This document shows positions 1 through 35,021 of a stretch of 35,021 bases of DNA, piece by piece. Where the stretch lies: assembly GCA_019594025.1 (NCBI GenBank), contig JAFDUB010000003.1:1-35021 (forward strand). Direction: 5' to 3'. A model generated the notes under the pieces. That model worked only from the letters and a program-made list of their open reading frames with translations, had not been told where the DNA came from and ran no database searches. Made by a program: the position numbers and the translations under genes. The stretch is from Thermoplasmata archaeon (GTDB lineage: Archaea > Thermoplasmatota > Thermoplasmata > Halarchaeoplasmatales > Halarchaeoplasmataceae). Each line of letters opens with the position of its first letter. Positions within the stretch are counted from its first letter, which is position 1.

Positions 1-2
1 AT

Positions 3-281
3 ATGAGCGAACAAACAGAAGAAGGAAAAGTTACTATTGAATTCATATTTTCGGACACATGTCCCGATTGTCCCCCGGCTAAAGAACTAGTAGAAAGGAT
101 AGCGCCGGAATTCGAAGAAGTAGAAGTAAAGTACCTTGAGGCAAGAGATAATCCAGGCCTTATAGAAAAATACGATATAACACACGTTCCAACTGTAGTG
201 ATAAACGGGGAAGTGGCTTTTGTTGAAAGCCTTACCGAGGTTAAACTGAGAACCAAACTCCAAGAACTGATAAATGGCTGA
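3..281 (+). CDS. Thioredoxin/glutaredoxin-like protein
   Basis: 92 aa; CPDC CxxC motif and 'HVPTVVING' cis-Pro motif of the thioredoxin fold; stop overlaps the next start. Confidence 0.85.
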   Translation: MSEQTEEGKVTIEFIFSDTCPDCPPAKELVERIAPEFEEVEVKYLEARDNPGLIEKYDITHVPTVVINGEVAFVESLTEVKLRTKLQELING

Positions 282-1251
282 ACTTGTTTTTGAATTAGTA
301 GGACCTTATTATCGATTATCTTCTGCAGAAGTAAAGGCTGTTATCGAAGGCAAAGGCTGCCGATGGAAGGAAAAAGGATCAGCAAAAGAGGTCTTGGTTC
401 TTGAAACCGATTGCCCTGCGGAATACATAGCTCCTAGGTTAGGATTAACACACCGGGTTCTTCTTCATGAATATACCGGAAAGCAGGAGGATATCATTAA
501 AGGGAATCTAAACGTCGAACTTCCGGAGGGTAGTGCCAAGGTGGAGACAAGACGTATATCTGGAGCCGAGGGAGAAACACAAAATATCAAAGAGGTACTA
601 GGAGATGATTTAGATAATCCAATCGATTTGATAAACCCGGACCATCAAATAGTGGTCCTACTAACCGATAAATGCCATGCCGGCAGGTTTTTGTTTACTT
701 CGGATAAGGAGGGTTATAAAGAGAGAGAAGTAAAAAACAGACCTTTTTTCTCACCCATATCCCTTGAACCCAGGTATGCAAGGGCAGCGGTGAACTTGGC
801 AAGGGTAAAAGAAGGGGAGACGCTGCACGATCCCTTCTGTGGGACCGGGGGAATACTTTTAGAAGCACTGGATATTGGGCTTCGAGCTTCAGGCGGAGAT
901 ATAGATGAAAACATGGTCCAGGGATGTAAAATGAACTTGAAAGAATTTGGATTTGGATGCCCGCTTGAAGTGGGAGATATGGGTAATACTATTCCCTACG
1001 AGTTAGATAATATAGTAACCGACCCTCCGTACGGTAGGGCGGCGTCAACATCGGGAGAAAACATAGTAAGTCTTTACAAACGATTCTTTAGAGTGGCGAA
1101 GGATAGATTGAAAAAAGGTGGTTACCTTTCGGTGATACTGCCGGATAAAAAGTACATGGATACCGCTGAAGGTTTTAGATTTGTAGAGGGGTATAGAACC
1201 AAGGTACATTCATCGCTGGAAAGACACTACCTTGTATTTCAAAAAATTTAA
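274..1251 (+). CDS. tRNA (guanine(10)-N2)-methyltransferase, Trm11/TrmG10 family (THUMP-like + SAM MTase)
   Basis: 'RPFFSPISLEPRYARAAVNL', SAM-binding 'DPFCGTGG', catalytic 'TDPPYG', C-terminal 'VHSSLER'. Confidence 0.85.
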   Translation: MAELVFELVGPYYRLSSAEVKAVIEGKGCRWKEKGSAKEVLVLETDCPAEYIAPRLGLTHRVLLHEYTGKQEDIIKGNLNVELPEGSAKVETRRISGAEGETQNIKEVLGDDLDNPIDLINPDHQIVVLLTDKCHAGRFLFTSDKEGYKEREVKNRPFFSPISLEPRYARAAVNLARVKEGETLHDPFCGTGGILLEALDIGLRASGGDIDENMVQGCKMNLKEFGFGCPLEVGDMGNTIPYELDNIVTDPPYGRAASTSGENIVSLYKRFFRVAKDRLKKGGYLSVILPDKKYMDTAEGFRFVEGYRTKVHSSLERHYLVFQKI

Positions 1252-3071
1252 ACTGTCCGGACACCTATAACCTCAATCGATTCGTACTCACCCGTTCCCT
1301 GTGACTCTATATGTATATAAGCGTAAACAGTTAGGAATTCCGATGTATCGTCTTCCTGAGAGCTCATTTCTACCGTAAATGTTACCTGTGATCCTGTAGA
1401 GACGTTAATCTGTAAGATTTCGCCCTCTTGTTCTCCGTAAGTATACATTATATTCCATCCTTCTCTAGATACGTCCTCCGTGCTGATATTGTACACGTCT
1501 TGATGACCTAGATTGAATATATCTATTTCAAAGGTGGCGGTACCGTTCCTTATGGGAACCACCTTTTCACCCCGTACTTCAGCATTGAAAGAATAAATCA
1601 ATCTTACAGATAGCTCAATAAATCTTTTTCTTTCCGTATTTTCAGACACCGCTTTGAGTTCTATGTCTGTTCGAGGTAAAGCGTGCTCTTCGGCTTGAAC
1701 CTCTAACTTGAATTCAGCAGTCTCTGCCGGCTCTAACTCCACAGAGGTGTAATTCAAATCAATAGGTAACCATTCTGTTTCGTTTCGGATGAACATCTGA
1801 ACGGACCATGCAGTAGAATTACTGAGAGTGTAGCTAACGTTGTAGGTATCCGAGGCGGGATCACCGGTATTGGTGAGATTGACCAGGTACTCGGCACTTT
1901 CGTTGACTGAAAGCATCCTTACGGGTTCGTCCTCTATAAGTTCGAATGAAAAATCGTGTGAATATGTAATTTGCTCTACTGGTATGGGATGAAAGCAGCT
2001 TAATAACAGTAAAATTGCGAAGACGCCAACCGCTTTACGTTTAATATCGAGCCCACTCATATCGTTAAGCGGTGGTGGATGTTTCAATCCCACCATAAAG
2101 AATATGAACAGAGCAAAAATCAACCATCCCGGGTACCAGAATATACCAACGATTACTAAGAAGGCGGCGGCGGCATAACTTGCGTATTTTGCCTGTTCAC
2201 CAAAAAGTGCCCTAGCCACGTGTCCTCCGTCAAGCTGCCCGGCGGGTAATAGGTTCAAACCGGTGACCAGAAATCCGATCCACCCCGCAAAGGCGGTTGG
2301 ATGGAGCATAGCATCGCTGGGAAAGGGCATCAGGTAGGAAATAGCCTGCATTATTATAGGGAAGTTGATGGACATAAAGGTGCCTTCTATGTCTGCTGGG
2401 ACAGGGCGTCCCATTGTCGTTCCTAAATATATACCTAAAATAGATATTGGAACGGCGACTATAAAACCACAAATTGGACCGGCGACGCCGAGGTCAAGCA
2501 GTGACTTTTTATCGGGTATAGGTTCTCGAATACTGATGAAAGCACCTATGGTACCGAGAGGAGGAATGAATGGGATGAAGAACGGTAAGGAGGCTTTTAT
2601 ACCGTGATATCTGGCCAGCATATAGTGTCCCATCTCGTGAATACCGAGTATGGTCATCAGGGGTAAGGTAAAGTAAAGTCCTCCGTTGAGTAAGTTGTAA
2701 AGAGTAAAAAATCCTCCGTTCTGCGGATCGTAAGAGGCCCACCACCACATACCGGCGAACAAGGTTGTACAGATGGTGATTAACAGCATCAATACGTTTG
2801 TTTTGATACCTCTATAATTCTGTTCTGGTTGAGCTTTGACGCTGACTATGAATTCACCACGCGCCTCTCGAAGATGAGGGATGTAATTTTGAGGTACTAG
2901 CTCTTTTCTTAAATCGTTAAAGGGTCTTTCAATATCCTGCTCTGGAGATATACGAACGTACAGGTTAACTATATCGTACTCTATTTCAGTTCTGTAGATA
3001 GGAAAGTACTTTCCCACGATCGATTGTAAGTATTCTACCTGGTTTATGTAGTCTTCTGGTCGAGCTACCAT
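1248..3071 (-). CDS. Site-2 (M50) intramembrane metalloprotease with C-terminal beta-rich extracellular extension
   Basis: HEMGH zinc motif, 'AGP', 'NLLPAGQLDGGH', multiple TM segments; about 240 aa acidic C-terminal region. Confidence 0.9.
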   Translation of the reverse strand: MVARPEDYINQVEYLQSIVGKYFPIYRTEIEYDIVNLYVRISPEQDIERPFNDLRKELVPQNYIPHLREARGEFIVSVKAQPEQNYRGIKTNVLMLLITICTTLFAGMWWWASYDPQNGGFFTLYNLLNGGLYFTLPLMTILGIHEMGHYMLARYHGIKASLPFFIPFIPPLGTIGAFISIREPIPDKKSLLDLGVAGPICGFIVAVPISILGIYLGTTMGRPVPADIEGTFMSINFPIIMQAISYLMPFPSDAMLHPTAFAGWIGFLVTGLNLLPAGQLDGGHVARALFGEQAKYASYAAAAFLVIVGIFWYPGWLIFALFIFFMVGLKHPPPLNDMSGLDIKRKAVGVFAILLLLSCFHPIPVEQITYSHDFSFELIEDEPVRMLSVNESAEYLVNLTNTGDPASDTYNVSYTLSNSTAWSVQMFIRNETEWLPIDLNYTSVELEPAETAEFKLEVQAEEHALPRTDIELKAVSENTERKRFIELSVRLIYSFNAEVRGEKVVPIRNGTATFEIDIFNLGHQDVYNISTEDVSREGWNIMYTYGEQEGEILQINVSTGSQVTFTVEMSSQEDDTSEFLTVYAYIHIESQGTGEYESIEVIGVRTV

Positions 3072-3160
3072 TTAATACTCTTTAGCAACATCGGGCTAAT
3101 AAGTGTTGTGGGTTTATGATAATCGAAAATCTTATGATTAAGTAGCAGATGGGGGCTAGC

Positions 3161-3628
3161 ATGAGTGCTCTATCAACCGACAGGAGGGGAGATATACCGG
3201 GATTACCTCTGGAACTCATGGTGATAGGGTTGGTAATGGTGGTAGTTATTCCCTCGGTCTATTCCATCTCTAATCACTATAGAGACCAAAGGATAGAACA
3301 GATGCTGCAGGACGAGTTGAGTAAATTTAAACGAGCGGCGCAGGAGGTAGAAGGTACAGGGGCCGGGAATGTAAGGGTGGTCAAACTCTCTCTCTCTTCT
3401 TTATCTAGAGTAGAATACGTACGCTGTGGAGGGGAGATGCCGATGGTTATCAGATATCGTTTGACTAGAGGCAGCGAGAAAACCTTCAACCTAGGGGTAG
3501 CGGTTACGAATATTACGGATGAAGGAGCTAATGAAATCGAGCTTCCTCTGGACGGTACGGTGATTGCACTTAGACGTACACTCGCCTACGAGGGACTTGT
3601 CGAAGTTAGAGTGGGTGATTTTAGTTGA
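3161..3628 (+). CDS. Archaeal pilin-like protein (class III signal peptide candidate)
   Basis: Short leader 'DRRG' followed by 'DIPGLPLELMVIGLVMVVVIP' hydrophobic helix; ATG 3161 follows a GGGGG RBS-like run (ORF track starts at 3149). Confidence 0.55.
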   Translation: MSALSTDRRGDIPGLPLELMVIGLVMVVVIPSVYSISNHYRDQRIEQMLQDELSKFKRAAQEVEGTGAGNVRVVKLSLSSLSRVEYVRCGGEMPMVIRYRLTRGSEKTFNLGVAVTNITDEGANEIELPLDGTVIALRRTLAYEGLVEVRVGDFS

Positions 3629-4125
3629 GAAGAATCTGTAGGGATAAGAGGGGGATGGTCGAGATGCCTTTCAAACTCATACTGATGTGTGTACTGCTGG
3701 GATTACTCATTCCCACAACAGCGTATGGGTATCGACAGGTTTCCAGGATAAGACTAACTAGGACCGTAGAAGAAAATATCGATGATTTGTTGTTCAAAGC
3801 TAAGAGGATATCACAACAGGGCGACCTGTCTAGAGTGCTGATTGAATTCGATGCGGAAGGTGGGCCGATGGCAAGTTTAGATTACGTTAAATTCGGTGGA
3901 ACGTTAGGTGAAGATGACAACTTTATAGAGTACCGGATGGGATGGTGGAATCAACCCATGTACATATCTACCGAGGGATTGTGTCTAACCTCTCCAAAAA
4001 ACAGTAGTTTTTATCTTAGAGGGGGGAATCACGAACTGGCTCTTACCCGGCTCACGGTATCCAACGAAACCGTGGTTGTACTGTCAGGAGCGGTACATCA
4101 CGTGGACCCAGATTCCTTCTCTTGA
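3625..4125 (+). CDS. Archaeal pilin-like protein (class III signal peptide candidate)
   Basis: 'RDKRG|MVEMPFKLILMCVLLGLLIP'; TTG start with GGTGA RBS, overlapping the upstream stop. Confidence 0.6.
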   Translation: MRRICRDKRGMVEMPFKLILMCVLLGLLIPTTAYGYRQVSRIRLTRTVEENIDDLLFKAKRISQQGDLSRVLIEFDAEGGPMASLDYVKFGGTLGEDDNFIEYRMGWWNQPMYISTEGLCLTSPKNSSFYLRGGNHELALTRLTVSNETVVVLSGAVHHVDPDSFS

Positions 4126-4580
4126 TCCGACGTGAAGTCATCTAGTGTTCTACCCTTCCAACTGCCACCACGGCCAAGATGGATAACCTCCCAACCATGT
4201 TCCTCCAACTTTTCGGAAATGAATCTTCTATGGCATCTCGAAGGTTCCTTCTCGAGACACATTATCACAGTAGTAGCCTCCGAAGCGAACTCGATCAACT
4301 CAAAAAAAGCTTTTTTCCACACGTCGGTCTCCATCCGTTCTCGGTAGTTCTCTATCTCAAGGCCTCCGAGGGCCTTCATATGTTTGTACAGTATTCCTTT
4401 TTTGAACAGGATTTTTTTTAGTTCATCTCTACTGAATTCACTTCTTTGAGAATGGGGTGAGGTTCTAACATCGGCTAAATGCCTTATTCCCTTTTCTGAG
4501 ATTAGTTTTATGAATCCGTCCAGGGTTTTATCTTCGTACCCGATAGTGTAGATCCTTCTCACAATCCGTGTATAGTACAA
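4098..4580 (-). CDS. DUF488 family protein
   Basis: 'IYTIGYE', 'LADVR..P.S', 'LGG', 'MCLE..P.RCHR' motifs; exact start uncertain. Confidence 0.85.
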   Translation of the reverse strand: MYYTRIVRRIYTIGYEDKTLDGFIKLISEKGIRHLADVRTSPHSQRSEFSRDELKKILFKKGILYKHMKALGGLEIENYRERMETDVWKKAFFELIEFASEATTVIMCLEKEPSRCHRRFISEKLEEHGWEVIHLGRGGSWKGRTLDDFTSDQEKESGST

Positions 4581-4637
4581 TTAGGATAAAAGTATTTTCA
4601 TTGTAAGATGTAGATAAGGATGCAAAAGCATAGAAAT

Positions 4638-4646
4638 TTTTAAATA
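4638..4646 (+). promoter_or_regulatory. TATA box (TTTTAAATA) with purine-rich BRE-like sequence upstream, for the RHH gene
   Basis: agaaatttttaaata upstream of the RHH ORF. Confidence 0.5.
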
Positions 4647-4715
4647 CCGTTATCCTATTGTAGGACGTACGGCATACAAAAGATGTCGGATAAGGGTACA
4701 ACATGGAGAATTAAG

Positions 4716-4949
4716 ATGTCAGAAACCGAGAAAATCACGATAAGGCTGCCCAAGAGTTATCTTGAGCGTGTGGATTTTCTCGTAGAGATGGACGACTTCC
4801 CCAGCCGCTCTGAAGCCGTAAGAACCGCCGTTAGAGATATGCTGTATTACCGGATCGAACTGGTAGCGGATAAGGTGGAGAAAATGGTGGAGCAGGAGCG
4901 GAAGATGGCCCAGGCAAAAGCAATAAAAGAAGAATATTTGAAGAGGTGA
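4716..4949 (+). CDS. cdrS: Ribbon-helix-helix regulator, CdrS-like
   Basis: 'EKITIRLP...FPSRSEAVRTAVRDML' matches the archaeal CdrS pattern; GGAG RBS before ATG 4716 (alternative start 4683). Confidence 0.7.
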   Translation: MSETEKITIRLPKSYLERVDFLVEMDDFPSRSEAVRTAVRDMLYYRIELVADKVEKMVEQERKMAQAKAIKEEYLKR

Positions 4950-4968
4950 ATTGGGATGCTCTCTAACC

Positions 4969-5028
4969 GGCCCGGGTCCCCCTCGGGCCTTTCACGATAA
5001 AATATCTCCCCCCTTTCCTTTTTTATTT
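4969..5028 (+). terminator. GC hairpin followed by pyrimidine/T tract between convergent genes
   Basis: GGCCCGG-gtccccc-TCGGGCC (4969-4989) then ccctttccttttttattt. Confidence 0.5.
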
Positions 5029-6175
5029 ATACACCCATTGCTAGACGAAGCATGTTGCGTACCCCTGGTGCAAGACCAAGAACTATAACGGCAAATTGAA
5101 GAAGTCTTTTTACATTTGGGATCTCTTTTAACTCCTCATAATACCAAACGTCTAGAGAATATATTACTAAAAATATGAGGACAATCTTCAACGGATACAT
5201 GACCAAAGAAGTGCCGATAAGGTCTATTGCAAGAGCCGGTAGGACGTGCTTCTCAACGTACCCGTAGGCACTTATACCTCGGTAAGTGGCCGAGGCGTCG
5301 AGCATGTGGGCGAATACTATGAGTGGGTTTACCGCTGTTAGAAATGTTTTGAAGTTGGAAAATTTAAAAGACAGCAACCATACGATACCAAACAGAATGG
5401 AAGAGCTTACTATGGTTAATAGGAGGATTATTCCGATCTCAAACGGTCTTGTTCCATCTAGGGTTAAAAGGTAGTAAGATATGTAAAATAAGGTGAATGC
5501 CAGCAGAGACGTACCGTAGGAACTCAATAGGTATCTCGGTCCGATCGTGTCTAGGTGGTAGCCAATTAAATAAGATATGACGGTTACCCCAGCTAATAAC
5601 AATAAAACATAGTTGACATAAGGGGGATTCAACATTAGTGCGAATATAAGCGGAGGTAAAAGTGATAGAGCTCTCACCATGTGAGTGGATAAATTTGGTT
5701 CCATACTCGATAATTTTGAACCTAGTACAAGTGTAAGTATGGCGCCTATACCCAGCACAAAATAGATTACCGGAGATATGAAAAACGGACTAATAGAGGA
5801 AGAGAAAAACCCTGCATCTTCGAGGCTTCTGAAGGTACCTCCCAATATTACCCACGGCATGAGTGAAAGCATCAAACTTCGATCCATCTCAATATCATAT
5901 CTTTGAAATATCTCTAAGATACCAAGTAAAGCCACAACCATGGATACCGCATAAACCAGTGTGTTGACGATGTTGTATCCGGCAGATATTCCATTTACCT
6001 GCTCCCCCCGTGCATCTGCAACCACCGGACCCCATATATACCTCCAGAGAAAGGCATCCCAGAATAGTTCTTTGAGTAATATACTACCGATTAAAAGTAC
6101 AAGAGGTATACCTATTAGTACAATAGACCAGAACAGTATTTTGTGTTCTTTATAAGCCTCCGCCGGATCCATCAT
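5027..6175 (-). CDS. DUF63 family multi-pass membrane protein
   Basis: 'YIWGPVVADA', 'GYNIVNT', 'RSLED', 'AHMLDA', 'EKHVL', 'LGLAPGVRN' motifs; many TM helices. Confidence 0.8.
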   Translation of the reverse strand: MMDPAEAYKEHKILFWSIVLIGIPLVLLIGSILLKELFWDAFLWRYIWGPVVADARGEQVNGISAGYNIVNTLVYAVSMVVALLGILEIFQRYDIEMDRSLMLSLMPWVILGGTFRSLEDAGFFSSSISPFFISPVIYFVLGIGAILTLVLGSKLSSMEPNLSTHMVRALSLLPPLIFALMLNPPYVNYVLLLLAGVTVISYLIGYHLDTIGPRYLLSSYGTSLLAFTLFYISYYLLTLDGTRPFEIGIILLLTIVSSSILFGIVWLLSFKFSNFKTFLTAVNPLIVFAHMLDASATYRGISAYGYVEKHVLPALAIDLIGTSLVMYPLKIVLIFLVIYSLDVWYYEELKEIPNVKRLLQFAVIVLGLAPGVRNMLRLAMGV

Positions 6176-7956
6176 TCAACCGTCACGCTCTTTGCAAGGT
6201 TCCTAGGTTTATCGATAGCACAATCAAGTTCGTATGCTGTATAATACGCCAAGAGCTGTAGAACCACGTTGACCAGTATCGGTGAGAACATCGGTGGTAC
6301 GGAGGGTATAGTTATCAGCTTGTCGGATAACTTTTTCAGTTCTTTGTCATGGTCACCAACCGCGATGATAGGACTACTACGGGCTGCGATCTCCCCAATA
6401 TTTCCCAGCATCTTCTCGAAGGTGTGGTCTTTCACCAATATAGCTACCACGGGAGTGTTTTCGGTGAGTAGAGCGAAGGGGCCGTGTTTGAGCTCACCCG
6501 CAGGATAGCCGGCGGAATGTATATAGGCGATCTCCTTAAGTTTTAAAGCCCCCTCCAGGGCGACAGGGTAGTTTATATTACGACCGACAAAGAAGATGTC
6601 GTCGGCATCCACCAATTTTTCGCAAACCTTCCTTATATCTTCCGATTGGTCCAGAAGAACTTTTACGTGCCTAGGAAGTCTTCTTAACTCATCCCTGTAA
6701 TCTTGAGCATTTTCCCTCAACAACTTATTGTTGTTCAGCCCCAGCTCCATGGCTATGAGATAAAGCACTATAAGCTGGGTGGTGAACGTTTTGGTGGCGG
6801 CGACACCTATCTCCGGACCTGCTTGGGTGTAGATAACTTCATCCACCTCGCGAGTTATACTGCTGTTCATCACGTTGGTGATAGCCATCGTCTTACAGCC
6901 ACGCTGTTTTGCCTCCTTAGCGGCGGCGATGGTATCTGCGGTTTCACCACTTTGGCTTATCAGTATGGTGAATGGTAAATACTCGGATGGAGACGAGTAC
7001 CTATACTCGGAAGCGAGTTCGGCGGTACATGGTATCTTCGCGATTTCTTCTATGATGTACTTACCCACTAGGGCTGCATGGTAAGAAGTTCCGCACGATA
7101 TGATCCTTATGAATCTCGTATCGTATTGTTTAAAGTCGACATCGTTGAATTCAACCAGCCTACCGAGAAGAGAATCGTGTATCGCCTTCGGCTGCTCGTA
7201 AATCTCTTTAAGCATGTAGTGTTCGTATCCCCCCTTCTCCGCATCCTCTAGATTCCAGTCTATTTCAACCGTTTCTCTCTCTACGGCATTACCGAGAGAA
7301 TCCCAGATATGCACTCCGTTAGAGCTTATCTCTGCCACATCTCCATCCTCTAGATACTTGACTTCATTAGTGTAATCTAAAACTGCGGGAACATCGGAAG
7401 CTATTAGATTCTCATCCACCCCTACACCTATGACCAAAGGACTTTGATCCCTAGCTATTACGATCCTGTTGGAATCTTTCTGTACAGCACATATTGCATA
7501 CGAACCTCTGAGCATACCAACTATATTTTTAAGGGTTTCTACAAGATCACCCTGGTAGTTTTCTTCTATCAAATGGGCGATAACTTCACTGTCGGTTTCA
7601 GATGTAAATTCATGACCTTTTTTTATCAATTCTTCTTTGAGCGTTACGAAGTTATCTATGATACCGTTGTGCACCACTGCAAATTCACCGGTACAGTCGG
7701 AAAAAGGATGGGCGTTTTCGTCGGAAGGTTTACCATGTGTGGCCCAGCGTGTATGACCTATTCCTACGTTACCATTCGGAAAGTCATCCTCATCTAGCTC
7801 TCTGATCCTTCCTTTGGTCTTCTGCACGTATATTCCATTATTCTCCACTATGGCGACTCCTGCTGAATCGTAACCTCTGTATTCTAATCTCTTCAAACCC
7901 TTCAGCAGTATGCCGCCGACGTTGTTAATTCCAGTATACCCAACAATTCCACACAA
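6172..7956 (-). CDS. glmS: Glutamine--fructose-6-phosphate transaminase (isomerizing)
   Basis: N-terminal MCGIVG, 'LEYRGYDSAG', 'GHTRWATHG', 'SQSGETAD', C-terminal 'PRNLAKSVTVE'; TTG start with GAGGTGA RBS. Confidence 0.98.
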   Translation of the reverse strand: MCGIVGYTGINNVGGILLKGLKRLEYRGYDSAGVAIVENNGIYVQKTKGRIRELDEDDFPNGNVGIGHTRWATHGKPSDENAHPFSDCTGEFAVVHNGIIDNFVTLKEELIKKGHEFTSETDSEVIAHLIEENYQGDLVETLKNIVGMLRGSYAICAVQKDSNRIVIARDQSPLVIGVGVDENLIASDVPAVLDYTNEVKYLEDGDVAEISSNGVHIWDSLGNAVERETVEIDWNLEDAEKGGYEHYMLKEIYEQPKAIHDSLLGRLVEFNDVDFKQYDTRFIRIISCGTSYHAALVGKYIIEEIAKIPCTAELASEYRYSSPSEYLPFTILISQSGETADTIAAAKEAKQRGCKTMAITNVMNSSITREVDEVIYTQAGPEIGVAATKTFTTQLIVLYLIAMELGLNNNKLLRENAQDYRDELRRLPRHVKVLLDQSEDIRKVCEKLVDADDIFFVGRNINYPVALEGALKLKEIAYIHSAGYPAGELKHGPFALLTENTPVVAILVKDHTFEKMLGNIGEIAARSSPIIAVGDHDKELKKLSDKLITIPSVPPMFSPILVNVVLQLLAYYTAYELDCAIDKPRNLAKSVTVE

Positions 7957-7967
7957 TTAAGTTCACC

Positions 7968-9158
7968 TCAGAAGACCGTACTCCTAGAGGATATATCCTC
8001 TCTCAACACCACACCCGTTCGAATATTACACACTTCACCAATCAATATACCGGGATGGGAAGTAACACCTCCGGCAATAACGGTGTCTTCCCCGATCATA
8101 CAGCCTATGTTCTCAACCCTTTCCAACCGACCATCGACTGTCATATCGACCGTATCTACGTGTGAAGAGAATCCGGCGCCGATTTTAACACCCTCTCCTA
8201 TCACAGAAGAGTCCAAAAGTGATTTTGGCCCGAGATTTACACCATCCATGACTATGGAGTTATGCACCATTGCGAAAGGCCCGATCCTACAGTCGTTTCC
8301 TATACTAGATGATGGTGATATGCACGCCAGAGGACCGATTTCGCATCCTTCCCCTATAATTGCCGGCCCTTCTATGTACGTTCCTCCTTTGATAACGGAA
8401 CCCTCGCCTATGCTGACATCACCTTTGATAGTAACGCCGTCTTCTATCACTCCCTTCACCGAAGGAGCGGTATCGGTGACCGCGGCGGAATTTAGCTTTA
8501 GAAGATCCCAAGGGTACACGGCGTCCATCCATCTGGAATCTGTGCGTATTCCGTAGATCGGTTCCTCGGCCTTCAAAGAATTCATGACCGAGGTTAGGTC
8601 GTAGGTGTTATCGAGCATCATCTCGTGGATCCTTGTAAAAACATCAGTCGATAGGTAGTAAATACCCGTAGATATAAGGTGGCTTGTACTCTTTTCAGGT
8701 TTCTCTACTATCCTATTCACAACTCCATTGTGCATTGAGACTACGCCGTACTTAGAAGGATGTTCGTTTTTGGTAATCAGCATCGAAGTGCCCTTTAATT
8801 CTGAAAGAAAATCCTGTATAGTTTCTTGACTGACCAGGTTGTCACCGGGGAGTACGATAAAATTATCATCGACCACGTGTCGTGCCTGATAAAGCGCATG
8901 GGCGGTACCGAGTTGTTTTGGCTGTGTGATATACTGTATCTTAGCACCGAATTCCTCCCCATTACCGAAATAAGACATTATTCGCTGCCTGTGATAACCG
9001 ACCACGATAATGATATCGGTGACATTACATTCAACTAGAGCTTCTACAACATGTCGTAGTATCGGTTTGTTGGCTACAGGGATCATCACCTTTGGCTCGG
9101 AGGATGTAAAGGGTCTCAGTCTCGTGCCCTCTCCTGCAGCCAGGATAACTGCTTTCAT
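7968..9158 (-). CDS. glmU: Archaeal bifunctional sugar-1-phosphate nucleotidylyltransferase/acetyltransferase
   Basis: 'KAVILAAGEGTRLRP..PK' NTP-transferase motif, C-terminal hexapeptide repeats, adjacent to glmS. Confidence 0.85.
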   Translation of the reverse strand: MKAVILAAGEGTRLRPFTSSEPKVMIPVANKPILRHVVEALVECNVTDIIIVVGYHRQRIMSYFGNGEEFGAKIQYITQPKQLGTAHALYQARHVVDDNFIVLPGDNLVSQETIQDFLSELKGTSMLITKNEHPSKYGVVSMHNGVVNRIVEKPEKSTSHLISTGIYYLSTDVFTRIHEMMLDNTYDLTSVMNSLKAEEPIYGIRTDSRWMDAVYPWDLLKLNSAAVTDTAPSVKGVIEDGVTIKGDVSIGEGSVIKGGTYIEGPAIIGEGCEIGPLACISPSSSIGNDCRIGPFAMVHNSIVMDGVNLGPKSLLDSSVIGEGVKIGAGFSSHVDTVDMTVDGRLERVENIGCMIGEDTVIAGGVTSHPGILIGEVCNIRTGVVLREDISSRSTVF

Positions 9159-9196
9159 ACAACTTCAATTAAATGCACAGGATATAAGGATTTTGT

Positions 9197-12055
9197 TCAC
9201 TCAACGTATATAGCTGGTTTTCTAGGTATCGCTTGTGATGCTTTACCTGCTGGATCGTATGAAATATCGTCCGAGGGATATACGTTGATCTCAGCCTTGA
9301 ATTCATCTTCGAAGAACTTTTGAGAAGCTTCCAGTGTCTCGTATTCGTTTATTTTGATAGACCATGATCCCTTAGCTCCTTTCTCTCTGAGAATTTTTAG
9401 TACCTGCTGAACGTACCCGGAGATCTCCTTCGGAGATGCATCAAGCTCATGGGTTAGTTCACCCATGATGCCCATTCCCTTATCGGGATTATCCAGTATC
9501 TTCATCATTGCCTTTTCTTTCCAATCAGGTGCCACGTAAAGGTGTATTTGTTCGCCATCAACATCGGCGATATCCAGTATCTGTTTGATATCTGACTGTA
9601 CTTCCTTAATATACTCTTCTTCTAACTCCGCTTTTATGGAGATGGCGTCTTCCGGAATTTCATCCAATCGAGTATTAACGATGTATTCTAAGTTCCACTG
9701 CTCGGAGAGTTCCTCGGCAATGTGGGGTGTGAAAGGTACCATCAGTTTAAGCAAGCCGACGGCGACTTCATCTAAAAGTTCACCGTTAGTGCCCCCTCTC
9801 TTGAAGTACCAGTCGATTTCTGAAGGTATATGGTAGTAAACAACGCTAGCCGCCTTTCTTAGTTCGTAATCATCCATGTGCTCTTTTACTCGTTTAACAA
9901 GCGAGTAGAATCTGGAACGTAAGTAATCATCTACGGGTGTTTCTTCACCATCTATTTCTTTCATCCTATGAACTTTATTCCAGATCGAGTTCAGCTTCTT
10001 CCTGTAATTGAAAACTTCGTCTTCGCTCCACTCCTTATCAACGAAAGGACTGGCAGAGTGGGAATAGAATAGCCTCAAAGTATCAACACCGTATTTTTCG
10101 GCCGCATTCGGTATGGGTTCGGCACCCCCTTTAGATTTGGATATCTTTCCGTTCTTTCCAACCAACCACCAGTTCACGAATATACCCCGTGGCCAATCTT
10201 TTTCGTCAAGGATGGCTACATGGTTCATGAGAAAAGGGGGGAAATGGACTGTCATGTGCTCCTTACCTCCTAGATTGAGGTCCAAAGGATACCAGTAATT
10301 GAAATCCGAGCGTACTTGTTCTAGGATCTCTTCACTCAGCGCCGTTTTTCCCGCAACTTCACCAAGGTCTCCTTTATCGAGGCAAACGTAATCGAAGAAA
10401 TCTTCGTTCATGTTCCCCGCTTTTATGCTGCCCTGATTGTAGTGCTTAGCTACTATGTAATAGGCAGGATAAAGTGTAGAATCCGCTATAGCCTCGATAA
10501 CCCACTCCTCATCGAAGGGGAATTCAGTGCCCATCCAATTACCCTTTCTGGCGCAGGAACGGTCCTGGAACCACTCGATAGTATCCGATAGGTTATCGGC
10601 GTAACTCTGCGGTTTGACGCCCATGCCCTTGGCGTGACTCTTGCTCCTCTCTGTAAGCTCTAGGTCTGAGTAGCGGATGAACCATTGGTCGGGAATCTTA
10701 CCGACTACCACCTTCGCACCACACCTGCAGACTACCTCCTCCGAAAGATCGTACATTATATCCGCTTCACCTGAAGCGATCATATCCTCTTTTACCAGTT
10801 CTTTTGCTTCCTGAACACTCATGCCTGAGTAATCACCACAGATATCCTGCATGGTACCCGTGTGGAATCCGGATTTGTATATCTTCTGGGTCGCAGTTTC
10901 TAACTTCTCTTCATCCTTTTGGCTCTTGATACCCATCTCGTGGATTATCTTTTCCGCCGGGTTAATACCCCAGTCCTTGGAGTCTATGATTTCGATGGGT
11001 TCTACGTTTTTTATCTTGTCTTTTAAGCCGTACTTTTTAAGCAGTTTTTCATTCTCTTTCAAATCTCTAAGTGCTATCCAATCATAGGGTGCGTCACTGG
11101 GTACGCTTGTAACGATACCTGTTCCCACATCCGGGTCGGTAAAGGACGCCGGTAGTATGATTATATCTCTGTGGATGGCGGGAGCTGTGGCGTATTTACC
11201 TACCATCTCTTCGCCTTTTATTGTATCAACGATAGTGATGTCGTCTTTTTGATACTTCAACTTCTCCACGGCTTTATCACTGAGGATCCACTTTTCGCCT
11301 TCGACCTCTGCTACAACGTATTCCTCTTCCGGTTCCACCCATAGATTGGTCTGTCCGAATACGGTTTCCGGCCGTAAAGTGGCGGCGGTTATGTACACCC
11401 CATCGAATTTGAACTTTAGAAGTGTGTACTCCTGCTTCTCCGCCGTTCCTCCTTTGGAAAGGTCGGTTTCGGAAGGGTCCACCGCTACCGGTCCGCACTC
11501 GATGCACACCGTACCGAAATAGTCCTTCTGGGTTAGCAGGCCTTTCTCTTTCAACTTCTTGAATTGCCATTTTATGAACTGTCTGTAATCCTCACGTATG
11601 GAATAGGTGAAATAGTCGAAATCTATGCTGATCCCGAACTTTTTCCAGTATTTTTCTATGTAAACTTCATTGAAGTAGGAAACTAGTTCTTTTGGATCCT
11701 TCACCCTCTCTATATCCTCCTCTGTGGCACCGTTCCTCTTCATGTAATCTATCTTCTTCTGAACCCCCTCTTCTATATGTTTCGATAGACTGTAAGCCTG
11801 ATTACCGGTTGGATGTGTGCCGGTGGGGAATAGTACGTTGTATCCCTCCATGCGCTTGTATCGTGCGATCATATCCGTGTAGCTGTAACATCTCATATGG
11901 CCGAGGTGAAGAAACCCGGATATTCCCGGATATGCAAAAATGAGGTAAAAGGGTTCTTTGGAATCGTCCACTTCCGCTCTATCAACCTCCCCCTGCTCCC
12001 ACCTACGCTGCCACTTTTCTTCGATATCTACAGGGTCGTAGTCTTTCATATTCAA
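9197..12055 (-). CDS. leuS: Leucine--tRNA ligase (archaeal type)
   Basis: HLGH (HIGH), KISKS (KMSKS), editing-domain 'ATLRPET' and 'GTGIVTSVPSDAPYD', C-terminal 'P.KPAIYVE'; start may be ATG 12049. Confidence 0.95.
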   Translation of the reverse strand: MNMKDYDPVDIEEKWQRRWEQGEVDRAEVDDSKEPFYLIFAYPGISGFLHLGHMRCYSYTDMIARYKRMEGYNVLFPTGTHPTGNQAYSLSKHIEEGVQKKIDYMKRNGATEEDIERVKDPKELVSYFNEVYIEKYWKKFGISIDFDYFTYSIREDYRQFIKWQFKKLKEKGLLTQKDYFGTVCIECGPVAVDPSETDLSKGGTAEKQEYTLLKFKFDGVYITAATLRPETVFGQTNLWVEPEEEYVVAEVEGEKWILSDKAVEKLKYQKDDITIVDTIKGEEMVGKYATAPAIHRDIIILPASFTDPDVGTGIVTSVPSDAPYDWIALRDLKENEKLLKKYGLKDKIKNVEPIEIIDSKDWGINPAEKIIHEMGIKSQKDEEKLETATQKIYKSGFHTGTMQDICGDYSGMSVQEAKELVKEDMIASGEADIMYDLSEEVVCRCGAKVVVGKIPDQWFIRYSDLELTERSKSHAKGMGVKPQSYADNLSDTIEWFQDRSCARKGNWMGTEFPFDEEWVIEAIADSTLYPAYYIVAKHYNQGSIKAGNMNEDFFDYVCLDKGDLGEVAGKTALSEEILEQVRSDFNYWYPLDLNLGGKEHMTVHFPPFLMNHVAILDEKDWPRGIFVNWWLVGKNGKISKSKGGAEPIPNAAEKYGVDTLRLFYSHSASPFVDKEWSEDEVFNYRKKLNSIWNKVHRMKEIDGEETPVDDYLRSRFYSLVKRVKEHMDDYELRKAASVVYYHIPSEIDWYFKRGGTNGELLDEVAVGLLKLMVPFTPHIAEELSEQWNLEYIVNTRLDEIPEDAISIKAELEEEYIKEVQSDIKQILDIADVDGEQIHLYVAPDWKEKAMMKILDNPDKGMGIMGELTHELDASPKEISGYVQQVLKILREKGAKGSWSIKINEYETLEASQKFFEDEFKAEINVYPSDDISYDPAGKASQAIPRKPAIYVE

Positions 12056-12130
12056 TCGAATTATGGATGATTATTTAAAGTCTTTCGAATATTGGATGTC
12101 TAGGATCGGTAGGTGAAGTGATACATGAAT

Positions 12131-12209
12131 TGTAGTAACTACAGTCTAAATTGGTGAAATATTGTATTAACAACAACTATAAGAAAAAAATAACGGTTGT
12201 AACTACAGT
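12131..12209. repeat. 13-bp palindrome plus 11-bp direct repeat in the leuS/tpiA divergent intergenic region
   Basis: TGTAGT-A-ACTACA at 12131-12143; GTAACTACAGT at 12135-12145 and 12199-12209. Confidence 0.6.
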
Positions 12210-12243
12210 AAAACAAGGAATGTAAATGTGGTAATTCAAGTAG

Positions 12244-12399
12244 AACTTTAAGGTAGATAAGAAGGATGCAAAGAATCTGTTAAAGTTGCCCGAGGAGTAT
12301 CAGTTATTCCTGATCACCAAAGAAAGATACGACGACTGGACTATAGATGGTAGAACGGTAAAAGTGGTACCTCTGTGGTTGTTAACTCTCTGTGTCTGA
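12244..12399 (+). pseudogene. Start-less 3' remnant resembling the C-terminus of an AAA/DUF4143 ATPase
   Basis: Open frame NFKVDKKDAKNLLKLPEEYQLFLITKERYDDWTIDGRTVKVVPLWLLTLCV*; '(I/V)KV(I/V)PLW' ending typical of that family; TAG immediately upstream, no ATG. Confidence 0.55.
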
Positions 12400-12498
12400 T
12401 AACCTATCATAAAGGCAGTATTTTGGTTCTCTATCAACATCTGATAAAAAAAACACGGTTAAATTTTTATCTGTTGAGATGATAAACCATCGATATCA

Positions 12499-13161
12499 AT
12501 GATAGAAACTCCTGTGATAATGGTGAACTATAAGACGTACAGCCAGTCCATCGGTGAGAGTGGATTGGAACTGACGAAGAAGATCGAAAATGCCGCCGAG
12601 GCGTCCTGGCTGGTATGCCCCCAACCGGTGGATATCCGTACTATCAAAGAGAAGACGAATATACCTGTTTTTTCACAACATATCGACGCCGTTAAACCGG
12701 GAAGCAACACCGGTCATCTGTTGATAGACGCCATGGTGGATGCAGGGGTTGAAGGAACCCTGATCAACCACTCCGAGAACAGGTTGAAGTTATCGGAGAT
12801 CGACGAGATAGTGACCATGTGTAAGGAAAAAGGGCTGACTACGGTGATATGTGCTAACAATCCGGCGACCTCTGCGGCTGCGGCGGCACTAAAACCGGAT
12901 TTCGTGGCCTACGAACCTCCGGAGCTCATAGGCGGAGATATATCAGTATCCACTGCAAAACCTGAAGTAGTGAGGGAGGCCGTCGAACGTGTAAAAGCGG
13001 TCGATCCCGACGTCAAAGTGCTTTGCGGTGCCGGAGTAAAGAACGGAAAGGATGTAAAAAAGGCGCTGGAGCTCGGTACGGAGGGTGTTCTATTAGCATC
13101 AGGTTTGGTAAAATCAGATGACGTCGAAGGGGTCATTCGAGACCTAGAAAGCAGCCTATGA
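12499..13161 (+). CDS. tpiA: Triosephosphate isomerase (archaeal type)
   Basis: 'VNYKTY', 'LINHSE', 'AYEPPELIG', 'LCGAGV', 'GVLLASG'; 220 aa. Confidence 0.97.
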   Translation: MIETPVIMVNYKTYSQSIGESGLELTKKIENAAEASWLVCPQPVDIRTIKEKTNIPVFSQHIDAVKPGSNTGHLLIDAMVDAGVEGTLINHSENRLKLSEIDEIVTMCKEKGLTTVICANNPATSAAAAALKPDFVAYEPPELIGGDISVSTAKPEVVREAVERVKAVDPDVKVLCGAGVKNGKDVKKALELGTEGVLLASGLVKSDDVEGVIRDLESSL

Positions 13162-13164
13162 GCA

Positions 13165-14241
13165 TCATCTAGGCTCAAGAGCGTCTTCAGGGCATATCTC
13201 GGCGCAGCAGTAGCATCTGATGCACTTCCACCAACTTATCTTGGGATACTGATTCATCTTGATGGCATCCTCGGGACATATCCTCATACACTCTCCGCAG
13301 GAGATGCACTTATCAGCATATAAATTCGGCCTTTTCATGTACAGGTTCGCCATCACACCACCAAAGGTTTCAGGCAACCACCAGGGTGTAGACCCACCTT
13401 CGGGGTAATTTACATTTACCTCACTCGGTAGTTCTCCTACAACATCGATATCCGAAAGTTTTACCTCCCTGAACAAAGGCACTTTTGATGTATCGATACC
13501 CACTGCTTTACACGCCATATAATCCAGGGCCGGAGCGTCGGTAGATGCAAGGATAATTGATAATTTAACAGGATCTCCTCCAGCAGGCCCCTTTCCTTCC
13601 ATACCTACGATCCCGTCCATTATGGATATGTCTGGTGAAACTGCATCGTGTACGTCCAAAAGCATCCTGTTAAACGTTTTCATCCCTTTGTACTGTCCGT
13701 GAAATGCGGACTTCATGAGTCCGGGAACCATTCCGTAGGTGTTCTTTACCGCACCTGTAAATACCGTTAGTGAATGGGTTTTGAGTTTCGGTAGGTTGAC
13801 CACCAAATCCGCATCATTGCATACATTCATCACCGGAACTGATTTGAGTACCCGCCCTTCAGGTAAAGGTACGTGAGAATATGACAAGTCGTAGTTCAAA
13901 ACCGCATCGGTTTCTTCTGGTATCCTAGTCCAAATCGATTTCTCATAACATCTTTTCAAGAATTTTTTCGAACTCGGTCCACCTGGGCTATCACCTACGA
14001 TCACTTTCATACCTGCATCCTCTAACTCCCGTATAACTGCTATAATAAATTCGGGATGAGTGGTAACCGCTTTCTCAGGGGGAGCACCCTTCAGTAGATT
14101 CGGCTTTACCAGTGCGGTACCACCAGAAAAAGTTAATTTCTTAAATGGTAAGAATATGCTTTTAACGCTGCCCTGCACATTTTGATAATCACCGCATCTT
14201 CTTACGTGAACCTCAGCCATATACTCTTCACCACTGCTCAA
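13165..14241 (-). CDS. DUF362 domain protein with C-terminal 2x[4Fe-4S] ferredoxin domain
   Basis: 'VKPNL', 'TTHP', 'NLPKLKTH', 'GAVKN', 'MEG.GP'; two CxxCxxCxxxCP motifs; real start may be the second Met. Confidence 0.9.
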   Translation of the reverse strand: MSSGEEYMAEVHVRRCGDYQNVQGSVKSIFLPFKKLTFSGGTALVKPNLLKGAPPEKAVTTHPEFIIAVIRELEDAGMKVIVGDSPGGPSSKKFLKRCYEKSIWTRIPEETDAVLNYDLSYSHVPLPEGRVLKSVPVMNVCNDADLVVNLPKLKTHSLTVFTGAVKNTYGMVPGLMKSAFHGQYKGMKTFNRMLLDVHDAVSPDISIMDGIVGMEGKGPAGGDPVKLSIILASTDAPALDYMACKAVGIDTSKVPLFREVKLSDIDVVGELPSEVNVNYPEGGSTPWWLPETFGGVMANLYMKRPNLYADKCISCGECMRICPEDAIKMNQYPKISWWKCIRCYCCAEICPEDALEPR

Positions 14242-14951
14242 GAAGGTATGGGTATGAACTCACAGTAGCCTATATCATCCGCCTTTTTCTTTAAATCGTC
14301 CCAATACTTTATGTAATGTGCGGCCACCGGATAAAATAGGTGATCCTCTATGAATTTATGGTGATGAAGTGAATAGATAAGAGCATTTAACTCTCTAATA
14401 AGTTGGTATCTGTTTTCAGTGCCATTATCAAACAGTTCTTCGAGCCTATCCCGTCTTTCAACAAAATCATTGTGCTCTTTAGCCAGCATATTCAAACGTC
14501 CTTCCATCTCATTTCCTAAAACTCTTCTTAACTCGACAAAAAGAGTTTGCTCTTCCCTGTTAATATGCAAAGTGATCTGGTATAGGTTGTCTATAACCGT
14601 GCATATCACCTTGTCTTCCATGAAATACGCCTTACTACGTAGTGAGGAGGATATTTTGTCGAGTGAAGATAAAAATTCTCCAATCTTTTCATGCTCTTTT
14701 ATAAACGGAAGAACCGGGTGTCCTTCCTCTAACTGCTCCTGGAGCTTCTTCGACTCACCTTGAAGTAACTCCACGTAAAGTTTGCCGATCTCTTTTATAT
14801 CCGCTTCCTTCAAACCGTCGGCCATCAACTCTATCTCAGCCAGGTAGAGATTTATGGTCGGTACTCCCTCCAGCGCCTCTAGAGCGTCCTCCTTGGTAAT
14901 CACGTTGAAGTGATATCCTTTCAACACGTCTATCACATCGTCTACTTCCAT
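14238..14951 (-). CDS. Hemerythrin-like (DUF438-type) protein
   Basis: 'GHPV..F..EH', 'H..REE..LF', 'EH', 'H...ED..FYP' hemerythrin/HHE pattern. Confidence 0.7.
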   Translation of the reverse strand: MEVDDVIDVLKGYHFNVITKEDALEALEGVPTINLYLAEIELMADGLKEADIKEIGKLYVELLQGESKKLQEQLEEGHPVLPFIKEHEKIGEFLSSLDKISSSLRSKAYFMEDKVICTVIDNLYQITLHINREEQTLFVELRRVLGNEMEGRLNMLAKEHNDFVERRDRLEELFDNGTENRYQLIRELNALIYSLHHHKFIEDHLFYPVAAHYIKYWDDLKKKADDIGYCEFIPIPS

Positions 14952-14954
14952 AGA

Positions 14955-15599
14955 TTACTCCACAAAGTGTACCACCACTTTTTCAACGTCCCACATAGGC
15001 TCTATCTTCTCTTTGATATCCTCTTTGATAGCGTTGGCGAATTGATGGTCTTCTGTTAAATCTACATGGATATCCACAACACCTTCTTCAACCGATATAT
15101 CGTGAATTAGGTCTGTTCGGATCACGTCCAAACCGGTCATAGGATTCATAACACGCTTCAATCTTTTCTCAACTACCTCCGGTGTAGTAGGCTCTTTTTC
15201 CTTCACCAAACCGTGTCTTTCTTCGTAATCCCTGATAGCACTTCTTAATCCGTCGATAGCTAAAACCGAGCAGTGTGCCTTTATAGGTGGTAAACCACCC
15301 AATTCATCGGCGGCGTCTTCCCAAGTTATCTTCTTCGCCTCTTCTACGGTCTTCCCCTTGGCCATCTCGGTTATTATTGAACCGGTAGCTATGTTGGAAG
15401 CGCATCCGTAGGATTCAAACTTAACATCGGTTATGGTCTGTGTCTCCTGATCCACCTTTATGTAAACCTTGACCATGTCCCCACAGGCCGGACTGCCTTC
15501 CTGTGCCTTTCCATCAGGATCGTCTATCTTTCCTACGTTTTTTGGATTTTTGAAGTATTCGATTACTTTCTCGCTGTACGGTAAACCCATATCTATCAC
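14955..15599 (-). CDS. iscU: IscU/NifU-type Fe-S scaffold fused to a C-terminal DUF59-like domain
   Basis: 'YSEKV..YF.NPKNVG', 'ACGD', 'YGCASNIA', 'LPPIKAHCS'; tail 'LKRVMNPMTGLDVI...LIHDISV'; likely start ATG 15590. Confidence 0.9.
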   Translation of the reverse strand: MIDMGLPYSEKVIEYFKNPKNVGKIDDPDGKAQEGSPACGDMVKVYIKVDQETQTITDVKFESYGCASNIATGSIITEMAKGKTVEEAKKITWEDAADELGGLPPIKAHCSVLAIDGLRSAIRDYEERHGLVKEKEPTTPEVVEKRLKRVMNPMTGLDVIRTDLIHDISVEEGVVDIHVDLTEDHQFANAIKEDIKEKIEPMWDVEKVVVHFVE

Positions 15600-16750
15600 T
15601 CCTTTCCTAGAGGGCTTATCTCCCTCAATCTTTCTACTACCTCTTTAATGTTATCTACAACATAATCAACATCATCCTGAGTACTGTATCTACCCAAGGA
15701 GAATCTAACAGAACCGTGGGCCCTTTCGTGGTCTCCACCGATACCCATTATCACGTGACTTGCCTCTAGCGAGCGGCTGAAACACGCGGATCCGGTGCTC
15801 ACGGCAACTCCCCTCATATCCATATGAAGTGTGATGGATTCACCCTCCACATAATGGAAGGTGATATTGGCGTTCTGAGGTATACGCTCTTCTCTAGCTC
15901 CGTTCAAGGTGGTATCAGGTATCTCTTTTAACACCCTGTCGATGATCCGATCTCTCAATTCCTTTATCCTGTCGTTCTCTTCCTTGGTCACAAGCTCAAC
16001 AGCTTTGGCAAAACCGACAGCACCGGGTATATTCTCCAGTCCACCTCGTTTGTCGAACTCCTGAAAACCTCCATCCATCTGCTTTTTTATGTTGATTCCA
16101 TCGCGCAAGTAAAGGGCGCCTATTCCCTTGGGTCCATGGATGGTATGAGCAGATAAAGTGATCAAATCGGCGGGGATCTCGTTCACATCCAAGGGAATAC
16201 GTGTGAACGTGTGAGTTGCATCGGTGTGAAAGAACACTCCTGCATCTTTACATATCTCTGCGAGCTTTTTTATATCCTGAAGGGTACCGATCTCCTGGTT
16301 GGCGTGCTGTATGGATACCAGCACTGTGTCATCCCTTATTTCTTCTTTTAAATCATCAGGATCGATAAATCCTTCATCGTCTACAGTTAGGTATGAAACA
16401 TCATATCCTGCTTTTTCAAGTGTTCTAGCGCTGTGAAGTACGGAAAAATCTTCAATATCGGATATTATCAGATGTCCATCATTAGCGGACAAAACACCTT
16501 TCAAAGCAAGGTTACTCGACTCCGCCGACCCGGATGTGAACACTATCTCCTGTGGGCTAGCCCCGATATTTTCCGCGATCGACTTTCTAGCACCATCCAA
16601 ACCTTCCTTTGACTCGACACCCATGGAATGTCCGAATTCGGACGTAGCTACTGCGTACTTATCGAAAAAATACGGTTCCATAGCCTCCATCACTCTTTCG
16701 TCGAGGCACGTACTTGAAGCGTTATCCATATATACTTTCTTTCTTGACAC
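15596..16750 (-). CDS. iscS: IscS/NifS-like protein with non-canonical PLP site
   Basis: 'YMDNA', 'EIVFTSG', 'HTDA', 'GPKG.GAL', 'STGSAC', 'SVRFSLG'; GTG start 16750 after GGTGA RBS; SAHT instead of SAHK. Confidence 0.85.
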   Translation of the reverse strand: MSRKKVYMDNASSTCLDERVMEAMEPYFFDKYAVATSEFGHSMGVESKEGLDGARKSIAENIGASPQEIVFTSGSAESSNLALKGVLSANDGHLIISDIEDFSVLHSARTLEKAGYDVSYLTVDDEGFIDPDDLKEEIRDDTVLVSIQHANQEIGTLQDIKKLAEICKDAGVFFHTDATHTFTRIPLDVNEIPADLITLSAHTIHGPKGIGALYLRDGINIKKQMDGGFQEFDKRGGLENIPGAVGFAKAVELVTKEENDRIKELRDRIIDRVLKEIPDTTLNGAREERIPQNANITFHYVEGESITLHMDMRGVAVSTGSACFSRSLEASHVIMGIGGDHERAHGSVRFSLGRYSTQDDVDYVVDNIKEVVERLREISPLGKE

Positions 16751-16761
16751 TTTTATCACCT

Positions 16762-17190
16762 TTATAGGAATAGTGTAATATCGGACTCCCTGGCCTCCTT
16801 TATATATGTTCCGACGGCGCAGTAGTCACCTATCAGATCACGGTCCAAATCCTCTCTTTTCACACCCATTATATCCATGGTCATATCGCATGCCAGGACT
16901 TTACCGCCTAGTTCGATATAATCATCCATGAGGTCTTTCAACGAACGAACATTCGCCTTCTTCATCTTTCTCTTAACCATCCACTTTCCCAGTCCAAGCA
17001 TATTCATACGAGATAGCGGTCCTTTTTCTAAGCGACCTTTTTTCAACCTATCTAGCCCCCAGAATGTAAAGTATATCGATACGTCCATACCCATAGATAG
17101 AGCGCCTGTACCTACCACAAGCGCACTGTATAGTCTATCGTAATAACCGCTCTGCATAATTATCGTCGCTTTATCAGCCATCCGCATCAC
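16762..17190 (-). CDS. DsrE2/DrsH-like sulfur carrier protein
   Basis: 'IYFTFWGL', 'ACDMTMDIMG' with conserved Cys, 'ITLFL' terminus. Confidence 0.85.
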   Translation of the reverse strand: MMRMADKATIIMQSGYYDRLYSALVVGTGALSMGMDVSIYFTFWGLDRLKKGRLEKGPLSRMNMLGLGKWMVKRKMKKANVRSLKDLMDDYIELGGKVLACDMTMDIMGVKREDLDRDLIGDYCAVGTYIKEARESDITLFL

Positions 17191-17422
17191 CAGGTATCTT
17201 TATAGTTATCTTCCATTTATCGTCCTTTTGTTCAACACTAATAAGCTCCAATCCTAGTGATTCTACGGCCATGGGTATCTCATCCTTTGAAGGAGGATGA
17301 TTTCCAACGATCTCGATAATATCTCCCGCTTCAGCTTTTCGGATAGCCTTCCTTGTTTCTACCAAAGGTACAGGGCATGTTTCCCCTGTTACGTTTATCT
17401 TAATCGTCTTTTTTTCTTCCAT
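17174..17422 (-). CDS. tusA: TusA family sulfurtransferase
   Basis: 'GETCPVPLV' CPxP motif; ATG 17422 follows GGGGT RBS (ORF track starts at 17449). Confidence 0.88.
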   Translation of the reverse strand: MEEKKTIKINVTGETCPVPLVETRKAIRKAEAGDIIEIVGNHPPSKDEIPMAVESLGLELISVEQKDDKWKITIKIPGDADG

Positions 17423-17551
17423 TTGATTACCCCTTATCTGATAGTTCATGTGGATTATTAGTTTTCCCTAGGTTATAAACACTATAAGGTGATTATAGTA
17501 TTTATACTTTTAGTTCCAAAAAGATTATATCCTGTTATACACATTGTTAAT

Positions 17552-20500
17552 ATGGATGGAAACAGCATGAAAGTTTTTCTTGTGAGCGGGGATATCGAGT
17601 TCCTAAAAAGTGCAAAGGACTTCCTTGAAAAGAAGACGGAGGACTTAAATGTAGATACCTCTGGTTCTCCTGAAAAAGCGTTAAAGAAAATATCACGAGG
17701 AAAGTACGATATCGTGGTTTCAACATACTTCACCGATAAAGAAATGGACTGCTTAGATTTCTTAGTGAAACTAAAGAGAATTAACGATGATATATCAATC
17801 ATAATGATTTCAAGGGAGAAAGAAGAGAAGATTGCAGTAAAAGCTTTGGAACTTGGTGCGGAAAGGAACATTTTCGGTACAGGTTCAAAAGAAATACAGA
17901 TGATCACCCTCTTTAGAGCTATCGAGAATGAGCTTGAGTTGAAGCAGGTTCAGAGGGAACTAAAGGAATCGGAACGCCTCTATAAAGGTATGTATGACTC
18001 CATGCTAGTGCTATCCAAACACGACGATCTAGATTACCTGCTGGCGACGATAGCTTATGAAGTCAAATCCTTACTGGGCGCCACCGATTGTAATATACAT
18101 TTTTACGACGAGGATGAAGAGCTGTTACGTCCGATCTATTCAAACCACCCAAAATATTCTGAAGAAATAATGAAACATCCTATACCCCTGGGCGAAGGTC
18201 TTACTGGTATGGTTGCTGAAGACGGTGTTGGCAGATACTTAAATTATGACGACCCAGATCACGTCTCGATTCACGTTCCCGATACCGATTTGGAGGAGGA
18301 GGAACTGGAATCCATAATGGTGGTACCTCTTTGGGACTACGACAAGCTGTTAGGGGCGATGTCTGTAGGAAAACTAGAGGATACCTTTGACGATTATGAC
18401 ATGAGCAAACTGAATCTTTTTGCAAGGCAGGTAGAGATAGCTTTAATAAAGGCCAGGCATATAAAAGATCTAAAAAAATCTCGTAAAAAACTGTTCCAAG
18501 AAAAGGAACGTATTAAAAAAATCCACGACATCGCAATCAAAATGAAAAGTATACGTTCAGAGGAAGAATTATACCCGATGATAATCGATTCTGTCCGGGA
18601 AATCCTCGATTTCTATGTCTGCAGCCTCGATCTCCTGGAGGACGGAGAATTTGAGGTAAAAGCCACCATGGGAGGGGTAAATAAGAAGGGAGATAGATAT
18701 CCTGTAGAAGGTGTCGCTGGTGAAACCCTAAAAATGAATAGGTCGTATATCATAGATGATGTCCAGGGTTCGAGGATGGCAAAACCCAAACGGAAAAATT
18801 ATCTTTCCGCTATAAGCGTGCCGATAGGTGACTTCGGTGTGTTTCAGGCCCTTTCAAAGAGAAAAAACGACTTCTCTCAAGAGGATTTGGATATTACCGA
18901 ACTACTCATGGCCCACGTCACCCAAACTCTCATAAGACTTCGTAATTTTAGAAAAGTGAAAGAGAGTGAAGAAAAATTTAAAGCTTTGTCCGAGAACAGC
19001 CCCTTCGCAATATTTGTTTATCGGGAAAAATTCCTCTACGTCAACGATGCCAGTGAGGAGTTGACAGGATATTCAAAAATGGAAATGCTCAACAGACACT
19101 TCTGGGAGGTGGTACACCCAGATCATCGAGAGATGGTAAAAGAAAGAGGCTTTGCTCGGCTAAGAGGCGAAGATGTCGCCCCACGTTATGAGTTCAAGAT
19201 AGTAAAAAAAGACGGAACCCCCCGATGGATATATTTCACAGGGAGTAAGATTAACTTTGAAGGCGAAAGTGCGGGACTCGGCACCGCAATCGATATAACC
19301 GAGAGGAAGGAAACCGAGGAAGCTTTGAAGGAAACTAATCGTAAACACATCACATTGATCGAGAACCTTCCCGGTATCGCTTATAGGTGCAAAAACGTTA
19401 AAAACTATACCATGGAATTTTTAAGCGAAGCCTGTACAAAACTGACAGGATACCAGCCTGATGATTTTGTGAACGACAAGAAACTGGCCTTTAAAGATAT
19501 CATACATCCTGAGGATAGAGAGTATGTATGGAGGTCAATCCAAGAGGCTGTAGAAAAAAGAGAATCTTTCGAAATAGAGTATAGAATAATCACAGATGAC
19601 AATGAAGAAAGATGGATATGGGAGCAGGGAAGAGCGGTTGAATTTCCCAAAGATGGGCCGGAGATACTAGAAGGGATAATAACAGATATCACAGAGCAAA
19701 AGATATCGGAGGCATTATTGAAGGAGAGAGAAGAAAAGTACCGAACTATCTTTGAATGCGCAGATGATGCAATATTCGTAATGAAAGATGATATATTCAT
19801 CGACTGTAACGTAAAAACGTTGGACATATTTCAATGTTCTCGTGATGATATTGTGGACGAACCACCATATAAATTTTCCCCGCCAAAACAACCCGATGGT
19901 AGAGATTCCAAAGAAAAGGCCTTGGAAAAGATAAACGCCGCCCTTTCCGGCAAACCTCAGTTATTTGAGTGGGTACACACAACAATGGCGGGTGAACGAT
20001 TTTATGCGGAAGTTAACCTGAATCGGTACAAAATAAACGATGAACTGTACATCATGGCTATAGTTCGTGATATCTCCGAGCAAAAACAAGCCGAAAAAGA
20101 ACTGCGGGAATACAAAGATCAATTGGAAGAGATGGTGGAAGAGAGAACCGCGGCGCTAAGGGATGCCAATATCGAGTTGAAGGCATTTACTCATTCTATG
20201 TCCCATGATCTAAAAGCACCTCTGAGGGCTATACAAGGATTCACTAGAGAATTAATGAAAGAACAAAAGGAGGGGTTGGACCAAGACGGTGTAGAGTGTC
20301 TCAAACGGATACATAAGGCCTCCGTAAGGATGAATACCCTAATCGAGGATCTGCTACGGTATAGTGAGGTATCCAAGGAGAAGAGGGCGCTTACCCAGGT
20401 ATCGCTGAACGAAGTATTAAAAGAAACCATCCAAGATTTTGAAGAAGTTATAGAAGAGAAAAATGCCATAGTTTCCATAGAGGGGAAAATGCCTGTGGTT

Positions 20501-20845
20501 ATGGGAAGGTACTCGACCATGGTCCAGATATTCTCAAACCTGCTATCCAATGCCCTTAAATTCGTCGAGGATGGCCAGTCCCCGGAGATTAAGATTTATG
20601 CCGAAAGTAGTGAAGACGTCGTACGTATATGGGTGCAAGACAAGGGCATAGGTATTCCTGAAGAACGTCACGATGAAATATTCCATCTTTTCGAAAGACT
20701 CCATGGCCGAGAAATTTATCCCGGGACGGGCATAGGTTTATCCATAGTTAATAAAGCGGTTGAGAAGATGGAGGGGAAAGTTGGTGTTGAATCGAAATCG
20801 GGGGAAGGAAGTAAATTCTGGGTCGAACTCGTTCCTTATCGATAA
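17552..20845 (+). CDS. Hybrid sensor histidine kinase: pseudo-REC, GAF, GAF, 3xPAS, HisKA, HATPase
   Basis: H-box 'SHDLKAPLRAI', N-box 'NLLSNALKF', G1 'DKGIGI', 'FERLH', G2 'GTGIGL'; PAS 'VHPDHR', 'IHPEDR', 'DITE'; TATA-like TTATAT about 25 nt before ATG 17552. Confidence 0.92.
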   Translation: MDGNSMKVFLVSGDIEFLKSAKDFLEKKTEDLNVDTSGSPEKALKKISRGKYDIVVSTYFTDKEMDCLDFLVKLKRINDDISIIMISREKEEKIAVKALELGAERNIFGTGSKEIQMITLFRAIENELELKQVQRELKESERLYKGMYDSMLVLSKHDDLDYLLATIAYEVKSLLGATDCNIHFYDEDEELLRPIYSNHPKYSEEIMKHPIPLGEGLTGMVAEDGVGRYLNYDDPDHVSIHVPDTDLEEEELESIMVVPLWDYDKLLGAMSVGKLEDTFDDYDMSKLNLFARQVEIALIKARHIKDLKKSRKKLFQEKERIKKIHDIAIKMKSIRSEEELYPMIIDSVREILDFYVCSLDLLEDGEFEVKATMGGVNKKGDRYPVEGVAGETLKMNRSYIIDDVQGSRMAKPKRKNYLSAISVPIGDFGVFQALSKRKNDFSQEDLDITELLMAHVTQTLIRLRNFRKVKESEEKFKALSENSPFAIFVYREKFLYVNDASEELTGYSKMEMLNRHFWEVVHPDHREMVKERGFARLRGEDVAPRYEFKIVKKDGTPRWIYFTGSKINFEGESAGLGTAIDITERKETEEALKETNRKHITLIENLPGIAYRCKNVKNYTMEFLSEACTKLTGYQPDDFVNDKKLAFKDIIHPEDREYVWRSIQEAVEKRESFEIEYRIITDDNEERWIWEQGRAVEFPKDGPEILEGIITDITEQKISEALLKEREEKYRTIFECADDAIFVMKDDIFIDCNVKTLDIFQCSRDDIVDEPPYKFSPPKQPDGRDSKEKALEKINAALSGKPQLFEWVHTTMAGERFYAEVNLNRYKINDELYIMAIVRDISEQKQAEKELREYKDQLEEMVEERTAALRDANIELKAFTHSMSHDLKAPLRAIQGFTRELMKEQKEGLDQDGVECLKRIHKASVRMNTLIEDLLRYSEVSKEKRALTQVSLNEVLKETIQDFEEVIEEKNAIVSIEGKMPVVMGRYSTMVQIFSNLLSNALKFVEDGQSPEIKIYAESSEDVVRIWVQDKGIGIPEERHDEIFHLFERLHGREIYPGTGIGLSIVNKAVEKMEGKVGVESKSGEGSKFWVELVPYR

Positions 20846-20892
20846 CAACTCTATCCGAAAGATAAATATGAATCAACCATCATAGTCAAACT

Positions 20893-21486
20893 ATGTTTTC
20901 ACAGAAAGAGGGAGAATGTGCGGTAAGGGCTGCAAGAAAAGTGGTGCACTCCCACACTAGAGGTAAAAAGGTCGAGGTCGGCGATTTACCCGACAAATTC
21001 AACAAAAAGATGGGAGTATTCGTTACGATCAACCGATATCCCTCCGGGGATCTACGAGGATGTATAGGTTTTCCAGAACCGGTTATGCCTTTAAAGGATG
21101 CGTTGGTCCGGTCTGTAGTTAGTGCTACGAGAGACCCGAGATTTGCACCTTTGAGTAAAAACGAACTTGATAATATTGTAATCGAAGTGACGCTGCTTAC
21201 TCCTCCTAAGTCGGTGCGTTGTAAAACCAAAGAGATTCCCCAAAACATAGAATGTGGAAAAGATGGTCTTATTGTTTCCTACAAAAACCGTTCGGGTTTA
21301 CTGCTACCTCAAGTCCCTGTTGAACATGGATGGGACGTTCTTGAGTTCCTGGACCATACTTGTTTAAAGGCAGGTTTACCACCGGGAACATGGAAAGAAG
21401 AAGATTGTACGATCAAGAAGTTCCAAGGTCAAATCTTCATGGAAAAAGAACCTGAAGGTGAAATCGTAAAAAAGGAGCTATGCTGA
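20893..21486 (+). CDS. AMMECR1 domain protein
   Basis: 'GVFVT', 'LRGCIG', 'DPRF', 'GLLLPQV', 'KAGL'. Confidence 0.93.
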   Translation: MFSQKEGECAVRAARKVVHSHTRGKKVEVGDLPDKFNKKMGVFVTINRYPSGDLRGCIGFPEPVMPLKDALVRSVVSATRDPRFAPLSKNELDNIVIEVTLLTPPKSVRCKTKEIPQNIECGKDGLIVSYKNRSGLLLPQVPVEHGWDVLEFLDHTCLKAGLPPGTWKEEDCTIKKFQGQIFMEKEPEGEIVKKELC

Positions 21487-21487
21487 T

Positions 21488-22714
21488 ATGATAATAAAGG
21501 GTTCCACCTACATAAACGGTGAAATTGTAAAAAGGTACATAGGCATAGAAGAGGGGAAAATATCATTCGTTAAACGAGCTATAAAGACCAATGAGGATGT
21601 TTTTGAATGGGACGGTGTGATACTCCCTGCGGGGACGGACATGCACGTACATTTTCGAGACCCTGGACATATAGATAAAGAAGATTTTTACACCGGCACT
21701 CTGAGTGCTGTCCACGGAGGTATCACCACGGTAGTAGATATGCCGAACAACGATCCTCCTACCAACAACTTGAAAAGGCTAAGAGAGAAAATAAAGCAAT
21801 GTTCGAAGAAAGCTTGTATCGACTTCGGTCTTTACGCCCTACTATCCTCAGATGTGGAAAGGATGATGGATGAAACCTCTTTGTTCAAGGTGTATATGGC
21901 TGGTAGTACCGGTGCCCCGGGGCGGGGTGACCTTAAAGAGGAAGCAAAGCTCGTTTTCGATTCAGGTGGTCTTGTTGCCTTTCACTGCGAGGATGAAACC
22001 TCGTTTAAACAACCGGGAAAGGATTTGAAGGGATACAACAGAGAACGGCCGGCTGAAAGTGAGGTAAAGGCCATCAAGAGTTTAAAGGAATGGCCGGAAG
22101 GGCGAAAGCATGTATGTCACGTAAGTACTGAACGTGGATTAAAAGTTGCGAAATCTTTAGGTGCGAGTGTGGAGGTAACACCCCATCATCTATTCTTTAC
22201 CCATGAAGTTATGTTGGGCCCCTTCGGAAAGGTAAACCCGCCCCTAAGGGGAGATATAGATCATTTTGCCCTCTGGGAACATTTGGAACGTGGAGAAGTG
22301 GACATCATGGCCAGTGATCACGCACCGCATCTAGAAACCGATAAGACGGAATCCTTTTTGGAGGCACCGGCAGGCATACCCGGTGTTGAAACCATTTATC
22401 CTCTGATGATGAATTCCGTCGCGATGGGTGAGATGGGATTATCTACCGTCGTCGATTTATTGTGTACCCGTCCCGCAGAGATACTGGGCATAAAGAAAGG
22501 AGAAATTAAAGAGGGATATTATGCTGACCTAGCCCTTTTCGATTTCAGAGAGTTCGAGCCCATAATGTCCAATCGATTGCACTATAAGTGCGGGTGGACA
22601 CCTTACGAGGGCTTCAGATGCATCTTTCCAAGGCATGTGATCTCTAAAGCTGATTTCGTGATAAGTGACAGAAGTTTTGTTGGTTCGAAGGGCGAAGGAG
22701 AGTATATTTTTTAA
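21488..22714 (+). CDS. pyrC: Dihydroorotase (amidohydrolase superfamily)
   Basis: 'DMHVHFRDPG', 'GGITTVVDMPN', 'KVNPPLR', 'SDHAPH', 'GIPGVET'. Confidence 0.88.
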   Translation: MIIKGSTYINGEIVKRYIGIEEGKISFVKRAIKTNEDVFEWDGVILPAGTDMHVHFRDPGHIDKEDFYTGTLSAVHGGITTVVDMPNNDPPTNNLKRLREKIKQCSKKACIDFGLYALLSSDVERMMDETSLFKVYMAGSTGAPGRGDLKEEAKLVFDSGGLVAFHCEDETSFKQPGKDLKGYNRERPAESEVKAIKSLKEWPEGRKHVCHVSTERGLKVAKSLGASVEVTPHHLFFTHEVMLGPFGKVNPPLRGDIDHFALWEHLERGEVDIMASDHAPHLETDKTESFLEAPAGIPGVETIYPLMMNSVAMGEMGLSTVVDLLCTRPAEILGIKKGEIKEGYYADLALFDFREFEPIMSNRLHYKCGWTPYEGFRCIFPRHVISKADFVISDRSFVGSKGEGEYIF

Positions 22715-22773
22715 TCCTCGATATCGAAGGCGAAGATTATATATCCCCCCGTACGATTGGGATAACCGATACC

Positions 22774-23094
22774 TTGTCACCTAAAGATGATAACAAAGAA
22801 GAAGTTATTCGAGTACCCTATCCTAAGAGAAGAGATGGTCAAATGTTTGCTATCGCTGATAAAATGCTGGGTGGAGGTAGGATAAGAATAATATGTGAAG
22901 ATGGAAAGTCAAGAATGGGGAGGATTCCGGGAAAACTTAAGAAGAGGATGTGGATGAGAGAAGGTGATTTATTGATAGTGAAGCCTTGGGACTTTCAAGA
23001 TGAAAAGGCTGAGGTAGAGTATAGATATACCCGTACCCAGGTTTATTATCTTAAAAAAAGAAACGATATCCCATCCAATATAGATATTTTTTAA
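22774..23094 (+). CDS. eif1a: Translation initiation factor aIF-1A
   Basis: 'MLG', 'C.DG..R.GRIPGKLKKRMW.REGD.LIV.PWDFQ..KA...YRY'; TTG start downstream of TATA-like TTATATAT. Confidence 0.95.
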   Translation: MSPKDDNKEEVIRVPYPKRRDGQMFAIADKMLGGGRIRIICEDGKSRMGRIPGKLKKRMWMREGDLLIVKPWDFQDEKAEVEYRYTRTQVYYLKKRNDIPSNIDIF

Positions 23095-23166
23095 CCCGGT
23101 CGTAATGTTTTATCAACCCATAGAAAAGTATTAAATTATATGTCACTATATACGTTAGGATTCACG

Positions 23167-23661
23167 ATGGCCCGAATCAAAGTAATCAAAGATGTAACAG
23201 ACTTCGTACCTATACTTCGTGCGGTCAGTACTGAGACAAAAAAAGAGATATTCACCGAACTGGCGGAGGAATGGAAAACGTCGGACGAGGTAGAGGAAAA
23301 ATACGGTGAAGAAGGTCTGGAAGCACTCAAACTTTTTGAAAAGATGAAGTTGGTAGAGACACGTTGGCAGCACACTGACAGAGAAACAAAAAAGGCATAC
23401 CATACCTACTATTCATCGGTACATATCGATGCCTCAGTTCCTGTAGGTGAAATAAGCGAAGTACTTTACGCGGCTATGCTCAGTGACGAGGAATTTACTA
23501 ATATAGAAGAAAAAATACTGAAGCAGGTGAAAAAAGGTGAAAACTTCGCAAAGGATATAAGCGAGATGCTCGAGGTTTCCCCACTCACTTTAAAAAGCAT
23601 GGTTAAGCGGTCGGTAAGACTTGATTACAGGGGCCATCGAATATTGGAACTAAAGGAGTGA
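23167..23661 (+). CDS. Archaeal ArsR-like winged-helix transcriptional regulator
   Basis: 'W.T..EVEEKYGEEG.EAL....KMKLVET.W' and 'K.YHTYYS' pattern of a conserved euryarchaeal family; start 23167 or 23140. Confidence 0.7.
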   Translation: MARIKVIKDVTDFVPILRAVSTETKKEIFTELAEEWKTSDEVEEKYGEEGLEALKLFEKMKLVETRWQHTDRETKKAYHTYYSSVHIDASVPVGEISEVLYAAMLSDEEFTNIEEKILKQVKKGENFAKDISEMLEVSPLTLKSMVKRSVRLDYRGHRILELKE

Positions 23662-23667
23662 AAATAT

Positions 23668-24204
23668 ATGGATTTAGACGATCTGAATATATTTGAAAAG
23701 TACTCTACAGGCACATTCGCCCTGGTACTTGGGATGGCTATAATTGGTACTATAACTTACATAATTTACGTACTCGGTCCCCTCTACGGTGACCATAGGT
23801 CTGTTTTTTTACTCTCGTTTCTAGTCATTACTCTAGGTATTTTCATTCCTTTTTGTTTTTTCGTGGAAATGATTTTCGATGATATACCTGATGTTGTAGG
23901 GAAGTTTTTAGCCGGTTTGTTGTTTGCAGGTATAGTTTGGACATCCTATCATACAAATACCAGCGAAGGAATTGTAGGTGCGGAGCTAGTACTCTACATG
24001 GCACTACCGGCCTTGTTCTCGATCCTCACGTCTTTAGTTTTGTTTAGAGGCGTAGTTATACCGGTAATCGAAGATAGCGGTTTCGGAGTTGAATGGGGGG
24101 ATGAGGAGGAAGGCATTATCACTGAAGATGAAATGGAGGGCGAGAAGGTATCGGAGGAGGAAGAATCGGATCTTTTTCCTGAAGAAATGGAAGACTCTTG
24201 GTGA
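23668..24204 (+). CDS. Hypothetical membrane protein (about 4 TM) with very acidic C-terminal tail
   Basis: Four hydrophobic segments; E/D-rich last 45 or so residues; GGAG RBS. Confidence 0.7.
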   Translation: MDLDDLNIFEKYSTGTFALVLGMAIIGTITYIIYVLGPLYGDHRSVFLLSFLVITLGIFIPFCFFVEMIFDDIPDVVGKFLAGLLFAGIVWTSYHTNTSEGIVGAELVLYMALPALFSILTSLVLFRGVVIPVIEDSGFGVEWGDEEEGIITEDEMEGEKVSEEEESDLFPEEMEDSW

Positions 24205-24210
24205 ATGTAA

Positions 24211-25194
24211 TTGGTATCGATTCTACGATTAGGGCATCGGCCTGAAAGAGATAAACGTATGACCACACACGTTGGATTGACCGCTAGATCCTTCGGTGCT
24301 CAAGGTATTTATCTACCTAAAATCGATAACAGGGTGAAGAAAACTCTCGATGACGTTTCAAACAGATTCGGAGGCGCTTTTAAAGTTGAAGAAAGGAAGG
24401 ATTGGAGGGGACTGATAAAAGATTGGGGCGGAGACGTGGTGCACCTAACCATGTATGGTGAAAATATAGATGATTTTTTCAACAAGGTATCTTTAAAAAA
24501 TCCATTGGTCATCGTTGGGGCCGAGAAGGTACCGGGTGAAGTGTACAAGATTGCAGATTACAACGTAGCGGTAGGCAATCAACCCCACTCCGAAGTTGCG
24601 GCATTGGCAGTCTTTTTGGACCGATTAAACGAGCGGATTAGTAGTGATGAGTTTACAGACTCTAAAATCTCGGTCTTACCATCGAACGGTAAGAAAAGGG
24701 TGATAGATTATTCGAATATCCCATCACTGCACGGCAGCTACGTTTTTTGCATTGAAAGGGGCATGGAACAAAATTTGATGGATCATACCATATCCGTGCT
24801 AGAAAGAGTGTTGAAGATTCAGAACAGATTCGGAGGCGATATACAGCTTATAATGGCAGGCGCTATGCTTCATGACATAGGTAGAACGGAAACACACGGG
24901 GTGGACCACGGTGTAGTCGGTGCCGATATCGTTAGAGAGCAGGGATGGGACGAAGAGCTTGCTAAGATGGTGGAAAGGCATGTTGGAGGAGGGATAACTA
25001 AGGAAGAGGCGGTTCAGCAGGGATTGCCGAAGAGAAATATGGTACCGACTAGTTTGGAAGAAAAAATAATATGCCATGCAGACAACACCGCCGGTGGAAT
25101 TGATAGATTCGAAGAGTTGTTAGAGAGGACGAAATCCGCAGGCTACGTAAAAAGTGCAGAGCGCATGAAGGAGTTAGCTGATTTTTTTAAATAA
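24211..25194 (+). CDS. trm56: tRNA (cytidine(56)-2'-O)-methyltransferase Trm56 fused to an HD domain
   Basis: 'LRLGHRPERDKR.TTHV.LTAR', 'HLTMYG', 'VGAEKVP', 'NQPHSEVAALA'; C-terminal 'LHDIG', 'HGVVG', 'ERHVGGG', 'HADN'. Confidence 0.93.
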   Translation: MVSILRLGHRPERDKRMTTHVGLTARSFGAQGIYLPKIDNRVKKTLDDVSNRFGGAFKVEERKDWRGLIKDWGGDVVHLTMYGENIDDFFNKVSLKNPLVIVGAEKVPGEVYKIADYNVAVGNQPHSEVAALAVFLDRLNERISSDEFTDSKISVLPSNGKKRVIDYSNIPSLHGSYVFCIERGMEQNLMDHTISVLERVLKIQNRFGGDIQLIMAGAMLHDIGRTETHGVDHGVVGADIVREQGWDEELAKMVERHVGGGITKEEAVQQGLPKRNMVPTSLEEKIICHADNTAGGIDRFEELLERTKSAGYVKSAERMKELADFFK

Positions 25195-25195
25195 T

Positions 25196-25204
25196 AAAAA
25201 AAAA
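25196..25204 (-). terminator. Oligo-T tract (T9 on minus strand) after the DUF1015 stop
   Basis: A9 on the plus strand just beyond the stop at 25210, between convergent genes. Confidence 0.55.
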
Positions 25205-25209
25205 GGGGT

Positions 25210-26487
25210 TTAAACGAGTTTTTGCTTTTTTCCGATATCCATCATCACGAAGCCGGAGTTTACCTTGGGGTAAAAATCCGTGGACTTCTCGGGCATACGT
25301 TCACCGTTCTTCGCGGCTCTTAGAACCTGCTCGGGTCTTGTAGCGTTTACCAGGAACGCAGCGGTCGCATTACCTGTTTTAACTTTGTTTACCGCGTCCT
25401 CAGCCCACCTTTCGTAGGATATTGTCTCGTCTATGTCCAGTTTCCCGGTCTTCATTATTCCTTCGAAGATAACGTCTCGAAGGACAACCACGTCTAGACT
25501 CTTGTAATCCTCCGAATAATCGTCTGGTAAGAATTTCTCGATGGAAGAACGGTCCTTTAGTCTTAGACCTATGTTTCTTCCCCCATCGTAAACTACGAAG
25601 GCGGTGGTGTCTTTGTTCTTAGTGAGGAATTCGTCGCTATTTTCCACATCACTTACATCGAAGTATTCTTCCATATCGTTTAAGTGCTCTTCGGTTAATT
25701 TATGCTCCAGAAGAAGTCTGTGTCCTGGGAGTACGACTAAACCCGGATCCTCCACAGGTACCATGTAGGTCATCCTGAAGTTGAAAGCCGAGTCCTCGGC
25801 CCAATCCGTTTTTCCTCTGGTTTCGTCTCTGTAGGTAACAGCGGTTTCATATCTATGATGTCCGTCGGCGATAACCACCTGCTGGTCTTTCAACACCTCT
25901 TGAATTTTCTTAATATCCGATAGCGATTCAATTCTCCATACCTGACTTTTTACACCGTATTCGTCTTCAACTTCGAATTCGGGTTCGTTCTTGGAGATTT
26001 CATCGAATATTTCGATGGTTTTTTGTTCTGGATCGCTGTACAGCATGAATCCCGGTTCAAGATTTTTCTCAGTAGCACTGAGCATGTTCAGCCTGTCGAT
26101 CTTTGGACCTTTATGGGTCTGCTCATGAGGTAGTACCACTCCTTCTTCGAAAGGATATAATTTAACTGCGGATATGAACCCCTTTCGTGTGTACCTCTTT
26201 CCCAGCACCTCGAATTCCTGGTAATAGACATAGATACACGGTTTTTTATCGGGGACGAGTACGTTTTCCTTGAGCCAGTTATTAAGTCTCTCAGCTGCGG
26301 CTTTGTATCGCTCTTCCTCCTTGGGTAAGATCAAACGGCAGAAGTTGTACTCACTTTTACCGTAGTACTTATCTTGAAGTTCCGGTGGGATCTTGTCGTA
26401 AGGTTGTGTTATCACTTTTTCCATAGAACCTATTTTCTCTTCGTCGTAATGTATACCGGGAAAGGGACGGATCTCTACCATGATCAT
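25210..26487 (-). CDS. DUF1015 family protein
   Basis: 'IRPF.G', 'PYD', 'LPHE.T', 'IADGHHRYETA', 'MPEKST.FYPK'. Confidence 0.92.
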   Translation of the reverse strand: MIMVEIRPFPGIHYDEEKIGSMEKVITQPYDKIPPELQDKYYGKSEYNFCRLILPKEEERYKAAAERLNNWLKENVLVPDKKPCIYVYYQEFEVLGKRYTRKGFISAVKLYPFEEGVVLPHEQTHKGPKIDRLNMLSATEKNLEPGFMLYSDPEQKTIEIFDEISKNEPEFEVEDEYGVKSQVWRIESLSDIKKIQEVLKDQQVVIADGHHRYETAVTYRDETRGKTDWAEDSAFNFRMTYMVPVEDPGLVVLPGHRLLLEHKLTEEHLNDMEEYFDVSDVENSDEFLTKNKDTTAFVVYDGGRNIGLRLKDRSSIEKFLPDDYSEDYKSLDVVVLRDVIFEGIMKTGKLDIDETISYERWAEDAVNKVKTGNATAAFLVNATRPEQVLRAAKNGERMPEKSTDFYPKVNSGFVMMDIGKKQKLV

Positions 26488-27407
26488 CCCCTTTTCTTAA
26501 GCTCGGCGATAACTTTTTCTGCTGCCTGTGTTCCTGCTCTCGCTTGTCCTTCCAAGGTCTGTCCGCCTATGTGGGGCGTTGCGTGGAAGTTATCAAGGGT
26601 GAGCAGGGGATTATCTCCCGGAGGTTCCTCGGCGAAAACGTCCTTGCTGGCGAATCTTATTTCACCATCTGTTAGGGCCTCATAGAGTGCATCCTCATCA
26701 ACTACACCGCCGCGTGAACAATCGACCAATACAGCGGATTCCTTCATCTTCTTGAATTCTTCGGAGCTAAGTAGATGATGTGTCGAATCGATATGAGGTA
26801 CGTGGAGAGTGATGAAGTCGCTTTCGGTTATGATCGTATCGAAGTCGACCATCTTAGCAGGTCCGGGTTCATCTACGTCGATAACATCGAATGCTATCAC
26901 GTTCATACCGAATGCGTCAGATCTTTTGGCAACTTCATGACCGATATTACCGTATCCGATTATACCTAGTGTCTTTCCGTAGATCTCGTTGCTTTTCAAG
27001 TCCTTCTTTATCCACTTTCCTTCCCTGAGGCTGATGGTGCCGGCGACTATATTCCTATAAGCGGCGAACATGTGGGTAAATACCAACTCGGCTACGGAGA
27101 TTGTTGTAGCGGTAGGAGTGTTATATACGGCAATTCCTTTGTCCTTGGCATAATCAACATCGATATTATCCAAGCCGATACCCGGTCTACCGATCACCTC
27201 TAGGTTTTCTGCCGTATCTAGGGTCGGTTCTCCGACCTTGGTGGAACCGCGTACGATCATCGCATGATAAGGGGGTACCTTTTTGGTCAATTCTTCTTTG
27301 GACATCCCAAACTCTTGATCTACTTCAAGTCCAGCTTCTTCCAGCATCTCTATGCCTTCGTCGGCGATGGGGTTGCAAACCAGTACTTTTTTGTTCATAT
27401 GTATCAC
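26484..27407 (-). CDS. serA: D-2-hydroxyacid dehydrogenase, short phosphoglycerate dehydrogenase-like (no ACT domain)
   Basis: 'G.GLDNID', 'GIIGYGNIG', 'RGGVVDE', 'DVF.EEP', 'TPHIG'; likely start ATG 27398. Confidence 0.75.
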   Translation of the reverse strand: MIHMNKKVLVCNPIADEGIEMLEEAGLEVDQEFGMSKEELTKKVPPYHAMIVRGSTKVGEPTLDTAENLEVIGRPGIGLDNIDVDYAKDKGIAVYNTPTATTISVAELVFTHMFAAYRNIVAGTISLREGKWIKKDLKSNEIYGKTLGIIGYGNIGHEVAKRSDAFGMNVIAFDVIDVDEPGPAKMVDFDTIITESDFITLHVPHIDSTHHLLSSEEFKKMKESAVLVDCSRGGVVDEDALYEALTDGEIRFASKDVFAEEPPGDNPLLTLDNFHATPHIGGQTLEGQARAGTQAAEKVIAELKKRG

Positions 27408-28486
27408 AGCCCTGCTACTTCTTCTATGGCATCGGTGAGCTCTTTTACATCCTCTACGGAGTGCTCTCCCATGTGACCGATACGGAAGGTCTTTTCTTTC
27501 AGCTGTTTTCCATATCCATTCGAGAAGAGGATACCGTATTTCTCATCGATCTCCTGACGGAGTTCATTTATGTTCAATCCCTGGGTGTTTTTGATCGTAC
27601 TGACTGTTTGTGACCCGTAACCTGCTTCTGGGAACATCTCGAAGTGTTTTTTAGCCCATTTTTGGGTGTACTCCGCCATATCTTTGTGCCTTTGATCTCT
27701 CGCTTTATGGCCTTCTTCAAGCATGCGTTCCATCTGTTTTCTGTAAGCAAGCATCAATGAGATTGCCGGAGTGGAGTGGGTTTGACCTTTCTTGTTATAG
27801 TAATCTATGTTCCTTTGGAAACCTGCATACCATGAAGCAGAATCTGAGTTTGCCTCTCGCTCGTATGCCTTATCATTTACCACGCAAACAGCTAATCCTG
27901 GAGGCATGGCAAAGGCCTTCTGCACGGAGGTGAATATGACATCGATATTGCTTCCTTCTATGTCTATGTAATCCCCTCCTAATGCGGATATTGCGTCCAC
28001 TATGAATAAAGTGTCCGGGAAGTCTTTCATTACCTCTCCTATCTCCTCTAGTGGATTTCTTATACCGGTGGATGTCTCGTTCATTACACAGGTGAAGGCG
28101 TCGTAGTCTTTTTTCTCCAATGCCTCCCTCACATCTTTCGGTTTCACCGCTTTACCCCATTCATACTCCAGTCTATCGACGTTTTTTCCAAGACGTTCTG
28201 CGATATCCGCCTGCCTTTGAGAAAAACTTCCGCAGGTCGAACAAAGAACTCTGTCGTCGACGCAATTCATTATGGAGCTCTCCATGAAGAGCGTGCCGGA
28301 TGTGGACAGAATTATTACGTCGTTCTCAGTACCGAGAAACTTTTTAGTGTCCTCGGTCATAGTAGTGAACAACTCAGTCATCGTTGGAGAACGGTGACCG
28401 AACATCCATGCTTCCATTTCATCTATTATTTCCTTCTTGACCTCAGTGGGTCCCGGGATGAATAATTTCGTGTGTTTATCTTTCAC
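27404..28486 (-). CDS. Class V PLP aminotransferase (serine-pyruvate/phosphoserine aminotransferase-like)
   Basis: 'LFIPGPT', 'GHRS', 'NETSTG', 'VDAIS', 'SVQKAFAMPPG' (PLP Lys intact), 'FRIGHMG'; GTG 28486 after GGTGG RBS (ORF track start 28507). Confidence 0.88.
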   Translation of the reverse strand: MKDKHTKLFIPGPTEVKKEIIDEMEAWMFGHRSPTMTELFTTMTEDTKKFLGTENDVIILSTSGTLFMESSIMNCVDDRVLCSTCGSFSQRQADIAERLGKNVDRLEYEWGKAVKPKDVREALEKKDYDAFTCVMNETSTGIRNPLEEIGEVMKDFPDTLFIVDAISALGGDYIDIEGSNIDVIFTSVQKAFAMPPGLAVCVVNDKAYEREANSDSASWYAGFQRNIDYYNKKGQTHSTPAISLMLAYRKQMERMLEEGHKARDQRHKDMAEYTQKWAKKHFEMFPEAGYGSQTVSTIKNTQGLNINELRQEIDEKYGILFSNGYGKQLKEKTFRIGHMGEHSVEDVKELTDAIEEVAGL

Positions 28487-28600
28487 ATACACCACCTGAT
28501 TCGGCATACAAAGATAATGTATATAATGGTTGTGTTTTTTCGAATCAAGTCCAACACATTTTTATATCTCACATACCTCCCTTTGTATTGGTGGAAACCC

Positions 28601-29383
28601 ATAAGCGAAATAACTAAAACAATATCTGATACCGCCTATAAAGCATACGAAAGAAAGCTGTTTAGGGAAATCAAATCAAAGGGAATCATCCCTACACATA
28701 TAGCAGTGATAATGGACGGTAACAGGCGGTTCGCTAAACAGTTGGGCTTGGACGAGAATATGGGCCACATCAAAGGGAAAGATAAGTTGGAAGAAATGCT
28801 GGGGTGGTGCCTCGAACTGGATATAAAGATACTAACTGTCTATGCCTTTTCTACCGAAAATATATCTCGTGATTCTGAGCAAGTGGAAAAACTGATGGAC
28901 CTTTTTGAAGATAACTTTAGAAAGGCGGCTGAAGACGAAAGAGTTCATAAAAATCGTGTAAAAATAAAAGCTATAGGCGCTCTTGAAAAATTGCCCGAGA
29001 GAGTGAAAGAGTCTATCAGGTATGCGGAGGAGAAAACCAAAGATTACAGCGATTATCACTTCAATATCGCGGTCGCATACGGTGGTCGAGAAGAACTACT
29101 CCAAGCTATCCAGAGGGTAGCGAAAGATGTTAAAAAAGGAGTTATCGAAGTTGAAGACATAAACGAAAAAACGGTGGCGGAAAGGCTCTACACCTCGGAC
29201 CTTCCCGATCCGGACTTGATACTGCGTACCAGCGGTGAGGAAAGGATTTCAAATTTTCTCATATGGCAGTTGGCGTACTCCGAGCTTTACTTCACCGACG
29301 TGTACTGGCCCGGCTTCAGAAAGATTGATTTTTTGAGAGCTATAAGGTCTTATCAGAGCAGACAAAGGAGGTGGGGTGAATGA
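28601..29383 (+). CDS. uppS: cis-prenyltransferase (polyprenyl diphosphate synthase)
   Basis: 'HIAVIMDGNRR', 'YAFSTEN', 'YGGR.E', 'PDLILRTSGE.RISNF', 'R.RRWG'; start uncertain (ATA 28601 or TTG 28583). Confidence 0.93.
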   Translation: MSEITKTISDTAYKAYERKLFREIKSKGIIPTHIAVIMDGNRRFAKQLGLDENMGHIKGKDKLEEMLGWCLELDIKILTVYAFSTENISRDSEQVEKLMDLFEDNFRKAAEDERVHKNRVKIKAIGALEKLPERVKESIRYAEEKTKDYSDYHFNIAVAYGGREELLQAIQRVAKDVKKGVIEVEDINEKTVAERLYTSDLPDPDLILRTSGEERISNFLIWQLAYSELYFTDVYWPGFRKIDFLRAIRSYQSRQRRWGE

Positions 29384-29544
29384 AGATGACCTATATACAG
29401 ATGATTCTTATATTCATCTTTGTAGCACTCATTTTTTTTTCCATCAATATATACTACCCTGAAAGAGGGCCGTGGGTAACCATGGGTGTAATGATCACTA
29501 TCTTCGTCGCCTTTAAAACATATCAATATACGAAGAAGCAGTAA
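29380..29544 (+). CDS. Small 54-aa two-TM membrane protein (below the ORF-track cutoff)
   Basis: MKMTYIQMILIFIFVALIFFSINIYYPERGPWVTMGVMITIFVAFKTYQYTKKQ*; ATGA overlap with the uppS stop; GGAGGTGG RBS. Confidence 0.6.
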   Translation: MKMTYIQMILIFIFVALIFFSINIYYPERGPWVTMGVMITIFVAFKTYQYTKKQ

Positions 29545-29660
29545 GAGAGTTGAGTATCCCGTTGACACTTTTTCATAGTCCAAGTTATGTACGATATAAT
29601 CTAGCGGGTGTTACCAAAAATCCTTATGGATTTTTCCCTACCACGTTCAAACAAGTTGAA

Positions 29661-29735
29661 CGGGCGTGAGGGGATTCGAACCCCCGATTTACAGCTTAGG
29701 AGGCTGTCGCCATATCCAGACTTGGCCACACGCCC
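29661..29735 (-). tRNA. tRNA-Arg(CCT)
   Basis: GGGCGTG/CACGCCC acceptor stem, ACAGC-CTCCTAA-GCTGT anticodon arm, GTTCGAATC T-loop; no encoded CCA. Confidence 0.95.
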
Positions 29736-29789
29736 AGATTGTTCAGTGTCGGTCTAGTCTGGTTAAAGGAGGAATCCGTTATTCCTGCG

Positions 29790-29819
29790 CATATCCAGAC
29801 TTGGCCACACGCCCAGATT
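29790..29819 (-). repeat. Exact 30-bp copy of the tRNA-Arg 5' end plus 5 nt of leader
   Basis: catatccagacttggccacacgcccagatt at 29711-29740 and 29790-29819. Confidence 0.9.
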
Positions 29820-29843
29820 CAAATGGGCGAAAAATGATGTTAG

Positions 29844-29917
29844 TGGGCCCGACCGGATTTGAACCGGCGACCATCTGGTTATGAGCCAGACGCTCCACCT
29901 GACTAAGCTACGGGCCC
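29844..29917 (-). tRNA. tRNA with CAT anticodon, most likely tRNA-Ile2 (agmatidine type) rather than Met
   Basis: GGGCCCG/CGGGCCC acceptor (GGGCCC start typical of archaeal Ile tRNAs), TCTGG-CTCATAA-CCAGA, A73; lacks initiator A1-U72 and the three G-C anticodon pairs. Confidence 0.88.
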
Positions 29918-29946
29918 ATTATGCCCGTGGTATTATCTAGGTATTG

Positions 29947-29954
29947 TATATAAG
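29947..29954 (-). promoter_or_regulatory. TATA box for tRNA(CAT)
   Basis: CTTATATA on the minus strand about 30 nt upstream of the tRNA 5' end. Confidence 0.6.
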
Positions 29955-29959
29955 GTTGA

Positions 29960-30054
29960 TGGGCCGAGGCGGAATTGAACCGCCGATCTTCGCCTTTCTG
30001 ACCGTATTTACTACGGTTGTAAGGGCGACGTCATGACCCCTAGACCACCGGCCC
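29960..30054 (-). tRNA. tRNA-Val(TAC) with a 22-nt intron at position 37/38 (intron 29996-30017)
   Basis: GGGCCGG/TCGGCCC acceptor; TCGCC-CTTACA|ACCGTAGTAAATACGGTCAGAA|A-GGCGA; 73 nt after intron removal; bulge-helix-bulge geometry. Confidence 0.92.
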
Positions 30055-30111
30055 ATGAAGGAGTGCAGCGTGTGAATGGGCAGGGGTGAGTTGGAAGCTT
30101 TGCTTCCGATG

Positions 30112-30126
30112 GACCACCGGCCCATG
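30112..30126 (-). repeat. Exact 15-bp copy of the tRNA-Val 5' end plus 3 nt of leader
   Basis: gaccaccggcccatg at 30043-30057 and 30112-30126. Confidence 0.85.
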
Positions 30127-30312
30127 GGAGAATAGTTACAGGCGAATAGGCGTATGTAAGTATTCAAGTATGGTGACCTTACTTTCGTGTAAGATAACAC
30201 CTGAGCGGAAATCGTCAGTGTTATGTTTTATATTTAATCCTTTTGACATGTCCGTGCACTTCTCTACAAAAAATAATTATAGGTGTCCCTGATACAGACT
30301 TGGTGCTTTTAA

Positions 30313-30873
30313 ATGATAGAGATTCGGTTTCACGGAAGAGGTGGACAAGGTGCGGTAACAGCGTCCGAGTTCCTGGCCCGGGCTGCGTTTTTGGAAGGGA
30401 ACGACGTCCAGTCGTTTCCAATGTATGGAGTAGAAAGAAGAGGTGCCCCGGTGACCGCCTTCACTAGGATCGATAGTAAAGCGGTTAGGAACAAGGCACA
30501 GATCCACGAGCCAGACATAGTTATCGTTATGGACATGGCTCTACTGGACGCTGTGGATGTTACTGCAGGGCTCAAGCCAGACGGAAAAGTGATCCTCAAC
30601 ACGGAGAAGGCTCCGGATGAAATTGATCTTGGAGTCGATAATCCGATATACACAGTGGATGCCAGCAGTATTGCGGTAGAGCATAGATTGGGTTCTAAGG
30701 TGGCCCCCATCGTGAACACTGCCATACTCGGCGCCATCACAAGGGCTACGGGGATAGTAGATATAGAAACGCTGGTGGATGTTGTACGCAACAACGCACC
30801 GGCAAAAAAAGAAGAGAACGCAAAAGCCACCAAACAAGCTTATAATGAGGTAAGAGGTGAAGACCTTGAGTGA
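30313..30873 (+). CDS. porG: Pyruvate/2-ketoisovalerate:ferredoxin oxidoreductase gamma subunit
   Basis: '[16 protein letters not shown]', '[10 protein letters not shown]', 'NTAILGA'. Confidence 0.93.
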
Positions 30874-31177
30874 AGAAGAAGTTTTTAGAATAGTTATTGA
30901 TCCAAAGGACCATAGAGACCTACCGAGAGCGGTTATAACTGACTGCCCCTCTCATCTTATGACGAAGACTGGAAGTTGGAGGACACTCAGACCTATTGTG
31001 GATCTGGAGAAGTGCATTAAGTGCGGTATCTGCTGGAAATTCTGCCCCGATGTATCCATTCACGTTGAAGAGGAAGGAGCAGTAGTTGATTACGACTTCT
31101 GTAAAGGATGTGGAATATGTGCTAAGGAATGTCCTGTAGATGCCATCGAGATGAAAAAGGAGGCAGACTATGTCTGA
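30866..31177 (+). CDS. porD: 2-oxoacid:ferredoxin oxidoreductase delta subunit (2x[4Fe-4S])
   Basis: 'KTGSWR..RP', two CxxCxxCxxxCP motifs; TTG 30866 after GAGGTGA RBS (ORF track start 30857). Confidence 0.92.
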
Positions 31178-32363
31178 AATGAAGATCGTATCAGGTAACT
31201 TCGCTGCAGCATACGGTGCTAAACTTTCTAGGGTAGAGGTAGTGGCAGCCTATCCTATCACCCCTCAGACCGAAGTTGTAGAGAAGATAGCGGAGCTGGT
31301 AGCAGAAGGCGAGATGGACTCGGAATACATCAAAGTAGAAAGCGAACACTCGGCAATGGCCGCCTGCATAGCTGCAGCAAACGCCGGTGCAAGGGCTTAT
31401 ACAGCGTCCTCTGCACATGGACTGGCACTAATGCATGAGTTGTTAATCTGGGCCGCCGGTGCAAGGCTACCCGTGGTCATGACCAATATAAATCGAGCCA
31501 TGGGTCCACCCTGGAGCGTATGGGCTGACCATCACGACACCCTGGCCCAAAAAGGAACCGGCCAGCTTCAATTTTTCTGTGAAAATAATCAAGAAGTTCT
31601 GGACAGCGTCATAATGGCTTACAAGATATGTGAAGACGAAGAGATTATGCTGCCGGCAATGGTCGTTGAAGACGCTTTCATCCTTAGCCATACAAAAGAG
31701 CCGGTGGAGATCTACGATCAAGAACTAGTAGATGAATTCTTACCTCCCTATGACCCCGATTACAAACTGGATGTAGATCAACCTCTAGGTTTCGGCTCGT
31801 TGGGTATGCCAGATTGGTACATGGACTTTAGGTACAAGATAGCAGAGGCCTTCGAAAAGGCTCCGGATAAGATAGAAAAGGTGAACAAAGAATTCAAAGA
31901 AACCTTCGGCAGAGATCCCGGTGGACTTATAGAGGAATATAGGACAGACGGAGTGGATGTTCTTATCGTCACCATGGGATCGATATCTAGTACATCACAG
32001 GATGTAATCGACGAACTGAGAGACGAAGGACATAATGTAGGCCTTGCTAGGCTGCGTACTTTCCGTCCGTTCCCAGTTGACAAATTCAGAGAGCTCACAA
32101 AGAATGTGAACGTTGTAGGTGTTCTAGACAGGAGTTATACATTCGGACACGGAGGAGACGCTGCTAGAGAGATAAAGGATGCTCTCTACGGACACAACGA
32201 CGTGATCATAAAGGACTATATAGTCGGATTAGGAGGTAGAGACCTGACTCCCAAGATACTGAAGAACGTGATGCTTGACGCGATCTCCCTTCAGGATAAA
32301 GGACTAGGCAAGGAGATCGAATGGGTCGACCTTAGAATAAACCAACATAAATGGAGGCGATGA
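31170..32363 (+). CDS. porA: Pyruvate/2-oxoacid:ferredoxin oxidoreductase alpha subunit
   Basis: 'AAYPITPQT', 'VESEHSAM', 'FRPFP', 'GLGGRD'. Confidence 0.93.
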
Positions 32364-33262
32364 ATATGGCAAAAGTACCAGATGTCGAATTGATGAACAA
32401 AGGAACAACGGCCTGCCCGGGTTGTGGAGCGGCACACGCAATGAGGTACACGCTCAAGGCATTGGGCAGGGATACAATAATAAACATACCCGCATGCTGC
32501 TGGGCGGTAATACCGGGTGTGTATCCCTCTAGAAATCTGGAGATACCACTACTCTACACCGCTTTCGAGGCCACCGGTGCCGCCTCTTCAGGAGTAAGAG
32601 CGGCGTTGAATGCAAAGGGTATAGATCCCCGGGAAATCACCGTAGTAGGTTTCGCCGGTGACGGTGGCACGGCGGATATAGGGATACAGGCACTTTCAGG
32701 ATGCTTAGAACGAGGTACCGATACCATTCAGATTATGTACGATAACGAGGCGTACATGAATACAGGTATTCAAAGAAGCGGTGAAACACCCTACGGCGCA
32801 TGGACCACTACAACCCCTGTTGGAAGCCAAAAGGCGTGGAAAAAGAATCCTAAGAAGAACATGATGGAGATAGTTAAAGCCCACGGTTCACCCTATGCGG
32901 CTACGGTAAGCATAGGCCACCCTGAGTCAATGATAGAGAAAATACAGAAAGCGAAGGAGATACCCGGACCTAAGTTCATTCATATTTATGCCCCGTGTCC
33001 AACCGGATGGAGGTCGGATCCCTCGAACACCATAGAACTCTGCCGTTTGGCGGTGGACAGCTGCGTGTTCCCACTGTACGAAATTGAGAACGGTAAATAC
33101 AACATATACAAGAAGCCAAAGAAGAAGATACCTGTAAGAGACTATCTGAAACTTCAGGGTAGATTCAGACATCTTCCTGAAGAAGAGGTAGAAAAGATAC
33201 AGGGGAATGTTGACAAGGAATGGGAACTTCTGCTTAAAAAAGAAGAGATCACCAGTGAGTAG
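32351..33262 (+). CDS. porB: Pyruvate/2-oxoacid:ferredoxin oxidoreductase beta subunit
   Basis: 'ACPGCG', TPP motif 'GDGGT.DIG...DNEAYMNTG.QRS', 'PCPTGW', 'QGRFRHL'; real start probably a few codons downstream, after GGAGG. Confidence 0.93.
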   Translation: MEAMNMAKVPDVELMNKGTTACPGCGAAHAMRYTLKALGRDTIINIPACCWAVIPGVYPSRNLEIPLLYTAFEATGAASSGVRAALNAKGIDPREITVVGFAGDGGTADIGIQALSGCLERGTDTIQIMYDNEAYMNTGIQRSGETPYGAWTTTTPVGSQKAWKKNPKKNMMEIVKAHGSPYAATVSIGHPESMIEKIQKAKEIPGPKFIHIYAPCPTGWRSDPSNTIELCRLAVDSCVFPLYEIENGKYNIYKKPKKKIPVRDYLKLQGRFRHLPEEEVEKIQGNVDKEWELLLKKEEITSE

Positions 33263-33274
33263 GGGGACGAATAA

Positions 33275-35021
33275 ATGAAAGAACTCCTCAAAGATGAACC
33301 GGGCAAAGAGATTTTACTGTTAGGAAACGAAGCCATAGTACGGGGTGCTTTAGAAGCAGGTATAGGTCACGGGTCCACCTATCCTGGAACACCGTCGTCG
33401 GAAATCGGTAATACCTTGGAAAAAATCGCCAAACAATATGGGATGTACTTCGAGTACTCCGCCAACGAGAAGGTGGCCATGGAAACTGCGGCTGCAGCTG
33501 CAGCCTCTGGAGTCCGTGCTATGGCATGGCTGAAGCACGTAGGTGTTAACGTAGCTGCGGATGCCCTGATGACTCTTATGTACTGCGGAGTCAGGGGTGG
33601 AATGGTTATAGTAGCCGCTGGAGACCCATCCATGCACTCCAGTCAGAACGAACAGGATACTCGTTACTATTCTCAATTGGGGAATATACCTATGTTAGAA
33701 CCGACAAGTCCTCAGGAAGCGAAGGAGATGACGAAGTACGCTTTTGAGCTGTCCGAGAAACTTGAGCTTCCCGTCATGGTGCGTACCACCACTAGGGTGA
33801 ATCATGCCAGAGGTTTAGTCACTTTTGGCGAATTGAAAAAACCCGCAGGTAAAGGGCACTTCGAAAAGGACCCTGGTAGATTCGTAGCGGTACCACAAAA
33901 CGCCCGTAAGAATCATCCCCGTCTGTTAAGGCAGATAGGCAAAGCCGAGCGTTTTTCCGAGAGCTCACCTTTCACAGAACTGATAAAGGTTGACGAACCC
34001 GAACTGCATGTAATAGGAACCGGTGCAGGATTTAACTACATAAACGAGTTAAAAGAACTGTACGACCTGCCTATATCGATACTTAAATTAGGCATGACCC
34101 ATCCCTTCCCGAACGAAGAGGTGGGCTATTTCATCAGAGACGCTGATAGATTACTGGTTGTTGAGGAATTAGAACCCTTTGTGGAAGATAAGGTAACCGC
34201 CATTGCCAAAGAGCATAATCTTTCTCTGGAGATTTACGGTAAACATACCGGGCATTTCTCACGATTGTACGAATACGACCCCGATGTGGTACGAAACGCC
34301 CTCTCCAAATTAATCGATATGCCCCCAGGAAAAGAAGCGTTGGTAGCCGAGGAGTATGACCTTCCATCGAGACCACCTTCTTTATGTCCCGGATGCCCCC
34401 ATAGGGCAACCTATTATGCGGTTAAGAAGGCCCTTGGTAAGAGAGAGGCGGTGTTCTCTAGTGATATAGGCTGTTACACACTTGGAGTTCAAAGCCCCCT
34501 TAATACCGCCGACTTTCTATTGTGTATGGGTTCTAGTGTAGGAGGGGCGGGCGGATTCTCTAAAAACACCGATCAACAGGTGTTCGCCTTCCTTGGTGAT
34601 TCCACCTTTTTCCACTCCGGATTACCGGCATTGGTAAGCGGTGTTTACAACCAGCACGACTTCGTGTACGTGATAATGGACAACCGGACCACCGCCATGA
34701 CCGGACATCAACCACATCCCGGCACAGGAAGAACCGGTATGGGTGACCCTGCGCCTATGGTATCGATCGAAGACCTTGCCAAAGGAGCCGGTGTAGAGTT
34801 CGTGGAAACCGTTGATCCGTACAACATCGAAAAAACAATCGATACGTTCAAAAGAGCCATAGAACACCCAGGTATCTCAGTGGTCGTACCTAAGCATCCA
34901 TGTGTACTAATAGAAAAGAAAAAATCACGGGGAGCGCCGTTACAAGTGGACCAAGATAAATGTAAGCAATGCTATATCTGTACCAATCAATTGGGCTGTA
35001 TAGCGCTGGTTAAAGAGGGAG
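33275..35021 (+). CDS. iorA: Indolepyruvate:ferredoxin oxidoreductase alpha subunit (3'-truncated by window end; absent from the ORF track)
   Basis: Manual translation MKELLKDEPGKEILLLGNEAIVRGALEAG..YPGTPSSEI..NEKVA..KHVGVNVAAD..SSQNEQD..RPPSLCPGCPHR..GDSTFFHSG..C.QC.IC. Confidence 0.95.
   Translation, partial: MKELLKDEPGKEILLLGNEAIVRGALEAGIGHGSTYPGTPSSEIGNTLEKIAKQYGMYFEYSANEKVAMETAAAAAASGVRAMAWLKHVGVNVAADALMTLMYCGVRGGMVIVAAGDPSMHSSQNEQDTRYYSQLGNIPMLEPTSPQEAKEMTKYAFELSEKLELPVMVRTTTRVNHARGLVTFGELKKPAGKGHFEKDPGRFVAVPQNARKNHPRLLRQIGKAERFSESSPFTELIKVDEPELHVIGTGAGFNYINELKELYDLPISILKLGMTHPFPNEEVGYFIRDADRLLVVEELEPFVEDKVTAIAKEHNLSLEIYGKHTGHFSRLYEYDPDVVRNALSKLIDMPPGKEALVAEEYDLPSRPPSLCPGCPHRATYYAVKKALGKREAVFSSDIGCYTLGVQSPLNTADFLLCMGSSVGGAGGFSKNTDQQVFAFLGDSTFFHSGLPALVSGVYNQHDFVYVIMDNRTTAMTGHQPHPGTGRTGMGDPAPMVSIEDLAKGAGVEFVETVDPYNIEKTIDTFKRAIEHPGISVVVPKHPCVLIEKKKSRGAPLQVDQDKCKQCYICTNQLGCIALVKEG

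Follow-up and report, generated by a model that had tools for sequence, protein, structure and literature searches.

A tusA-dsrE-iscS*-iscU operon in a Thermoplasmata archaeon as a candidate sulfur relay for Fe-S cluster assembly

We analyzed six genes in a 35,021-nt stretch of Thermoplasmata DNA (the window). At a probability of roughly 0.55, somewhat better than even, the region is one operon encoding a minimal ISC (MIS-type) variant, in which sulfur would be relayed from TusA/DsrE to IscS*, an IscS homologue that has lost its PLP lysine, and then to IscU. A four-gene core composed of tusA, dsrE2B-like, iscS* and iscU-DUF59 travels together across anaerobic archaea and bacteria. The link to these carriers may explain how "dead" desulfurases obtain sulfur.

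Gene layout and the conserved core

The first-pass annotation described six tightly packed genes on one strand (13165..17449), and this description was borne out: the minus strand carries all six ORFs at the positions given, and Pfam matches and motifs agree with the assignments. The features are as follows:

17450..17560, no strand assigned: intergenic region separating the operon from the divergent sensor kinase gene, read from the sequence
17174-17449, minus strand: tusA (PF01206), for a small carrier of persulfide
16762-17190, minus strand: dsrE2B-like sulfur carrier (PF13686)
15596-16759, minus strand: iscS* (PF00266), IscS/NifS fold without the PLP lysine
14955-15599, minus strand: iscU-DUF59 fusion (PF01592 and PF01883)
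14238-14951, minus strand: hemerythrin/RIC-like di-iron protein with a DUF438-like N-terminus (PF01814)
13165-14241, minus strand: DUF362 protein with a 2x[4Fe-4S] ferredoxin domain (PF04015 and Fer4 families)

When the longest ORFs are used, the junctions between the six genes measure -17, +2, -4, +3, and -4 nt. Gene calls, together with alignments of the families, point to later starts for tusA (ATG 17422) and the DUF362 gene (ATG 14220), and a later start is also possible for iscS*; with these starts the spacing is still no more than 35 nt. The block is bordered upstream by a divergent sensor kinase gene and downstream by a convergent triose-phosphate isomerase gene. An A/T-rich, TATA-like stretch on the minus strand at ~17496-17510 is the putative operon promoter; a scan of the intergenic region for sigma-70 sites, which are not archaeal promoters, gave no more matches than shuffled sequences did.

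Among 80 related loci from at least 10 phyla and both domains, tusA, dsrE, iscS* and iscU were found on one strand in 72, a degree of synteny that excludes chance. Of the eight exceptions, three are cut by contig ends. Three Anaerolineae loci have iscS* alone, and two Methanococcoides loci have only iscS*-iscU. No further conserved neighbor of the core was found among the related loci. The hemerythrin and DUF362 genes, initially counted as members of the system, fall outside this core and are lineage-specific additions. The hemerythrin-like gene lies directly 3′ of iscU in seven of 19 family genomes. The DUF362 gene has orthologues in 17 of 18 family genomes, which adjoin the cassette in only about five; it is a recent neighbor of the cassette.

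The hemerythrin-like protein matches PF01814 at 38.6 bits and DUF438 at 22.3, the latter below its cut-off, and its His/Glu ligand pattern is conserved in seven paralogues and orthologues. Its likeness to YtfE/RIC is weak (NCBIfam E 2e-4; PDB 7bhc E 0.03): the H-x3-E and EH motifs of the helices align, whereas the scores fall far under the family cut-offs (20.9 vs. 254 and 18.8 vs. 204.7) and the N-terminus is DUF438-like instead of the ScdA_N of YtfE/RIC. The DUF362 protein matches PF04015 at 190 bits together with Fer4 families; eight cysteines are invariant in 40 homologues, and solved relatives exist for the ferredoxin part only.

A rebuilt IscS pocket and its partners

The iscS* product is homologous to cysteine desulfurases over its full length in sequence and fold (PF00266, 239.4 bits, residues 9-367; E 2.6e-103 against a solved desulfurase), and it scores below the NCBIfam equivalog cut-offs (TIGR03402, 445.1 vs. 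530.75; PRK14012, 393 vs. 548). It is 40% identical to the Lys-bearing IscS of its own genome and 43% identical to an Archaeoglobus fulgidus-type protein. The PLP site is degenerate, as first noted: 'SAHTIHGPKG' aligns to 'SAHKMYGPKG' of the solved desulfurase, giving K206T (E. coli numbering, used for IscS* unless marked "window"), and the PLP contacts H104, N155, Q183, and T243 are replaced by D, Q, H, and L, substitutions that are fixed across the clade. Position 206 is Thr in 80 of 81 clade members and Ala in the remaining one, the signature D/N-Q-H-T/A-[LIVM]-C occurs in all 81 sampled loci, and 22 invariant positions are specific to the clade. Such uniformity of a substituted pocket points to purifying selection on a new state and not to decay; judged from these alignments, iscS* is not a decayed gene and is part of a tight clade whose rebuilt pocket is fixed.

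Since the Schiff-base lysine is absent, IscS* is predicted from its sequence to be unable to form persulfide from cysteine itself. The clade retains T76, S203, H205, D180, R354, and C328, with window iscS* itself carrying Ala at 76, and retention of the phosphate- and pyridine-N-binding residues (T76, S203, H205, D180) makes non-covalent PLP/PMP binding possible, as in A. fulgidus IscS. The mobile-loop cysteine (window Cys326, in GSACFS) and the substrate arginine (window Arg352) are retained in 86 of 86 rows. IscS* appears to keep the IscS fold and its dimer-type architecture, along with the cysteine of the mobile loop and the docking surfaces for IscU and TusA.

The partner proteins carry all the motifs reported at first pass (CPVP and ACDMT in the carriers; CGD, LPPIK, and His in IscU). 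IscU matches PF01592 at 151 bits, with a C-terminal PF01883 domain (49 bits) in which an HQFA motif is conserved, and falls below the NCBIfam equivalog cut-off (161.7 vs. 187.9). Its scaffold ligands C39, D41, C66, H109, and C110, within CGD and LPPIK-x-HC motifs, supply the three Cys, Asp, His, and LPPxK of a scaffold and do not vary across 75 orthologues. Among solved structures, its best relative is A. fulgidus IscU (4eb5_C).

TusA (PF01206, 75.6 bits vs. a cut-off of 28.6) places the CPxP cysteine, Cys25, on a TusA fold and would be 82 aa long from ATG 17422, the likely true start. It scores below the NCBIfam TusA (34.7 vs. 78) and YedF cut-offs. An alignment of 31 orthologues shows no variation at C25, P26, P28, R33, or K34, and E. 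coli Asp45 and Asp51 are His and Glu in the linked TusA proteins (77/77 rows). The DsrE-like protein belongs to PF13686 (DrsE_2; 122 bits vs. 25), scores 64.3 against the NCBIfam DsrE2 equivalog (cut-off 210), and has 3pnx and 2qs7 as its best solved relatives, with the cysteine aligned; this residue, Cys101 of ACDMT, is invariant in 76 orthologues. One copy each of TusA and DsrE was found in the 80%-complete genome. As a single-copy protein, TusA could serve other thiolation pathways.

The existence of DsrE2-TusA-rhodanese-pyridine-nucleotide-disulfide-reductase fusions connects the two carriers with the handling of sulfane sulfur. DsrE fusions with IscS or IscU were looked for and none was found, which is weak evidence against the relay.

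The E. coli IscS-TusA complex offers a template for docking. W45, E49, and D52 of IscS are required for TusA binding (Shi 2010, PMC2854127), this set forms salt bridges with TusA R27 and R31, and Cys19 of TusA comes within ~4 Å of Cys328 of IscS (PMC2854127). Comparison of the contact positions (45, 49, 52, 55) showed IscS* to have mostly Ile at 45 (80/86 rows), E49 in 85/86, Glu or Asp at 52 in 67/86, and R55 in 86/86, while the linked TusA has R27 in 77/77 rows and Arg or Lys at 31 in 75/77. By these alignments, the salt-bridge residues of the E. coli pair are conserved in the IscS*/TusA pair.

Linkage was examined across 151 genomes sampled evenly from the window's phylum, in which only IscS homologues with enough flank were scored. 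TusA or DsrE was nearby in none of 39 Lys-bearing homologues, and among 40 Lys-less homologues TusA was nearby in 20, DsrE in 16, and both in 15. The expectation that tusA/dsrE would accompany Lys-less IscS more often than Lys-bearing IscS was upheld, with the association resting on only one or two phylogenetically independent contrasts; the tree needs just two changes of Lys state, and a sign test is unable to reach significance. A second phylum gave TusA in 22 of 26 and DsrE in 19 of 26 Lys-to-Asp loci vs. none of four Lys-bearing loci. The pocket was rebuilt differently in the two big Lys-less clades, R354 and H205 being kept in the T-type and both lost in the D-type; both clades are nonetheless tied to tusA-dsrE. 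Sixteen Lys-to-Asp loci, most of them from one family, form a nested subclade with IscU but neither TusA nor DsrE nearby. Window iscS* falls outside the 60-row D clade (SH-aLRT 100), and a single Lys-less clade was not rejected by the AU test (p 0.417).

Source and direction of sulfur

We propose that the DsrE2B-like protein and TusA take up sulfane sulfur on their conserved cysteines. It would come from inorganic polysulfide/persulfide species or, in this organism, possibly from one of two Lys-bearing desulfurase homologues encoded outside the cassette; polysulfide sulfur does load onto DsrE-type and TusA proteins in vitro (PMC11094781). TusA would bind IscS* in the manner of the E. coli complex, with sulfur moving in reverse, from TusA to the loop cysteine of IscS*. 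The loop would then swing to IscU, deliver the sulfur, and serve as fourth ligand of the cluster, following the A. fulgidus IscS-IscU structure. The DUF59 domain probably assists in onward transfer of the cluster. For this lineage, the RIC/hemerythrin-like di-iron protein probably donates iron or repairs clusters, and the DUF362-2x[4Fe-4S] protein is a possible electron donor for conversion of persulfide to sulfide. The direction of sulfur flow is purely our inference.

The cassette iscU is the sole NifU_N match in its own genome and the sole one found in three of four same-genus genomes. SufB/D was not found in any of five genomes of the genus (66-94% complete), nor SufB in two other halophilic Thermoplasmata MAGs, and the cassette appears to hold the only Fe-S scaffold in this genus, where no second IscU was found. 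The absence of SufB fits the first-pass reading, but the genome check proposed there also turned up a canonical Lys-bearing IscS (contig C31; 'SGSAC' loop, no adjacent IscU) and a Lys-bearing SufS-like gene (contig C8), both with the catalytic cysteine. The claim of cysteine independence is therefore not supported in this organism. Lys-bearing IscS/SufS-like genes are also present in 10 of 13 other cassette-bearing genomes, so cysteine may still be the ultimate sulfur source.

These genes give substance to a possible, if distinctly less probable, cysteine-dependent alternative in which a Lys-bearing IscS or SufS-like enzyme makes persulfide, TusA/DsrE carry it to IscS*-IscU, and IscS* works as a specialised adaptor and cluster ligand, keeping sulfur production apart from the building of clusters. 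E. coli IscS is reported to give sulfur to TusA (PMC2854127), in keeping with such a route. However, no Lys-bearing desulfurase gene was found in the other three genomes (Methanothrix, Methanofastidiosum, and Dehalococcoidia MAGs, which carry no completeness figure), and Lys-bearing archaeal paralogues mostly have Arg or Lys at position 45 (34/54, with position 49 variable), a change described as abolishing TusA binding in E. coli (PMC2854127).

More doubtful is the idea that IscS* serves IscU only as a structural partner and cluster ligand with free sulfide as the source, TusA/DsrE not supplying the scaffold but using the complex as a hub or being co-regulated for thiolations (tRNA, molybdenum/tungsten cofactor) or for the buffering of reactive sulfane sulfur. 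A. fulgidus IscS, which is reported to be inactive and to coordinate the [2Fe-2S] cluster of IscU through a cysteine, with sulfide proposed as sulfur source (PMC8918507), is a precedent for this idea; all hosts of the cassette are anaerobes of sulfidic habitats, TusA is the genome's sole copy, and the nested Lys-less subclade dispenses with linked carriers. Nevertheless, it is reported that neither Af iscS2U2 nor Methanothrix iscSU complemented E. coli on its own, even when sulfide was supplied, and the authors raise the question of what else is needed (bioRxiv 10.1101/2024.03.20.586028). The specific retention of TusA-docking residues on IscS* and the survival of four-gene synteny through transfers between domains also speak against it. 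Finally, a repair or stress system, in which the RIC-like protein and IscS*-IscU rebuild damaged clusters while the carriers recycle released sulfur, is highly improbable: despite its resemblance to YtfE/RIC and its duplication in close relatives, the RIC-like gene is missing from most cassettes, and no scaffold other than that of the cassette was found in the genus, which argues for a housekeeping role.

Comparison with known systems

The nearest described relatives are IscS1/IscU1 of Methanosarcina acetivorans (MA0808/MA0807), reported to lack the Lys and other PLP-binding residues and to pair with an IscU of ~24 kDa in a cluster with extra genes (Deere et al. 2020, PMC7585200). According to the same report, IscS1 was detected in proteomes (Table 1) and is uncharacterised, the protein having formed inclusion bodies. 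IscS1 shares the STGSACFS loop with iscS*, both lack the lysine among other residues for PLP binding, and the size of IscU1 fits IscU plus an extra domain, as in the window's fusion. The account of these genes in PMC7585200 names no TusA/DsrE, and hemerythrin and DUF362 genes are no part of it. Methanosarcinales orthologues (Methanolobus, Methanococcoides, Methanomethylovorans) group in the window's clade, share 66-69% identity, and are preceded by tusA-dsrE. We infer from the printed motif, gene content, and relatives that window iscS*/iscU are probably of the M. acetivorans IscS1/IscU1 type (T-type).

A. fulgidus IscS2-IscU2 (PDB 4EB5, 4HVK, 4R5F) likewise has the IscS fold without the lysine, and the Af protein lacks desulfurase activity and binds the cluster on IscU through the cysteine of its loop. 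Its clade, too, is flanked by tusA-dsrE, as seen in clade members and not at the Af locus itself: among 16 loci of this type (HNAD[TS]C or HNAASC) with at least 800 nt of upstream flank, tusA or dsrE was present in 15, two of the 16 having tusA only and one dsrE only. In contrast to the window type, which has Thr, Lys is replaced by Asp; H104 and N155 are kept and R354 and H205 lost, the reverse of the window; and where this type has Asp206, Ala183, Asn205, and no Arg354, the corresponding residues in the window are T, H, H, and R. The A. fulgidus type forms a separate, well-supported clade, its IscU lacks DUF59, and its DsrE partner is shorter than the window's.

The claim that the system was undescribed holds in part. 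Full-text literature searches found no paper describing a TusA/DsrE link to Lys-less IscS-IscU, and the carrier link and rebuilt pocket seem new, whereas a Lys-less IscS beside a 24-kDa IscU in M. acetivorans (PMC7585200) and an inactive A. fulgidus IscS (PMC8918507) were already in print.

The E. coli ISC system shares the fold, mobile Cys loop, and IscU ligands with the window system, but the latter lacks the catalytic lysine and HscAB, Fdx, IscA, IscX, and IscR genes, holds tusA and dsrE inside the operon, and is proposed to run sulfur in reverse. MisS-MisU (MIS) also joins a desulfurase homologue to a scaffold in anaerobes; going by its descriptions, it is a two-component system with an active cysteine desulfurase, without chaperones and with 'no carrier' (PMC13066941, PMC12192291), whereas the sequence of the window homologue marks it as inactive and two sulfur carriers accompany it as constant partners. 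As described, the rDsr/sHdr relays of sulfur oxidisers (PMC11094781) encode TusA and a conserved-Cys DsrE-family protein side by side, as here, and these carriers accept polysulfide sulfur and hand it over to DsrC/DsrAB or sHdr. The window's DsrE belongs with the soluble DsrE2B-like proteins, a little-studied group, and the partner of its carriers would instead be an Fe-S scaffold complex.

The conserved cassette within the operon

The minus-strand operon is a member of a widespread, uncharacterised variant of the minimal ISC system, in which TusA and a DsrE2B-like carrier are partnered with an IscS paralogue that is inactive to judge from its sequence. ORF checking and Pfam and NCBIfam searches bore out the six genes called in the first-pass annotation, at their positions. 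The features of the window considered here are as follows.

3149-4125 and 23668-24204, plus strand: three ORFs of 159-178 aa, without a Pfam match at E 1e-5
13165-17449, minus strand: the operon, comprising tusA; a dsrE2B-like gene (DsrE of the DrsE_2 type); iscS* (class-V aminotransferase of the IscS/NifS kind); iscU-DUF59 (NifU_N fused to DUF59); a hemerythrin-like gene (hemerythrin HHE with a weak DUF438 N-terminus); and a DUF362-ferredoxin gene (DUF362 fused to a two-cluster ferredoxin)
17489-20845, plus strand: hybrid sensor kinase, divergent from the operon, with receiver, GAF, several PAS, HisKA and HATPase domains
24211-25194, plus strand: single ORF with aTrm56 tRNA 2'-O-methyltransferase and HD phosphohydrolase domains
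25210-28507, minus strand: three co-directional genes for DUF1015, a D-2-hydroxyacid dehydrogenase and a distant class-V aminotransferase (64 bits), which look like a serine-pathway-type cluster unrelated to desulfurases
30313-35020, plus strand: 2-oxoacid:ferredoxin oxidoreductase set (gamma, a small ferredoxin-like ORF at 30854-31174, alpha and beta), Fe-S-rich clients near the assembly operon, and then a second TPP enzyme that extends past the end of the window

When the longest ORFs are taken, neighbouring genes of the operon are spaced by -17, +2, -4, +3 and -4 nt; to judge from family alignments and gene calls, tusA and the DUF362 gene may start somewhat later, and the gaps are then still at most 35 nt. 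Since the junctions are tight and the flanking genes are divergent (the sensor kinase, upstream) and convergent (triose-phosphate isomerase, downstream), a single operon is the natural reading. A promoter scan of the operon, which models bacterial sites in what is here an archaeal host, gave nothing above shuffled sequences, and an A/T-rich, TATA-like stretch 5' of tusA is a visual lead only. Of 81 loci, 16 have PAS-HisKA kinases close to the cassette, without a uniform orientation, and this proximity may reflect the mere commonness of these domains.

The loci examined for conservation were the 80 best matches among species-representative genomes. In 72 of them, tusA and dsrE lie directly upstream of iscS* and iscU directly downstream on a single strand, the IscU being about 215 aa long and hence carrying DUF59; synteny of this extent rules out chance clustering. 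The eight exceptions comprise three loci truncated at contig ends, three Anaerolineae with iscS* alone and two Methanococcoides with iscS*-iscU only. Clustering of all neighbouring ORFs yielded no fifth conserved gene, and the other recurrent neighbours (PAS kinases, DUF2284, a P-type ATPase and ApbE) were set aside as lineage-specific. The DUF2284 gene, for a 'predicted metal-binding protein', lies about 1.5 kb 3' of iscU on the same strand in nine Methanosarcinales loci (L077:9359-9913 and eight more) and, in Methanolobus-like genomes, could serve the cassette as an accessory particular to that lineage. No fusion of DsrE to IscS or IscU was found, which is weak evidence; the only longer forms found of the window's DsrE-like protein were four proteins of 817-864 aa (P0241-P0244) that join pyridine-nucleotide-disulfide reductase, rhodanese, DsrE/DrsE_2 and TusA.

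The first-pass annotation had proposed a six-gene system, and in this respect it was too inclusive, as the hemerythrin-like and DUF362 genes lie outside the conserved core and adjoin it in close relatives only. The hemerythrin-like gene, whose product shows the pattern H, H-x3-E, EH, H-x3-E and is weakly similar to YtfE/RIC, comes 3' of iscU in 7 of the 19 genomes of the family, and close relatives carry it in duplicate. Orthologues of the DUF362-ferredoxin occur in 17 of 18 family genomes, mostly elsewhere, and adjoin the cassette in about five genomes only, those of the genus and one other; a protein atlas search gave no usable match for the DUF362 part. This patchy adjacency marks both genes as lineage-specific additions, with iron donation or repair as a plausible putative role for the former and electron supply for the latter.

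By the names on their records, the archaeal hosts of the cassette are Thermoplasmata, Methanosarcinales and other Methanomicrobia, Methanobacteria, Methanofastidiosia, 'Thermococci' MAGs and Hadarchaeota; other hosts include Dehalococcoidia, Anaerolineae, Halanaerobiales, Syntrophia, Atribacterota and Nitrospirota. Identities of 65-71% across domains suggest that the cassette has been transferred whole.

The rebuilt pocket of IscS* and its putative TusA interface

Alignment to solved desulfurases placed Thr at the position of the PLP-carrying Lys in IscS*, in agreement with the degenerate PLP site suspected earlier. In E. coli numbering (based on the iscS locus of E. coli K-12), the protein has D104, Q155, H183, T206 and L243, and it scores under every curated desulfurase cut-off of NCBIfam. 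When the 80 related proteins and that of the window, the T clade, were compared, D or N at 104, Q155, H183, T or A at 206 and a hydrophobic residue at 243 were present in 81 of 81. Residues T76, S203, H205, D180, R354 and C328 are retained in the clade, the window itself having A at 76. Moreover, 22 positions are invariant within the clade and rare among Lys-bearing relatives, among them a Phe that adjoins the Cys of the loop and a pair of His in the helix known from E. coli to contact IscU. A decaying pseudo-enzyme is ruled out by these 22 clade-specific invariant positions and by the sharing of the same substitutions throughout the sample.

In a profile search of 1.84 billion representatives, the T clade was compact: at 50% identity it comprises three representatives, of which two are fragments, and among full-length proteins with a rebuilt pocket the score then fell from 691 to 475 bits. 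Loss of Lys is recurrent in the wider IscS family, 20 of the 150 best representatives being without it, with many different signatures. The T clade defines an IscS-derived family, highly conserved and with an invariant new pocket, that makes a structural study worthwhile. One far-reaching interpretation, which we regard as improbable, is that the pocket is a new ligand site (invariant D104, Q155, D180, H183, H205 and T206, with Arg354 kept and the window's H302 and H312, likewise invariant, on the IscU-contacting helix) whose ligand would be Fe(II) or else some small inorganic sulfur species. In that case IscS* would actively donate iron or sulfane sulfur, its Cys loop shuttling between the pocket, TusA and IscU. 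With TusA and DsrE2B as partners, it would make up an Fe-S assembly machine that is self-sufficient and independent of cysteine, spread horizontally among anaerobes and the sole Fe-S biogenesis system in halophilic Thermoplasmata.

Docking of TusA was assessed through residue conservation at the published E. coli IscS-TusA interface. In E. coli, TusA binding is lost in IscS mutants W45R, E49A and D52, R27 and R31 of TusA are salt-bridged to E49 and D52 of IscS, and Cys19 of TusA lies about 4 Å from Cys328 of IscS (PMC2854127). T-type IscS has Ile45 in 80, E49 in 85, Glu or Asp at 52 in 67 and R55 in all of 86 rows, a set in which three loci are counted twice. The linked TusA has R27 in 77 of 77 rows and Arg or Lys at 31 in 75 of 77. 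Lys-bearing archaeal paralogues have Arg or Lys at 45 in 34 of 54 and a variable position 49, and TusA linked to D-type IscS (the A. fulgidus type, Lys-to-Asp) is acidic at 31 in 35 of 35 rows, which blurs the docking pattern for that type. Conservation of the interface residues in the T-type pair speaks for TusA touching IscS* directly, in the manner seen in E. coli, the direction of transfer being outside what conservation tells.

Lysine loss, carrier linkage and genomic setting

The first-pass annotation had proposed a test of whether Lys-less IscS lies with tusA and dsrE more often than Lys-bearing IscS. From an even set of 151 genomes of the window's phylum, 90 loci were retrieved with the Lys-bearing IscS of the window's genome as query, all matches being used down to E 1e-60 and the 14 weaker ones omitted; loci were classed by residue 206, and flanks were searched with TusA and DsrE profiles built from the matches of this analysis. 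The outcome was positive: TusA accompanied 20 of 40 Lys-less loci (DsrE 16, both 15), and of 39 Lys-bearing loci with at least 800 nt upstream, 0 had TusA or DsrE on the same strand at a distance of up to 1.3 kb. Among the 30 best loci from 151 genomes of the Methanococcoides phylum, Lys-to-Asp loci had TusA in 22 of 26 and DsrE in 19 of 26, and Lys-bearing loci had either in 0 of 4.

The Lys-less loci of the window's phylum fall into the T-type, the D-type, a nested Lys-to-Asp subclade and small types, of which K/R-H-H-L-E has tusA only. The D-type carries the signature H-N-A-D-T/S, has A. fulgidus IscS as its best solved relative (413 bits) and nearly always shows the order tusA-dsrE-iscS-iscU. 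Nested in its clade is the Lys-to-Asp subclade (L141-L169, e.g., L141:2477-3703 and L148:2480-3688; signatures such as H-N-M-D-S, H-G-M-D-S and H-F-T-D-S), mostly of one family, with iscU adjoining and no tusA or dsrE near. The sister group of the T clade consists of further Lys-less types, namely K/R-H-H-L-E, H-H-E-M-S and R-Q-H-V-H (L171:2492-3649, L173:298-1449, L175:2489-3646; L174, L176; L179).

In a quick maximum-likelihood tree of 116 rows (including a random sample of 25 Lys-bearing rows), the T and D clades were each fully supported and not joined. An AU test, run without two long rows and on a grouping chosen with the tree already in view, did not reject a single clade of all Lys-less rows (p 0.417). 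Two changes of Lys state suffice on the tree, leaving one or two independent contrasts, so that the table of Lys loss against TusA yields no valid statistic. The T-type has kept R354 and H205 and lost H104 and N155, and the D-type has done the opposite, with the carriers kept in both. That the linkage persists through deep divergence and inter-domain transfer, and that oppositely rebuilt pockets both keep the carriers, argues that it is functional. In many phyla, TusA and a DsrE2B-like protein are steady companions of two Lys-less IscS clades whose pockets were rebuilt differently, and of no Lys-bearing IscS sampled.

The window comes from a 1.58-Mb MAG that is 80% complete, and the nearest named loci to its cassette are in soda-lake and salt-lake Thermoplasmata MAGs. 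The search for a canonical IscS or SufS that had been recommended at first pass found both kinds: a Lys-bearing IscS with an SGSAC loop and no adjoining IscU (contig C31) and a Lys-bearing SufS-like gene (contig C8), which make cysteine-derived sulfur possible in this organism. TusA and DsrE-like genes are present in one copy each. At least one Lys-bearing IscS or SufS-like gene occurs in 10 of 13 other cassette genomes and was not found in the remaining three (Methanothrix, Methanofastidiosum and 1.1-Mb Dehalococcoidia MAGs), all with SufB.

Nearly all archaea otherwise have the SUF/SMS scaffold. A search for SufB/SufD (PF01458) gave no match in the genome of the window or in four others of its genus (66-94% complete), nor was SufB detected in two other cassette-bearing halophilic Thermoplasmata MAGs, and IscU-DUF59 is the sole NifU_N match in 4 of 5 genomes of the genus. 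These observations suggest that the cassette is the sole Fe-S scaffold system in some halophilic Thermoplasmata, which, if real, would here be without a SUF/SMS scaffold. In the family, a PF01458 match was seen in only 4 of 18 genomes.

Comparison with known Fe-S assembly systems

How anaerobes build Fe-S clusters with IscS-IscU pairs unable to desulfurate cysteine is a published open question. A. fulgidus IscS has Asp199, is PMP-bound and inactive, and one of its Cys serves as a ligand of the IscU-borne cluster (PMC8918507). M. acetivorans IscS1, which is of the T-type to judge from its printed motif and from relatives, was detected in proteomes, was insoluble if expressed alone and was likened to A. 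fulgidus IscS (Deere et al., 2020). Complementation of E. coli failed with A. fulgidus iscS2U2 and Methanothrix iscSU, sulfide notwithstanding, and the authors asked about a missing factor (bioRxiv 10.1101/2024.03.20.586028). TusA and the DsrE2B-like protein, as putative persulfide carriers, are a concrete candidate for what such Lys-less pairs need, and a persulfide relay into IscS*-IscU would be the most likely mechanism. The idea is directly testable in existing complementation and reconstitution assays.

In full-text searches of the literature, no account of the tusA-dsrE-iscS*-iscU cassette was found. Recent texts describe MIS as an active desulfurase with a scaffold and no carrier (PMC13066941, PMC12192291). 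In contrast, the cassette combines an IscS* that appears inactive with TusA and DsrE2B-like carriers.

Follow-up and report, generated by a model that had tools for sequence, protein, structure and literature searches.

How sulfur is fed into the iron-sulfur clusters of strict anaerobes, and what part is played by 'dead' IscS proteins, are unsettled questions. The MIS system is described, in the accessible text of PMC13066941, as the least studied system of Fe-S biogenesis, and Methanosarcina acetivorans is reported, in the part of the literature available to us, to survive without SufBC and to keep a normal Fe-S content without IscSU2. A contig of a Thermoplasmata archaeon (JAFDUB010000003.1, positions 1 to 35,021, assembly GCA_019594025.1), the whole of which we refer to as the window (35,021 nucleotides), brings both questions together. 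It encodes an IscS/NifS-type protein, here called IscS*, that has no lysine at the position of the pyridoxal phosphate (PLP) Schiff base, and it encodes this protein in line with an IscU scaffold and two putative sulfur carriers. What does an IscS protein do when it has lost the residue on which cysteine desulfuration depends, and from where would its partner scaffold receive sulfur? A first-pass annotation of the DNA had described the missing lysine and proposed a pseudoenzyme or sulfur carrier. We examined that proposal through alignments, trees, a structural model, gene linkage across genomes and the published record of related systems.

Anatomy and conservation of the lysine-less protein

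The gene for IscS* lies on the minus strand, as do all features described here, at 15596..16750, and its open reading frame translates into a protein of 384 aa and 42.3 kDa. The frame is open to 15596 from either 16759 or 16750, with a GTG at 16759 as its upper limit. The GTG at 16748-16750, which the first-pass annotation had used, appears to be the likelier start, because an AGGTGA word at 16757-16762 stands just upstream and because the N-terminus read from this codon (M-x4-VY-x-DNA) is in line with the consensus of the homologues. This Shine-Dalgarno-like word and its spacer (16751..16762) come straight after the stop of the DsrE2-like gene. Residue numbers below start at the GTG at 16759, the longest frame, and are lowered by 3 in the 384-aa protein, while the canonical positions H104, N155, D180, Q183, K206 and T243 follow E. 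coli IscS numbering. The Pfam family Aminotran_5 (PF00266) matches the protein over its full length (residues 9-367, 8e-71), and the scores against NCBIfam equivalogs fall under the cut-offs for both NifS (TIGR03402, 445.1 against 530.75) and IscS (TIGR02006, 377.7 against 643.2).

In type I cysteine desulfurases of class EC 2.8.1.7 the PLP contacts comprise a stacking His, the Asn of NNE, the Gln of DAxQ and the Thr of RxGT. IscS* has lost all four together with the Schiff-base lysine. The lysine is replaced by Thr206 (codon ACC, 16142..16144, in SAHTIHGPKG), and the site of the stacking His is taken by Asp104-Phe105 (16445..16450, in IEDFSV, with the GAT of Asp104 at 16448-16450). Gln155 (16295..16297, in HANQE) stands for the second Asn of NNE, His183 (16211..16213, in DATH) for the Gln of DAxQ and Leu241 (16037..16039, in RGGL) for the Thr of RxGT. 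Opposite these changes the Lys-bearing solved desulfurase 9wep (349 bits) aligns SAHK, EHHS, NNE, DAVQ and RAGT. Retained are the pyridine-nitrogen Asp of HTDA (Asp180), the Ser and His of SxH (His205), the substrate-carboxylate Arg of SVRFS (15704..15706) and, in STGSACFS, the loop Cys (TGT, 15782..15784) that in desulfurases forms the persulfide. All of the motifs quoted in the first-pass annotation (SAHTIHGPKG, EDFSV, DATH, NQE, RGGL, STGSAC and SVRFS) are present in the translation, and its count of two base changes between AAA or AAG and ACC is correct. With such a pocket IscS* would form no internal aldimine with PLP, and cysteine desulfuration is most probably impossible.

The replacements are conserved. 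The first-pass annotation had allowed that close homologues might all carry Lys; instead, among 121 aligned close homologues, the lysine column holds Thr in 117. Column 104 has Asp in 116 and Asn in 5, Phe105 and Gln155 are each present in 121 and His183 in 120, and the Leu column of RGGL is aliphatic (L, I, V or M) in 119, while the loop Cys and the Arg of SVRFS are each found in 121 of 121. The canonical residues prevail in the 150 best representatives of clusters at 50% identity (K in 131, H in 141, N in 129, Q in 130 and T in 135), so that the departures of IscS* are true deviations from the family norm; the stacking His is present in 99% of Lys-bearing relatives. Over 29 archaeal and bacterial members of the IscS* family, mean column identity is 78%. 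The ratio dN/dS, a check proposed in the first pass, is 0.066 against the nearest orthologue (locus L009), which indicates strong purifying selection, and 0.041 against L010.

These figures leave little room for an artefact or a dying gene. Logan contigs of two public runs span the Thr codon with 0 differences (X1, 15899-16638; X2, 16077-16565), at a depth of about 4, both runs coming from one study and one of them possibly from the source sample; for 13165-17449 no RNA dataset was listed. An assembly or sequencing error, which the first pass had already judged unlikely, is ruled out by Thr in 117 of 121 homologues and by the identical contigs of the two runs, and a recent pseudogene is ruled out by the intact frame and the low dN/dS. 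The number of related places confirmed in species genomes is at least 403. The depth of the public runs is low, and nothing else was found that would speak for an artefact, an explanation that can for practical purposes be dismissed.

The predicted fold is intact. An AF2 model from a 150-row alignment has a mean pLDDT of 95.3 and a pTM of 0.93, with low confidence confined to residues 323-326 of the Cys loop, and gives TM-scores of 0.92-0.96 against the structures of NFS1, E. coli IscS and A. fulgidus IscS. It was used in place of a model from 29 close homologues alone, which was poor (mean pLDDT 65).

An intact fold with an altered pocket admits other readings than the loss of PLP. IscS* might still be a PLP enzyme, holding the cofactor non-covalently or on another lysine such as K226 and keeping desulfurase activity. 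K226 is indeed family-specific (Lys in 99% of the family against 5% of Lys-bearing relatives), and beside the pyridine-nitrogen Asp the protein retains Ser and His of SxH, the substrate Arg and the loop Cys. However, five PLP contacts have changed together, among them the Thr that the partner subunit contributes for phosphate binding and the stacking His; the lysine has also disappeared several times across the wider clade, and the scores fall under the equivalog cut-offs. We regard a surviving PLP enzyme as very improbable. The near-invariant replacements, the dN/dS of 0.066 and the same low scores uphold the earlier inference ('pseudoenzyme or sulfur carrier') in so far as it describes a conserved non-desulfurase.

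Alternatively, the pocket may have been re-purposed for a new ligand or metal, for example Fe(II) on His183, His205 and either Asp104 or Asp180, with IscS* acting as an iron donor or in new sulfur chemistry. D104, F105, Q151, Q155, H183 and T206 are near-invariant and not drifting, the family has an inserted E41-F42 and the family-only invariant residues H302, H312, H344 and R346, and Asp180, His205 and the substrate Arg have been retained; the kept Arg and Asp, with several His residues that are newly invariant, look more like a re-used than an empty pocket. Yet the bulky hydrophobic residues F42, F105, F185, F232 and F235 (GGFQEF) fit simple filling equally well, and a metal or ligand site of this kind, read from the pattern of residues, is one for which we found no precedent. 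We consider it unlikely.

A four-gene cassette and its linkage across genomes

IscS* is the third of four overlapping or abutting genes. The first encodes TusA (17174..17422; Pfam TusA, 2.7e-21); its ORF is listed from 17449, and a start at the ATG of 17420-17422, preceded by AAGGGG, agrees with the homologues. It is the single TusA match in the assembly; 73 of 75 rows have Cys25 of the CPxP motif, and the remaining 2 have a gap there. The end of this gene is overlapped by the start of the second, which encodes a DsrE2-like sulfur carrier (16762..17181; Pfam DrsE_2, 2.8e-35) and for which the ATG at 17179-17181, in an ORF listed from 17190, fits the homologues. The protein reaches 64 bits against NCBIfam DsrE2, far under the cut-off of 210, and its Cys101 is found in 78 of 78 rows. 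The stop of the IscS* gene is in turn overlapped by the start of a gene for a fusion of IscU with a DUF59 domain (FeS_assembly_P), of 214 aa and 23.9 kDa (14955..15599; NifU_N 2.2e-44, FeS_assembly_P 5.7e-13). Cys39 and Cys66 of IscU are each present in all 73 rows, whereas Cys110 is present in 70 of the 73, and this is the single NifU_N match in the assembly. The close packing of the four genes suggests translational coupling.

Two more genes continue in the same direction. One encodes a hemerythrin-domain protein with a DUF438-like N-terminus (14238..14951; Hemerythrin 1.8e-9; DUF438 22.3 bits, cut-off 25) and a weak YtfE/RIC match (2e-4). It occurs in L009, L010 and L012 only, out of 80 loci, and is lineage-specific and outside the core cassette. 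The other, the last co-directional gene, encodes a DUF362 protein that ends in a 2x[4Fe-4S] ferredoxin domain (13165..14241; DUF362 7.1e-56, Fer4 1.8e-11), and among the 80 loci it lies downstream of the cassette on the same strand in L009 and L010 only.

Linkage of the four core genes was counted over 80 genomes from at least eight phyla, with assessable loci as denominators. The DsrE2 gene is directly upstream of IscS* in 76 of 79 loci, TusA is present in 72 of 74, IscU with DUF59 is downstream of IscS* in 66 of 72, and the complete cassette of TusA, DsrE2-like protein, IscS* and IscU::DUF59 is found in 60 of 67. IscU is non-adjacent in four Methanobacterium and two Anaerolineae loci, and in Methanobacterium the trio of TusA, DsrE2 and IscS* stays together in its absence. 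A search among 440 ORFs that flank the 80 loci yielded no fifth conserved gene, no neighbour occurring in more than 10 of the 80.

The fixed replacement of the pocket, the kept loop Cys, the four-gene linkage and the conserved carrier cysteines count in favour of a sulfur relay. We suggest, at about an even chance, that IscS* is a PLP-free partner of IscU within an isc1-type cassette and that its loop Cys relays sulfur from TusA and DsrE2. IscS* would dock on IscU in the manner of canonical IscS. The Cys of its mobile loop (15782-15784) would take sulfane sulfur from the carrier cysteines of TusA and DsrE2, and not from cysteine, and would then hand it to IscU, act as a cluster ligand, or both; the DUF59 domain would help with hand-over of the cluster. 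As a unit, the four genes probably build iron-sulfur clusters from relayed sulfur. That TusA and DsrE proteins exchange sulfur between cysteines is reported in the accessible parts of PMC4175335 (DsrE3A and TusA of Metallosphaera) and PMC11094781 (sHdr-associated TusA and DsrE3). The window resembles the cascades of sulfur oxidisers described in those parts in that a CPxP TusA adjoins a DsrE-family protein with a conserved Cys, and it differs from them in that the carriers belong to an operon for Fe-S assembly in anaerobes, with no Dsr or sHdr genes beside them in the window.

The same gene set might instead be explained if IscS* were a pure structural partner, holding IscU and supplying the fourth ligand of the cluster with its loop Cys while free sulfide enters, with TusA and DsrE2 co-transcribed yet serving another thiolation pathway. 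The only characterised Lys-less IscS, that of A. fulgidus, is read in that way in the parts of the literature available to us; the loop Cys and three Cys of IscU are conserved as such a role would have it, and the hosts, to judge from record titles and soda-lake runs, are anaerobes of sulfidic habitats. This reading leaves unexplained the near-obligate linkage of TusA and DsrE2 over at least eight phyla, as well as the Methanobacterium trio without an adjacent IscU, and IscS* falls outside the A. fulgidus lineage. We consider the structural role doubtful, although less so than a re-purposed pocket.

Relatives in other lineages and the history of the clade

By its gene content the cassette appears to match the uncharacterised isc1 cluster of M. 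acetivorans, and IscS* to belong to the IscS1 family, a probable orthology drawn from the printed motif, the protein sizes, the gene set and relatives in the Methanosarcinales. As given in the accessible text of Deere et al. 2020 (PMC7585200), isc1 comprises IscS1 (MA0808), IscU1 (MA0807), a 'DrsE superfamily' protein (MA0809) and a 'SirA-like' protein (MA0810). The loop STGSACFS of IscS* is the motif printed there for IscS1 (Table 1), IscS1 and IscU1 measure 42.2 and 24.2 kDa against 42.3 and 23.9 kDa for IscS* and IscU::DUF59, and SirA/TusA-like and DsrE-superfamily genes stand beside iscS and iscU in both organisms (Fig. S1 legend). Family members from the Methanosarcinales were retrieved at P0104 (Methanococcoides, 69% identity) and L053. 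The two loci differ in their flanks, which hold a HIT protein and a hypothetical protein at isc1 and the hemerythrin and DUF362-ferredoxin genes in the window. They differ also in context, since M. acetivorans has, according to the same text, SufBC and two Lys-bearing IscSU pairs, whereas in the window's genus neither SufB/D nor a second IscU was found. That text reports IscS1 to lack the lysine and other PLP residues and to be insoluble, forming inclusion bodies in E. coli; the parts accessible to us go no further than these two points and give no function, family survey or pocket signature. Our search of the literature outside subscription journals returned nothing on the cassette beyond this paper and a brief reference elsewhere to three IscSU copies (Saini 2023).

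The first-pass annotation had drawn a parallel with A. fulgidus IscS. That protein does have Asp at the lysine site and is reported to act as a cluster ligand, but its lineage and its changes differ, and the parallel holds as an analogy only. Both proteins have the type I fold, lack the PLP lysine, are paired with IscU and keep the loop Cys, and against IscS* the A. fulgidus protein gives a TM-score of 0.93 (model) and a sequence score of 336 bits. In the accessible text of PMC7585200 and PMC13066941 a Cys of the Lys-less A. fulgidus IscS is a ligand of the [2Fe-2S] cluster that IscU carries, and structures of the IscS2-IscU pair (PDB 4EB5, 4EB7 and 4HVK) and of a D199K variant (4R5F) exist. 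Aligned from 4eb5, it keeps the His of EHMSV and NNE, reads DATA for DAxQ, RSGS for RxGT and SSND for SxHK, with Asp in place of Lys and Asn in place of His, and has lost the Arg (TLLLT), whereas IscS* has D-F, NQE, DATH, SAHT and RGGL and keeps the Arg. The alignment and tree proposed in the first pass place IscS* in a separate lineage with its own Lys-less pattern: the A. fulgidus-like representatives P0144 and P0196 are not members of the 34-row clade in which IscS* lies, and orthology with A. fulgidus IscS is ruled out by the trees and by the differing substitutions. TusA, DsrE2 and a DUF59 fusion go unmentioned for the A. fulgidus pair in the passages accessible to us. In that other lineage iscS2U2 is reported, in the text available, to have failed to rescue an Fe-S mutant of E. 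coli, even when sulfide was supplied, and by analogy this may be a warning that such pairs are not self-sufficient.

Canonical IscS, NifS and NFS1 (1P3W; 3LVJ, the IscS-TusA complex; 8RME) share the fold at 40-50% identity, together with the SxGSAC loop and partners of the IscU and TusA types. IscS* departs from them in the missing Schiff-base lysine and four other PLP contacts, and the flow of sulfur between IscS and TusA would, in the relay that we prefer, be reversed.

The IscS* family is a tight group in anaerobic archaea and bacteria, its clade having a support of 99-100, and it lies in a 34-row clade (FastTree) with a support of 99. IscU::DUF59 occurs in 13 of 18 loci of this clade against 0 of 45 outside it, the 5 misses having little or no downstream DNA. 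Within the 34 rows the lysine is kept in 12 and lost in 22, for which at least six changes are needed, and across the wider clade it has been replaced by L, T, P and other residues. New here is that the IscS* family sits within an IscU::DUF59-linked clade that still has Lys-bearing members and in which the lysine has been lost several times. Its repeated loss in this setting suggests that desulfurase chemistry is dispensable where IscU::DUF59 is the partner.

Scaffolds, sulfur supply and significance

None of the 5 assemblies of the window's genus, two of which are 92% and 94% complete, gave a match to SUFBD_core, and in 4 of the 5 the only IscU is one long protein. The cassette IscU is therefore the only Fe-S scaffold found in the genus, also a new result of this analysis, where 'only' means the only one found and the window's assembly is 80% complete. 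Elsewhere in the same genome, contig C31 encodes an IscS/NifS with the lysine and contig C8 an enzyme of the SufS/Csd-like type, which is kept in all four genus mates; of 5 further genomes with the cassette, 4 have a Lys-bearing IscS. The cassette is no substitute for cysteine desulfurases. With these enzymes present, cysteine could still supply sulfur, and the Lys-bearing IscS could serve IscU directly; a cysteine-independent system is ruled out as a claim for this genome by its Lys-bearing class-V enzymes. The ultimate source of relayed sulfur would be either those class-V desulfurases or inorganic sulfur species. A more far-reaching proposal, in which the pocket is a new site beside the mobile Cys loop, for example for Fe(II), and the four proteins form a self-contained, desulfurase-free Fe-S machine with a housekeeping role in such genera, we hold to be unlikely.

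The family is present in hundreds of genomes, has a fixed alternative pocket and is tied to two sulfur carriers and to IscU::DUF59. It lends itself to experiment, with a defined set of four proteins, defined cysteines and a tractable host in which to study them, namely M. acetivorans with its isc1. The first-pass annotation expected such proteins to be mislabelled, and close homologues do carry the public names 'cysteine desulfurase' or 'cysteine desulfurase family protein'. Hence, metabolic reconstructions of anaerobes may over-count cysteine-dependent mobilisation of sulfur.

A substituted PLP pocket in an intact fold

IscS*, the Lys-less IscS/NifS-type protein of the window, is encoded on the minus strand by an open frame that begins at 16759 (or 16750) and ends at 15596. 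The start at 16750, as chosen in the first-pass annotation, is the likelier, since a Shine-Dalgarno-like word, AGGTGA (16757–16762, minus), lies just 5' of its GTG (16748–16750) and the resulting N-terminus agrees with the consensus of homologues. Residue numbers for IscS* here count from the GTG at 16759, which gives the longest open frame, and fall by 3 for the 384-aa protein from 16750; the position names H104, N155, D180, Q183, K206 and T243 we take to follow E. coli IscS numbering. IscS* has a full-length class-V aminotransferase fold (Pfam Aminotran_5, 8e-71, residues 9–367), and its top solved relatives by sequence search are cysteine desulfurases: 9wep (349 bits), A. fulgidus IscS2 (4eb5, 336 bits), and human NFS1 and E. 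coli IscS (305–317 bits). An AlphaFold2 model built from a 150-row alignment (mean pLDDT 95.3, pTM 0.93) is of low confidence only in the Cys loop, and Foldseek matches it to NFS1, E. coli IscS and A. fulgidus IscS with TM scores of 0.92–0.96.

Aligned residue by residue with 9wep, which has the Lys, IscS* shows SAHT against SAHK, EDFS against EHHS, DATH against DAVQ, NQE against NNE and RGGL against RAGT; STGSAC and SVRFS are retained. Thr206, at the position of the PLP Lys, is encoded by ACC at 16142–16144 and the loop Cys by 15782–15784 (both minus). The alignment and the recomputed codon positions thus bear out the first-pass annotation, which had described the Lys to Thr replacement, the further pocket changes and the surviving loop Cys and SVRFS motif, and its reading of IscS* as a pseudoenzyme or sulfur carrier mislabelled as a desulfurase is supported.

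These substitutions are typical of the family. Among the 120 best proteins from a collection of 5.8 billion, 66–100% identical to IscS* and aligned in 121 rows (two of them the window's own protein), the PLP Lys column holds Thr in 117 rows, Ala in 2, and Leu and Ile in one each. The stacking His column is Asp (116) or Asn (5) and is followed by Phe in all 121; the Asn of NNE is always Gln, the Gln of DAxQ is His in 120 rows and Gln in one, and the Thr of RxGT is Leu (84), Ile (20), Val (12), Met (3), Pro (1) or Phe (1). Both the loop Cys and the Arg of SVRFS are invariant. Against its nearest orthologue, at locus L009 (90% amino-acid identity, dS 0.78), IscS* has a dN/dS of 0.066, and against that of L010 0.041. 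The Thr codon recurs without difference in Logan contigs from two public runs, although these are of low depth, come from one study and may include the source sample. Sequencing error and gene decay are ruled out by the 117 Thr rows of 121, the dN/dS of 0.066, the identical Logan contigs and the intact fold.

When the 120 family members were compared with 116 Lys-bearing representatives, A36, V37, T39, an inserted E41-F42, Y44, D104, Q151, Q155, H183, T206, A247, I337 and G339 proved to be conserved in both groups but different between them, while E52, L54, F105, F185, H302, S308, H312, M315, H344, R346, I381, L384 and K226 are conserved in the IscS1 family only (K226 being Lys in 99% of family rows and 5% of Lys-bearing representatives). 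Such conserved, family-specific positions argue that the pocket is rebuilt and has not been left to drift. It may simply be filled by side chains, as the aromatic nature of several of the new residues would suggest, or it may bind something new; a re-purposed pocket we consider improbable, and residual PLP chemistry, in the face of these replacements, very improbable indeed.

The cassette and its distribution

IscS* is the third of six abutting or overlapping genes, defined by open frames and profile matches, that share one direction across 13165–17449 (minus). It is preceded by TusA (17174–17422 or 17449) and a DsrE2-like protein (16762–17181 or 17190), and followed by an IscU fused to DUF59/FeS_assembly_P (14955–15599), a hemerythrin-domain protein with a weak YtfE/RIC-like match (2e-4; 14238–14951) and a DUF362 protein with a 2x[4Fe-4S] ferredoxin domain (13165–14241). 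An AT-rich, TATA-like word picked out by eye, AAAGTATAAATACT (17493–17507, minus), about 45–70 nt 5' of two candidate TusA starts, may be the archaeal promoter of the operon. Diverging from the cassette at a spacing of about 40–70 bp is a hybrid sensor kinase of 1118 aa (REC, two GAF, several PAS, HisKA, HATPase; 17489–20845, plus), and 7 of 80 other loci likewise have a PAS histidine kinase no more than 3 kb from the cassette. Elsewhere the window carries ordinary archaeal housekeeping genes.

Related places number at least 403 confirmed among at least 598 pattern matches, with one genome per species. The best 80 of these comprise 55 bacterial loci (Chloroflexota 32, Bacillota 10, Thermodesulfobacteriota 6, Nitrospirota 3, Myxococcota 1, unplaced 3) and 25 archaeal (Methanobacteriota 17, Thermoplasmatota 6, Hadarchaeota 2). 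Searching the window proteins against these 80 placed the DsrE2-like gene directly upstream of IscS* in 76 of 79 assessable loci, TusA upstream in 72 of 74, the IscU and DUF59 domains downstream in 66 of 72 each, and all four cassette genes together in 60 of 67. The exceptions are two Anaerolineae loci (L011, L018) that lack all three neighbours, L053, where no DsrE2-like gene immediately precedes IscS*, and four loci of Methanobacterium (L061, L077, L078, L081) with no adjacent IscU; of five genomes searched whose cassette has no IscU beside it, four have an IscU elsewhere. Any further flanking gene is shared by 10 of the 80 loci at most, the commonest (10/80) being a P-type ATPase that lies downstream on the same strand and bears a YHS domain at its C-terminus (e.g. 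L033:7513-9792). Of the 80 loci, only those of the nearest Thermoplasmata (L009, L010, L012) have a hemerythrin downstream, and only L009 and L010 a downstream DUF362; these two genes may represent an accessory for iron handling or redox. The same two closest relatives carry two hemerythrin genes after IscU::DUF59.

Candidate sulfur-carrying and scaffold cysteines are conserved throughout: TusA Cys25 in 73 of 75 rows, DsrE2-like Cys101 in 78 of 78, and, in IscU, Cys39 and Cys66 in all 73 rows and Cys110 in 70. The best-supported reading, to which we give about an even chance, is that IscS* would act as a PLP-free partner of IscU and accept sulfur from TusA/DsrE2 on its loop Cys.

Iron-sulfur and sulfur genes of the genus

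The assembly (1.58 Mb, 138 contigs, 80% complete) has a single NifU_N match, the cassette IscU, a single TusA match and no match to SUFBD_core. Since SUFBD_core is found in none of five genus assemblies (two of them 92% and 94% complete) and one long IscU in four of the five, the cassette holds the only Fe-S scaffold found in the genus. Two Lys-bearing enzymes are encoded elsewhere: a canonical IscS/NifS with SGHKIYGPKG and no adjacent IscU on contig C31 (L002:1438-2580, minus), and a SufS/Csd-like enzyme on contig C8 (L001:504-1682, plus), between ThiF/MoeB-like and ThiI-like genes. The former, which adjoins an archaeosine tRNA-guanine transglycosylase-like gene, occurs in two of four genus mates and was not found in the 94%-complete G004; the latter occurs in all four, once as a partial copy. 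A Lys-bearing IscS is also present in 4 of 5 other cassette genomes searched; a Methanofastidiosum assembly showed the Thr type only. Because of these Lys-bearing enzymes we do not call the system cysteine-independent, and cysteine-derived sulfur may supply the cassette. Within 25210–28507 (minus) there is another, distantly related gene of the class-V aminotransferase fold (PF00266, 64 bits), beside genes for a DUF1015 protein and a D-2-hydroxyacid dehydrogenase; it looks like part of a serine-pathway-type trio unrelated to IscS*.

Relatives and repeated loss of the Lys

The first-pass annotation had compared IscS* with A. fulgidus IscS, which is indeed Lys-less but is a different case: unlike IscS*, 4eb5 retains EHMSV and NNE, and it has DATA, SSND and RSGS, its counterpart of SVRFS being TLLLT. 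Of the 150 best representatives of 50%-identity clusters, 131 carry the Lys and 19 lack it, and the window's pocket signature is found in only two (P0122 and P0125, a fragment). In a FastTree phylogeny of 149 rows the Lys state changes at least seven times, four of them forced by well-supported branches, and the clade with IscS* does not include the A. fulgidus-like P0144 and P0196. Compared with the Lys-less IscS of A. fulgidus, IscS* is an independent variant. The main rival to the sulfur-receiving reading, that IscS* serves solely as a cluster ligand as proposed for A. fulgidus, seems to us rather unlikely. A further Lys-less clade (metagenome loci L147–L169, e.g. L153:3992-6033; pocket H-S-D-A-D-Q-T-C-V) has Lys to Gln, the His of SxH to Asp and Arg to Val; its IscS adjoins an IscU of about 186 aa, followed by TusA in three loci, and in the tree it groups with neither the IscS1 family nor the A. 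fulgidus type.

Deere et al. 2020 (PMC7585200) describe M. acetivorans IscS1 (MA0808, 42.2 kDa, loop STGSACFS) as missing PLP residues including the Lys, and as insoluble and taken no further; isc1 also encodes IscU1 (24.2 kDa), MA0809 ('DrsE superfamily'), MA0810 ('SirA-like'), MA0811 (HIT) and MA0806 (hypothetical). IscS* (42.3 kDa) belongs to the same family, given its size, that of its IscU::DUF59 (23.9 kDa) and the shared loop motif, and is thus a member of an uncharacterised family already noted in print. The portions available of Saini 2023 (PMC10500019), a 2024 preprint and a 2026 review add nothing on isc1.

The present analysis adds that IscS* sits in a clade where some members still carry the Lys and others have lost it, more than once. 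With P0124, a sister representative, as query, metagenome contigs yielded relatives ordered IscS, IscU::DUF59, TusA and in some cases DsrE2, whose pockets range from nearly canonical (L118, L122, L124: Lys kept, the Asn of NNE to Gln the sole change), through Lys-bearing with two altered contacts (L111, L113, L119–L121), to Lys-less with Leu (L115–L117, L123, L106, L107). Together with the IscS1 family they form one clade of 34 rows (support 99, 90-row FastTree), in which the Lys is present in 12 rows and lost in 22, with at least six changes, and the canonical Asn155 is kept in none. The DUF59 fusion occurs in 13 of 18 clade loci against 0 of 45 outside, the five misses having little or no downstream DNA. 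The Lys-less L115–L117 are sister to the Lys-bearing L111, and the Lys-less L123 to the Lys-bearing L120/L121, each with support 100. FastTree readily joins long branches and the root was not inferred, so that the order of events is a reading and not a result: linkage to IscU::DUF59 and TusA would have come first, and PLP chemistry would have become dispensable afterwards.

Follow-up and report, generated by a model that had tools for sequence, protein, structure and literature searches.

Two of three neighbouring tRNA genes in the DNA analysed here, a single stretch of 35,021 nucleotides which we call the window, are preceded by an exact partial copy of their own 5′ end. This duplication, first noted in a preliminary description of the window, is confirmed by our analysis. 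The regulatory interpretation of the leaders offered together with it is unsupported, and their interpretation as scars is plausible. In our assessment both units are probably non-regulatory scars of some origin, and they are a variant on the known theme of tRNA gene fragments. As to the origin, fold-back synthesis is slightly favoured over a mobile element.

According to domain annotation of the ORFs, the gene content of the window is an ordinary archaeal housekeeping set, with genes for aTrm56, a class I tRNA synthetase, pyruvate:ferredoxin oxidoreductase subunits, uppS and eIF-1A; a large PAS/GAF histidine kinase is also encoded. The best matches of uppS are found in metagenome-assembled Thermoplasmata or Thermoplasmatota archaea, with an identity of at most 91%; uppS proteins of 91%, 85% and 82% identity are present in public data. 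On the minus strand, three tRNA genes are located between uppS (end at 29383) and the gene of the oxidoreductase gamma subunit (start at 30313), the distance from uppS to tRNA-Arg being 277 bp. The genes and the repeated segments are as follows.

29661-29735, minus strand: complete tRNA-Arg(CCT) gene (Rfam RF00005, 66 bits; ARAGORN 29660-29736)
29711-29740, minus strand: gene-proximal copy of the Arg repeat, made up of 5 leader nt and tRNA nt 1-25
29790-29819, minus strand: Arg repeat, upstream partial copy (decoy), exact
29844-29917, minus strand: tRNA-Met(CAT) gene, without duplication, used as internal control (Rfam and ARAGORN)
29960-30054, minus strand: complete tRNA-Val(TAC) gene with a canonical intron (Rfam, 53.2 bits)
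29996-30017, minus strand: tRNA-Val intron, 22 nt at position 37/38, limits read off the Rfam alignment
30043-30057, minus strand: gene-proximal copy of the Val repeat, made up of 3 leader nt and tRNA nt 1-12
30112-30126, minus strand: Val repeat, upstream partial copy (decoy), exact, the putative ancestral gene start

The tRNA-Val gene was found by Rfam alone, in an alignment with a 23-nt insertion after the anticodon, and was missed in the default run of ARAGORN.

Both direct repeats are without a single difference, which adds up to zero in 45 nt: 29711-29740 equals 29790-29819 in 30/30 nt at a spacing of 79 for Arg, and 30043-30057 equals 30112-30126 in 15/15 nt at a spacing of 69 for Val. 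Every coordinate of the preliminary description, with all features on the minus strand and periods of 79 and 69, was found to be correct. At both loci the repeat is a part of the tRNA gene, one copy of which lies inside the complete gene. These two pairs are the only local direct repeats of at least 15 nt (within 200 nt) in the 35-kb window; 200 dinucleotide shuffles yielded a mean of 0.005 such repeats per window and a maximum of 1. It is certain that the two repeats are non-random, far beyond chance. Since they include leader bases which do not belong to the tRNA, the extra copy appears to have been made from its own locus and not from another tRNA gene. As a background, ARAGORN gave 17 predictions in the window plus 80 loci, and 14 of these lie outside the two cases. 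None of the 14, several of which have implausible kilobase 'introns', shows an upstream copy of at least 11 nt, and one shows a copy of 10 nt; owing to these 'introns' the control is a weak one.

As the best uppS matches are metagenome-assembled, the window probably derives from an uncultured Thermoplasmata-like genome, and an assembly or amplification artefact has to be considered, in which repeats and palindromes would be absent from the DNA of the organism. However, the features are located mid-window between well-formed genes and the window sequence contains zero N, a de Bruijn path from repeat to filler requires real reads across the junction, and the two instances differ in sequence and are each anchored precisely at a tRNA start. 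We regard an artefact as quite improbable.

Candidate promoter and terminator elements around the cluster are given below.

29761-29767, minus strand: TTTAACC box in the filler between Arg decoy and tRNA-Arg (from sequence)
29830-29834, minus strand: T5 tract separating tRNA-Met from the Arg decoy, perhaps a terminator of archaeal type (from sequence)
29946-29954, minus strand: TATA-like 9-mer CTTATATAC, located 28 nt ahead of nt 1 of tRNA-Met
30152-30160, minus strand: TATA-like 9-mer CTTACATAC, located 28 nt ahead of the Val decoy's nt 1 and 97 nt ahead of nt 1 in the real gene

Three exact matches to CTTAYATAC occur in the window, against an expectation of about 0.5 when both strands are counted for a 9-mer that has one two-fold position; a sigma-70 promoter scan is uninformative for an archaeon. 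Inspection of the sequence revealed no TATA-like box inside the Val filler. The promoter-like 9-mer at canonical distance from the Val decoy suggests that the decoy marks the old start of the Val gene, and we infer from this arrangement that the decoy is the ancestral gene start and that the gene received 69 bp of additional DNA inside its first 12 nt. With an insertion inside the gene, decoy and filler would be transcribed; judged by the sequence, transcription of Val from the old promoter upstream of the fragment is well supported. In the case of Arg the same is uncertain. Nucleotide 1 of the Arg decoy is located 29 nt past the 3′ end of tRNA-Met, with the T5 tract in between, which may be a terminator in view of general archaeal oligo-T termination. 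An ancestral Arg start 29 nt after tRNA-Met leaves no room for a promoter of its own and would need co-transcription. As an uncertain alternative, the TTTAACC box, 26-32 nt before the real start, may serve as promoter, the decoy being untranscribed. A transcription start at a box downstream of the leader, which was earlier named as an argument against the leaders, may thus hold for Arg but not for Val, where the promoter lies upstream of the decoy and the filler is free of such a box.

Between the copies, the following segments can be distinguished.

29741-29789, minus strand: Arg filler, 49 nt, with tail, inverted copy, TTTAACC box and central hairpin; 49% GC
29741-29745, minus strand: Arg filler tail (from sequence)
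29746-29766, minus strand: Arg inverted copy, imperfect, of the 5′ portion of the tRNA (Smith-Waterman, 16/20 columns)
29770-29786, minus strand: Arg central hairpin, 6-bp stem and 5-nt loop (from sequence and fold)
30058-30111, minus strand: Val filler, 54 nt, with tail, inverted copy and central hairpin; 56% GC, strongly C-rich
30058-30075, minus strand: Val filler tail (from sequence)
30076-30092, minus strand: Val inverted imperfect copy (Smith-Waterman, 11/13 columns)
30093-30107, minus strand: Val central hairpin (from sequence and fold)

The layout of direct copy, central hairpin, inverted copy and direct copy is present in both units, with a perfect 6-bp stem at the centre of both palindromes. 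The inverted similarity was evaluated by Smith-Waterman alignment of the repeat to the filler's reverse complement and 2000 shuffles. For Arg, the match of 16/20 columns (three mismatches and one gap) is equalled by 1.05% of the shuffles (p = 0.0105), and for Val the match of 11/13 columns is equalled by 7.55% (p = 0.0755). The RNA duplex energy of repeat and filler beats that of adjacent genomic segments, of which 5.7% (Arg) and 0.33% (Val) are as good, and is not significant in comparison with shuffled filler, of which 22% (Arg) and 12% (Val) are as good. Flanking intergenic DNA has 37% GC, less than both fillers. With C-rich fillers and a GC content above that of the flanks, base composition carries part of the palindrome signal, and part of the 'antisense copy' may be C-rich composition.

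Each leader is predicted to form a single long imperfect hairpin, with -23.2 kcal/mol for Arg and -24.6 kcal/mol for Val. The whole-leader folds have z values of -2.25 (Arg) and -3.49 (Val), or -2.07 and -3.30 when re-estimated with 500 shuffles. When 250 randomly chosen pieces of the window, 69/79 nt long, were folded, a z of -2.25 was reached by 3.6% and one of -3.49 by 0.8%; these tails use the first z values and are somewhat larger with the re-estimated ones. In the control, the 75 nt upstream of tRNA-Met fold with z = -1.08, nothing comparable to the Arg and Val leaders. Hairpin and antisense copy had been listed as separate features, but in the folding model a single imperfect palindrome comprises both, with the hairpin as its centre, the antisense copy as its distal arm and the upstream copy as its proximal arm. 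Of the 'grammar' said to be shared by both units, the exact direct copies stand in full, and inverted arms and folding stand only moderately (p of 0.01 and 0.08; tails of 4% and 1%). That a palindromic layout common to both units is real and non-random is moderately supported.

The sequences filling this layout are unrelated to each other, as stated in the preliminary description; a shuffle comparison of the two fillers gave p = 0.43 and 0.61. A second copy of either filler was found neither in the window nor in the 80 loci. Together with the missing relation between the fillers, this speaks against a miniature inverted-repeat transposable element, with 35 kb of the source genome covered. A search for a template of the fillers in nearby DNA or in the rest of the tRNA gave no match beyond chance, and the central hairpins and tails were untraceable there. 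A diverged tandem duplication was rejected, since the sequence upstream of the decoys is unlike the fillers (p = 0.59 for Val); for Arg, the sequence upstream of the decoy has an 8-nt match with the filler (p = 0.03). Inspection by eye gave nothing convincing either for tRNA fragments on the fillers' plus strand or for C/D-box RNAs in the leaders.

The duplicated 5′ ends also affect the predicted folding of the precursors. For Arg, the antisense arm pairs with the decoy at -23.2 kcal/mol and with the real 5′ end at -23.2 kcal/mol; for Val, the values are -24.6 and -22.2 kcal/mol, respectively. Likewise, the acceptor stem can be closed by either 5′ copy at near-equal energy. Enforcing the real strand gives ensemble energies of -61.4 (Arg) and -68.5 (Val), whereas enforcing the decoy gives -64.1 (Arg) and -69.5 (Val). 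In the equilibrium model the mean acceptor pair probability is 0.97 for the decoy versus 0.012 for the real strand in Arg, and 0.74 versus 0.13 in Val. The minimum free energy (MFE) structure of the full Val precursor consists of the leader hairpin and a correct cloverleaf, and that of the Arg precursor does not. Since decoy pairing is favoured at equilibrium, correct maturation rests on an assumed co-transcriptional order in which the leader hairpin forms first. On these calculations the decoy may be a liability, which would make the insertion harmful rather than neutral.

The near-isoenergetic pairings are the part of the earlier proposal of a leader switch which is borne out; a sign of regulation is lacking, with no ligand and no Rfam family. 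As a selected device, decoy and antisense arm would set alternative folds in order to tune folding, RNase P access or stability. Selection would explain the persistence of deletion-prone exact repeats, the combination of an exact decoy with an imperfect antisense arm and the single layout common to two unrelated sequences, and the leaders indeed fold unusually well. However, near-equal energies come automatically with a duplication, because the two copies are identical, and the preference for the wrong acceptor pairing at equilibrium looks like a cost and not like design. No trigger or sensor is seen, and tRNA-Met in the same cluster is without the layout. In the Rfam search only the three tRNAs pass the gathering thresholds; no family was found on the leaders, and nothing credible appeared at E up to 10. 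Altogether, a selected leader device seems improbable to us.

The main rival of fold-back template switching, which we slightly favour, is a mobile element targeting the tRNA 5′ half. The units would then be footprints of integrating elements which use the 5′ part of the tRNA as attachment site: the repeat would be the att identity block, the upstream copy the displaced tRNA fragment, and the filler of 49-54 nt either an element remnant after internal deletion or a tiny non-autonomous derivative. Partial tRNA genes beside complete ones are a classic trace of integration (bioRxiv 10.1101/2022.07.05.498093). The pTN3-like integrases of Euryarchaeota make use of the tRNA 5′ half, by which the tRNA is cut off from its promoter, and 41 bp are shared by attP and attB (PMC8371274, PMC5495485); archaeal attB sites can reach outside the tRNA (PMC8371274). 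Integration explains repeats which start just outside nt 1, their differing lengths, and two neighbouring tRNA genes being struck. In addition, the Arg decoy continues as a 5-bp stem with a 7-nt loop whose register is exactly that of an anticodon arm, and this anticodon-like arm together with the TTTAACC box would fit a tRNA-like remainder of attP plus an element-borne promoter.

However, only 49 and 54 nt and no element DNA are found between the repeats, two independent deletions down to about 50 bp which spare both att copies are unlikely, the palindrome is not predicted by integration, and past nt 12 the Val decoy bears no resemblance to a tRNA. A domain scan of 35 ORFs in the 35-kb window, chosen as the long non-shadow ones from a total of 67 with at least 80 aa, detected no integrase, transposase or cas domain, nor any other of mobile-element type. 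Comparison of the fillers with phage and plasmid collections, which hold few archaeal elements, gave chance matches only, all with E of at least 3. We consider footprints of integrating elements unlikely, though they deserve more weight than a leader device.

A special form of integration would be the insertion by a Cas1-family integrase, i.e. a casposase or off-target CRISPR adaptation, with long duplications set by a ruler and located downstream of a promoter-containing 'leader'. Spontaneous off-target integration of CRISPR spacers has reportedly been observed. With 30 + 49 nt, repeat and insert are within the size range of a CRISPR unit. The published accounts describe duplications of 14-15 bp by tRNA genes for casposases and of 35 nt for other casposons, and they also mention solo terminal repeats of casposons (PMC5137440, PMC4779613). 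The known casposon targets are tRNA 3′ ends and not 5′ ends (PMC5137440, PMC4779613), and the excision of a casposon in M. mazei left no footprint (PMC10359463). Moreover, duplications of 15 as well as 30 nt should not come from one ruler, the two ends of a filler do not form inverted repeats with one another, the two fillers are unrelated, and neither cas genes nor CRISPR-like arrays were found within the 35-kb window. An insertion of this type is therefore very improbable.

For Val, a non-canonical tRNA intron was also considered, in which the promoter-proximal copy would be the true 5′ exon, filler and second copy being spliced out. Here, two palindromic CCGG copies can form a bulge-helix-bulge of exact geometry, with a 4-bp outer helix, a 3-nt bulge, a 4-bp central helix, a 3-nt bulge and a 5-bp outer helix, which matches the definition of the motif by a 4-bp helix between two 3-nt bulges (PMC4090602). 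The motif cuts in register at 9/10, and splicing would give a normal tRNA. However, this conformer is about 18 kcal/mol worse than the MFE structure (-48.8 versus -66.7; -17.5 versus -32.0 for the 5′ part alone), and the downstream copy is already a complete tRNA. For Arg, no bulge-helix-bulge in register was detected (0/2 scan matches). Such a scan yields many chance matches in GC-rich tRNA, with 10 in 191 nt for Val, and the strict version missed the canonical Val intron owing to one central-helix mismatch, so its sensitivity is limited. An intron is the least probable of all explanations considered here.

Our preferred reading is that of young insertion or duplication scars. In its full form, which includes an origin by fold-back or template-switching synthesis in replication or repair, this is a statement we make tentatively. 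Each unit would be an insertion into the first part of a tRNA gene, of 69 bp in Val and 79 bp in Arg, which duplicated the first 12 or 25 nt of the gene together with 3 or 5 leader nt, respectively. The promoter-proximal copy would remain as a dead fragment, followed by about 50 nt of filler partly complementary to it and by the intact tRNA. Fragment and filler would fold first into the long imperfect hairpin, and with the fragment tied up in this leader hairpin the real 5′ strand would have no rival from it for the acceptor stem. Once a pre-tRNA is folded, RNase P takes off whatever 5′ leader is attached; in the present case it would cut at the real nt 1, the whole leader being discarded. Only insertions whose filler happens to pair with the decoy may have been tolerated, which would be a matter of survivorship.

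Close exact direct repeats are prone to deletion by slippage. Zero differences between the copies, in combination with repeats which are easily deleted and whose deletion restores a normal gene, point to young scars; we infer that both units are young and deletion-prone. They would have arisen as small direct-inverted-direct duplications at heavily transcribed, structure-prone gene starts. Fold-back or template-switching synthesis is favoured, because it yields the direct-inverted-direct order, a perfect inverted repeat at the turn and a size of tens of nt. Judged by these expectations, the order of copies and a short inverted repeat at the junction are present in both units. However, the arms are not equally exact: the inverted copies match in 16/20 and 11/13 columns versus 45/45 for the direct ones. 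This argues against a single fold-back event, which should give equally exact arms, and centres and tails without a nearby template are a further weakness of a template-switch origin. The two other options proposed with the first observation, a target-duplicating element and template switching, are both viable and together make up the class we prefer; the promoter evidence points to an insertion inside the gene.

For two young events to fall within 400 bp of each other, a hotspot or an active agent is required. This lineage might harbour an active process, either a minimal hairpin element or a recombinase that works on DNA folded as a single strand; the hairpin would mimic the first 12-25 bp of a tRNA gene, insert there and duplicate the target, and the leaders may then persist as the hairpin neutralises the decoy, or even tunes folding. 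We give such an active process little probability. If it were true, many tRNA genes of the genome and of its relatives would carry units matched to their own tRNA. An attempt to find the orthologous locus, by an uppS alignment from protein matches and a profile search of genome contigs, revealed a tRNA beside uppS in 0/12 archaeal loci among the matches listed, the best archaeal locus being 68% identical; the profile matches listed were distant and mostly bacterial. A search of a protein collection with the 87-aa and 72-aa ORFs spanning the leaders gave no candidates.

Truncated tRNA copies are normally taken as the edges of integrated viruses or plasmids. Here, an integration-like signature is seen with almost nothing between the copies, with a palindromic filler, and at two of three tRNA genes of one cluster; a non-exhaustive search of the literature found no description of short tRNA 5′ duplications with palindromic filler. 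If the units are mutational scars, they show that insertions can be accommodated at the starts of tRNA genes, thanks to the cleaning of the transcript by RNase P, and they caution annotators against deriving prophage borders from repeats of this kind. Should the pattern recur genome-wide, it would indicate an unknown agent which targets tRNA 5′ ends, and nature would have supplied a case for testing how a precursor deals with two 5′ acceptor strands in competition.

Several known systems resemble the units in part. The traces of integrating elements at partial tRNA genes, especially those of pTN3-like integrases in Thermococcales, share the exact repeat of a part of the tRNA, which can extend slightly beyond it, the truncated copy upstream and the displacement of the gene from its promoter. 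However, the known integrations of this kind enclose 9-23 kb of element DNA and an integrase, whereas here 49-54 nt of palindromic filler are enclosed and no element genes were found in the window. Duplications made by casposons and in CRISPR arrays are likewise long (14-15, up to 35 nt), flank an insert near tRNA genes and are located downstream of a leader; their tRNA 3′-end target, terminal inverted repeats and fixed duplication length per enzyme are absent here. Non-canonical archaeal tRNA introns also place extra sequence in the 5′ part of the tRNA, and Val has a formally correct bulge-helix-bulge. In contrast to such introns, the Val motif is energetically disfavoured, Arg is without a motif in register, and the complete tRNA downstream makes splicing unneeded. 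A study of tRNA gene disruption in a natural archaeal population is mentioned in PMC8371274.

An analogy can be drawn to integron attC sites and the attP sites of filamentous phages which use Xer, where an imperfect hairpin has one arm that mimics the target duplex. After integration of attC or attP, the order of a target-like copy, loop, imperfect inverted copy, element body and target-like copy would correspond to the layout seen here. This is an analogy only, as the 'body' here has only 5-18 nt and the known targets are not tRNA genes; to our knowledge, there is no recombinase for hairpin units like these.

Finally, tandem-inversion duplications are known in bacteria, and a model of such duplications exists for yeast. 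The known direct-inverted-direct cases measure kilobases and have exact arms when new, whereas the units described here measure tens of nt, with an inverted arm matched to about 80-85%, and unlike in those duplications their centre is not derived from local sequence. What they have in common is the order of the copies and the short perfect inverted repeat at the turn-around point.

In the window, the 9-mer CTTAYATAC is matched exactly at three sites, all on the minus strand, which is also the strand of the tRNA cluster comprising tRNA-Val(TAC) (29960-30054), tRNA-Met(CAT) (29844-29917) and tRNA-Arg(CCT) (29661-29735).

Matches to CTTAYATAC in the window and the terminator-like signal next to tRNA-Arg
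29946-29954, minus strand: CTTAYATAC, 28 nt before the start of tRNA-Met
30152-30160, minus strand: CTTAYATAC, 28 nt before the start of the Val decoy, the upstream partial copy of the tRNA-Val 5' end (30112-30126)
1313-1321, minus strand: CTTAYATAC, within the 3' end of an M50 peptidase ORF
29600-29650, minus strand: AT-rich hairpin (aaaaatcc...ggattttt) followed by T5, downstream of tRNA-Arg

Since two of the three matches are located 28 nt before a tRNA start, that of tRNA-Met or of the Val decoy, the motif probably represents the promoter box of the local tRNA genes. At the other end of the cluster, the AT-rich hairpin with its T5 is likely to act as terminator of the whole cluster.

The corresponding Arg decoy (29790-29819) is followed on the minus strand by 3 nt and then by a 5-bp stem with a 7-nt loop (29770-29789, including the 3 nt), whose register matches exactly that of the anticodon arm in the real tRNA-Arg. 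This stem-loop carries ACG in the anticodon position and, at position 33, an A, not a U. No comparable anticodon-arm-like continuation was found for the Val decoy. The Arg filler, which is the DNA between decoy and gene-proximal repeat (29741-29789), shares the 8-mer TAACCAGA (29757-29764) in direct orientation with the anticodon arm of tRNA-Met (about 29874-29881). A match as good was obtained in 3% of shuffles, and therefore the sharing is probably due to chance.

The tRNA-Val(TAC) gene was not detected by a default run of ARAGORN, and its 22-nt intron at position 37/38 (29996-30017, minus strand) was overlooked by a strict bulge-helix-bulge motif scan. Parsing by hand revealed one U-C mismatch in the central helix of this motif.

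Elsewhere in the window, a hybrid sensor kinase of 1118 aa is encoded at 17489-20845 (plus strand), with receiver, GAF, several PAS, HisKA and HATPase domains. A 327-aa ORF (24211-25194, plus strand) combines an aTrm56 tRNA ribose 2'-O-methyltransferase domain (residues 53-164) with an HD phosphohydrolase domain (191-294).

The listed uppS ORF starts with GTG and encodes 303 aa (28472-29383, plus strand); it is probably overlong at its start. Homologues retrieved by protein search are 223-286 aa long and span 73-94% of this ORF. Among the matches listed, the best contig match to this gene (68%) was JBKHKA010000001.1, a record titled Candidatus Aenigmatarchaeota. In contrast to this title, by the uppS protein search the window falls among Thermoplasmata, a discrepancy which may reflect a labelling or binning issue.
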